Under the pieces are notes generated by a model. The model was not told the DNA's origin. It searched no databases and saw only the letters and a list, made by a program, of their open reading frames with translations. Shown one piece after another: positions 1 through 37,179 of a stretch of DNA of 37,179 bases. Within the stretch, counting starts at the first letter, position 1. Each line of letters begins with the position of its first letter. This DNA comes from a virus, in the IMG/VR virus record IMGVR_UViG_3300045988_036825, positions 1 to 37,179 of that record. The stretch is one strand, 5' to 3'. The position numbers and the translations under genes were made by a program.

Positions 1-99
1 CGGCGCACCAAAGCTAGTACCGGAATCCGCTAAGGGCGTGGAATACAGCCCGCTTTGCGACTTCGACATAGAAGGATAACAGAAGTTAAAAAAAAAAAC
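1..99. repeat. Terminal direct repeat copy 1 (identical to 37081..37179), a circular-assembly overlap. Bases 1..79 duplicate the 3' end of the nuclease gene 35996..37159.
   Basis: Compared base by base: 1..99 equals 37081..37179 with no mismatch, including the A-run followed by C. Confidence 0.95.
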
Positions 100-142
100 A
101 ATTAAAGAATGTGTAAGCGGTTCAAAGTCTAAAATAAAACAA

Positions 143-150
143 TATCTTTG
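143..150 (+). promoter_or_regulatory. -7 box TATCTTTG (Bacteroidota TAnnTTTG type) upstream of the SSB gene
   Basis: Exact TAnnTTTG 31 nt upstream of ATG 181. Only a weak -33 (TTCA at 121..124, 18-nt spacer). Confidence 0.4.
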
Positions 151-180
151 AACCGTGAACAAATTAAAATCTTAAAAATT

Positions 181-747
181 ATGAGTAGAAAATTGATCTT
201 AAAAAACGTGCGTTTCTCTTATGTAAGAGTTTTCGAGGCAGAACAATTCAACGGAGTAGGGGATTTTCATTACAGTGTCGTGCTTTTGATCCCAAAAACG
301 GACACCGCTCTAGTTAAGCAAATTAATGACGCGGTCAAGGCGGAAGCGCAAGAGTATTTTGCAAGAGACCCTAAATTTAAGGGACGCGTACCGGAAAATT
401 ACAAAAGCCCGTTAAAGGATGGAGACGCGCCGGAGAAAGAAGGGCAAGCCGGATTTGAAGGTATGTACTATATCACTGCGAAGCGCAAAGAGGAACACGG
501 GCAACCGATCGTAATCGACAAAGGTAAACGCCCGATCACAGTGAAGGAAGATATGTATTCTGGCTCTTGGGGAGTAGCTTCCATCTCATTGTACGGCTAC
601 AACATGAGCGCCGACAACCGCGGCATAACCGCCGGATTGAACGGAATCCAAAAAGTAACCGATGATGATAGACTGGACGGCGGATCAAGTGTAAACGACT
701 TCGAAAACTTGGAGGACGAAAACGACAGTCTAGCAGATTTCAACTAA
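181..747 (+). CDS. Single-stranded DNA-binding protein, T7 gp2.5-like / DUF2815 family
   Basis: N-terminus LILKNVRFSYVRVFE is typical of DUF2815 OB-fold proteins. Acidic C-terminal tail FENLEDENDSLADFN with a penultimate aromatic residue. Sits between the DUF2800 nuclease and PolA. I prefer ATG 181 to the TTG 148 of the ORF track because the -7 box overlaps 148. Confidence 0.7.
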   Translation: MSRKLILKNVRFSYVRVFEAEQFNGVGDFHYSVVLLIPKTDTALVKQINDAVKAEAQEYFARDPKFKGRVPENYKSPLKDGDAPEKEGQAGFEGMYYITAKRKEEHGQPIVIDKGKRPITVKEDMYSGSWGVASISLYGYNMSADNRGITAGLNGIQKVTDDDRLDGGSSVNDFENLEDENDSLADFN

Positions 748-813
748 AACAAGTATAAACAATTAAATTAATTATTAATCAATCTCGTTAAAACAGGTGT
801 AAAATGATTTTCA

Positions 814-845
814 AAAGCCGTGCCGAGTAGAAGCGGCGCGGCTTT
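814..845 (+). terminator. GC-rich hairpin between SSB and polymerase genes (possible attenuator or partial terminator)
   Basis: AAAGCCGTGCCG (814..825) pairs with CGGCGCGGCTTT (834..845). This is a 12-bp stem with one G-U pair, loop AGTAGAAG, followed by AACTTT rather than a clean U-run. Confidence 0.3.
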
Positions 846-868
846 AACTTTAAAAGCCCCTGGAAGAC

Positions 869-2869
869 ATGAAACCAATTTTTATAGATTTTGAAACTTA
901 TTCAAGCGAGGACATTAAGAGCGGAGGGGCGTATAGATACACGCAATCGCCTGACTTCGAAATACTCCTGATAGGCTACGCCGTTGAGGACGGAGACGTA
1001 AATATTATAGATATGACGCAGCCCGGATCTATCATGAAGTTTGCCGCATTTGTTCGCCTCATCTCATCACCGCAATACACGATCGTAGCGCACAACGCGC
1101 AATTTGAACGGTTGTGTTTGAAGGCGTATAAGGTTGACATTCCTGCGGAACGTTTCCTATGTACCGCAACGCTGGCGTTATATGCGGGATTCCCCGAAAG
1201 TCTTAGTAACCTTTCTAAGGCACTGGACTTGAAAGAAGGGAAAAAGGGCACAGGGCTAGCCCTTATAAAATTCTTCTGTCAACCGCAGAAGCCTACTAAG
1301 GCGAAACCGGAATGGTACCGTAATTTGCCAGAAGATTACCCGGACAAATGGGAGGAATTTATAGATTATCTACGTTATGACGTCTTATCAGAACGTGAAG
1401 CGGCGGGACGCCTAGATTATTGCGATTTCCCGCAGTCGGAAATAGACCTGTATAGACTGGACCAGTACATTAACGATAACGGGATCGCCGTTGACATGGA
1501 ACTGGCCGAACGGGCGGACGCTCTGAACGAGGAGTTTTGCGAAACTCTTAAGAACCGTATTAAAACTAAGTACGGCATATCCTCTTTAAAGTCCACAATG
1601 CAACTTAAGGACTTCGTTCTGATCAATACAGGAAAGTCTTTCGAATCATTCCGAAAAGAGGACATAGATACTATTATGCAGGAGTGCGATAACGAGCGGG
1701 TAGACGAGGTGCTGAACGCCCGGAAGATCATAAACAAGACTAGTAACGCCAAATACGCAGCGATGCGTAATTGCGTGTGCTTCGACGGACGCGTACACGG
1801 TTTGTATCGTTTCTATGGAGCAGGGCGTACTGGAAGATGGGCGGGGAGATTAGTTCAGATGCAGAACTTGCCACGTAACTATATACACGACCTGGACGGC
1901 GCGCGCGAGAACGTTAAACGCATGGGTTTACAGGACTTCGAATTGTTTTGGGGAAACGTTCCCGATACGTTGTCACAACTGATCCGCACAACGTTTGTAG
2001 CACCGGAGGGCACTACGTTCCATATCGCAGACTATTCAGCCATCGAAGCCCGTGTACTGGCTTGTCTTTGCCGTGAAGAGTGGCGCATAGACGCTTTTAA
2101 GCATAGTAAGGACATTTACGCTGTTTCCGCTAGTATGACGTTTGGGTTACCTGTTGAAGAGTGCGGAAAAGGAACGCATTACCGCCAACAGGGTAAGGTA
2201 ACCGAGCTTGCATTAGGGTATGGCGGTTGGGTAGGCGCTATGTCTACGATGGACTATGAAAAGGCAATTGATCCGGCATTGTACAAGGATATTATATTGA
2301 AATGGCGCGAGGCTTCTCCACGTGTCGTAGAATTTTGGGAAGCCCTGGACAGCCGGGCGAAGCTCTGTATCAGAAACAAAAAGGACGTGCAAGTTATCCG
2401 GTACGGCGTACACGTTTGTACATTTCAATGGTTTGAAGAAAATAATTCTCTTGCAATTTTACTACCTTCGGGGCGTCGATTGTTTTACCCGTTTTGCCGG
2501 ATCGCTACAAAAAGCGTGCACGGACGCGATAGAGAGGTTATTACGTATAAAGGTCAAGACCTTACGGGAAAATGGGCGGACTTAGATACATACGGCGGAA
2601 AACTAACCGAGAATATAACGCAGGCTATCAGCCGCGACCTTTTGGCGTATGGTATGCAGACAATTGTACAACGTTATCCTATGGTTAAAATCGTGGGACA
2701 TATCCACGATGAAACCGTTAACGAAACGCCTTTAGATGATTTTGGCGATCCGGTTGTTTCGCTAGAGGAAATTTGTACAGCTATGGCAGCTACACCAAAA
2801 TGGGCGGAAGTTTTCGGTATTCCACTAAAGGCAGAAGGATTCACTAGTAATTATTATAAGAAAGATTAA
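869..2869 (+). CDS. Family A DNA polymerase with N-terminal 3'-5' exonuclease domain
   Basis: Exo I IFIDFETYS, Exo II HNAQFERL, Exo III YLRYDV. Pol motif A IADYSAIEARVLA, motif B RQQGKVTELALGYGG, motif C GHIHDE. Confidence 0.95.
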   Translation: MKPIFIDFETYSSEDIKSGGAYRYTQSPDFEILLIGYAVEDGDVNIIDMTQPGSIMKFAAFVRLISSPQYTIVAHNAQFERLCLKAYKVDIPAERFLCTATLALYAGFPESLSNLSKALDLKEGKKGTGLALIKFFCQPQKPTKAKPEWYRNLPEDYPDKWEEFIDYLRYDVLSEREAAGRLDYCDFPQSEIDLYRLDQYINDNGIAVDMELAERADALNEEFCETLKNRIKTKYGISSLKSTMQLKDFVLINTGKSFESFRKEDIDTIMQECDNERVDEVLNARKIINKTSNAKYAAMRNCVCFDGRVHGLYRFYGAGRTGRWAGRLVQMQNLPRNYIHDLDGARENVKRMGLQDFELFWGNVPDTLSQLIRTTFVAPEGTTFHIADYSAIEARVLACLCREEWRIDAFKHSKDIYAVSASMTFGLPVEECGKGTHYRQQGKVTELALGYGGWVGAMSTMDYEKAIDPALYKDIILKWREASPRVVEFWEALDSRAKLCIRNKKDVQVIRYGVHVCTFQWFEENNSLAILLPSGRRLFYPFCRIATKSVHGRDREVITYKGQDLTGKWADLDTYGGKLTENITQAISRDLLAYGMQTIVQRYPMVKIVGHIHDETVNETPLDDFGDPVVSLEEICTAMAATPKWAEVFGIPLKAEGFTSNYYKKD

Positions 2870-2874
2870 TTAAC

Positions 2875-5265
2875 ATGGAAAAATACACCTTATCGCTCGC
2901 AGGTTCTTCGGCGTCTCTGAAATGGAAGGCGGTGCGCCTCACATGGGACGATTTTGTAAAACGTTTAGGTACGCCCGTTATCACTAACGAAACGGTACGC
3001 GAGTACGATAAATTAGACAAGCCTGCTAAATCTTCTTTGAAGGACGTAGGCGGATTCATGGCGGGAGAGCTTTCCGGATCGCAACGCCTTAAAAAGGCGG
3101 TCATGTCTCGCACAATGATAACGCTAGACATTGACTTCGCCGATGATCTTTTCCCGATTGATTTCGAGGACCGTTTTCACGGATACGCGGCGGTTATATA
3201 TACAACGCGTTCGGATAGACCGGGAGCGCGCCGTTACCGCCTTATCATGCCTTTCAAGGAAGAGGTTACGGACGTTGTTATGTACGAGGCGGCAGCGCGC
3301 AAAGTAGCCGAGTTGTTAGGTATTGATCTATTCGACAAAACAACGTTTCAACCGGAACGCATGATGTACTGGCAGTCCCTTTCAAAAGATCAAACCGGAC
3401 TTTTCGAAGTGTTCGAAGGAGAACCGATCAGCGCGGAGTATCTAATAGGTTTGTACGGAGACAGTGAAGAGTGGCGAGACGTGCGCAACTGGGCTTTCCA
3501 TTCGGACACAGACCGGGAGACAAGAGCGATAGTTAATAAGGAGATGGCAAAAGACCCTAGAGATAAAGAGGGTTTAGTAGGCGCGTTTTGCCGCTCATAC
3601 ACGATACAGGCAGCAATAGAAAAATATCTATCAGACGTTTACACGGAAGTAGACAACGGACGTTATACCTATGCCCTTGGATCGGGTGCGGCTGGTTTAG
3701 TTGTGTATGACGATGTACTTTGTTTTTCCCATCACTCAACCGACCCGATAGGAGACGGACACGCTTATAACGCCTATGATCTTGTACGCGTTCACAAATT
3801 CGGGCACCTTGGTAAGGAAGACAGTACTCGCGAGATGAACAAGCTAGTTTGCGCGGATAAGGAGTGCGTTAAAGATATGGTAGCCGTGGACGATGATCTA
3901 ACCGACTTCGAAGCATATGACGAAGAAGTAAAGGCAGACGCGCAGACCGCCGCCGAACTTGTTTGGGACTTGGATAAGAAGGGCGATAAAATGTGCACCG
4001 TCCGTAACTTTGTTAACGCTTTCAAGTGTGATCCACTATTAAACGATCTGTTAGCTTATGATTTGTTTCTTGATACAATAGTGTACACCCGCACGCCGTT
4101 CTTCTCGAATGACATCAAGAAGGGCGATATGCTGGACGACACAGCAGTAGCGATTATCCGTGGACGTATAGAAGATTTGCACGGTATTTATAATGACAGC
4201 AAGCTAACCGACGCGCTGGAAAAGGTTTGCAGTGAAAACGCTTTCCATCCTATCAAAAAATATCTAGAGGCACAAAGGTGGGACGGTGTGAAACGTATTG
4301 ATAATTTCTTAGCTGACTACATGGGTGCGAAGCCTAGTATATACGTTTCCGAGGCGTTCCGAAAAATGTTAGTCGCCGCGGTTGCTAGAGTGTACGAACC
4401 AGGACGTAAATTTGATACGGCGCTTGTCATGTATTCCGGGCAGGGCGCGGGAAAGTCCACGCTTATACAGTCCCTTTCAAAAGGTTGGTTTAATGATTCA
4501 TTAACCGACATATCCGGGCAAAAAGCATACGAAGCGATACAACATGCTTGGATCGTGGAGCTAGCCGAGTTATCAGCACTTCGCCGTTCGGACGTGGAAG
4601 CCACAAAGAACTTTATCAGCAAGCGGGAAGATACATATCGTAGCGCATACGCCCGCCGCGTCAAGACGCACAGGCGTCAATGTGTGTTCTTTGGGTCTAC
4701 CAATGATGATGAGTTTTTGAAGGACAAGACCGGAAACCGCCGTTTCTTTCCTATCGAGGTACGCGCCAATAAGAACACGCACAGGCTATTCGAAAAGTCA
4801 TTCGAGAAAGTGGTAGACCAGCTTTGGGCCGAGGCGATGGAGTTGTACATGTGCGGGGAAAGTCTTATCTTATCCGATGAAGCGGAAGCGATTGCAAGTG
4901 AAGGCCGCGAAGAATTTACAGAAGAAAGTCCTCTAGTAGGTATTATTGAAAACTACGTGGACAGGCTTTTCCCGGCTGACTACGAAGAGCGCACCGAACA
5001 GCAACGCGCCGACTTTCTATCGGGCGGTCTGGGCGAGATAGGCGACATGGTTAAAAACGAGTTCTGTTTAATGGAACTTTGGGTGGATGCGCTGGGACGC
5101 CGTAAAGAAGATTATACCAGCGCGAAAGGTCGCGAATTGTCCACAGCGATGCGACAAATGAAAGGTTGGTACAAAGGAAAGTTAAAAAGAACGAAATTGT
5201 ACGGCCAACAAGTAGTTTATATCCGTAAAGGAAGCGAAGAAAGCAAAAAATTATTATCTTTGTGA
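2875..5265 (+). CDS. Primase-polymerase / VirE-type (D5-like) primase-helicase
   Basis: N-terminal acidic motif ITLDIDFADD and AVIYTTRSDRPGARRYRLIMPF (prim-pol-like). Walker A SGQGAGKST and Walker B-like WIVELAEL in the C-terminal half, as in virulence-associated protein E family NTPases. Confidence 0.85.
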   Translation: MEKYTLSLAGSSASLKWKAVRLTWDDFVKRLGTPVITNETVREYDKLDKPAKSSLKDVGGFMAGELSGSQRLKKAVMSRTMITLDIDFADDLFPIDFEDRFHGYAAVIYTTRSDRPGARRYRLIMPFKEEVTDVVMYEAAARKVAELLGIDLFDKTTFQPERMMYWQSLSKDQTGLFEVFEGEPISAEYLIGLYGDSEEWRDVRNWAFHSDTDRETRAIVNKEMAKDPRDKEGLVGAFCRSYTIQAAIEKYLSDVYTEVDNGRYTYALGSGAAGLVVYDDVLCFSHHSTDPIGDGHAYNAYDLVRVHKFGHLGKEDSTREMNKLVCADKECVKDMVAVDDDLTDFEAYDEEVKADAQTAAELVWDLDKKGDKMCTVRNFVNAFKCDPLLNDLLAYDLFLDTIVYTRTPFFSNDIKKGDMLDDTAVAIIRGRIEDLHGIYNDSKLTDALEKVCSENAFHPIKKYLEAQRWDGVKRIDNFLADYMGAKPSIYVSEAFRKMLVAAVARVYEPGRKFDTALVMYSGQGAGKSTLIQSLSKGWFNDSLTDISGQKAYEAIQHAWIVELAELSALRRSDVEATKNFISKREDTYRSAYARRVKTHRRQCVFFGSTNDDEFLKDKTGNRRFFPIEVRANKNTHRLFEKSFEKVVDQLWAEAMELYMCGESLILSDEAEAIASEGREEFTEESPLVGIIENYVDRLFPADYEERTEQQRADFLSGGLGEIGDMVKNEFCLMELWVDALGRRKEDYTSAKGRELSTAMRQMKGWYKGKLKRTKLYGQQVVYIRKGSEESKKLLSL

Positions 5266-5326
5266 CACAAAACTTTCTTTTCTAATTTTTAAGGTTAATA
5301 CTTTTAGGGTGGTTTTTTTCAGTTAA

Positions 5327-5362
5327 AAAGGCTTTCGTAGTGATACGCGAGCCTTTATTTTT
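5327..5362 (+). terminator. Rho-independent terminator ending the early/replication transcription unit
   Basis: AAAGGCTTTCG / CGCGAGCCTTT stem (one internal mismatch) with 8-nt loop, followed by ATTTTT. Lies in the 206-bp gap after the primase gene. Confidence 0.5.
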
Positions 5363-5376
5363 GTTAATATCACAAA

Positions 5377-5423
5377 GTTTTTTCCGAAAACGTTTGGTAG
5401 TTCAAAATAAAGCCGTACCTTTG
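5377..5423 (+). promoter_or_regulatory. Consensus Bacteroidota promoter cassette (copy 1 of a 47-bp repeat)
   Basis: TTTG at 5393..5396, 19-nt spacer, TACCTTTG at 5416..5423. Matches 34707..34753 at 46/47 positions. Confidence 0.7.
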
Positions 5424-5471
5424 CTTTCACAATAACCAATTAAAGTATTAACCAAATAAAGTATTACAGTT

Positions 5472-5666
5472 ATGAAGGAGCAAAAATTTATCGTAGGGAC
5501 TAGTGTAGTAGTAACGCTAAAAGATGGCAGAGAGATTCACGGAACTGTTGCAAGCATAGATACTAATTTGTGTACGTGGAAAGAAGAGTATAGCGTTAAC
5601 TACGTAAAACATAACAAGATTTGGACTATCATAGGCGTACCCGCATCTAACATTAAATTGGTATGA
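5472..5666 (+). CDS. Hypothetical small protein (64 aa, beta-rich, SH3/KOW-like appearance)
   Basis: First ORF after the promoter. Its stop overlaps the next ATG (ATGA). Confidence 0.6.
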   Translation: MKEQKFIVGTSVVVTLKDGREIHGTVASIDTNLCTWKEEYSVNYVKHNKIWTIIGVPASNIKLV

Positions 5667-5779
5667 AACAGAATATAGGAGAACTAACGGAGGCGGAGCT
5701 AAAAGCCCGCCGCCGCTTCTGGAACAAGAAGGGCTTCTTTGGTGAACCTACTAAAAAGCTATCGAACGCAGTTCAATGA
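5663..5779 (+). CDS. Hypothetical micro-protein (38 aa), not in the ORF track
   Basis: ATG 5663 overlaps the upstream stop (ATGA) and its own stop overlaps the next ATG (ATGA). Translation: MKQNIGELTEAELKARRRFWNKKGFFGEPTKKLSNAVQ. Confidence 0.45.
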   Translation: MKQNIGELTEAELKARRRFWNKKGFFGEPTKKLSNAVQ

Positions 5780-5952
5780 AAATGCAGAAACTAGTCAAGG
5801 CGTTGAAAGCCTTTTCCTTTGAAGAAATTATCAAAATACGCGCTACAAAATATCCGGACAAATACTTCACGGAGGATATGCACACAGTTCGGAACGCTAG
5901 CGAATCAGATTTTAATCACGCAATATCAACATTTAAAATTTTTAGATCATGA
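5776..5952 (+). CDS. Hypothetical small protein (58 aa), not in the ORF track
   Basis: ATGA-coupled at both ends. Translation begins MKMQKLVKALKAFSFEEIIKIRATKYPDKYF. It competes with the TTG-initiated ORF 5819..6028 in another frame. Confidence 0.5.
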   Translation: MKMQKLVKALKAFSFEEIIKIRATKYPDKYFTEDMHTVRNASESDFNHAISTFKIFRS

Positions 5953-6035
5953 AACAGTTTGTAGTTTACACGTTTTGGGCGATCCTGTTTGTATTATTCA
6001 TTTTGTTGTGCTGCGAGCCGACCACTAGAATATGA
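5949..6035 (+). CDS. Hypothetical hydrophobic micro-protein (28 aa, one predicted TM helix)
   Basis: ATGA-coupled at both ends. Translation: MKQFVVYTFWAILFVLFILLCCEPTTRI. Confidence 0.4.
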   Translation: MKQFVVYTFWAILFVLFILLCCEPTTRI

Positions 6036-6226
6036 TACAGATATTGAAAGCGGTGATTATAACGACGGACGGCGTTATAACACAGGACTACACGAAAGTC
6101 CAAGATAGTTTAGGTGTGTATGTCGTAACGGACATAGAAGCGGAACGGCGGTATATCGCCGATTGTCAGACCCTGGCGGGATTTACGGTTAAACGGGTTA
6201 ATCTAACTTATGTAACAAAGGAATGA
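6032..6226 (+). CDS. Hypothetical protein (64 aa)
   Basis: ORF track entry, ATGA-coupled on both sides. Confidence 0.6.
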   Translation: MIQILKAVIITTDGVITQDYTKVQDSLGVYVVTDIEAERRYIADCQTLAGFTVKRVNLTYVTKE

Positions 6227-7185
6227 TATTACATATTATATTAGCGGCGGCGCTTATCGCGATCGCCGCGTATTATCCAATTAAGCTTATAAAATTTTAT
6301 TGTATGGAAAGTAAAAAACAAGGCTTGAAGGCCAAAATTACGCAGGACTTGAGAGAGGGAAAAGTTTCACGTAACCTTATTTTGTTGACAATTGGTGAGG
6401 GTGGTTTACGTCTCATGCGTAGCCAATTAGATGATATCTTTGAGTGGATGGTTCAGAATACGAACGCGTGGAGAATACACACGTACACTAATGAAAAAAC
6501 GGTTGTAATGTTTTCGCACACCCCATTCCACCCGGAAGAGTGGAATGATTATGAGGACTACAAATGCATTATGCGCCAAATGTTTGGGGACTACGGAACT
6601 AAGGACTTTCTCACGTCCCGTACCACCGTGGAAGAATCAGACCGTATTTTCCGGGACTTTATCGACATATACCGACAGATAAAACTGTACGACTATGTTA
6701 CGTTTGACATCAACGGGGTACGTACGCTAGGAAGGGTAATGGGCGGCGGTATAGTAAACGAGATATATACCGTTAAAATATTATCCGGGGGATCACGCGG
6801 GCAATATTGCACCGTCGGAGAAGGGAACAATGTATCTAAGATAGAACCGGACGAAGCAGTTAAGGAACTAGCCCGGCAAAAGGAGGAATGGAAGAACAAG
6901 AAGCGCGAAGAAGCCGTAGAGAAACGGCGCGAAGAGTTTCGCGAGAAATATGGCAACATTGTACGCGGATCGTATTTAAAAGCTCCAAGCGTTAACGGTC
7001 CATCCCTGTATATAGTCGAATCGGTAGACATAGACGAGGCAAAAGCTACAGCGATTAGACTTATAGATTTAGGACCCAACCTTCACGCAGGGGAGAAATG
7101 TATTCTTCCGTTACAGAACGGTTTTGTTTTAGTGTCGCCCGAAGATGCGGCGGAAATTTTATTAAAAGAGTATGGCAATGAGTAA
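6223..7185 (+). CDS. Hypothetical protein with N-terminal hydrophobic segment and a Lys/Glu-rich central helix
   Basis: 320-aa ORF. N-terminus MILHIILAAALIAIAAYY. Charged stretch KEEWKNKKREEAVEKRREEFREKY. No recognisable catalytic motif. Confidence 0.65.
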   Translation: MILHIILAAALIAIAAYYPIKLIKFYCMESKKQGLKAKITQDLREGKVSRNLILLTIGEGGLRLMRSQLDDIFEWMVQNTNAWRIHTYTNEKTVVMFSHTPFHPEEWNDYEDYKCIMRQMFGDYGTKDFLTSRTTVEESDRIFRDFIDIYRQIKLYDYVTFDINGVRTLGRVMGGGIVNEIYTVKILSGGSRGQYCTVGEGNNVSKIEPDEAVKELARQKEEWKNKKREEAVEKRREEFREKYGNIVRGSYLKAPSVNGPSLYIVESVDIDEAKATAIRLIDLGPNLHAGEKCILPLQNGFVLVSPEDAAEILLKEYGNE

Positions 7186-7447
7186 CAAGAAGAAATTAAA
7201 GTCCCGTGATGGTGCAACACGCATCACACCGGACAAATCGACAGGTGAGTTTTGCGGCCTGTACAAACTGCAAATGTACTCTAAGGATACACTATCGTGG
7301 AGCGACATAGAAGGATGCACGGAGTTGACATGGACAGAAGCCGTAACAGCCCGGAAGAATTACGTAGCACTACGAAGAGCGTGCAAAGTGGCAAACGGCG
7401 CGAGCCTGCATATTAACGTACCCGCGGATGAAGGCGACGGAAACTAG
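7172..7447 (+). CDS. Hypothetical protein (91 aa)
   Basis: ORF overlapping both neighbours by a few codons. No recognisable motif. Confidence 0.55.
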   Translation: MAMSNKKKLKSRDGATRITPDKSTGEFCGLYKLQMYSKDTLSWSDIEGCTELTWTEAVTARKNYVALRRACKVANGASLHINVPADEGDGN

Positions 7448-7736
7448 CGAAAAGGTATTCGAACGTACTATGTCTAAGTACGTCGAGAATAAAGGAGGGA
7501 TGGCAGTAAAGCTGCTATCCCAATTTATTAACGGTTTGCCGGATCGAATGTACTTGTTACCGGGCGGAACGGTTATCTTTGTTGAGTTCAAGTCTACGGG
7601 CTGCAAGCCTAGACAGATACAGCGTGTTATACTGGATCGGATCGCCGCGCTTGACTTTAACGTGCGTGTAGTTTCTAACCCTGACGAGTACAACGATTTG
7701 AAGGAACTAATAGACTTTTATGTTAACGGGCGTTAA
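7428..7736 (+). CDS. VRR-NUC domain nuclease (PD-(D/E)xK superfamily)
   Basis: GLPDRMYLLPGGTVIFVEFKSTG...RQIQ matches the VRR-NUC core pattern (D ... E-x-K ... Q). Size of about 100 aa is typical. Confidence 0.75.
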   Translation: MKATETSEKVFERTMSKYVENKGGMAVKLLSQFINGLPDRMYLLPGGTVIFVEFKSTGCKPRQIQRVILDRIAALDFNVRVVSNPDEYNDLKELIDFYVNGR

Positions 7737-7781
7737 CTAATGGCGGTTAGTGCGAATTGATGTTAATAGCTTACCCCGTAT

Positions 7782-7812
7782 TTTGGTAGTCTGATAAGCA
7801 GTCGTATCTTTG
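7782..7812 (+). promoter_or_regulatory. Bacteroidota-type promoter (TTTG-N19-TATCTTTG)
   Basis: TTTG 7782..7785, 19-nt spacer, TATCTTTG 7805..7812, in the gap after the VRR-NUC gene. Confidence 0.65.
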
Positions 7813-7850
7813 AAGTGTCAAAAGGAAATAACCACTTAAAAATTAAAATT

Positions 7851-8150
7851 ATGACACTGGAAGAACTTAAAAACGGAATGAGAGACTATTTCAAAAAGTA
7901 CAAGTCCCAAATGACTAGCAAGGAACGCAAAGAGTTTCAGAGCGCGATCCTAGAGGTTTCTATAACAAAGGACATGAGTAATGAACCCCCTAAAGAAAAA
8001 TCGGACTACGCGATAATCGTAGGAGCGGACTACGCGATCCGGTTGATAGGAAAGACCGAGGACGAAGCGCGCGAGATGTACGAACAGGCAGTAAGAGATT
8101 ACAAAGATATGACCGTAACGATTTACAAAAGCTTCAGTTTATATGAATAA
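7851..8150 (+). CDS. Hypothetical protein (99 aa)
   Basis: The ORF track starts at GTG 7815, which lies 3 nt after the -7 box. The in-frame ATG 7851 with AAAATT-ATG context is the more plausible start. Confidence 0.6.
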   Translation: MTLEELKNGMRDYFKKYKSQMTSKERKEFQSAILEVSITKDMSNEPPKEKSDYAIIVGADYAIRLIGKTEDEAREMYEQAVRDYKDMTVTIYKSFSLYE

Positions 8151-8189
8151 ATAACCGGGCGGGTAACACCGCCCACAACACCAAAAAGT

Positions 8190-8621
8190 ATGAAAAAGTT
8201 AGTAAGTATTTTAGCAGTAATTTTGTTATCAGTTAGCGCGATGGCGCAAGTATCAACCGCAAGTGGAAGCCTAAAGACGCTTAAGTCGTTCCGGATGGGA
8301 ACGTGCAAGATCGTGGAGGTTACGAAGGGCGAGGCGGTAACGTACCAGATCACCGGACAGCTGGCCGGGACTAGTTCCCTAGAAATGGATATAGACCTAG
8401 GCGACGCGGAAGCAGCGGTTAAGACACTCTTAAGCCTAGCCGAGTACAAACCGTCAAGTAGCAACGAGATCGTACACCTTAACAACCCGGCGGGACATAC
8501 CGCGCGTTTCCCAAAGATGGCGGGTGTGTGGCAGATATTCAGCCCCGGCAATCAGTTCACCGTTAACATCTCACGTAGCGAGCTTAAGAAGATGGCGGAA
8601 GCAATAACCGATAATAAGTAA
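8190..8621 (+). CDS. Hypothetical secreted protein (cleavable signal peptide)
   Basis: N-terminus MKKLVSILAVILLSVSAMAQ is a classical signal peptide with an A-x-A-type site and no lipobox Cys. Confidence 0.6.
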   Translation: MKKLVSILAVILLSVSAMAQVSTASGSLKTLKSFRMGTCKIVEVTKGEAVTYQITGQLAGTSSLEMDIDLGDAEAAVKTLLSLAEYKPSSSNEIVHLNNPAGHTARFPKMAGVWQIFSPGNQFTVNISRSELKKMAEAITDNK

Positions 8622-8625
8622 GATA

Positions 8626-9054
8626 ATGGAAGTATATAGAAACAACATCGGTCAATTGTTGAAAGTAATAAGAGCCCAAAACGGACGGATCATAACGATT
8701 TGTGGGAAGGAAACAAAATGCGGAAAGGAAACGGAGAGTTTCGAGAACGAAAAGCAATTCAACGTGCACCTGTATAACAAAGGTTTTCACCTTGCAATGA
8801 CAGACCGCGCCACACTGTTTGCGCGCCGCTACGAAGAAGCCGGGGACTTATCAACGTTTATTGATATGATCCCCAACAAAGAGTTAGCCTTTCAGAAAGA
8901 CGGTGCGATTTACACATGCTGGTTTTTAGCATTCAAGCCTAATGGTATGGTAGAGGTTAAGGCCAATACGGATTTCTCGTACACGAACGAACTAGGATAC
9001 AAGGCGGTGACATTAAACATATCGGATTTAATTGTAATTCAGGGAGATATTTAA
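8626..9054 (+). CDS. Hypothetical protein (142 aa)
   Basis: ORF track entry, tightly packed with neighbours, no recognisable motif. Confidence 0.6.
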   Translation: MEVYRNNIGQLLKVIRAQNGRIITICGKETKCGKETESFENEKQFNVHLYNKGFHLAMTDRATLFARRYEEAGDLSTFIDMIPNKELAFQKDGAIYTCWFLAFKPNGMVEVKANTDFSYTNELGYKAVTLNISDLIVIQGDI

Positions 9055-9056
9055 TT

Positions 9057-9485
9057 ATGGTAGAATTCAACAAGAAACTTAAAATAGATCGCATCAATCT
9101 ATTTTGTGATGTGGTCACGAAGATGGCGAACGGCACTCCCGCCGAGGGTTACACGATAGGAGACGCTATCAAACGATTACCAGAAAACCTGCAACAGTAT
9201 CTAATATCAGAAGTGCCAGATAGCATACTACGAAGGGAGTACAGCCGCCGGGAACTTCATAAAGGCGAGGGCGTGGTATTCGAAGGGGCTGACACGGTGG
9301 CCGAGGTTTACAAGGAAGAAATATTTAACGCTAACCGGGCGGGAGCCGTGAAGGACTTGCTAGGGATTAAATCACGGTTCCCCGATATACTGGACGTGAT
9401 CGAAGAAGTACTAAAGTGTTTTCCGGAGCGGTACACGCTAGATGATATTTACGATATGCTGTATAAAAAGGATTTGGGCTTATGA
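9057..9485 (+). CDS. Hypothetical protein (142 aa)
   Basis: ORF track entry. ATGA overlap with the downstream gene. Confidence 0.6.
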   Translation: MVEFNKKLKIDRINLFCDVVTKMANGTPAEGYTIGDAIKRLPENLQQYLISEVPDSILRREYSRRELHKGEGVVFEGADTVAEVYKEEIFNANRAGAVKDLLGIKSRFPDILDVIEEVLKCFPERYTLDDIYDMLYKKDLGL

Positions 9486-9889
9486 AAGAATATAGAGTAG
9501 GTGAAGTATTCACCACGGACGAAGGTAAGACCGTTCAATGTGTGAGGAGTAACGGTTTATGCAGTGGGTGCGTTTTCCTCACAAAGATAGGCAGCACACC
9601 ACGATGCAAGGCAGGCGATATGGATTGCTCCGAGTGTTCGCGCGAGGACGGGCAACACGTTATCTTCGAAGAACTGGAAGAACTCAAGCGGAACACGGAG
9701 TACCCGGTAGGTAAAGTGCTAGCGTTCGACGGTATGGCGGTGGAAGTGGTAGGCAACAACAAGCTATACAAGGATTGTATAGGGTGCGTATTCCTTAACG
9801 ACATTGACTGTAACGATGTATTCTGCACTCCTGGTGAACGGACGGATGAGGAGTACGTAAAATTTATAGAGCATGTTACAGAGGAGTAA
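9482..9889 (+). CDS. Cys-rich protein built from two homologous halves
   Basis: YRVGEVF..G..V.CV......C.GCVFL in the first half recurs as YPVGKVL..G..VEVV......CIGCVFL in the second. There are about 13 Cys in total. Confidence 0.6.
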   Translation: MKEYRVGEVFTTDEGKTVQCVRSNGLCSGCVFLTKIGSTPRCKAGDMDCSECSREDGQHVIFEELEELKRNTEYPVGKVLAFDGMAVEVVGNNKLYKDCIGCVFLNDIDCNDVFCTPGERTDEEYVKFIEHVTEE

Positions 9890-11261
9890 TTTACACGGCT
9901 ACCAGCTTACCGCCGTAGAACATATCAAGGAACACCCGGACGCGGCCCTATTCCTTGATATGGGACTGGGAAAGACGGTAAGCACGCTAACAGCCGTAGC
10001 CGATCTTATAAACGAGTTCGAAGTGACCAAGGTTTTGATCGTAGCGCCAAAGCGCGTGGCGGAAATGACTTGGGGCGATGAGATCGAGAACTGGGCGCAT
10101 ATCCGACACCTCCGTTTGTCAGTCATTAAAGGCACGGCGAAGCAACGCGAGATCGCCGCACGAGCAGACGCTGATGTGTACACGGTTAGCCGTGACAACC
10201 TTGTTTGGCTTCTGCAAATGTGGGGCGGGTCTAAAGTACCGTACGACATGTTAGTACTCGATGAGCTTTCCTCTTTCAAGAATCACCAGTCTAAGCGCTT
10301 TAAAGCCGCGAAGATTATCCGGCGCAGTGTTAGCCGGGTTGTGGGTCTGACAGGAACGCCCGCGCCGAACGGACTAATAGACCTATGGGCGCAAATGTAT
10401 TTAGTCGACGGCGGGCAACGGCTGGGAAAGACGATAACCGATTACAGGGCTAACTATTTCAGACCGGGAGCGCAAAACGGCGGGATCGTTTACGAGTACA
10501 AACCGCTCGCGACAACCGAGGCGGTATTAGGTGAGAAGATAGCCGACATTACCCTTTCGATGAAGGCGTTAGACTTCTTGGATATGCCGGAACTTACATA
10601 CGTGAACAACTATGTAGAACTATCTGCCAAAGTGAAGAAGATGTACGACAAGTTTGAAGAAGAACAGGTTTTGCAGCTACTAAGGGATTCCAACTACGAC
10701 TATGCCGAGATCACCGCACTAAGCGCCGCCGCCTTATCAAACAAGCTCTTACAGTTCGCGGGCGGATCGGTTTACGATGCAGGCCGGAATGTAAGGGTGG
10801 TGCACGATGAGAAACTGGAAACGTTGGTTGAGATGATAGAAGCCGCGAACGGTTCGCCCGTGCTTGTGGCGTACAACTTCCAGCAAGAGAAGGCGCGGAT
10901 ACTGGAAGCCTTGAAAAGCTTTGGAGCGGAGGCACTGGAAGGCGTGGACAGCGTACGCAGGTGGAACGAGGGGAAGATACCCGTATTAGTTACTCATCCG
11001 GCTAGCGCGGGCCACGGGCTGAATATGCAGAAGGGAGGAAACCGGATCATCTGGTACGGTACTACATGGAGTTTGGAACTCTATCAGCAGTTCAACGCCC
11101 GGTTATGGAGACAGGGTCAGAAGAATAGTGTGTTTGTTCACCATATAGTAACGAAGGGCACGATAGACGAGCGGGTTATAGCGGCTCTAAGCGGGAAAGC
11201 TGATACACAGAACGGACTTATGAATATGGTTAAGGAACTAATTAAAAAATACAGAGTATGA
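9873..11261 (+). CDS. SNF2/Rad54-family helicase (DEAD-like ATPase)
   Basis: Motif I DMGLGKT, motif II LVLDELSSFKN, motif III LTGTPAPNGLIDLW, motif V HPASAGHGLNMQ, motif VI ARLWRQGQ. Confidence 0.9.
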   Translation: MLQRSNLHGYQLTAVEHIKEHPDAALFLDMGLGKTVSTLTAVADLINEFEVTKVLIVAPKRVAEMTWGDEIENWAHIRHLRLSVIKGTAKQREIAARADADVYTVSRDNLVWLLQMWGGSKVPYDMLVLDELSSFKNHQSKRFKAAKIIRRSVSRVVGLTGTPAPNGLIDLWAQMYLVDGGQRLGKTITDYRANYFRPGAQNGGIVYEYKPLATTEAVLGEKIADITLSMKALDFLDMPELTYVNNYVELSAKVKKMYDKFEEEQVLQLLRDSNYDYAEITALSAAALSNKLLQFAGGSVYDAGRNVRVVHDEKLETLVEMIEAANGSPVLVAYNFQQEKARILEALKSFGAEALEGVDSVRRWNEGKIPVLVTHPASAGHGLNMQKGGNRIIWYGTTWSLELYQQFNARLWRQGQKNSVFVHHIVTKGTIDERVIAALSGKADTQNGLMNMVKELIKKYRV

Positions 11262-12361
11262 ATGTATTGAGTTTATTTGACGGTATGAGTTGCGGGCAGA
11301 TAGCCCTTACCAATCTAGGTTGTTTCCCGGATAAGTACTACGCTTCCGAGGTGGATAAGTTCGCCATACAGCAGACGCGGCACGTGTTCCCTGACACGAT
11401 ACACATAGGGGACGTTACGCTGGTGGACGTGTCGAAGCTGGATAGGATAGATTTGATTATAGGCGGAAGCCCGTGCCAATCGTTTTCTTTCGCGGGAAAA
11501 CAGGCGGGGATGGCTACGACGGAAAACATAGAGATAACAGACCTGGATCAATATCTAGATCTTAAAATATTGGGGTTCGAGTTTACCGGACAATCCTATC
11601 TGTTTTGGGAGTACATGCGGATATTGACGGAAGTACGGAAGTACAACCCCGGAGTGAAGTTCCTATTGGAAAATGTGGTTATGTCGAAGAAGTGGGAAGC
11701 GGTACTAACTAATGCGATCGGAGTTGAACCCGTAATGATTAACAGCAACTTATTATCAGCGCAGAACCGGAAGCGGCTGTACTGGACGAACATCGCGGAG
11801 ATCACGCAGCCGGAAGATGAAGGTATATTTATCCGTGATATTCTCGAGGACAACGCAGACGAAAAATATTGTGTATCGGATAAAGCCCTTGAAGGCATGA
11901 TCAATCACGCGAGGGTTAACGCCGAGAAAGGAAACGGCTTCGGTGCGCGCATAGTTTCCCCCGACGGGAAAGCAAATACCGTAGTACAACGTTGTTACAA
12001 GGACGGAAGAGACAATCTAATAGCAGTACTAAATGAGATAAGTCCGCGCGTGGTTGACGTGTCTATAAACGAGAACGGAATAAGACCCCATAGGGGAGAC
12101 GCGCGGAAGTCCGGTATCGGAGAACTGGGAACTATCCGGTTTGAATCTTCAAAAGCGGACACGCTCCTAACAAGCAGCAAACCGTTAATATTAGACCGTG
12201 AATATAAGCTAAGACGGTTAACGCCCCTGGAGTGCGCCCGCTTGCAGACCGTACCGGATTGGTACGAGTGGATAGTGTCGGACACGCAGATATACCGCAT
12301 GTGCGGGAACGGTTGGACGGTTAGAGTTATTGAACATATATTAAAAAATTTATTCGTATGA
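11258..12361 (+). CDS. dcm: DNA (cytosine-5)-methyltransferase, orphan (no adjacent restriction endonuclease)
   Basis: Motif I LSLFDGMSCG, motif IV GGSPCQSFSFAG, motif VI ENV, motif VIII QNRKRLYW, motif X GNGWTV. Long variable region between VIII and IX. Confidence 0.9.
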   Translation: MNVLSLFDGMSCGQIALTNLGCFPDKYYASEVDKFAIQQTRHVFPDTIHIGDVTLVDVSKLDRIDLIIGGSPCQSFSFAGKQAGMATTENIEITDLDQYLDLKILGFEFTGQSYLFWEYMRILTEVRKYNPGVKFLLENVVMSKKWEAVLTNAIGVEPVMINSNLLSAQNRKRLYWTNIAEITQPEDEGIFIRDILEDNADEKYCVSDKALEGMINHARVNAEKGNGFGARIVSPDGKANTVVQRCYKDGRDNLIAVLNEISPRVVDVSINENGIRPHRGDARKSGIGELGTIRFESSKADTLLTSSKPLILDREYKLRRLTPLECARLQTVPDWYEWIVSDTQIYRMCGNGWTVRVIEHILKNLFV

Positions 12362-12831
12362 AAACAGCAAATTACAAAAAAGGTGATGTAGTATTATTGG
12401 GTGATGGAAACCGTTACGAATATTTAGGCGAAGTGCCCGCAGTGGATATTATGGCGAACGCGTATAAGCCGCTAGACGGAAAGACCATGTACGCCACGAT
12501 AATAAACGACGCTGGCGAGTTCGCGCCGTTCGCTAGCAAGTTATACGCCGAGGTGGTAGGCTTGAAATGGTACGAGAAGGTATTGCGGTGGTGGAAGGCA
12601 TCGAACCGATGGAAGCATTTCCTTTTCGCGATCCCGCTAGGCGCGGTATGCGGTGCTCCGTTCACTACGGGCGTAGGGCTAGGGATGGAAATAAAGGATC
12701 ACCTGTACGGCGGGAAGGCTGATTTCGTGGACTTCGCGTTAACCGCGGCTGGCGGCTTTATCGGGCACGGGGCGATGCTCCTTATCGGTTTGGACTATTT
12801 AATAAGGTATTTAATCAATTTAATTTTTTAA
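12358..12831 (+). CDS. Hypothetical membrane protein
   Basis: The C-terminal half has Gly-rich hydrophobic segments (FLFAIPLGAVCGAPFTTGVGLG, LTAAGGFIGHGAMLLIGL). Confidence 0.6.
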   Translation: MKTANYKKGDVVLLGDGNRYEYLGEVPAVDIMANAYKPLDGKTMYATIINDAGEFAPFASKLYAEVVGLKWYEKVLRWWKASNRWKHFLFAIPLGAVCGAPFTTGVGLGMEIKDHLYGGKADFVDFALTAAGGFIGHGAMLLIGLDYLIRYLINLIF

Positions 12832-12834
12832 AGT

Positions 12835-13140
12835 ATGGCAGACATGGAGCATTTATTTAGAGAACAGGAGATGAAGGAGCAGGAAGTGGCGGGCATCAGA
12901 ACCGGGCGTTTTAAAACGGCGCTGGATCGTGCGGAGAAGGCGCAGTACAATATGCGCAAGAAGATAGCGAAGGCGGACGCCGAGCGAGTTATAGTATACG
13001 CCGAACGCATACTGCGTAGCGCGCGGGACGTGAGCAACATCATAGTGTACCGGAAGAACGATCCGGAGAAACGGATAGACCTTTCACGAAACGAAGCGCT
13101 ACGGCTTATCATAGAACTAAAGGAGGCACTAGCGAAATGA
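12835..13140 (+). CDS. Hypothetical coiled-coil protein (101 aa)
   Basis: ORF track entry, charged helical composition. Confidence 0.55.
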   Translation: MADMEHLFREQEMKEQEVAGIRTGRFKTALDRAEKAQYNMRKKIAKADAERVIVYAERILRSARDVSNIIVYRKNDPEKRIDLSRNEALRLIIELKEALAK

Positions 13141-13238
13141 TGAAGGACGGATTGAAAATGCTAGGGCAATTAGTCCTGGCAATCGCGGCGGGGATCGCGC
13201 TTGGTTGTATTTTAGTATGTATCTTAAATAATTTATAG
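13137..13238 (+). CDS. Hypothetical single-TM micro-protein (33 aa), not in the ORF track
   Basis: ATGA-coupled to the upstream gene. Translation: MMKDGLKMLGQLVLAIAAGIALGCILVCILNNL. Its stop lies 1 nt before the next ATG. Confidence 0.4.
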   Translation: MMKDGLKMLGQLVLAIAAGIALGCILVCILNNL

Positions 13239-13239
13239 C

Positions 13240-13779
13240 ATGCCGACACCATACGTTAAGAAGAAACAGAGAAGGGTTTTATTAGTTGAGGACATGGCAC
13301 GCGTTTATAATCTTCATGCGTTCTTCATCTTCAACTGGCTCGAGGCGAACGGCGTGAAGTACGCCAAGGTGAAAGGCAAACCGTTTCACATGGTTAACGC
13401 CGAGATATTCTGTGGGGCTGTCCGGGATATAATGTACGCGGCAAGCAAGGTACGGGACGACCGTAATACGCGGATGCAACCGGAGCGAATACCAACAATA
13501 GAAAACATGCTATATCGTGACAAGGACAAGAAGCGCATAGGGCCCTACGAAAATGATGACATAGAGCGCCCGATCTATCCGAGCAAAGACACCGAGACGA
13601 ACAAATACGGCATAGAGGTTTCAATGCTGTACAGGGTGAATATGTACTGTGACGGTAGCAGGACACTAGACAAGTTGAACCACCGTACTTTGAGATGGGA
13701 GACCATAGAAAGGGCGGAGAAACGGAAATGTAAAGATATTTTGGACGACTGGAAAGTTCTATACGGGTTGATTATGTAG
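13240..13779 (+). CDS. Hypothetical protein (179 aa), last gene before the late-operon control region
   Basis: ORF track entry. The basic N-terminus (PYVKKKQRRVLLVEDMARVY) could be DNA-binding, but I recognise no family. Confidence 0.6.
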   Translation: MPTPYVKKKQRRVLLVEDMARVYNLHAFFIFNWLEANGVKYAKVKGKPFHMVNAEIFCGAVRDIMYAASKVRDDRNTRMQPERIPTIENMLYRDKDKKRIGPYENDDIERPIYPSKDTETNKYGIEVSMLYRVNMYCDGSRTLDKLNHRTLRWETIERAEKRKCKDILDDWKVLYGLIM

Positions 13780-13786
13780 GAATTGA

Positions 13787-13819
13787 GGGGTTAATGTATA
13801 AAAACGTTAATCCCTTTTT
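13787..13819 (+). terminator. Rho-independent terminator ending the second transcription unit
   Basis: GGGGTTAA (13787..13794) pairs with TTAATCCC (13807..13814), including one G-U pair. 12-nt loop, then TTTTT (13815..13819). Confidence 0.6.
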
Positions 13820-13949
13820 GTGTTAAATTTGTTAACATGCTTCTGACGCACTTCGGAAAAAACTTTGTGAGAGAAAACTTTTTAGAGAAAATGTTCGAAT
13901 TTAACTGTATTTTAACTAAAAAGCGTGTTTTTGACAAAAAAGTAGCCAA

Positions 13950-14335
13950 ATACATCTTTTACATTGCCGTTTCATCTTTTACACCCAACCAGCTCCACAG
14001 GACGCAGAACGCACTTTTCAAGTTTTTGATGTAAAAGATTAAAATTTGTATCTTTTACACCTAACTTGCTTATTCATAGTACTTTATACTGTAATATAGT
14101 GTATTTGTAAAAGATGTAAAGATGATTACTATAGAGTACCTTTTAAAAAGAAGAAATATAGTTAACATAAATATACTATTGTTATTTTAAATAATTTATT
14201 TCGTCTTTTTTTTTATTTTACTCTAATAGAGAAACTATCTTTTATCTTTTACAATTGGCGATTTTCGCCCGTAATTTACTGATACGCAATTAGTTAGGGC
14301 GTAAAAGATGATATAATTCTATCTTTTACACTAAA
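13950..14335. promoter_or_regulatory. Iteron module A: eight copies of ATCTTTTACA / TGTAAAAGAT
   Basis: + orientation at 13954, 13974, 14050, 14244, 14321. - orientation at 14030, 14106, 14301 (9/10 match). Coordinates are the first base of each 10-mer. Confidence 0.8.
14030..14124. repeat. 95-bp conserved core, copy A (93/95 identical to 34360..34454)
   Basis: Aligned by eye. Only two substitutions (CACCTAAC vs CACTTAAC, TATTCATAG vs TATTTATAG). Contains the inverted pair TGTAAAAGAT-N10-ATCTTTTACA. Confidence 0.9.
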
Positions 14336-14411
14336 AACGGCTTATTTAGATAAAGTGCTGTGTTTGAATCAGTTAGCGCACATTTTACGGATTACATAGG
14401 CGTACAGGGCA

Positions 14412-14439
14412 TTTGAGACGGGCGAAATGATTACTTTTG
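14412..14439 (+). promoter_or_regulatory. Candidate late promoter with sub-optimal spacing (TTTG-N16-TACTTTTG)
   Basis: TTTG 14412..14415 and TACTTTTG 14432..14439, 23 nt upstream of the TerS ATG. The spacer is 16 nt instead of the usual 19-21. Confidence 0.35.
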
Positions 14440-14462
14440 TACGGGAATGTAAATAAAATTAT

Positions 14463-15173
14463 ATGGCTACAGAGAAGAAACAGATAACAGAAACCACGAA
14501 GCCCGTGGAGCTTCCAAAGGAGAAGCCCGTACCGGAGGAAAGGGTTAAAGCGGCGTGCGGTGGTGGAGCGATCCGGCCGACGTACGCGTCCACGCAATAC
14601 CTCTCCGATTCGTTCGAGTGCACCCGATGTTACCAGCTGGCAACGCGCCGGTTCGGCAAAACGCCCGTATGGCAGGACCCCGCCGAGCTGTGGGAGGCCT
14701 ACGCGATTTACACCGCTTGGTGCGAGGCTACGCCCGTTATAGTGTACGAGCCGATAAAATCGGGACCGGCAGCGGGAACGCTATACGAGGTACCGAAGAA
14801 GCACCTTCAGAGCGAAAGCGAGTTTACGGCGTTCCTGGGGGCTGGGGTGAAGTACCTGCACGAACGCCGCAACACTTATACGAAGAACTTCGAGGAGTTC
14901 GGTTTGTCGGTATGCGAGGAGTTCGTAGAGACGATAGACCGCATACGCGCCGAGATCGCGGCGGACATGGATCAAGGGGCGAGCGTAGGGCAATTCGACG
15001 CACAATATATTAGGGCGCTACGCGGGATCAAGATGCAAATGGATTACACGTCTAACGGCGAAGCCATCAAGGGCGGTTTGACTGTGAACGTCACAGACCC
15101 GAAAGTGTCTGCAAGGATGGGAAAGCTGAAAGACTTCAAGAAGGACCATAAAGAAGAAGGGGAGAAGAAATGA
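14463..15173 (+). CDS. terS: Terminase small subunit (gp3-like DNA-packaging protein)
   Basis: Immediately upstream of and ATGA-coupled to TerL. DPAELWEAYAIYTAWCE...FTAFLG resembles the conserved N-terminal helix region of small terminases. Confidence 0.5.
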   Translation: MATEKKQITETTKPVELPKEKPVPEERVKAACGGGAIRPTYASTQYLSDSFECTRCYQLATRRFGKTPVWQDPAELWEAYAIYTAWCEATPVIVYEPIKSGPAAGTLYEVPKKHLQSESEFTAFLGAGVKYLHERRNTYTKNFEEFGLSVCEEFVETIDRIRAEIAADMDQGASVGQFDAQYIRALRGIKMQMDYTSNGEAIKGGLTVNVTDPKVSARMGKLKDFKKDHKEEGEKK

Positions 15174-16342
15174 ATTGTACGTACGTCTTTAACAAGATGC
15201 TGGACTACTTCGTCGATCCGAACATAAGAGGGATCGCCAGCAAAGGCGGTACGCGTTCCTCTAAGACGTGGAGCGTGTTACAGCTTCTTTATCTCGTGGC
15301 TAGGGAAAGCCCCGACCCGTTAATGATCTCATGTGTTACCGACACGCTTCCAGCCGTAAAGCGTGGTATGTTCCGTGACTTCCGGAACATGTTACTGGAC
15401 GAGGGACTTTGGGACGATAACGCCCTCAACAAGTCTGATATGATCTACACGGTTAAACCGGGCGTGTGTATCGAATTCTTCGGGTGTGATAACGCGTCAA
15501 AGGTTCACGGCCCGGCGCGTGACATTCTTTTCATCAACGAGGCACAGCGCGTACCCCGCGAAATCTTTCGGCAGTTGGACGTTCGTACGACGCTTAAGGT
15601 TATCATTGACTTTAACCCGGTGCGGCGCTTCTGGGGTGAGACGGACTTCACAGGCGACAAGTACGTAACAATCCACTCGACATACAAGGATAACCCGTAT
15701 TTGTCGAAGCAGCAGGTCGAGGCGATCGAACGGAACGCGAAGGACGCTAATTGGTGGCGCGTCTACGGTGAAGGGCTGACGGGCGGGCTGGAAGGCCTCG
15801 TATATCCCCAAATCGAGACGATCGACGCTTTGCCGGAGGATTTAACGGGCGAGGACGTAAAGTTCGTTACAGGGCTTGATTTTGGCTTTCAGAACGACCC
15901 GACCGCTATTGTCAAAATCTACATGCGAGGCATGAACCTGTACATAGACGAAGTGTGTTACGAAACCAAGATGCTCAACCGCACGATCGCCGAACGGCTG
16001 AAGGACGAAGGACTACACCGTACCATTACGGTATGTGACAACGCGGAGCAGAAGTCTATTATAGAGTTACGCGGCCTAGGCTGCAACACGATCCCCTGTA
16101 TCAAGGGGAAAGGTTCGATCCGGGCGGGCATCCAGCAGGTGAAGCAGTTCAACCTGTTTGTTACGAAGCGGAGCACGAACGTACTGGACGAGGCGGACAA
16201 TTACACCTACGTCAAGGACAACCTAACCGACACTTATACGAACGAGCCGATAGACGATTACAACCACGCTTGGGACGCAATACGTTACGGCGTTGATTAT
16301 CTTATACGTAAATACCGCCCGAAGTACGCGAGAAATGATTAG
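15170..16342 (+). CDS. terL: Terminase large subunit (PBSX / Terminase_3-like)
   Basis: Walker A-like KGGTRSSKT, Walker B ILFINEA, nuclease-domain acidic motif GLDFGFQNDPTA, and C-terminal NHAWDAIRY. Confidence 0.9.
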   Translation: MNCTYVFNKMLDYFVDPNIRGIASKGGTRSSKTWSVLQLLYLVARESPDPLMISCVTDTLPAVKRGMFRDFRNMLLDEGLWDDNALNKSDMIYTVKPGVCIEFFGCDNASKVHGPARDILFINEAQRVPREIFRQLDVRTTLKVIIDFNPVRRFWGETDFTGDKYVTIHSTYKDNPYLSKQQVEAIERNAKDANWWRVYGEGLTGGLEGLVYPQIETIDALPEDLTGEDVKFVTGLDFGFQNDPTAIVKIYMRGMNLYIDEVCYETKMLNRTIAERLKDEGLHRTITVCDNAEQKSIIELRGLGCNTIPCIKGKGSIRAGIQQVKQFNLFVTKRSTNVLDEADNYTYVKDNLTDTYTNEPIDDYNHAWDAIRYGVDYLIRKYRPKYARND

Positions 16343-16351
16343 ATTTGCAGC

Positions 16352-16510
16352 ATGAGAGTGGACGATCGGGTGCGCATTAAATACGATTACGCCGGGAACA
16401 CCGGGACAGTCACGGACATCGGGGTGCTGGGAGCGGTCGTACAGTGGGACGGCTCGAACGTCGAGGAGTGGTATTATTACGAGGAACTAGAACTGATTGA
16501 ATATGAGTAA
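16352..16510 (+). CDS. Hypothetical small protein (52 aa), not in the ORF track
   Basis: ATG 16352 lies 9 nt after the TerL stop. Translation: MRVDDRVRIKYDYAGNTGTVTDIGVLGAVVQWDGSNVEEWYYYEELELIEYE. Fills an otherwise empty 150-nt gap. Confidence 0.5.
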   Translation: MRVDDRVRIKYDYAGNTGTVTDIGVLGAVVQWDGSNVEEWYYYEELELIEYE

Positions 16511-17294
16511 AAAACCAAGTTGCAATAGCTGTGTTAAGTGGGGTACGATGGAGTGCCCTAACAGTTCGGAGTGCTATGCCTTACCCGATAAGCCGCACTA
16601 CACTGAGCGTCTGAAAGGAACTACGACGTTTCAAGGCGTGGAGGAGCTTATACTAAGCGAACAAACCAACTGGCGGGGAAAGGTTAAAAACGTCTTTCGT
16701 CGCTTGTGGTGGAAAATATGTAGGCGTTACAACGCCAAGCAATTAGAATTTATTTGTAACTTGCATCCGAATTATAAGGGCGGCCTAACTTCTGACCAAG
16801 CAGCGACACTTAACGCGGTGGCAGAGTACGCTAAGGCCGACCCTTTTATAGTTAAAAATCGAAAGCTAGTGTACCGCATACCACGTATCGAGGACGTGAC
16901 ACTGTGGCAGGTTATCGAGGCGAGAAGGAGCGAGACGGCAACGGAGAAGGTTACGAAGTGGTGCACGCCTATCGAGCACAAGCCCGCAGAGTATGCGCCG
17001 GATAACGTCTACCATTTGCTGTGCGCTACTAAGTACATCAAGGAACAGATCGAGACGGCGGACGGACTAGAGAAACGCCTGTTTCCTTTCGATGCCGGGA
17101 GCACGCCGGAAGATGATCCGATAAAGGAGGCGAAGAATGTGTTAACGCTTGTACAGGCTACGGCGGAATTGTTCAAATGCACGTTCGAGGAGGCGAAACG
17201 GATAAACTACCTGGATGCCATGCTAGCGCTGTCTAAGCGTCACGAGGAGATCGAGAAACAGAAAGCAGAGATGAAGAGACGTTATAACAAATAA
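16503..17294 (+). CDS. Hypothetical protein with N-terminal Cys cluster
   Basis: The ORF track starts at TTG 16497. ATG 16503 (MSKKPSCNSCVKWGTMECPNSSEC) is preferred. No family recognised. It occupies the slot where a portal gene normally sits. Confidence 0.6.
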   Translation: MSKKPSCNSCVKWGTMECPNSSECYALPDKPHYTERLKGTTTFQGVEELILSEQTNWRGKVKNVFRRLWWKICRRYNAKQLEFICNLHPNYKGGLTSDQAATLNAVAEYAKADPFIVKNRKLVYRIPRIEDVTLWQVIEARRSETATEKVTKWCTPIEHKPAEYAPDNVYHLLCATKYIKEQIETADGLEKRLFPFDAGSTPEDDPIKEAKNVLTLVQATAELFKCTFEEAKRINYLDAMLALSKRHEEIEKQKAEMKRRYNK

Positions 17295-17298
17295 CATT

Positions 17299-19662
17299 AT
17301 GGGATTAAAGAAGTATGAGATCATTACAGTAGGGAGCGACAAACGGGTACGCGCCCTTCGTTCGTGGCAGGTGGGGGACCGTTACGTAAACATCGGGGAT
17401 GTGGGCGGCATCGTGTACGACGAGAAAACATTATCACAGGACGGCGCTTGCTGGCTGTTTAAGGGCAACTTCGGTTTTCCCGGTGCACGCATCGGAGGGG
17501 ATTCAATCGTAGACGTAGGCGAAGCGGCTATTGACGCAGCCGGATCGGCTAATATAGACATTTTAGGGTCTAGCGTCGTGGTGGGTGGTAAGCTGTCTTT
17601 CGTATCAGAACAAACAGCGGCGGACGCTGTTGTGCTAACAGCGGACGACTTCGAACAAGGGTATTTTAACTTTGTATCGGGAGCTAATTGGGAAACTTGG
17701 AAAACACCGAGCATACAAAACGTCAGATTAAAATCGCCTATTTTTATGGGGGGCAAAAGCGTTACATTGAAGATAGACGTACCGGGCTACACGGTGCAAG
17801 CCTACGTTTTAGACCGCGACGGCAACGGTATGACGGCTACGGCACCAACTAATACAGGGGTGGGTGTGACGCTAGCTATCCCGGCGGGTCAGTATTTCGT
17901 GCTAATACTGGCGAAGAGTCCGGCGGCGAGCATTGTTCCGGCAGACGCAACAGCGGCGGCCCTCGCGTTTACAGGCACTTATGAAACTAAACTTTCCGTC
18001 ATTGATTCGCGTGTGGAGATCAACCCGGCGAATAACACGGGATCAACGATTATAAAACCGGGCGGCGCTTATACGATTGCGCCGGGCGCAAAATACCCTG
18101 ATACCGTTATACAGAATTCTAAGGTAGTTATAAATTCTCACGCGACAGTGGCGCGTAGGGTCCATCTGCTAACTGAACTTGTGAATGTAAGCGCCACGAT
18201 CGACACGACAACAGCAGACGCGCAGGCGGTAGGTGTTTACCACGACGTTAACAATTTGGCGTTTACGGGTCAGATAATATCTAACGGGGGCGAGGCGGCG
18301 CGCTCGCTGATTCAGGCGTACAAATGTGACAACATGGTGGTAAACCCTACGAACTTCCCCGGACTGGCAGCGATGCAGACGGCAGGCGTGCCTATCAAGT
18401 TCTACAACTGCAACCTGAACAACGGCAGGTTCTACCACCACGCACAGATTAAGAACACCTACGTGAATATCGACTTTGCGAAAGCTAGCGTAGATTTGGG
18501 TAAATCTATCGCATCCGGTGAAGTACTTGTTAGTTCAGAAGTTGAGGACATGTACCGTTTGTATTCTACAACCGGGTCATTGTTCGGCGCATTGGTAGAA
18601 GCGCACAATAGTGTCAAGTCTCTAAACATGACAGGCGGCGCAGGAACATACGGCACAACCATTTACAAGGATGCGTATTTTAACGGTCTGTTTGATTTGG
18701 CAGGTACGAACGTGTTCGGTCACAAAGTACGTAGCCATCCATTGGCACAGGTTTTGAACGTTCAGCCGCGTGCGGTACAAGGAAATTTAACACTAACGGT
18801 AGGGCAACGACCCACGCTTGTTCCTGACAGTTTAGCACGCGTTGTTATAGACAGACCGATCCGTATTAACACCGCAAACGGGATTACGGTAAGCAACATC
18901 CCCGCAGGAATTCAAGCGGCGTTTGCGTGTGTGGATGGACAAGGGAATTATGTAGTAATTAGTACGTGGAAAGAAGGCACGGCCACCGTAACAAACCTAG
19001 CACAATTAGACCTTCCAGCGGCATATCTCATGTTTAAGAAAGCCAATGATAGCCCAATCACAACGGAAGAGCTTGCAGGCGTAACCGTAACGGTGTACAA
19101 CGGTTGTAAGATCGTGAACACAGGAGGGACGGCAGTTAACATGAGGGGAAATATCCGCGTAGAAGATAACGCTACGCTCATCAATAGTAGCGTAGTTGGA
19201 TCGGGCTATTTCGGTGGAAACGCGGTTATGTCGGGAGTAACTATTAACGGTTGCGTCTACATGAGGGACAACACCTCCATGATAAAAACCGATCCATCCG
19301 GCATCATCAGAAACTTGAAGATGACTGAAAACGCGTACGCCGTAATGGGTGGTTTCCCTTTGAACGGGCGCATACATTTGTCAGGCAATTCCGTATTTAC
19401 CGCCAAATCCGCTGGACTATCCGAGGGTGACCTGATTATGGAGGATAACGCGGTTATATCCGGCGCGATAATTGTAGGCGGGATGCTCACAATGAAGGAC
19501 AACGCTAAGGTAAGCGCGGGTACATTAAGCGTATACGGAGATATAACTCTATGTGGGGGTTACGTGTCTACGATTAACAAGACGTTTATGGGTAAACGTG
19601 TGATTGACAACACAGATGCACCGGCGTACGATAACAACGTAAAAACGCAATATGACTTTTAA
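17299..19662 (+). CDS. Large tail fibre/spike-like protein with beta-helix-type repeats and two copies of a ~115-aa shared module
   Basis: The C-terminal 180 aa are irregular G/N/V-rich repeats (NMRGNIRVEDNATLINSSVVG, GNSVFTAKSAGLSEGDLIMEDNAVISGAIIVGG), typical of parallel beta-helices. Module copies lie at about 17635..17976 and 18757..19098. Confidence 0.5.
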   Translation: MGLKKYEIITVGSDKRVRALRSWQVGDRYVNIGDVGGIVYDEKTLSQDGACWLFKGNFGFPGARIGGDSIVDVGEAAIDAAGSANIDILGSSVVVGGKLSFVSEQTAADAVVLTADDFEQGYFNFVSGANWETWKTPSIQNVRLKSPIFMGGKSVTLKIDVPGYTVQAYVLDRDGNGMTATAPTNTGVGVTLAIPAGQYFVLILAKSPAASIVPADATAAALAFTGTYETKLSVIDSRVEINPANNTGSTIIKPGGAYTIAPGAKYPDTVIQNSKVVINSHATVARRVHLLTELVNVSATIDTTTADAQAVGVYHDVNNLAFTGQIISNGGEAARSLIQAYKCDNMVVNPTNFPGLAAMQTAGVPIKFYNCNLNNGRFYHHAQIKNTYVNIDFAKASVDLGKSIASGEVLVSSEVEDMYRLYSTTGSLFGALVEAHNSVKSLNMTGGAGTYGTTIYKDAYFNGLFDLAGTNVFGHKVRSHPLAQVLNVQPRAVQGNLTLTVGQRPTLVPDSLARVVIDRPIRINTANGITVSNIPAGIQAAFACVDGQGNYVVISTWKEGTATVTNLAQLDLPAAYLMFKKANDSPITTEELAGVTVTVYNGCKIVNTGGTAVNMRGNIRVEDNATLINSSVVGSGYFGGNAVMSGVTINGCVYMRDNTSMIKTDPSGIIRNLKMTENAYAVMGGFPLNGRIHLSGNSVFTAKSAGLSEGDLIMEDNAVISGAIIVGGMLTMKDNAKVSAGTLSVYGDITLCGGYVSTINKTFMGKRVIDNTDAPAYDNNVKTQYDF

Positions 19663-20050
19663 AGGGATACTAGATCAGGTTGGAACATGGGGAGCGCAAC
19701 ACGCGCTTCCCGTATTCTTCGGAGATGACGCCACACGTAATCGACTGGCAAACGATATAACAGGCGATTTTATCTTTGTTGACGTTCCGGGTGGTAGGCA
19801 GGACTACAACGACTACGCCGCCGAGGCGTTCTCAATCTCCGTGCTTATACAGGTGTTAGGGACTTCGCACTACGAAACTGACAGCTCGGCCGAGATCGAC
19901 GTACTGGATCGGACGTTTACAGTCATAACCGACATAGCGAAGAAGGCGGTTTGCCTCTATGAATCCGAGGGCGCGGCGGTGGTTAAACGCCAAAACATTT
20001 ACGACAGTCCCAAATCGGGCTGGGAGATAACACTAAATCTATCTGAATAA
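19652..20050 (+). CDS. Hypothetical virion protein (possible neck/tail-completion protein)
   Basis: 132 aa in the structural operon. Only a weak pattern resemblance to tail-completion proteins. Confidence 0.3.
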   Translation: MTFKGILDQVGTWGAQHALPVFFGDDATRNRLANDITGDFIFVDVPGGRQDYNDYAAEAFSISVLIQVLGTSHYETDSSAEIDVLDRTFTVITDIAKKAVCLYESEGAAVVKRQNIYDSPKSGWEITLNLSE

Positions 20051-20496
20051 TGGCACGTAACGCGATGTTGGAAATAGAAGTACTACTAACCAAGCTACGA
20101 GACGACATAGAAGCCTCGTACAAGGCTAAGGGGCTGATGGCTTCCGGTAACTTTGCCAAGGAGCTAAAGTTGGTTGTAGGCGGCAATAACGCCCGTATCA
20201 CAGCGCCGCGTTATGTAGGCGCAATGGAGGGCGGACGCATTGCGGGAAAACGCCCGCCGTTGTGGATCATTCGTAAATGGATCGAGGACAAGAACAAGCA
20301 AGGCGCGAATATACCATTAACCGCCGCTTATCCGATCGCGAAAGCTATCGGGGAGTTCGGGATCAAAGTGCCGAACAAGTACAACCCGGGCGGAGTGGTG
20401 TCGGACGTTCTCAACCCTGCAAGGGTGCTTAAGTTACAAAACGAGATAGTAACTATAATTAGATACGCTATTATTGACACTTTAAATATTAAATGA
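20050..20496 (+). CDS. Hypothetical virion protein (possible HK97 gp10-like head-tail adaptor)
   Basis: 148 aa. SGNFAKELKLVVGGNNARITAPRYVGAMEGGR resembles the gp10-family core. Low certainty. Confidence 0.3.
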   Translation: MARNAMLEIEVLLTKLRDDIEASYKAKGLMASGNFAKELKLVVGGNNARITAPRYVGAMEGGRIAGKRPPLWIIRKWIEDKNKQGANIPLTAAYPIAKAIGEFGIKVPNKYNPGGVVSDVLNPARVLKLQNEIVTIIRYAIIDTLNIK

Positions 20497-22724
20497 TGAA
20501 CATATATATACCGATAGCAGATGTAACACTAACCGACGGACAAACCTATGACAGGCAATTACCCGTGTGGGCTACGCGCCCTCTAATGGTGAAAGTGACA
20601 ACGGGCGCGAACGAGCCTGTGAATATTACTGTGAGGAATAGCGGAGCAAACGTTAAAACGGTAACTTTGCCATATCAGCAGTACGGGACGGACATAGACC
20701 TATCTTTTGCCGCTCCTTTGCTTAAGCGCGCGGATCGTAACAAGTCGCAGGGCACTCCGTGGTTTATGCAACAAGAGCTATTGTTTTGGGTTGACGACCC
20801 GACAGACTATATAACTATTCCTGTATTCCATTGTGATCTTACATACTGGGACACGCTAGGAGTAGATGCCGCACTTCCCCAACCGCCAAAACCGCGCATA
20901 CCGGGGCAAACGCTAGACATATTTTTCCCTTACATCATACACCCGTCTGATACGTTATACCTTCAGGTTGAACCCGTGACGGGTGCGCCTAGTAATGTTA
21001 TATTTCCCGTTACCTACGTACTGGGGGACACTATCGACATAACGTATATTAAGAAGTTGACTATTAAGAACGTATGGGGGTCTGGACTGGATCAGGTGAT
21101 TAACTATGAAGACCGTCTAATGTCCGACGTGATCTATGATGAGAGCCTGCAATGTGCATTGAGGGCTAGATGGAACATGCGGAACGGCCAATGGTTTTGG
21201 GCTGCATTTAAGGACTATTTTTGGTCTAACAAGTTCACGCCTATTAGAGGACGTGGGGGCGTAACGGAACAAGCGGAGCTAACCATTAACCTAGAGTACG
21301 GCGAAGAGTGGTACAACGTCTACCAAGAGTTGTTAGTTTCTTCAAACGTAGTGTTTGACTTGAACCTTCCCGGTATAAACCAATACCAATCGAAACGCTT
21401 TAGGGCAGAAGTTTCAGGAGACACAGGGGCACGCTGGTCCAACAGTACCAAGACGTACAGACAGCAGGTAAGATTCAAGACAACCGAGTTGCAAGACAAC
21501 TACATGCTCCCGCAACAACCGGATCAACCGCCTACACAGTCTATCGCGTTTAGCGCGCAGAAAAACCCATGGACGATCGGCGCGGCATATGCGGAAGGAC
21601 TGGTTAATAGCATATACAGTAACGTGGCATGGGAGGTGCAGAGCGAACCGAGTTGGTTTACCGTAATTAATGGCACAACGCTATTCACACCCGAAGATTT
21701 TGCACAGGGGGGTTTTTCTAATTACGCACCGTTGACACCCCCGGAGTCATGGGTAGATAACAGTCCTAATTACATAAGGCTTAAAAAACCTATAAACTCA
21801 TTAGCAGAAGTTTACAGTTTGATTAGCGTCGCCAGTGGTTATCAAGTGCAGGTTTATTATCTTAATTCCGCGGGGACGGGGGCTACTTCATCTATCTGGT
21901 TCAATACAGGTGTAGGGCGTAGAAACTTAGAAGCATATTCAGGATTTCTCATATTATTACACTTCTCTAATGGATCACCTATAACCCCTAACGAGGTCTC
22001 CAATATAAATATGCGGTGGGGAAAACGTTACTACCAATTCCCGGCGGGTACGTCTAATCTCACCGCGACAGCAGCCGCCAACACTGGCGATCCGAGAACA
22101 GGTAACATTGTGTTGAAAAGCAAGGTGGGGTCTACTACGTACTCTATACCAATCGTGCAGGCGGGCGCAACGGGCAATATATCGGTAGACACACCGACGT
22201 TTAATGTAGATTATCTAACAAACCCGGTAACTGTGAACGTTACATCATTTGGCAACTGGTCTGTATCGCAGCGTGATACGTGGATCACTCCGAATAAGTA
22301 TGCAGGGGCAAACGGGACAACAGCCGTAACATTAACGATCGGGGATAACTTACTGGATGGCGCGTCCGCTAGAACCGGAACAATAACGTTCCGCGATGAC
22401 CAAACAGGGGATACAGCAGTAGTTACAGTTAACCAGGGGAGTCTACCACGATCTATCCTTCTTAGTCCTCTTAGGATCACAGGAGATGCAGCCGGGGGAA
22501 ATGTAATGAAAGAAGTCATAGTAATAAGCCAACATATCTGGGTGATGGGGAGCGCTCCCAGCTGGGTAGCAACTAGCCCCGCAGCCGGGGCGGAGGGTCG
22601 GACGGTTATAACAATAACGTACGACACGCCGAACAATACGGGTGCAAAACGCAGCGGGTATTTGAGACTAGAGAACATGACTACGCATGAGATCGGGATT
22701 TGTATAATTGAACAGGAGGGATAA
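20493..22724 (+). CDS. Large tail/baseplate protein with three C-terminal BACON-like domains
   Basis: aa 562-649 (W..S...TWITP...G.NGTTAVTLTI..N....ARTGTITF......TAVVTVNQG) and aa 653-743 fit the BACON pattern. aa 349-557 is a BACON-like domain interrupted by an insert. Confidence 0.6.
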   Translation: MMNIYIPIADVTLTDGQTYDRQLPVWATRPLMVKVTTGANEPVNITVRNSGANVKTVTLPYQQYGTDIDLSFAAPLLKRADRNKSQGTPWFMQQELLFWVDDPTDYITIPVFHCDLTYWDTLGVDAALPQPPKPRIPGQTLDIFFPYIIHPSDTLYLQVEPVTGAPSNVIFPVTYVLGDTIDITYIKKLTIKNVWGSGLDQVINYEDRLMSDVIYDESLQCALRARWNMRNGQWFWAAFKDYFWSNKFTPIRGRGGVTEQAELTINLEYGEEWYNVYQELLVSSNVVFDLNLPGINQYQSKRFRAEVSGDTGARWSNSTKTYRQQVRFKTTELQDNYMLPQQPDQPPTQSIAFSAQKNPWTIGAAYAEGLVNSIYSNVAWEVQSEPSWFTVINGTTLFTPEDFAQGGFSNYAPLTPPESWVDNSPNYIRLKKPINSLAEVYSLISVASGYQVQVYYLNSAGTGATSSIWFNTGVGRRNLEAYSGFLILLHFSNGSPITPNEVSNINMRWGKRYYQFPAGTSNLTATAAANTGDPRTGNIVLKSKVGSTTYSIPIVQAGATGNISVDTPTFNVDYLTNPVTVNVTSFGNWSVSQRDTWITPNKYAGANGTTAVTLTIGDNLLDGASARTGTITFRDDQTGDTAVVTVNQGSLPRSILLSPLRITGDAAGGNVMKEVIVISQHIWVMGSAPSWVATSPAAGAEGRTVITITYDTPNNTGAKRSGYLRLENMTTHEIGICIIEQEG

Positions 22725-22725
22725 A

Positions 22726-24462
22726 ATGAAAATAGTATCTTTAAGAGTTAACGGTTACGACATAGACGGACTAGATAACGCTTCGGTCAAAATCACATTA
22801 AACAACGTATCCCCAATCACCATGACAGGGGATAGCGTTGCTTTCAGCGCTACGGTAAAAGTTCCTAGAACGCCGGACAATGACCGGACGTTTACAGGGC
22901 TAAACAAAGGTTTGCTTAACTGTGGGTATTACGTAGCCGAGGTGCTAATAGCGTCTATTCCGTTCAAGTATTACGCTTATGTGTCTGACGAGCCTACGCA
23001 GTTCTACGCAAAGGTATCAGCGTCTCAAACAGAGTATACTATTAACTTGATTGAAAGTACTAGTAAGTGGTCAGACGTTAGTTTACCAATATCTGCGCCG
23101 CCCGTTTACGGGGCGGTACAGGGTGGAGAGGCAGCCATCAGCGCGGCCGACCTTTCCGAACTAGTAAGCCGCTACGTCACGTTCCCGCAAGGCGTGCTCC
23201 CGGCGATACACCCGGAGACGAACGACGGAACGCCCGTGCCGGACGCGCTATCGCAACAGGCCTCTATCATAGTGAAACGGCGTGATCTCACATGGCAAGG
23301 AGACGTAGCAACAGGATCGACAAAGCTAGTGCCACAGAACTACACGAAGGGACGCGGAGGGTACATATATCCCAAAAAAGCTACTATTGTGATGGATAAC
23401 GCTAGTATATATGCGAACGCAAGTTTCTTTGGGGCTAGACCGGGCGGTTCACCCGCGGGGTTCTTTATTGCATCCGGGGAGGGACAGGCGTTCTACCTGA
23501 TTGTAGAGTACGTGGGCGCGTCTATTCCGAGCACTAAGCCGAGAACGATCCAATTACAGGGCAACATATCAGCTATCGGGCGCTCTGTTTCATTCTACGG
23601 GACGTTGACGGATCGCATTTGGATTTACCGCTCGGTTGTCAATCAACAAATGACAGTGTACCCCAAACAGGATTCGCACATACAGTTAGTCGCTACTATT
23701 GGAGGAGTGACCCGTAACGACTACTTTAAGTTTCCTGACGGTTACGCGCCGGAAGAGGTGATTAAGTGTGGAGAGGGTAAAATAATCTATGATGCAGCAA
23801 TTGCACCCGAGTTTCAAACTGCTTACTCTCAACCCGCGGATTTTCCGTACACGGACGTGAAAAAATTAGTAGATGATATGTGCACGGCCTGGCATTGGAG
23901 GAAAATTTACCGCAACGGCGTGTTACATATAGAGCCAATAGTGGATGCTGATCTACGGGACGGTACATCGACGGCATGGGCACATATACACGATTGGAGT
24001 GACAAATTACGTAGCGTTGAAACCGTAGACGTTCCAGACGAGTTCGCAGACCAGTACGTGTGCACCCTGGGCGATACGCAATTCAGTTACAGCAACGGTG
24101 CAGGCACTGTTACGCCAGTTAAAGAGGCATACAAGTCCGGCGTTAAATACACGGATGATCGGGTGGCGTTTCCGAAGATGGGACTTACCAGTATATTCAC
24201 CGCGCCATCACCTAGCCCGTACCTCGTCTACATAAACACCTTATATTATCCGTATATAAACCGACATTTCAAGATGTTTAGATCACGGATACAGGTGAAG
24301 ATCAAAGCACAATTAGAATATGCGGACGTAGAAAACCTTCGGTTAGGGGATGCGTATTACTTTTCACAGCTGAATAGCTGTTTCTACATCAAATCTTTAG
24401 GCGAATATGACGTAGCAACTGGGAATTGTAAGCTATCTTTGTACAAAATGGATTTAAAGTAA
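22726..24462 (+). CDS. Tail/baseplate structural protein (possibly distal-tail-like)
   Basis: The ORF track starts at TTG 22708. ATG 22726 (MKIVSLRVNGYDIDG) follows GGAGGG and lies 1 nt after the upstream stop. Sits directly upstream of the tape-measure-like gene. Confidence 0.4.
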   Translation: MKIVSLRVNGYDIDGLDNASVKITLNNVSPITMTGDSVAFSATVKVPRTPDNDRTFTGLNKGLLNCGYYVAEVLIASIPFKYYAYVSDEPTQFYAKVSASQTEYTINLIESTSKWSDVSLPISAPPVYGAVQGGEAAISAADLSELVSRYVTFPQGVLPAIHPETNDGTPVPDALSQQASIIVKRRDLTWQGDVATGSTKLVPQNYTKGRGGYIYPKKATIVMDNASIYANASFFGARPGGSPAGFFIASGEGQAFYLIVEYVGASIPSTKPRTIQLQGNISAIGRSVSFYGTLTDRIWIYRSVVNQQMTVYPKQDSHIQLVATIGGVTRNDYFKFPDGYAPEEVIKCGEGKIIYDAAIAPEFQTAYSQPADFPYTDVKKLVDDMCTAWHWRKIYRNGVLHIEPIVDADLRDGTSTAWAHIHDWSDKLRSVETVDVPDEFADQYVCTLGDTQFSYSNGAGTVTPVKEAYKSGVKYTDDRVAFPKMGLTSIFTAPSPSPYLVYINTLYYPYINRHFKMFRSRIQVKIKAQLEYADVENLRLGDAYYFSQLNSCFYIKSLGEYDVATGNCKLSLYKMDLK

Positions 24463-24468
24463 ATTAAT

Positions 24469-26982
24469 ATGGCGGATCAAGTAACACTATTAGACCTTAA
24501 TTTCGGCACGTCTGAAGCCGAAAAAGGGCTGGACGCGTTGATAGCTAAGAGTATAGCCCTTGCAAAGACTAAAAAGGATTTGCAAGCGGCGTACGCGTCT
24601 GAAAAGAAGGAGCTGGAAACACTAAATCAGAACTACGCGGACGGGCTTGTGCAGCAAGACAAGTACGAAGCGACGGTTAAGAAGCTGAACAAGTCTCTGA
24701 TTGAGACGCAAAAGGCGATCTTGGACAATGCCGAGGCGAACAAACAGAATAACGCCGAGATCAAGTCTACAAAAACGCTACTGGACAACGAGGCTACTAG
24801 TGTCAACGCGCTACGTGCACAGCTGGCGCAGAACACCGCGGAGCTAAACAAGATGAGCGAGGCGCAACGGACTACCAGCAAGGAAGGGCAAGACCTAACC
24901 GAGCAAACCAAAGCATTGTCGGACAAACTTAAGGAGCTGGAAAAGTCGGTAGGCGACAACCGCCGTAATGTCGGTAACTACGCCGAGAGCGTCAAGGACG
25001 GCATACTTCAAACGCAGGGGCTAACCGGAGGCACCGGCGCGCTAGTGGGGCAAATGAAGAGCGGTATTGCGGGGGTGCAGGCGTTCAATGCGGCGTTAAA
25101 GGCGAACCCTATTATTTTCGTCGTGTCGCTCGTCTTAACTCTTATCGGTATCATCGAGAAGCTGATGAAACGTAACAGCGATTTGGCGACTAGTTTAAAT
25201 GCGGCGTTCGCTCCGTTTAAGGTCATTTTCGGGCGTTTGCTGGACTGGATAACCGGATTGTTTGAAGGCGTAGCGTTCTTGCTTGAAAACCTTTCCAAGG
25301 GCGTTACATGGCTTCTAGACAAACTAGGGCTTATCAGTGAAGAGACGAAGAGGGCGGCAGCGGAGGGCGCGCGGCTGGCAGGTGAGACGCAGAAGATTTA
25401 CCAGGCTGAAACGGACGCGCTTGTTCCGATGGCGCGAATGCGGCGCGAGATGGAAGAACTTAAAACGCTGGCGGCAGACCAAAACAAGCCAGCCGCCGAG
25501 CGCACCAAACTATTGCAACAGGCTACGGACAAATTACACGCTATCCGTGATTTGGAATTGTCCGTACTGGACGCGAAATACAAGCAGATCAAGGCGCAAA
25601 ACGCCCTAGGCTATTCAAGCGACGAAGATTTGCGGAAAGAACAGGAAGCGCTGGCCGCGCTAGAGGCCGCTAGAGCAAGCTACGCCACGCAGGAAAAAGA
25701 GATGGCCGGGCAGATGTCCGGGTTCGTTAAACAGGAACGCGACAAGCAGGTAGCAGCGGCTAAAGCATCGGCGGAAGCGAAGAAGAAAGCGGCGGAAGAC
25801 GCAGCGAAGAAAGAAGCAGACGCCTATAAGAAGCAGATGGACGAGCTTAAGAAGGCGCAGGACGCGCAGCTGAAAAAGTATTCAGAAGCCGTTACAAGTA
25901 TGCAACTCGACATAGCACAACGGGAGCTGGAAGGGGCTAAAATATCGTTGCAAGAACTGCAAGCGGTCAACGATCAAAAAATAGAGATTGAGACGTACAG
26001 ACGGGCGCAGGGGCTTATCGGGGAACAAGAGTACATTAATAACGTTCGACAATTGGAGCTAGAGTACGCCGCAGAGGTCAAGGCCCGGAAGGACGAGGAA
26101 GACCAAAAGGAGAAGGACCGCCAAGCGTTGAACTTGGAGAACGATCGCGCGCTGGCAGAGATTAAAATGACGAATGATCTAGATTTTCAGTTACAGAAAC
26201 TAGAGGCGCAAAAGGCTCTAGAGATCGCGAACGCCGAAGCCATAGGGGCGGAAACAACCGCCATAACGGAACGTTTCGAGATCATGAAGGACGAAGTAAG
26301 ACGAAAATACTATAACGCGCAATTGGAGATGGCAGCGGGCACAGCCGGACAACTCTCTAGCTTACTGGGTGAAGAGAGCGCAGCGGGCAAAGCATTTGCC
26401 GCGGCGCAGGCGCTTATCAATACTTATTTGGGTGCGTCTAAAGCTTTGGCACAGGGCGGTATATGGGGTATCGCGCAGGCGGCTATCGTAGTGGCGACGG
26501 GTATGAAAAACGTTATGAGCATTAACAAGACTAAAGAGCCGGACACTAAGATCAACACAAGCGTTAAAAAATACGCGAAGGGCGGGCAAATATATGGCCC
26601 TAGCCATGCGGCGGGCGGCGTAACGTTCACCGGATCTAACGGGCAACAGTTCGAAGCCGAGGGCGGAGAAAATATGTACATTCTCAATCGTAAGGCATCG
26701 GGCGCGATCAACGCTTTATCAGCTCTTAATATGGAGTACGGCGGGCGTTCGTTCGGCTCGTCCGGTGTGTATCGGTACGCCAATGGAGGAAAAATAGACA
26801 TAGGCAGCGGTGCGAGCATGCAGTTACCGAGCAATTTCAGCTTGTCAAATGACAGTTTGCGGAAACTGGCGGCGATCATGTACGATTCAGTGGCTAGCGT
26901 TCCAGCTCCACTGGTGGCAGTAACAGACATAGACGAGGGCCAACAGCAATATAATAGCGTACAAGTAGCGGCTAGCCTGTAA
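24469..26982 (+). CDS. Tape-measure-like protein
   Basis: 837 aa. Long coiled-coil regions rich in A/E/K/Q. Two hydrophobic segments (PIIFVVSLVLTLIGII, GIWGIAQAAIVVATG). Gly-rich C-terminal region. Confidence 0.6.
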   Translation: MADQVTLLDLNFGTSEAEKGLDALIAKSIALAKTKKDLQAAYASEKKELETLNQNYADGLVQQDKYEATVKKLNKSLIETQKAILDNAEANKQNNAEIKSTKTLLDNEATSVNALRAQLAQNTAELNKMSEAQRTTSKEGQDLTEQTKALSDKLKELEKSVGDNRRNVGNYAESVKDGILQTQGLTGGTGALVGQMKSGIAGVQAFNAALKANPIIFVVSLVLTLIGIIEKLMKRNSDLATSLNAAFAPFKVIFGRLLDWITGLFEGVAFLLENLSKGVTWLLDKLGLISEETKRAAAEGARLAGETQKIYQAETDALVPMARMRREMEELKTLAADQNKPAAERTKLLQQATDKLHAIRDLELSVLDAKYKQIKAQNALGYSSDEDLRKEQEALAALEAARASYATQEKEMAGQMSGFVKQERDKQVAAAKASAEAKKKAAEDAAKKEADAYKKQMDELKKAQDAQLKKYSEAVTSMQLDIAQRELEGAKISLQELQAVNDQKIEIETYRRAQGLIGEQEYINNVRQLELEYAAEVKARKDEEDQKEKDRQALNLENDRALAEIKMTNDLDFQLQKLEAQKALEIANAEAIGAETTAITERFEIMKDEVRRKYYNAQLEMAAGTAGQLSSLLGEESAAGKAFAAAQALINTYLGASKALAQGGIWGIAQAAIVVATGMKNVMSINKTKEPDTKINTSVKKYAKGGQIYGPSHAAGGVTFTGSNGQQFEAEGGENMYILNRKASGAINALSALNMEYGGRSFGSSGVYRYANGGKIDIGSGASMQLPSNFSLSNDSLRKLAAIMYDSVASVPAPLVAVTDIDEGQQQYNSVQVAASL

Positions 26983-27021
26983 ATCATAGGTAATGCCGCG
27001 GCTTCGTGCCGTTAAATAATA

Positions 27022-27029
27022 TATCTTTG
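27022..27029 (+). promoter_or_regulatory. -7-like box TATCTTTG upstream of the head-morphogenesis genes
   Basis: Exact TAnnTTTG 21 nt upstream of ATG 27051. No convincing -33 TTTG. Confidence 0.3.
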
Positions 27030-27050
27030 TGACGATAATAAAGTAATAGA

Positions 27051-28070
27051 ATGAAAAAGTTTGAAAAATTACGTATTATAGAGGCGGGCGAAACCGCCAA
27101 CAGCTATGAAGAGGGGGGCAAGACTTATAAATTAGTCATCTCTGCAAGTGCTTTCCCGTCACTCGTGGCGGTTGGCAATTCCCGCCCGATCCATGCGCGC
27201 CGGACACACAACGGTGCGGACTTGCTAGACGGTTACGTAGGTTATTTTACTAACTTCCAACACGACGAGACAGCCGTTTATGCTGATCTAGTCATGTCGG
27301 AAGCACTGGAAAGCGCGTACCCTAGTGAGTTTAATTTTATGGTTGCCATGATCGAGAAAGAGCCGGAATTATTAGGCGTATCGGTTAATCAGTCTGATAT
27401 TAAAGAGCTGGACGAAGAAGCGCAAACTGCAACCGTAACAGAAGTAAGAGAATTATTTAGTGCCGATTTGGTGGGACTTCCCGCGGCAACTAGTTCTTTA
27501 TTTAATAACAATTTAAACAATTTATCAATGAGTAAATTTTGGACAAATTTGGTGAAGCTAGTAAAGACTACTAAGCTAGCTAGGGAAACCGTCACAACCA
27601 AAGAGGGGAAAGAGCTTGTTATTATCGCGCAAGGCGAACAGGCGGCTCTAGGTGACGAAGTACAGGACGCCGAGGGCAAACCGGTAGAAGATGGCGATTA
27701 CCACATTTCGATCGGTGAAGGCGAGGACATGATCATCTCCGTTATTAACGGGAAGATTTCCAACGTTAAAGAAGTTGGGGACGAAACCGATCGCGAAGAG
27801 CGCAGGCAAGATGAATTTGCAGAAGAGACAGAAGAAAAGCCGGAGGATGAGAAGAAAACGGCCACACCGGAAGAACTTTCAGCACTCCGCAAAGAAGTTA
27901 CCGAGCTGAAAACAACTGTTTCGGAACTTAAGACGCAACTAAACAAGCGTACAGTCGCACCCGCAGCGGCTAAGACAGAGGTAAAGACCGAAACCAATAC
28001 CGGAACAAAATTGAGCCGCGAAGAGGTTCAGAAGGCCGCGGCAGAAATGCGTAAAAAATTCAAATACTAA
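27051..28070 (+). CDS. Capsid maturation protease and/or scaffolding protein
   Basis: Directly upstream of the capsid gene. The N-terminal about 130 aa loosely resemble the prohead serine protease pattern (H in ARRTHNG, LGVSVN). The C-terminal half is acidic and coiled-coil (EELSALRKEVTELKTTVSELKTQL), like scaffolds. Confidence 0.4.
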   Translation: MKKFEKLRIIEAGETANSYEEGGKTYKLVISASAFPSLVAVGNSRPIHARRTHNGADLLDGYVGYFTNFQHDETAVYADLVMSEALESAYPSEFNFMVAMIEKEPELLGVSVNQSDIKELDEEAQTATVTEVRELFSADLVGLPAATSSLFNNNLNNLSMSKFWTNLVKLVKTTKLARETVTTKEGKELVIIAQGEQAALGDEVQDAEGKPVEDGDYHISIGEGEDMIISVINGKISNVKEVGDETDREERRQDEFAEETEEKPEDEKKTATPEELSALRKEVTELKTTVSELKTQLNKRTVAPAAAKTEVKTETNTGTKLSREEVQKAAAEMRKKFKY

Positions 28071-28090
28071 TCTACTAAAACATTAAAATT

Positions 28091-29047
28091 ATGGCATTTA
28101 CATTTAGCGATTTAAACAAATTGAATATCGACAGCCTGGCCGATGTTATCTCATTGACGCTGGGTTTGGAGGGCGAATTGTCCAACGGCGTAACAGTGTT
28201 GGCGGGTATTGAGAAGGGCAAACCTATCTTGACTTTCACAGCAACAGACAAAGCGGTTAGACGTTCCGCGGGTTGTGACAGCGAATACAAGTATAGCGCA
28301 TTGCAGGACAAAGTGAAATACTACGATCACGCACAGATTGAATTGCCTATCGTGGTTTGTCTGCAAGACCTTTGGGGAAAAATGGTTGCAAAGGGTGTTC
28401 ACCTTTCGGCTGATTTCGACCAAACACAGTTGGCGGCTTTCATGCAGAACGAAATTCTGAAAGTACTTGAGGCTGATATGTTGCGTCTCGTATGGTTGGA
28501 CGGTCTGAAAACAACTGATACCACAGGCGAATATACAGTTTTCAAAAACGGTGGTATTATCAAGCAGATGCAGGCTTCAACCGAAACTATTAAGGCTCTT
28601 GTTCCTTCGGGGGCTGGCGCTAACGTTTTGGAGTGTTTGAAGTGGTGTATTGACAACCAACGCCCGGATCAACTGGACGATTCAGAGTTCTATGTAACTA
28701 GCAACGTTATGCGCGCTTACAAGGACTTAGTTGAAGCTAAAGACAATCATTTGGCACAGGCTAACATGGAGAACGGCAAACCCGCGTACTACTTTGAAGG
28801 TTACAAGTTGAACGAGTTGCGCCACGTGTCTAACAGTGCTAAGGGCGACGCTCTAACAGTTCAGTCTTTCATCGCTTTCTCTCCGAAAACTAACATTCAG
28901 TTGGCACTGGAAGACGCAAGTTTGACAATTGACCCGTTCATTCGTGACGCTAAAGACCGTAAGTATTACAGTACAACTGTGTTCGCGGCTGATGCAATGC
29001 TTGCAGTTCCGCAGTATATGAAATTATGCACCGCAGCAGGTGTTTAA
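28091..29047 (+). CDS. Major capsid protein (HK97-fold expected)
   Basis: 318 aa, follows the scaffold/protease gene, strong AAAATT-ATG context. Composition and the RLVWLDG region are typical of phage major capsid proteins. Confidence 0.6.
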   Translation: MAFTFSDLNKLNIDSLADVISLTLGLEGELSNGVTVLAGIEKGKPILTFTATDKAVRRSAGCDSEYKYSALQDKVKYYDHAQIELPIVVCLQDLWGKMVAKGVHLSADFDQTQLAAFMQNEILKVLEADMLRLVWLDGLKTTDTTGEYTVFKNGGIIKQMQASTETIKALVPSGAGANVLECLKWCIDNQRPDQLDDSEFYVTSNVMRAYKDLVEAKDNHLAQANMENGKPAYYFEGYKLNELRHVSNSAKGDALTVQSFIAFSPKTNIQLALEDASLTIDPFIRDAKDRKYYSTTVFAADAMLAVPQYMKLCTAAGV

Positions 29048-29066
29048 CAACTAAAACAAAATTTAA

Positions 29067-29603
29067 ATGGCTTGTATAAAGACATTAAATAAAGCAATTA
29101 CCTACGACTGCCGACCCGGTAGCGTAGGTATCGCTGAAATGTATCTGATAAACTTTGGCGATGTAGCAACGTCAACCGTAGACGCTAGTAATCAAATTAC
29201 CGCGTTGTCGCTTAAATCGGGGGCAAAAACTATTCCGGTTGAGGCGTACAAAAATGGTGCGAAGTTCACAGAATCGTTGAAATTATCGGATATTTCGGCG
29301 GGTTTGGATCAGTCTATAATGTTCACATTATACGATAAAACCTCGGTGAACGCCAACCCGATTATGGCGGCGTTGTTATCCGGCAGGTTCATGGCGGCTG
29401 TGAAGCTAAACGACATAAGCGCAGCCCCTGTTATGGTCGGATTCAAATGTGGGCTTGAAATTTCTCAAGCCGATACGGATTCTAGCGCGGCAGGTGGTTT
29501 TACTACGATCACTATTAAGACGCCGGACGATGCTAGAGGAGAAAATAGAATAACAATCGCTTCGGTAGTGTGGACGACTATTGCAAACGCAAAACTTGTA
29601 TAA
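29067..29603 (+). CDS. Structural protein, tandem paralog 1 of 3 (possible tail tube)
   Basis: N-terminus MACIKTLNKAITYDC and C-terminus GLEISQADTDSSAAGGFTTITIKTPDD are shared with the next two genes. Confidence 0.6.
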   Translation: MACIKTLNKAITYDCRPGSVGIAEMYLINFGDVATSTVDASNQITALSLKSGAKTIPVEAYKNGAKFTESLKLSDISAGLDQSIMFTLYDKTSVNANPIMAALLSGRFMAAVKLNDISAAPVMVGFKCGLEISQADTDSSAAGGFTTITIKTPDDARGENRITIASVVWTTIANAKLV

Positions 29604-29604
29604 T

Positions 29605-30138
29605 ATGGGATGCTTAAATAAATTAAATAAAGCGATCTTAGTAGATTGCAACGGAGGGGCGACAGGCGTAGCCGAAATGCTCCTTATCAACTTTGCGGAC
29701 ATCGCGACAAAATCTGTGGCGAACGGCATAGCCACCATTACGCTAGCCGCAGCAGCGAAAGCTGTGTTGGTTGAGAGTAACAAGAAGGGCGTGAACGCTA
29801 CGGAAGAACTGAAACAGAACGACAACGCGCCGACAGCATTGACGCATGCAGTTAAGTTTACACTGTACCAGGGAAACGCGAACGGGACGGTGATAGTCAA
29901 TCAGATTTTGAACGGTACGTTTTTAGCACTGGTTAAGACTAAAGCCGGGAGCACACGTGTTTATGGGCTTAATTATGGTTTAACAATGTCGGCATTTACC
30001 GAGGATGTGAACTCAAACGGCGGATTTACTACCATTACACTATCCACACCGGAAAATGTGATTGGTGAAATGCGTGTGAGTTTTGCAGATTCTTCGTACA
30101 CAACGCTAAGAAATGCGGCTATCGTAACAGAATCATAA
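29605..30138 (+). CDS. Structural protein, tandem paralog 2 of 3
   Basis: ATG 29605 (MGCLNKLNKAILVDC) is preferred to TTG 29581. C-terminus GLTMSAFTEDVNSNGGFTTITLSTPEN. Confidence 0.6.
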   Translation: MGCLNKLNKAILVDCNGGATGVAEMLLINFADIATKSVANGIATITLAAAAKAVLVESNKKGVNATEELKQNDNAPTALTHAVKFTLYQGNANGTVIVNQILNGTFLALVKTKAGSTRVYGLNYGLTMSAFTEDVNSNGGFTTITLSTPENVIGEMRVSFADSSYTTLRNAAIVTES

Positions 30139-30151
30139 AGGAGGTAAAATT

Positions 30152-30694
30152 ATGGCATGTATAAGAAAACTAGAATATAATATTACATATGATTGCGCTA
30201 AATTAGGGGCGGTCAGCGGCACTGGCGAAATAGACGAGGCTATTATTATAAATTCGTCTGACATCGCCACAGTTTCGGAGACTGACAGCGTAGGAACAAT
30301 CACGATGCAGAAAGGGAAGCATGGGTATGTAATAAACTCCATTAATAATTCCGTCATGTACCAGGACGCGATCAAGGTTAACGACATTGTACCGCCGGGG
30401 GAAGATCAAAGCGTAATTCTAAAACTTTTGCGATCCGAGGGAACAGATTCCGGATATAGAAATACAATCGCATCTCTGATAGGCGGGAATTTCCGGGTAG
30501 CTTTTGCAACTAAAAAGGGGTCTTATTTTTTGGCAGGTGCATTTTGCGGTTTGGAGGCGTCAGACCTTGCAACCGATTCAAGCGCGGGCGGTATTTCAAC
30601 CGTGACGCTCAAAACGCCGGAAGGCGCGACGGGTGACAAACTTGTAACCCTCACTAAAGACGCTTATGACGGTCTAAAGATACCTAAAGTTTAA
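30152..30694 (+). CDS. Structural protein, tandem paralog 3 of 3
   Basis: MACIRKLEYNITYDC ... GLEASDLATDSSAGGISTVTLKTPEG. Preceded by one of the few clear AGGAGG sites in the genome. Confidence 0.6.
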   Translation: MACIRKLEYNITYDCAKLGAVSGTGEIDEAIIINSSDIATVSETDSVGTITMQKGKHGYVINSINNSVMYQDAIKVNDIVPPGEDQSVILKLLRSEGTDSGYRNTIASLIGGNFRVAFATKKGSYFLAGAFCGLEASDLATDSSAGGISTVTLKTPEGATGDKLVTLTKDAYDGLKIPKV

Positions 30695-30716
30695 AAACAA
30701 TTTAATTTAATAAAAG

Positions 30717-31268
30717 ATGGAAAAAATTACAGATATAGGGCAAATAGTTTCATTGTGTCAAACAATGACTAACCTAAAATTGGATATTGCATGCGGTGCG
30801 GATCGTCTGTTTGCGCAACGTTGGTATGATGAACAGTACGCAACCGGGAAGCACACACGTTACGTAATGAAGCCGGGACTATTCATCAATTCGATCGAGG
30901 ACGGACGGGTGTACCGCGCTTTCAACACAAGCGATGAAAAAGCCGTTTACTTCATGGAATCAAACGAGAATTACAAGGACTATTTTATAGACTTGCAAGC
31001 AGAACCGGAAGCACCCGTAGAAGGTGATCCAGAACCGGAAGCACCCGTAGAAGGTGATCCAGAACCGGAAGCACCCGTAGAAGGTGATCCAGAACCGGAA
31101 GCCGTTCAAGTGATGGCAGCAGCCGAAGAGCCGGAACTATCAGAGGAAGAGATCGCAGCGGCTAAACGCAGTGAAGCGGCAAAAAAGGCAGCAGCCACAC
31201 GCGCCGCAAATAAAGCAGCAGCAGAAGAGGCAGCAGCCGCGGAGGGTCTTAAAGAGTTCGAAGAATAA
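30717..31268 (+). CDS. Hypothetical virion-module protein with a repeated EPEAPVEGDP linker and an Ala/Glu/Lys-rich tail
   Basis: ORF track entry. Contains the perfect 30-bp tandem repeat. Confidence 0.6.
   Translation: MEKITDIGQIVSLCQTMTNLKLDIACGADRLFAQRWYDEQYATGKHTRYVMKPGLFINSIEDGRVYRAFNTSDEKAVYFMESNENYKDYFIDLQAEPEAPVEGDPEPEAPVEGDPEPEAPVEGDPEPEAVQVMAAAEEPELSEEEIAAAKRSEAAKKAAATRAANKAAAEEAAAAEGLKEFEE
31000..31102 (+). repeat. Perfect 30-bp tandem repeat, about 3.4 copies
   Basis: AGAACCGGAAGCACCCGTAGAAGGTGATCC at 31001, 31031 and 31061, plus 12 nt of a fourth unit. No mismatch between copies. Confidence 0.95.
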
Positions 31269-31283
31269 TAAAAGTAGATTGGT

Positions 31284-32444
31284 ATGATAGCAGCAAAAAG
31301 AATTGAATTACTAGTACGGAAGGCGCTAAACCTAGCGCCCCGCGCTAGTGAGGGCATAGTAAGTTACGACATTGATAATTTATACCCCCAACGGATCGCA
31401 AATCTTATCGACGCGAGCAAGACAGCTACGGCGTGTTGCGACAAGGCGAAAGAAAACATAATTTGCGAAGGTTTCGTTAACGAGGAGTTTGCGGCTAGGA
31501 CGAACGAACACGGGCAGGACATGAACGACGTTTTAGAGTTCGTGGCGGACGAGATACCAAGATACAGAGGTTACGGATTAATAGTACAATACGGGGGCGA
31601 TGGACGCCCTTTGTACTGTTATCCCGTGCCGTTCGGCTACATTCGCGCCGTTCTGAACGAGGACTACAAGCGGGATTCTATCGTGCGGAAATGGCGCGTG
31701 TTCGATAACTGGGAGCGCGAGATGATTAAGGACACGAATGTAAAAACAGGCGTAGTTTATCCCAATTTCGATCCGAAAAATTTCTGGAAAGAATGCGAGG
31801 AGTACGGAGGCATTGAAAACCATCCGGGGCAACTCTATTATGCTAACTTCTCAAACCGTCGACCCTATCCTATCAGCCCGTTTCATGCAGTACAGCCGGA
31901 AATGGGAGCTGAACACGGGAATGCGTTGTACGTCGAGAACGTTCTAGCGCGCGGTTTCCACGCTTGCAGTGTTGTATCGCATGGAATGTTTCAAAGCGAT
32001 CAAGAACAAAACGAGTTCCGGGACGCAATTACCGAAATGATGGGGGTAGAAGGAACTGGCGCGGTACTCACGGTAAGAGACGAGAACGTAGGTATTACAG
32101 AGAAGCCCTTTATCCGGGTGGATCAAATTGGTACGCCTATTGATTCGGATCTTTACAAATCGTATTGTGAACCATTGCGGAAAGACATTGCTATTTCTTG
32201 TTTTACAATTCCGATCCCGCTTATTGATTCGTCATTGATTAGCTTTTCGAACGCGTCGGGCGAAGTGGTTAAGGAGATGCAACGCGTTTACCGCCGTTCA
32301 TTGTCGCGTGTCCGTGATAAAATTTCCCGCGATCTAGCCTACATATTCGACATAGACCCGGAACTAACTAAGATTAAAAACGATTTGGAAGGCGGCGCGG
32401 ATACAGTTCCAGCTACACCCGCCGACCAAGTAATAACAGATTGA
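31284..32444 (+). CDS. Portal protein
   Basis: 386 aa. Overall pattern (N-terminal helix, YRGYGLIV, PISPFHAV...ALYVEN, MMGVEGTGAVL) resembles small siphovirus portal proteins. The only portal-like ORF in the genome. Confidence 0.6.
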   Translation: MIAAKRIELLVRKALNLAPRASEGIVSYDIDNLYPQRIANLIDASKTATACCDKAKENIICEGFVNEEFAARTNEHGQDMNDVLEFVADEIPRYRGYGLIVQYGGDGRPLYCYPVPFGYIRAVLNEDYKRDSIVRKWRVFDNWEREMIKDTNVKTGVVYPNFDPKNFWKECEEYGGIENHPGQLYYANFSNRRPYPISPFHAVQPEMGAEHGNALYVENVLARGFHACSVVSHGMFQSDQEQNEFRDAITEMMGVEGTGAVLTVRDENVGITEKPFIRVDQIGTPIDSDLYKSYCEPLRKDIAISCFTIPIPLIDSSLISFSNASGEVVKEMQRVYRRSLSRVRDKISRDLAYIFDIDPELTKIKNDLEGGADTVPATPADQVITD

Positions 32445-32445
32445 T

Positions 32446-32883
32446 ATGGCATACCCGATTCAACTATTACGAGATTTATTCACGATCGCGAAGGACGTTA
32501 AAGATAGCGACATTGAGAAGGCATTTTACGAGGCTGACATGCTTGACATGTCTCCGCAACTTCACCGATCGTATGAAGAGATACCACCGGAGTACTTAAG
32601 TGATACCCCGGCGCGTACAGGAGCTAATAAAGTATTGTGCTATTACGCCTTTGCGCGCTATTTGCAGACAAGCGAGCAGCAAAGCACGGCGAGCGGCCTA
32701 AAAATACAAAACTATAATGGCAGCTACGTTTTAGCGGATGACAACAAAGCAAGGCGGTTTGAAGCAGAACGCGGCAAGGCTGATTTATTTATAGTCCCGT
32801 TGATCAATGCGTTTAAAGACGCTAAACTGATTGAGGAGGAGTGTTCACACAGGGTACAATCTAGGATATGTTTAATAAAGTAA
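32446..32883 (+). CDS. Hypothetical protein (possible head-tail connector)
   Basis: 145-aa ORF starting 1 nt after the portal stop. No motif recognised. Confidence 0.3.
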   Translation: MAYPIQLLRDLFTIAKDVKDSDIEKAFYEADMLDMSPQLHRSYEEIPPEYLSDTPARTGANKVLCYYAFARYLQTSEQQSTASGLKIQNYNGSYVLADDNKARRFEAERGKADLFIVPLINAFKDAKLIEEECSHRVQSRICLIK

Positions 32884-33410
32884 TGGATGGAGTTTTTGAT
32901 ACGGCGCGCGTCGCGTCTTTAGCTTTCCTACTAACAGTTATCAATGATGTAATGACGTTCTTTGTCCTGATCGTGTTGTTTGGGACGTTGAATTTTATAG
33001 TAGGACTTATTGCAGGTTTACGGGCTGGTGAAAAATATAGCCACCAAAAGGCATTCCACGCCTTTTTCGAATATGCTATCGCGGCGATCGTGATTCTATT
33101 CACAGCGGCAGGCGCGCGCCTTATCGAACCGCACGGGAATTATACGGACTTATTGCGGTTGTTGACAACGCTCTTCGCGCTTGTGTATTCGAAAAACATT
33201 ATCCGCAATTTTAAGCAAATCCAACCGGATAACGAGTTTATTACAGTACTGGATATAATTATTAATACGAAGTATATAGACTTCATAAAACACTTGAAAA
33301 ATGGTAAACTTCACAATTCAAGAGCTAACCGCGTCAACGACGGCGGCGGCGAAGAAGATCAACAACGACCCGACTCCGGAAATAGCGGAGAATCTGAAAC
33401 TGTTAGTTGA
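32868..33410 (+). CDS. Holin (multi-TM, phage_holin_4-like)
   Basis: Three to four hydrophobic helices. NFIVGLIAGLRAGEKYSHQKAF and YSKNIIRNF resemble conserved holin family 4 segments. Highly charged C-terminal tail. Immediately precedes the endolysin. Confidence 0.55.
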   Translation: MFNKVMDGVFDTARVASLAFLLTVINDVMTFFVLIVLFGTLNFIVGLIAGLRAGEKYSHQKAFHAFFEYAIAAIVILFTAAGARLIEPHGNYTDLLRLLTTLFALVYSKNIIRNFKQIQPDNEFITVLDIIINTKYIDFIKHLKNGKLHNSRANRVNDGGGEEDQQRPDSGNSGESETVS

Positions 33411-33699
33411 TATGGTACTAGACCCGCTACGGAACGCCTATGGCAAACCGATCCGAGTTAATAGCGGATACAGATCGCCCGCCCTAAATGCGGTGGTGAA
33501 AGGTTCTAAGACGTCGCAGCACATGAAAGGGCAGGCGGCGGACATTACAGCGGGAAGCAAACAAGAGAATAAGAAACTTTTCGATCTGGCGCAAAAACTC
33601 AATTTACCGTTTTGCCAACTTATCGACGAAAAGAATTTCACTTGGGTGCATATCTCATACGATAAGAACAACGTGAAACGCCAAATCCTGCACCTATGA
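33301..33699 (+). CDS. Endolysin, peptidase M15 (D-alanyl-D-alanine carboxypeptidase-like)
   Basis: FTIQELT start, SGYRSPALNAVVKGSKTSQHMKGQAADI (the H..G.A.D zinc ligands) and WVHISY (third ligand His). Confidence 0.8.
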   Translation: MVNFTIQELTASTTAAAKKINNDPTPEIAENLKLLVDMVLDPLRNAYGKPIRVNSGYRSPALNAVVKGSKTSQHMKGQAADITAGSKQENKKLFDLAQKLNLPFCQLIDEKNFTWVHISYDKNNVKRQILHL

Positions 33700-34274
33700 A
33701 AATAACATTAGATAAAATATTAGCGTGTTTGCTTGTCCTTCTTGCTATTTTATTGTTCACAGCATACAAGACAATAAAAAGGCAGCATAAGGAGCTAGAA
33801 AGGCAGGAAAACAACATTACCGTGCTTAACTTGAAAGCCGTAGCATTTAGGACTACGGCGGGAGAGTACGCGGAAGAGACTAGGCAGCTAAAACTGGAGA
33901 AGGGCGAGCTGGAATTATACAACGCTGATCTATATAATAAGGTACGCGAGGCGGGGATAAAGATTAGGGAGCTAAAGAACGCAACCCGTACCGAGGTGGT
34001 AACGAAGATCGACACGGTTATTAAGACGGTGCACGTCGGGGACACTAGAACGGCAAAATACAACGACGGTTGGAATAATATAGAAGTTTCTGCCGGACCG
34101 GATACGACTAAAATAGATTTTAATAGCATTGATACGTTGGACGTGATCGGATCGGTCAAGCAAAAAAAGTTTCTATTCTTCAAAATTGGGAAACCGATTC
34201 AGAAAATCACAGTTTCGAATAAAAACCCAAAATCTACAATTCACGTGAATTTTTCGGCAGAATTCAGTAAATAA
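33696..34274 (+). CDS. Membrane-anchored coiled-coil protein, spanin-like lysis accessory
   Basis: N-terminal TM ILACLLVLLAILLFTAY followed by coiled coil. ATGA-coupled to the endolysin. Last gene of the late operon. Confidence 0.35.
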   Translation: MKITLDKILACLLVLLAILLFTAYKTIKRQHKELERQENNITVLNLKAVAFRTTAGEYAEETRQLKLEKGELELYNADLYNKVREAGIKIRELKNATRTEVVTKIDTVIKTVHVGDTRTAKYNDGWNNIEVSAGPDTTKIDFNSIDTLDVIGSVKQKKFLFFKIGKPIQKITVSNKNPKSTIHVNFSAEFSK

Positions 34275-34279
34275 CGCCT

Positions 34280-34665
34280 TTCATCTTTTACAAACGCATT
34301 TTCATCTTTTACACTCAAAAATTTAAAACGCTGATTCTTAACGAATTGGCGTTTTTGCATGTAAAAGATTAAAATTTGTATCTTTTACACTTAACTTGCT
34401 TATTTATAGTACTTTATACTGTAATATAGTGTATTTGTAAAAGATGTAAAGATGTTATATAGAGATAAAAACGGAAAAGTAATATAATCTATAAAATATG
34501 TAAATATATGAATTAATATGTGAATGAGTTTATGGAAATATTTTATTTTAAACTTTATAGAAAACGTCTTTCCATCTTTTACATTTTCCCGTTTTTGCCA
34601 CCTAACTATATGATATGCAACACGATAACCCGTAAAAGATGCGTTATTTCATCTTTTATACTGTT
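34280..34665. promoter_or_regulatory. Iteron module B: eight copies of ATCTTTTACA / TGTAAAAGAT
   Basis: + orientation at 34283, 34304, 34380, 34574, 34651 (9/10 match). - orientation at 34360, 34436, 34632 (9/10 match). Each site is 20,329-20,331 bp from its counterpart in module A. Confidence 0.8.
34360..34454. repeat. 95-bp conserved core, copy B
   Basis: 93/95 identical to 14030..14124. Confidence 0.9.
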
Positions 34666-34706
34666 ATCAAACCTCCAAAACAGTTAATCAGAGTTAAATT
34701 ACTAAG

Positions 34707-34753
34707 GTTTTTTGCGAAAACGTTTGGTAGTTCAAAATAAAGCCGTACCTTTG
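34707..34753 (+). promoter_or_regulatory. Consensus Bacteroidota promoter cassette (copy 2), probable early promoter
   Basis: TTTG 34723..34726, 19-nt spacer, TACCTTTG 34746..34753. Matches 5377..5423 at 46/47 positions. Confidence 0.7.
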
Positions 34754-34966
34754 TCACATCGAAAGAGAAATGAGAGCGCCGCCAATCGTAACCAAAGGGC
34801 GCGAGACGGGAAACACGGATGGTATCCCAGTTCATTTGAAAAGAAGGTGCGGTTTCCGCTTAATTGAAGCTATAAAGCCCGAATCTCTAACGATAAATAA
34901 CTGAAAAGCCGTAATAAACTTATTATCCTATTCCTAGACGGAGAACCGGATTAAATATTACTAGAT

Positions 34967-35302
34967 ATGGCAGAGATAAACATTTATAGATTAGAAGCGT
35001 TCTTTTACATGGTTATAACGGAGAGGATCAAGGCGTGCGAAACGATAGGAGAGGTCACGAATATATACGGCTATCCGGGTATTTCGGGAATGGTCTACAA
35101 AGATTTGCTACGAGAAGAAGAAGCCGGAAAAAAATTCAAATATAAAATTCGGGGCTTTATAATTCCACATGCCAAACGGTATGAGAGCATTTTCGAACAA
35201 GCCAGGAAAGCCGCATTTTCCGATCACGTTAAAACCTTTAGAGGATCTACTGGACTTAGTTTTAAATTCAATAAAAAGATGCAATGGAAAAAGTCGAGTT
35301 AA
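34967..35302 (+). CDS. Hypothetical early protein (111 aa)
   Basis: First ORF downstream of the early promoter. No motif recognised. Confidence 0.55.
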   Translation: MAEINIYRLEAFFYMVITERIKACETIGEVTNIYGYPGISGMVYKDLLREEEAGKKFKYKIRGFIIPHAKRYESIFEQARKAAFSDHVKTFRGSTGLSFKFNKKMQWKKSS

Positions 35303-35463
35303 TTACAGTTGCGGAAGCCGCCCGGATCGCCGAGGTTACGGAAAACGCGATACGCTATCAACTCAATTCGGGAAAGCTCACCCGATATGAGAACGGCGTA
35401 GGAAAAATCAGAGTGAACAAAAATGAGCTATTAGAAACAATTTTTAATTTTAAGAAAAAATGA
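35284..35463 (+). CDS. Small helix-turn-helix DNA-binding protein (MerR/excisionase-like HTH_17 type), not in the ORF track
   Basis: Translation: MEKVELITVAEAARIAEVTENAIRYQLNSGKLTRYENGVGKIRVNKNELLETIFNFKKK. The pattern L.T..EAA...GV....I...........Y..G..IR....EL is the classical excisionase-type winged HTH. ATGA-coupled to the next gene. Confidence 0.6.
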   Translation: MEKVELITVAEAARIAEVTENAIRYQLNSGKLTRYENGVGKIRVNKNELLETIFNFKKK

Positions 35464-35996
35464 AAGTAGTAATTGAATTATTAGGAAACGAGAGTAAACA
35501 GGATTTGTTGGCGACGTCTAACTATTTGCGCGAACTAGCAGGAGAAGCCGTGCCAGTAACAGTTGAGAAGAAAACGGACCTTGACAAGTTGGCAGACGCC
35601 GTTGTTGACGCAACCAAAGTGCACGAAGAAGCCGCACCAGTCAAAACCGTATCGGAACACATAGCCGAGGAACGCGCTAAGACTAGAGCGAGCCGCACGA
35701 AGAAGGTGGAAGAACCAGCGCCTGCCCCGATCGAAGAACCAGAAGAAGCGCCCACACCAGTGGAAGAAGTAGCCGCGCCTGCCCCGAAAGCACCCGCGGC
35801 ACCCGTAGAGAAGCCCGCTAAGACCGAAACGGAGCACACAGTAGACGAGTGTAAGCGATGGGCGATGAAGGCTCTAAACGCAAAGAAACGACCCTTAGTG
35901 CAAGAAGCATTTGAACAGGTAGGCGCAACGTCTTTCCCGACGCTTAAGGAATCTATGTTTGCGGAGTTCATCGAATACATCTCAACTCGTCTGTAA
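35460..35996 (+). CDS. Hypothetical protein with Pro/Ala/Glu-rich linker
   Basis: ORF track entry. Linker EEPAPAPIEEPEEAPTPVEEVAAPAPKAPAAPVEKP joins two small domains. Confidence 0.6.
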   Translation: MKVVIELLGNESKQDLLATSNYLRELAGEAVPVTVEKKTDLDKLADAVVDATKVHEEAAPVKTVSEHIAEERAKTRASRTKKVEEPAPAPIEEPEEAPTPVEEVAAPAPKAPAAPVEKPAKTETEHTVDECKRWAMKALNAKKRPLVQEAFEQVGATSFPTLKESMFAEFIEYISTRL

Positions 35997-37159
35997 TGGG
36001 ACACGCAGAAAGAGATCACGCGATTTTATCGCCAAGTAGCGCGAAACGATGGATTAATTGTACGCCATCGGCGCTACTTGCAGAAGAAGCGGGCAGCAGG
36101 TCAAGCGTTTACGCAGAAGAGGGTACACTAGCCCACGAAATAGCCGAATACGCTTTGACTAAATATCTGGAAGGCGAATACGATCCGATAATTGACGATG
36201 CATTGCCGTTGAAAAACGAACATCTTGAAAACCCGCTCTTTGGCGTAGACATGGCGGATTATATACGGAGCTATTGCGAGTATGTTATCGGAGAAGGCTA
36301 CGAGATGCAAAAACAGGACGGCGGGTGCCGGACGTTCCTAGAGCGTCAGGTAGACATTACAGACTTCGCGCCGGATTCATTCGGATCGGTAGACGTAACA
36401 CTTGTATCTGACAAGACGATACACATTATAGATTTGAAGTACGGAACGGGTGTCCGGGTGTCGGCTGACATGAACGAGCAAATGTTAATGTACGCTCTTG
36501 GAACCTTGAAAAGCCTGAAAACAGAACATATTGAAAAAATACGTATGACTATCGCACAAGTCAGATTAGACCATTACGACACGTTCGAGATGGATAAAGA
36601 GGATTTGTTAGCGTGGGCGGATAAGGTGCTAAGGCCCGCCGCAAAGATGGCGATACAGGGCATAGGAAAACAGGTTATCGGAAGTTGGTGCGGTTTTTGC
36701 CCGGTCAAAGCCCAATGCAGGGCGCAACGCGATGCAATACTCGCAGATTTCGAAGAAAAGCCCGAACCCTTGTTATTATCCGACGAGGAGATAGTAGACC
36801 TAATCGGCAAGATAGACACTTACAAAAGTTGGATCGAATCAGTTAACAAGTACGTCTATGATAGAGCGATACGGGGGCACAAATGGCCGGGATATAAGCT
36901 CGTGGCGGGTAGATCCAGCCGAGTTATCAAGGACGAGGCAAAGATACGCCAAGCGCTTCTAAACGAGTTCCTCGAGGACGAAGTTTTAAACATCAAGCTA
37001 AAAGGTATCGGAGACCTCGAAAAGTTGGTAGGCAAAAAGGTATTTAGCGCTAGATTTGGAGACGCAATCGAATCGAGACCCGGCGCACCAAAGCTAGTAC
37101 CGGAATCCGCTAAGGGCGTGGAATACAGCCCGCTTTGCGACTTCGACATAGAAGGATAA
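35996..37159 (+). CDS. Cas4-like PD-(D/E)xK exonuclease, DUF2800 family
   Basis: N-terminus HAILSPSSAKRWINCTPS. Core SVDVTLV...IHIIDLKYGTG (D...D-x-K). C-terminal Cys cluster WCGFCPVKAQC which, with the N-terminal Cys, is typical of the Cas4 4Fe-4S site. Confidence 0.85.
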   Translation: MGHAERDHAILSPSSAKRWINCTPSALLAEEAGSRSSVYAEEGTLAHEIAEYALTKYLEGEYDPIIDDALPLKNEHLENPLFGVDMADYIRSYCEYVIGEGYEMQKQDGGCRTFLERQVDITDFAPDSFGSVDVTLVSDKTIHIIDLKYGTGVRVSADMNEQMLMYALGTLKSLKTEHIEKIRMTIAQVRLDHYDTFEMDKEDLLAWADKVLRPAAKMAIQGIGKQVIGSWCGFCPVKAQCRAQRDAILADFEEKPEPLLLSDEEIVDLIGKIDTYKSWIESVNKYVYDRAIRGHKWPGYKLVAGRSSRVIKDEAKIRQALLNEFLEDEVLNIKLKGIGDLEKLVGKKVFSARFGDAIESRPGAPKLVPESAKGVEYSPLCDFDIEG

Positions 37160-37179
37160 CAGAAGTTAAAAAAAAAAAC
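37081..37179. repeat. Terminal direct repeat copy 2 (identical to 1..99)
   Basis: See copy 1. Confidence 0.95.

Follow-up and report, generated by a model that had tools for sequence, protein, structure and literature searches.

We report here that the genome of a gut Bacteroides phage carries two arrays of a short repeated site (iteron), each split by an AT-rich tract, and that these arrays are probably two copies of a SaPI-type origin whose reader is the fused primase-helicase of the phage itself. We infer a function in replication from the layout of the arrays, from their conservation in related phages and from the covariation of the iteron with one residue of the helicase. The window (the whole stretch of viral DNA analysed, 37,179 nt) is an assembly that closes to a circle of 37,080 bp, since its bases 1-99 are repeated exactly at 37081-37179. 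Its plausible genes are all on the + strand. The nearest isolates are siphophages of Bacteroides ovatus, koreensis and kribbi (BK687P2, BKO1-1, BK735P3, BKR1 and BO1), with a DNA identity of 83-85%, and the window is itself a gut Bacteroides siphophage of lytic appearance. The gene map, based on the annotated BKO1-1 record and on family scans (Pfam, PHROG), comprises three blocks. The early block runs from 34967 to 5265 and encodes an HTH_17 protein, a DUF2800 exonuclease, a Gp2.5-like SSB, PolA (869-2869) and a 796-aa primase-helicase (2875-5265). The middle block (5472 to 13779) encodes a VRR-NUC protein, an SNF2-type helicase, a methyltransferase and small ORFs, and the late block (14463 to 34274) TerS (14463-15173), TerL and the structural and lysis proteins. 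There are only two large gaps, 13780-14462 (683 bp) and 34275-34966 (692 bp), so that the first of these, which a preliminary description of this DNA took for the longest non-coding stretch, is the second-longest after its twin. The arrays are located at the early/late and middle/late module junctions. An Rfam scan of the whole window at the gathering threshold gave no match, and the GC skew rises monotonically with no origin signal. The RNA fold of the early leader (34760-34966) is not more stable than that of shuffled sequence (z = +0.8), and three adjacent ORFs of 142-143 aa (8190-9485) show no paralogy by BLASTP.

The iteron ATCTTTTACA is strongly enriched. With at most one mismatch it has 17 matches in the genome against 3.10 +/- 1.74 expected, a count that was not attained in any of 100 dinucleotide shuffles. 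The matches comprise eight in 13954-14330, eight in 34283-34660 and a single one at 35000-35009 (TTCTTTTACA), which is the sole near match outside the arrays. The degenerate form ATCNTTNACA gives 13 matches (1.08 expected), every one inside the two arrays. In the preliminary description eight late-gap sites had been named, and the exact 10-mer was said to be confined to this region and its twin. A genome-wide pattern search recovers all eight, the 9/10 minus-strand copy starting at 14300 and not at 14301, and 16 of the 17 matches lie in the two arrays.

The late-gap array has ten sites and the early-gap array nine, arranged in the same order: S1+, S2+, S3-, S4+, S5- and S5b-, then the AT tract, then (S6a+), S6+, S7- and S8+. 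In the late gap, S1 (ATCTTTTACA, 13954..13963, + strand), whose position is kept in relatives, forms a direct pair with S2 (13974..13983, +), 20 bp start to start. S3 (14030..14039, - strand, TGTAAAAGAT on the top strand) forms an inverted pair with S4 (14050..14059, +), which is preceded by the block TTAAAATTTGTATCT. S5 (14106..14115, -) adjoins the AT-rich tract on its left, in tandem and with one base in common with S5b (14115..14123, -), a 9-nt TGTAAAGAT. Beyond the AT-rich spacer (14124..14236), which is presumed to be a DNA-unwinding element, S6a (14237..14246, +), a degenerate ATCTTTTATC, overlaps S6 (14244..14253, +), which adjoins the tract on the right and is opposite to S5/S5b. S7 (14300..14309, -, the 9/10 match ATCTTTTACG) and S8 (14321..14330, +) form an inverted pair at 21 bp. 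The early-gap array consists of exact copies at S1' (34283..34292, +), S2' (34304..34313, +, 21 bp from S1'), S3' (34360..34369, -), S4' (34380..34389, +) and S5' (34436..34445, -), the 9-nt S5b' (34445..34453, -, again TGTAAAGAT), an AT-rich spacer (34454..34573), an exact S6' (34574..34583, +), and the 9/10 copies S7' (34631..34640, -) and S8' (ATCTTTTATA, 34651..34660, +). The two arrays are 20,330 bp apart on the 37.08-kb circle. The degenerate sites TGTAAAGAT (in both arrays) and ATCTTTTATC come in addition to those listed in the preliminary description. The pairing of neighbours at 20-21 bp proposed there is found for 13954/13974 (direct) and for 14030/14050 and 14300/14321 (inverted); there is, however, one clean direct pair per array and not two.

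Each array is split by a tract of 15% GC, with a left set of six sites, an AT-rich stretch of about 113-120 bp and a right set of three to four sites. The two 100-bp segments of lowest GC content in the whole genome are 14142-14241 and 34465-34564 (15% each, the next lowest having 21%), and both fall exactly between the left and right sets. The sites that flank the tract have opposite orientations, S5 and S5b (-) on the left and S6a and S6 (+) on the right. The first account of these sites did not include the AT tract, although they flank the lowest-GC tract of the genome. A reading of the sites as DnaA boxes was rejected by eye, since iteron base 7, which varies freely, corresponds to the invariant C of TTWTNCACA.

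For comparison with related phages, 23 array copies from the late and early gaps of 12 genomes were aligned. The positions and orientations of the sites are kept across all 23 copies, S5b is present in 23/23, and the 15-mer TTAAAATTTGTATCT is invariant. The conserved core of about 103 bp (S3-S5b, 14022..14124) is 97% identical to its paralogue at 34351-34454 and 85-98% identical across genomes and between paralogues. A small RNA or hairpin in this core was rejected by eye on the alignment, as its variable 16-nt segment keeps no hairpin across copies. The site consensus is looser in relatives, approximately ATC-w-TT-b-ACA with bases 4 and 7 variable; many relatives have quite degenerate sites, and the arrays of the window and of two metagenomic relatives are unusually uniform. 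All complete relatives that were examined retain the two arrays. In BK687P2 most of the sites, in one array as in the other, have G at base 7. BC669P1 and BC679P4, which are more distant phages of B. caccae, have two AT-split arrays with ATCTATGACA / GTGACA iterons. In BT401P3, a B. thetaiotaomicron phage with a helicase 56% identical, both arrays are present with the iteron CATCTATCCA, and 11 of the 16 genomic copies of ATCTATC lie in its two gaps, minus to the left of the AT tract and plus to the right. Across relatives the iteron has thus drifted in both copies together (ATCTTTGACA, ATCTATGACA, CATCTATCCA). The conservation of sites that the preliminary description had named as a check is found, with both arrays changing together. 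From these comparisons the architecture is old and the iteron sequence changes in concert within each genome, which points to a reader encoded by the phage. The arrays might instead be conserved module-boundary linkers, serving only as homologous-recombination substrates between related phages, as their location at module junctions and the 85-98% identity of the core would allow. This explanation is barely plausible to us, because it accounts for neither the short oriented repeats nor the AT-rich split, nor for the concerted change of the iteron and its covariation with a helicase residue (see below).

The proposed initiator is the 796-aa protein, a fused primase / VapE-type SF3 helicase ('PriRep', 2875..5265, + strand). 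It matches phrog_256 and, in its N-terminus, primase PHROGs. The helicase occupies residues ~386-711 and a winged-helix C-terminal domain (CTD) residues ~721-796. Pfam PF05272 (VapE-like) is found at residues 464-682 (E=3.8e-76), and residues 386-711 match PDB 7pds_A (E=7.6e-74, phmmer against PDB); 7PDS shows SaPI1 Rep in complex with DNA (PMC9371898). Residues 600-796 were modelled with AF2 on a 24-sequence alignment; the model has a pLDDT of ~90 over residues 689-789 and a winged-helix topology (beta-H-H-beta-hairpin), with a strand at 729-731, helices at 732-739 and 749-761 and a beta-hairpin at 765-784. When Foldseek was run with this model, the six best matches were 7pds chains (~200 columns), and the weaker ones (E >= 0.07) were mostly winged-helix DNA-binding domains, Orc/Cdc6 among them. 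A winged helix is thus the predicted fold of the C-terminus of the protein. The phage has no apparent gene for a separate loader or initiator. SaPI Reps are self-loading initiator-helicases whose C-terminal winged helix reads iterons of 5-6 nt, and in SaPI5 primase and Rep are fused (PMC9371898). The SaPI origin consists of 6-12 iterons just downstream of rep, with an AT-rich region in their middle and two or more iterons on either side of it, those of one side pointing opposite to those of the other (PMC9371898). In the window, iterons directly 3' of the helicase gene were looked for in 5266-5471 and none was found; the arrays are 7.6 and 8.5 kb away.

Distant homologues of the helicase, with a CTD 35-37% identical (L066-L092) and many of them inside large bacterial contigs, have 10-12 copies of AAGTTACA/TGTAACTT within ~350 bp, starting at most 20 bp from the end of the helicase gene. 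This array is split by a tract of 12% GC and has a tandem overlapping pair on its right, the same grammar as the ATCTTTT-ATCTTTTACA of the window. Two other lineages (L058, L079) also have arrays directly after the helicase gene, with the iterons TGTCAACC and GTAGCGGA. At least two iterons on each side of the AT tract, opposite in direction between the two sides, are likewise found in BT401P3 and in the distant locus L066. The array placement in the distant homologues is that of SaPIs.

The second line of evidence for the helicase is covariation. In the alignment of helicase C-termini, residue 778, which follows KLYG, is Arg exactly in the genomes whose iterons have G at base 7. In the window this residue, in the wing of the winged helix, is Gln (codon CAA, 5206..5208, + strand, coordinates computed from the ORF start); in the model it is placed at the start of the second strand of the wing. 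To extend the comparison, 79 metagenomic loci around the helicase C-terminal domain were pulled, and those with at least three clustered sites matching ATC-N-[AT]-T-N-AC-[AG] were scored, giving 33 loci (10 'G-rich' and 23 'G-poor'). All window ORFs were scanned over the columns seen in at least 15 loci, i.e. 3,162 variable columns and 5,441 Fisher tests; the late structural proteins had too few loci for inclusion. The top match, and the sole perfect split, is helicase 778 = Arg versus G-rich base 7 (22/0/0/9, p=5.0e-8, Bonferroni 2.7e-4); here the remaining columns, as a background, are the sole control for shared ancestry. The runner-up column reached p=1.8e-4. Other proteins fell far behind, with best p values of 0.0098 for the HTH_17 protein (20 loci), 6.4e-4 for TerS, 0.0035 for a 179-aa protein and 0.0047 for a 111-aa protein. 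The same kind of scan, run for bases 4 and 5 of the iteron and for a C at its base 7, gave no clean signal. In the base-5 scan, phenotypes that follow clades gave p values down to 1.5e-6 at unrelated columns; since clade structure alone can give p ~1e-6, the residue-778 statistic has to be tempered.

Arg778 occurs on several winged-helix backgrounds. In the close clade it is encoded by CGA, and the other codons at this position are CAA (Gln), GCA (Ala), GTA (Val) and TCG (Ser). Two loci of the second clade without a captured array, L041 and L048, have CGG, against CCG (Pro) as the alternative. The G-type genomes have G sites in both arrays. In the close clade ATCTTTTACA is paired with Q/A/V/S and ATCTTTGACA with R; in the second clade ATCTATTACA is paired with P and ATCTATGACA with R, this last pairing being represented, as far as arrays are concerned, by one sub-lineage (BC669P1, BC679P4). 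A contact between Arg778 and the guanine would be chemically natural.

Full Bacteroides promoters on the + strand (TTTG-N18-22-TAnnTTTG, full-consensus scan) are found only at 5393-5423, 7782-7812 and 34723-34753. The last one is the early-operon promoter (34723..34753, +, TTTG-N19-TACCTTTG), 63 bp downstream of the early-gap array. A -7-type box, TACTTTTG (14432..14439, +), is located 24 nt before the TerS start codon and ~100 bp downstream of the late-gap array. The promoters are thus outside and downstream of the arrays. The sites were also considered as host promoters, S4 being readable as TTTG-N20-TATCTTTT, and rejected because the G of TAnnTTTG is not conserved. In BK687P2, S4 contains a perfect -7 box and coincides with a perfect TTTG-N20-TATCTTTG promoter.

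This context is relevant to another explanation, namely that the arrays are operators or enhancers for a phage transcription factor that switches the early and late operons, e.g. the 59-aa HTH_17 protein (35284-35463). The arrays are 60-100 bp upstream of early and late promoter elements and have paired sites 20-21 bp apart, the early operon encodes the HTH_17 protein, which all three lineages have, and the promoter at S4 of BK687P2 could be read in the same sense. However, the sites do not overlap promoters, which are 63-100 bp outside the arrays, and the middle promoter 5393-5423 is near-identical to the early one yet has no array. The distant homologues carry the same type of array beside the helicase gene, and an AT-rich split belongs to the grammar of origins and not to that of operators. 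Moreover, no column of the HTH_17 protein tracks the iteron variant, whereas helicase 778 tracks it perfectly. We consider this explanation quite improbable. Nor does the 179-aa protein (13240-13779) make a good binder: it has no family match, its best column is far from that of the helicase, and BT401P3 has no orthologue of it, yet has both arrays. The preliminary description had listed both proteins, together with TerS, as candidate binders, and none of the three has a column that follows the iteron in the way residue 778 does. It had also read the sites as iterons or operators for a dedicated DNA-binding protein and not as a simple promoter. Their conservation, their concerted change and the position of the promoters outside the arrays bear out the iteron part of that reading, but the operator alternative is not supported.

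A role of the arrays as pac recognition sites for the small terminase was weighed in the same way. The late-gap array lies 133 bp upstream of the start of the TerS gene (14463-15173), some pac sites are known to have phased repeats, and the GenBank record of BKO1-1 begins inside the array. MEGAHIT has a maximum k of 141; the ends of the BKO1-1 record overlap by exactly 141 bp and are therefore taken as an assembler artefact. A pac function would also leave aside the near-identical second array, 20 kb away and far from the terminase genes, and the arrays of distant relatives, which are beside the helicase gene and not beside terminase. The TerS columns correlate weakly with the iteron, as expected from linkage to the adjacent array; a scan of IMG/VR with TerS returned five loci. 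Taken together, a pac function is very improbable. The operator and pac readings are disfavoured, and each of these two, like the recombination linkers, fails at least one test.

We therefore return to the arrays as SaPI-type origins. The helicase (2875-5265) would read the iterons with its C-terminal winged-helix domain, assemble on both sides of the AT tract and then melt it, and the primase-helicase would prime synthesis for the phage PolA. The origin module would have been duplicated and relocated to positions just ahead of the early and late operons. The analysis shows the sites with their layout and conservation, the homology and modelled fold of the helicase, and the covariation of protein and site; from these we infer that the helicase physically binds the arrays, melts the tract and fires the origin. 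Satellite phage P4 reportedly needs both ori and a distant crr, each bound by the primase-helicase alpha. A P4-like bipartite origin, in which the helicase binds both arrays and only one fires, the other acting as a crr-like cis enhancer or as a pairing or copy-control site via looping, is possible, although we hold it to be on the doubtful side. It would agree with the same iteron being present in two separated regions, with the covariation of both arrays with helicase residue 778, and with the retention of both arrays in every complete relative examined. Against it, neither copy lacks any part of the module (left sites, AT tract of 15% GC, right sites), which is a mild counter-argument, and no sequence feature marks either copy as auxiliary. 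Since both arrays are just upstream of operon starts, the proposed origins could have a role in transcription too. It is conceivable, but unlikely, that they are two complete helicase-loaded origins, almost opposite on the 37-kb circle, whose binding or firing also gates transcription or which pair via helicase hexamers. If this were true, the late genes, for example, would be active only once the late-gap origin has been opened, and replication initiation and the early-to-late switch would be one physical device.

The class of origin proposed here is known; what is new is its occurrence in a Bacteroides phage, the 10-bp iteron and the conserved two-copy layout away from the initiator gene. 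A search of the literature on these isolates and on Bacteroides phage replication origins found nothing relevant. The human gut is rich in Bacteroides phages, of which isolates can be obtained. The analysis provides exact coordinates of candidate origins, a named proposed initiator and a candidate one-residue/one-base rule (Arg778 with G7). It would extend the self-loading helicase/iteron origin of SaPIs from Gram-positive satellites to phages and integrated elements of Bacteroidota, and the conserved two-copy layout raises the question of two origins versus an origin plus an enhancer. The arrays are also candidate minimal origins for phage-based Bacteroides vectors, and may serve as markers for grouping phages by replication specificity.

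The system can be compared with three known ones. In theta plasmids (RepA/pi/TrfA) and in phage lambda (O protein), the initiators are not helicases and recruit the host DnaB, and the iterons mostly lie to one side of the AT tract, as direct repeats. The phage has in common with them repeated initiator sites beside an AT-rich unwinding element, as well as a specificity between site and initiator that would co-evolve; unlike them, it has neither such a Rep nor DnaA boxes. P4 alpha is a multifunctional primase-helicase with a C-terminal winged helix, and the crr of P4 is strictly auxiliary, without the full origin layout. By analogy, the phage resembles P4 in having a single primase-helicase and one iteron shared by two regions that lie kilobases from each other on a small circle; in contrast to P4, both of its array copies look complete. 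The preliminary description could not match the motif to any described site; it can be placed in the class of SaPI-type Rep/iteron origins. As with the SaPIs (PDB 7PDS, 7OLA), there is a homologous SF3 helicase, fused to a primase as in SaPI5 and with a winged-helix CTD predicted here. The numbers of short iterons split by the AT tract, ten in the late array and nine in the early one, are within the 6-12 of SaPIs, and at least two iterons are present on each side of the tract, those on one side opposite in direction to those on the other. The phage differs from SaPIs in that its iterons are of 10 bp instead of 5-6 bp, and in that its helicase gene is not followed directly by an origin, the candidate ones being 7.6 and 8.5 kb away. 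It also has two full copies, each just upstream of an operon promoter, and the element that carries them is a Bacteroides siphophage and not a Gram-positive satellite.

The early and middle operons are preceded by a duplicated 61-bp block (5363-5423 ahead of the middle operon and 34693-34753 ahead of the early operon, 89% identity) that holds a promoter of the canonical Bacteroides type, TTTGGTAGT...N...TACCTTTG. Only three full-consensus promoters were found on the + strand of the window, namely the two within these blocks and a third at 7782-7812. The middle promoter has an 18-mer, CACAAAGTTTTTTCCGAA (5371-5388, + strand), immediately 5' of its -33 box, and an exact inverted copy of this 18-mer is present on the - strand in the late gap (13852-13869), about 85 bp to the left of S1, the iteron at 13954-13963. 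Repeated GAGAGAAAAGTTTT motifs, related to this 18-mer, occur in the late gaps of two more distant B. caccae phages, BC669P1 and BC679P4. The 18-mer and GAGAGAAAAGTTTT may represent a second and separate motif for protein binding.

The untranslated 5' leader that separates the early promoter (34723-34753) from the first gene of the early operon (34967) includes a segment (34839-34917) with 79-85% identity to non-coding DNA of phages of Bacteroides fragilis that are larger and unrelated (vB_BfrS_23, VA7, UZM3, BF702P1 and others). This segment is also shared, in the same identity range and again in non-coding DNA, with the B. uniformis phages EMB1/2. No match to it was found in Rfam, and the predicted folding of the 207-nt early leader is no more stable than that of shuffled sequence (z = +0.8).

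Directly 3' of the last middle gene, inspection by eye revealed a hairpin with a T-run after it (GGGGTTAATG...CGTTAATCCCTTTTT, 13786-13822), which looks like an intrinsic terminator. If so, it would protect the late-gap array against read-through. The GenBank record of the isolate relative BKO1-1 (PQ571266) carries an exact 141-bp repeat at both ends, located within the late-gap array and equivalent to about 13916-14057 of the window. This repeat is probably the assembler's circular-contig overlap rather than the true genome ends. Another repeat is found within the ORF at 30717-31268, where exact, overlapping 43-nt copies start at 31000, 31030 and 31060 (31000-31102). As these begin every 30 nt, the repeat unit is 30 nt, and it encodes a short repeated peptide of this late protein. 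A further copy (63%) is located at 31222.

At its 3' end (last codons plus stop, 5262-5273), the helicase gene reads ATCTTTGTGACA, an iteron-like sequence with a 2-nt insertion that overlaps the conserved helicase C-terminal LSL*. This resemblance may be a coincidence, or it may be a relic of a gene-adjacent origin. In other gut contigs, VapE-type helicase genes each have an iteron array directly 3' (loci L066-L092, for example L066 at 10557-10892; L058, 10557-10822; L079, 2666-3097). The array motifs differ, being AAGTTACA (as in L066), TGTCAACC and GTAGCGGA, and the L066 array encloses a 12%-GC tract. Several of these contigs measure 60 kb to 2 Mb and are therefore likely integrated elements. 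Together, these loci constitute a ready-made set to study the specificity between iterons and the winged helix.

Follow-up and report, generated by a model that had tools for sequence, protein, structure and literature searches.

Why would a phage genome carry the same array of short sites twice, in two separate intergenic gaps? We addressed this question in a window of 37,179 nt (the whole stretch of DNA that was analysed), which is a circular assembly of 37,080 bp, with bases 1-99 identical to bases 37081-37179. The phage is one of several lytic siphoviruses that infect gut Bacteroides and were isolated from sewage, and the family 'Bacteroiduroviridae' has been proposed for them. All long open reading frames (ORFs) of the window lie on the + strand. 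The early/replication arc runs from about 34.9 kb through the junction to 13.8 kb, and its products include an exonuclease, a Gp2.5-type SSB, a family-A DNA polymerase, a 796-aa primase-helicase, a second helicase, and a methyltransferase; PHROG annotation of this arc names an SF3 primase-helicase and an SF2-like helicase. The phage also encodes a VRR-NUC endonuclease, which is part of a recombination set with the exonuclease and the Gp2.5-type annealing SSB. The late arc (14.46-34.27 kb) encodes TerS, TerL, tail, capsid, portal, and lysis functions. Two long intergenic stretches, 13780-14462 and 34275-34966, hold the arrays, here called modules A and B. As the preliminary description of this DNA had proposed from the sequence, module A is located between the end of the replication arc and TerS/TerL, and module B, which precedes the early genes, begins 9 bp past the end of the last late ORF. 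The modules and the transcription signals next to them are as follows.

13785..13816, + strand: strong intrinsic terminator at the end of the early/replication arc, shortly before module A
13954..14330, + strand: module A (candidate origin copy A), an AT-rich spacer flanked by a total of eight iteron positions, with the replication-arc terminator on one side and terS on the other
34283..34660, + strand: module B (candidate origin copy B), which repeats the eight positions in matching orientation and spacing, with the last late ORF before it and the early promoter after it
34723..34753, + strand: early promoter of the Bacteroidetes type (TTTG-N19-TAccTTTG), 63 bp downstream of module B, given as context and lying outside the candidate origin

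The ORFs upstream of module A (179 aa) and module B (192 aa, DUF6549) were compared as possible paralogs and are unrelated, so the duplication is limited to the intergenic element. Cumulative GC/AT skew was also considered as an origin marker, but it rises monotonically because the genes are all co-oriented, and it is thus uninformative on origins.

The repeated site is ATCTTTTACA. Allowing at most one mismatch, it occurs 17 times in the window against 3.1 expected (sd 1.7; largest shuffle 8), and 16 of the 17 occurrences fall inside modules A and B. The sites start at 13954+, 13974+, 14030-, 14050+, 14106-, 14244+, 14300-, and 14321+ in module A and at 34283+, 34304+, 34360-, 34380+, 34436-, 34574+, 34631-, and 34651+ in module B. 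Counterpart sites have identical orientations at offsets of 20,329-20,331 bp, and the start-to-start spacings (20/56/20/56/138/56/21 in A, 21/56/20/56/138/57/20 in B) match within +/-1 bp. Each module consists, in order, of two direct sites 20 bp apart, an inverted pair, a core, a tandem site, an AT-rich spacer, an oppositely oriented tandem site, and two further sites. Five site positions thus precede the spacer and three follow it. The individual features are listed below, first for module A and then for module B.

13954..13963, + strand: iteron A1, ATCTTTTACA
13974..13983, + strand: iteron A2, ATCTTTTACA, 20 bp after A1
14030..14059, both strands: inverted pair A3(-)/A4(+), TGTAAAAGAT-TAAAATTTGT-ATCTTTTACA, with a 10-bp spacer; block invariant over 51 modules
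14060..14105, + strand: conserved core of 46 bp, bounded by A4 and A5, with 96% identity to the B copy
14106..14123, - strand: tandem iteron A5, TGTAAAAGAT overlapping TGTAAAGAT, at the left border of the AT-rich spacer
14124..14236, no strand: AT-rich spacer A, about 83% AT, predicted unwinding element, with the genome's least stable 100-bp window (start 14151)
14237..14253, + strand: tandem iteron A6, ATCTTTTAT overlapping ATCTTTTACA, at the right spacer border and inverted relative to A5
14300..14330, both strands: iterons A7(-) CGTAAAAGAT and A8(+) ATCTTTTACA, with an 11-bp spacer

34283..34292, + strand: iteron B1
34304..34313, + strand: iteron B2
34360..34389, both strands: inverted pair B3(-)/B4(+), with the same invariant spacer as A3/A4
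34390..34435, + strand: conserved core, copy B
34436..34453, - strand: tandem iteron B5
34454..34565, no strand: AT-rich spacer B, about 82% AT, predicted unwinding element, with the second least stable 100-bp window (start 34459)
34566..34583, + strand: tandem iteron B6, GTCTTTCCA overlapping ATCTTTTACA
34631..34660, both strands: iterons B7(-) CGTAAAAGAT and B8(+) ATCTTTTATA

Identity between the two modules is distributed very unevenly. The sites are 84% identical, the 10 bp that separate the inverted pair 100%, and the 46-bp core 96%, whereas the AT-rich spacer reaches 42% (where chance gives 36%) and the remaining sequence 35%. These results bear out most of what the preliminary description had reported: all eight sites are indeed rebuilt in the same orientation at the offsets that it gave, with the single adjustment that the site placed at 34632 moves to 34631 in the 10-mer register, and outside the sites and core the sequence has diverged to chance level (35-42% identity). 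Its estimate of a 95-bp core was too short, as the near-identical block measures 113-116 bp at 92-96% identity. The AT-rich spacers are 112-113 bp long and about 82-83% AT, and the two least stable 100-bp windows of the genome are these two spacers (85% and 84% AT); the next six least stable windows are 73-78% AT.

Promoters were searched with the Bacteroidetes consensus, a sigma-70-type scan not being meaningful for a Bacteroides host. Three canonical promoters were detected in the window, at 5393, 7782, and 34723, all in the early arc, and none in the late operon or the surroundings of module A. The promoter earlier described after module B as a perfect consensus is present, but it is of the Bacteroidetes type (TTTG-N19-TAnnTTTG, 34723-34753) and not of the sigma-70 type. 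It lies in a 61-bp block duplicated at 5363-5423 and 34693-34753 with 89-92% identity, one copy standing before the genes that follow the primase-helicase and the other before the early genes. A further promoter of this type is found at 7782-7812. Just after the early promoter, an early-leader stretch of about 140 bp (34762-34900) is found in the window and in the relatives L001, L002, and L005, and is absent from L004, L006, and L007. This stretch corresponds to a small CDS annotation in phage BKO1-1 and has no Rfam match. A search of the whole window against Rfam matched no family, so neither the modules nor the early leader are known RNAs.

Two further repeats were noted in the window. A perfect 30-bp tandem repeat (3.4 copies, 31000-31102) is located inside the ORF at 30717-31268 and encodes a PEAPVEGDPE-like repeated peptide in a structural-arc protein. 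A second repeated motif, resembling AAAACTTTGTGAGAGAAAAC, occurs upstream of module A (window 13855-13895; reverse-complemented 16390-16540 in relative L008) and is found in many copies in B. caccae phages, one of them within their early promoter block. This motif is a candidate operator for a different regulator, which may be the HTH_17 protein.

To place the modules in a wider context, we examined eight complete related genomes, 48 metagenomic viral loci, and three more distant family members. The metagenomic loci were centred on the primase-helicase gene, and their 10-kb flanks can reach both modules. Every genome or locus containing the flanking genes has a gap of 550-800 bp at both places, and modules were found wherever the flanks were present (36 A modules and 38 B modules). 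Every complete genome has either an internal match between the two gaps or a shared motif enrichment. The comparison with related phages that the preliminary description had suggested thus returned both modules throughout, and no relative with only one module was found among the genomes and loci examined. Within the B. ovatus group, site positions are conserved across 51 aligned modules, the best-kept bases being ATC-n-TT-n-ACA, and the inverted pair with its 10-bp spacer is an invariant block. The earlier suggestion that selection acts on site identity and geometry, made from two modules, can now be extended to these 51. Outside this group the iteron itself changes while the duplication is retained, as listed here.

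B. ovatus group: iteron ATCTTT(T/G)ACA
B. caccae group: iteron ATCTATGACA / GTGACA, or ATTACA; twin modules (357 bp, 88%)
B. uniformis phage: iteron ATCTGTGCA; twin modules (230 bp, 83%)
Phocaeicola vulgatus phage: iteron GTGTTCCA; twin modules (201 bp, 78%)
B. thetaiotaomicron phage: iteron ATCTATCT; motif enriched in both gaps

The two copies also appear to have exchanged sequence. Core alleles differ between A and B in most relatives, while the window has the same allele in both copies. A recent conversion tract is therefore the best reading of the near-identity over 113 bp in the window, in preference to an additional conserved element. At 14250-14330, the right arm of module A in the window resembles the module B type, unlike module A of most relatives, and this B-like right arm is common only to the window and L010. 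The pattern points to a second, older exchange between the two copies. Neighboring genes show allelic variation of their own. Two TerS (14463-15173) alleles, with no more than about 65% identity to each other, occur in phages that are otherwise about 91% identical; L010-L012 have the same allele as the window. A similar division (about 75% versus 92-95% identity) is seen in the first early ORF (34967-35302).

If one protein reads both modules, the primase-helicase of the replication arc is our candidate. Its relevant features are these.

2875..5265, + strand: primase-helicase, 796 aa, VapE-like SF3 helicase, homologue of SaPI Rep1/PriRep; proposed initiator
5008..5262, + strand: C-terminal domain, residues 712-796, predicted winged helix
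5206..5208, + strand: codon 778 (Gln in the window), the variable x of a Y-G-x-Q wing-tip motif

The protein contains a VapE-like domain (Pfam, E = 3.8e-76), and residues 386-711 match SaPI1 Rep1 (PDB 7PDS) with E = 7.6e-74 by phmmer. A first structure model, made from 7 sequences, had a pLDDT of 57, which was too low for use. An AlphaFold model of residues 386-796 from a 49-sequence alignment reached a pLDDT of 88 and aligned to the 7PDS chains over 417-432 columns (Foldseek; TM 0.74-0.77, E about 1e-34), a length which means that the C-terminal domain is included in the match. The model gives this domain the strand-helix-helix-helix-strand-strand topology of a winged helix, and places residue 778 just after the turn of the wing hairpin, at the predicted wing tip. 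The other three residues of the Y-G-x-Q motif are invariant or nearly so in 49 diverse VapE proteins. The N-terminal domain is a putative primase, assigned from a PHROG match; searches with that domain returned no PDB or NCBIfam relative. The gene is about 8 kb from either module, and the gap that follows it (5266-5471) contains no iterons.

Natural variation in the sites provided a means of associating them with a protein. The related genomes split into those with TTTACA-type iterons and those with TTGACA-type iterons, modules A and B agreeing in 12 of 13 genomes, and sites of A and B from the same genome are more alike than those of shuffled partners (identity 0.833 versus 0.816, P = 0.003). 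An association scan was carried out over 2,459 variable columns in all 43 ORFs of at least 50 aa that are present in the window. The top column was residue 778 of the primase-helicase, with a Fisher P of 3.6e-7 in 32 related genomes, a value that overstates independence as the genomes tested are kin. The next-best protein column was 1000-fold weaker (P = 3.3e-4), and none of 500 label permutations reached the value for residue 778. Arginine is found at this position in all nine G-type genomes and in one of the 23 T-type genomes, and Ala, Gln, Val, or Ser is found where the sites read TTTACA. Counted by sites, the Arg genomes have 38 TTGACA and 16 TTTACA, compared to 2 and 111 in the non-Arg genomes; the single exception, L024, combines Arg with T-type sites in module B. 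Arg778 sits on at least two different local backgrounds, and its signal is not shared by any linked column. A balanced-accuracy statistic returned the same top column without reaching significance (family-wise 0.14), because it overfits: with few genomes, small hypervariable columns reach 1.0 by chance. It was replaced by the Fisher test with permutation.

The same relationship is seen in a clade of about 68% identity, where an Ala wing goes with ATTACA, an Arg wing with ATGACA/TTGACA, and a Pro wing with mixed sites. Genes adjoining the modules (the upstream ORFs, TerS, and the first early ORF) and the HTH_17 protein associate far less with site type; the best column of the HTH_17 protein had a balanced accuracy of 0.69, and none of its columns was among the top Fisher columns. 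Two phages of the same host strain, B. ovatus DA687, differ in the same way: BK687P6 has Ser with T-type sites and BK687P2 has Arg with G-type sites. The factor that recognises the sites is therefore phage-encoded, and binding sites for a host factor, which we had also considered, are ruled out by this pair. Residue 778 looks like a specificity determinant, being variable within a conserved scaffold that is predicted to face the DNA and tracking one base pair. Taken with the modelled fold, the covariation indicates that the iterons are most likely recognised by the phage's own primase-helicase.

The preliminary description knew of no system with this architecture, but close precedents exist in the SaPI origins, SPP1 oriL/oriR, and P4 ori/crr. 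SaPI Reps are self-loading SF3 helicases in which a C-terminal winged helix recognises the iterons; the SaPI ori has an AT-rich region at its centre that divides its 6-12 iterons, leaving no fewer than two per side in opposite directions, and in SaPI5 the primase and Rep are fused (PMC9371898). The phage protein is likewise a VapE-like SF3 helicase homologous to Rep (SaPI1 Rep1, PDB 7PDS; SaPI5 PriRep5, PDB 7OLA), and like SaPI5 it appears as a primase-helicase fusion. The predicted fold and the covariation of residue 778 suggest that here too a C-terminal winged helix sets iteron specificity. The modules resemble a SaPI ori in having 5 + 3 positions, two of them tandem, around an AT-rich spacer with opposite border orientation. 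The differences are that SaPI has a single ori immediately downstream of rep, whereas the phage has two copies about 8 kb from the gene; that SaPI iterons are 5-6 bp long, compared to 9-10 bp in pairs here; and that SaPIs are satellite islands, while the present carrier is a lytic siphovirus of Bacteroides that encodes a polymerase of its own.

The duplication has its nearest counterpart in SPP1, in which two loci with the same repeats and an AT-rich element are both bound by one initiator, gp38, and in which a fork colliding with gp38 bound at oriR has been proposed to trigger the change from theta to concatemer synthesis (PMC6316719). SPP1 is also a lytic siphovirus transcribed from one strand. 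As in the window, its repeats and AT-rich unwinding element recur at two loci; in SPP1 these are direct repeats, and the loci are about 13 kb apart on the circle, with one in the late region. Unlike the present phage, SPP1 has gp38 as initiator, gp39 as a separate loader, and gp40 as a helicase of the DnaB type, and it uses the host polymerase. Its oriL is inside gene 38, and its origins are not site-for-site copies at operon boundaries as they are here. In satellite phage P4, the alpha protein combines primase, SF3 helicase, and a C-terminal winged-helix origin-binding domain in one polypeptide, and the same iteron occurs at two loci about 4.5 kb apart, ori and crr, both of which are needed in cis. 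P4 crr is a repeat pair that helps ori and not a complete second origin with its own unwinding element. The phage protein shares the domain order of alpha, and the phage shares with P4 the use of one iteron at two separate loci, but its C-terminal domain has no detectable sequence relation to that of alpha and its second copy has its own predicted unwinding element. More generally, lambda and theta-plasmid iteron origins also have repeated initiator sites adjoining an AT-rich unwinding element, though their initiators are not helicases and need a separate loader, and each replicon has one origin.

We consider it probable that both modules serve as replication origins, of the kind used by SaPI Rep and P4 alpha. 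Twin replication origins had been one of three explanations offered in the preliminary description, and the one now supported by the SaPI-type anatomy, the least stable spacers, and the covariation of wing-tip residue and site. The analysis directly shows the anatomy of the modules and how it is conserved, the protein's homology, and the covariation of residue with base; we infer that the primase-helicase binds, melts, and fires at the modules. The iterons, of 9-10 bp, stand in pairs two helical turns apart, and the tandem iterons bordering the predicted unwinding element face away from each other. In the mechanism that we propose, the primase-SF3 helicase would read the iterons via its C-terminal winged helix, assemble on both sides of the AT-rich spacer, melt the spacer, load itself, and prime. 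Elongation would be by a T7-like replisome from the same arc, comprising the family-A polymerase, the Gp2.5-type SSB, and the exonuclease. Two complete copies of such an origin would stand at the heads of two co-directional transcription arcs, and they may stay alike because both must fit one protein, with occasional mutual conversion. As to why there are two, both copies may fire, one may act like SPP1 oriR, or their positions at the arc heads may matter for transcription. The origin complex may also have a regulatory role secondary to replication. Coupling of late transcription to replication is possible, because a terminator precedes module A and the late operon is without a canonical promoter.

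Several other readings of the modules were weighed against twin origins. The strongest of them, though in our view still unlikely, is that one module is a true origin and the other a look-alike that does not fire, the same protein binding both and the second serving as a fork barrier or switch, or as a cis enhancer of the first in the manner of P4 crr. SPP1 offers a precedent, with two like loci and one initiator, where only oriL has been shown to fire in vitro (PMC6316719), and the recombination set needed for restart (exonuclease, Gp2.5-type annealing SSB, and VRR-NUC endonuclease) is encoded by the phage. However, a mere barrier would require the binding sites alone, and both copies keep the full anatomy, including the unwinding element and the spacing, in all lineages examined. 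An improbable elaboration of the origin reading is a dual-purpose element, in which the origin complex would also gate both transcription arcs as a replication-coupled early-to-late switch from two origins: the early promoter, 63 bp past copy B, would be disturbed by loading there, and the late operon would be opened when the helicase loads at copy A or a fork passes through it. As a further variant, recombination between the direct copies A and B may split the genome into circles of 20.3 and 16.75 kb with one origin each.

The other two explanations that had been put forward for the modules fared less well. A two-locus temporal switch, by which a phage regulator without a replication role shuts the early operon and opens the late one, would suit the placement of the modules at the heads of the two arcs, with the early promoter 63 bp past module B and a late operon that follows a terminator without a canonical Bacteroidetes promoter of its own. 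We nevertheless regard it as quite improbable. An operator array should be found at a promoter and follow the DNA-binding domain of its regulator; here, the last site ends 63 bp before the -33 box, so that the sites do not overlap the early promoter, and neither HTH_17 nor the other early proteins covary with site type. The protein that does covary is a replicative helicase homologue, and the genome's least stable DNA in the middle of the array would be of no use to a regulator. A pure switch is thus neither needed nor supported by any of these proteins. It is very improbable that the modules are pac or cos-like sites at which TerS oligomers bind the repeats and packaging starts at both. The location of module A directly upstream of terS, a common place for pac, speaks for this reading, as does a resemblance to the pac of SPP1, in which repeats flank the cleavage region on both sides. 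Two public records of relatives, L002 (PQ571266.1) and L003 (OP172651.1), also start within module A. The overlaps at the record ends measure 141, 55, and 99 bp, which are assembler k-mer sizes, and these breaks probably stem from the internal repeat and do not represent true genome ends. Module B, moreover, is about 17 kb (by the short arc) to 20 kb from terS. The site specificity does not follow the DNA-binding domain of TerS: the best TerS column (P = 0.005) is not significant among 2,459 columns, the same iterons accompany both alleles of about 65% identity, and the right-arm type of module A does not go with the TerS allele.

The origin type proposed here is a known one, and what is chiefly new is its duplication as two complete site-for-site copies, kept across the family members examined. 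The paper defining the 'Bacteroiduroviridae' does not mention these repeats, and our literature search found no description of such origins in Bacteroides phages. Few lytic phages of human gut Bacteroides are isolated more often than these siphoviruses, and the analysis provides the whole family with two mapped candidate origins and a named candidate initiator. It also provides a natural series of matched initiator and iteron variants, in which a wing-tip Arg versus Ala/Gln/Val/Ser tracks G versus T, and which makes the recognition code of SaPI/VapE-type self-loading helicases directly testable. The modules may serve as origin cassettes in Bacteroides genetic tools. We propose that the family represents a second, independent case beside SPP1 of a lytic phage keeping two origins, and such a case could show what a second origin is for, whether faster replication, a switch to concatemers, or the coupling of late transcription to replication.
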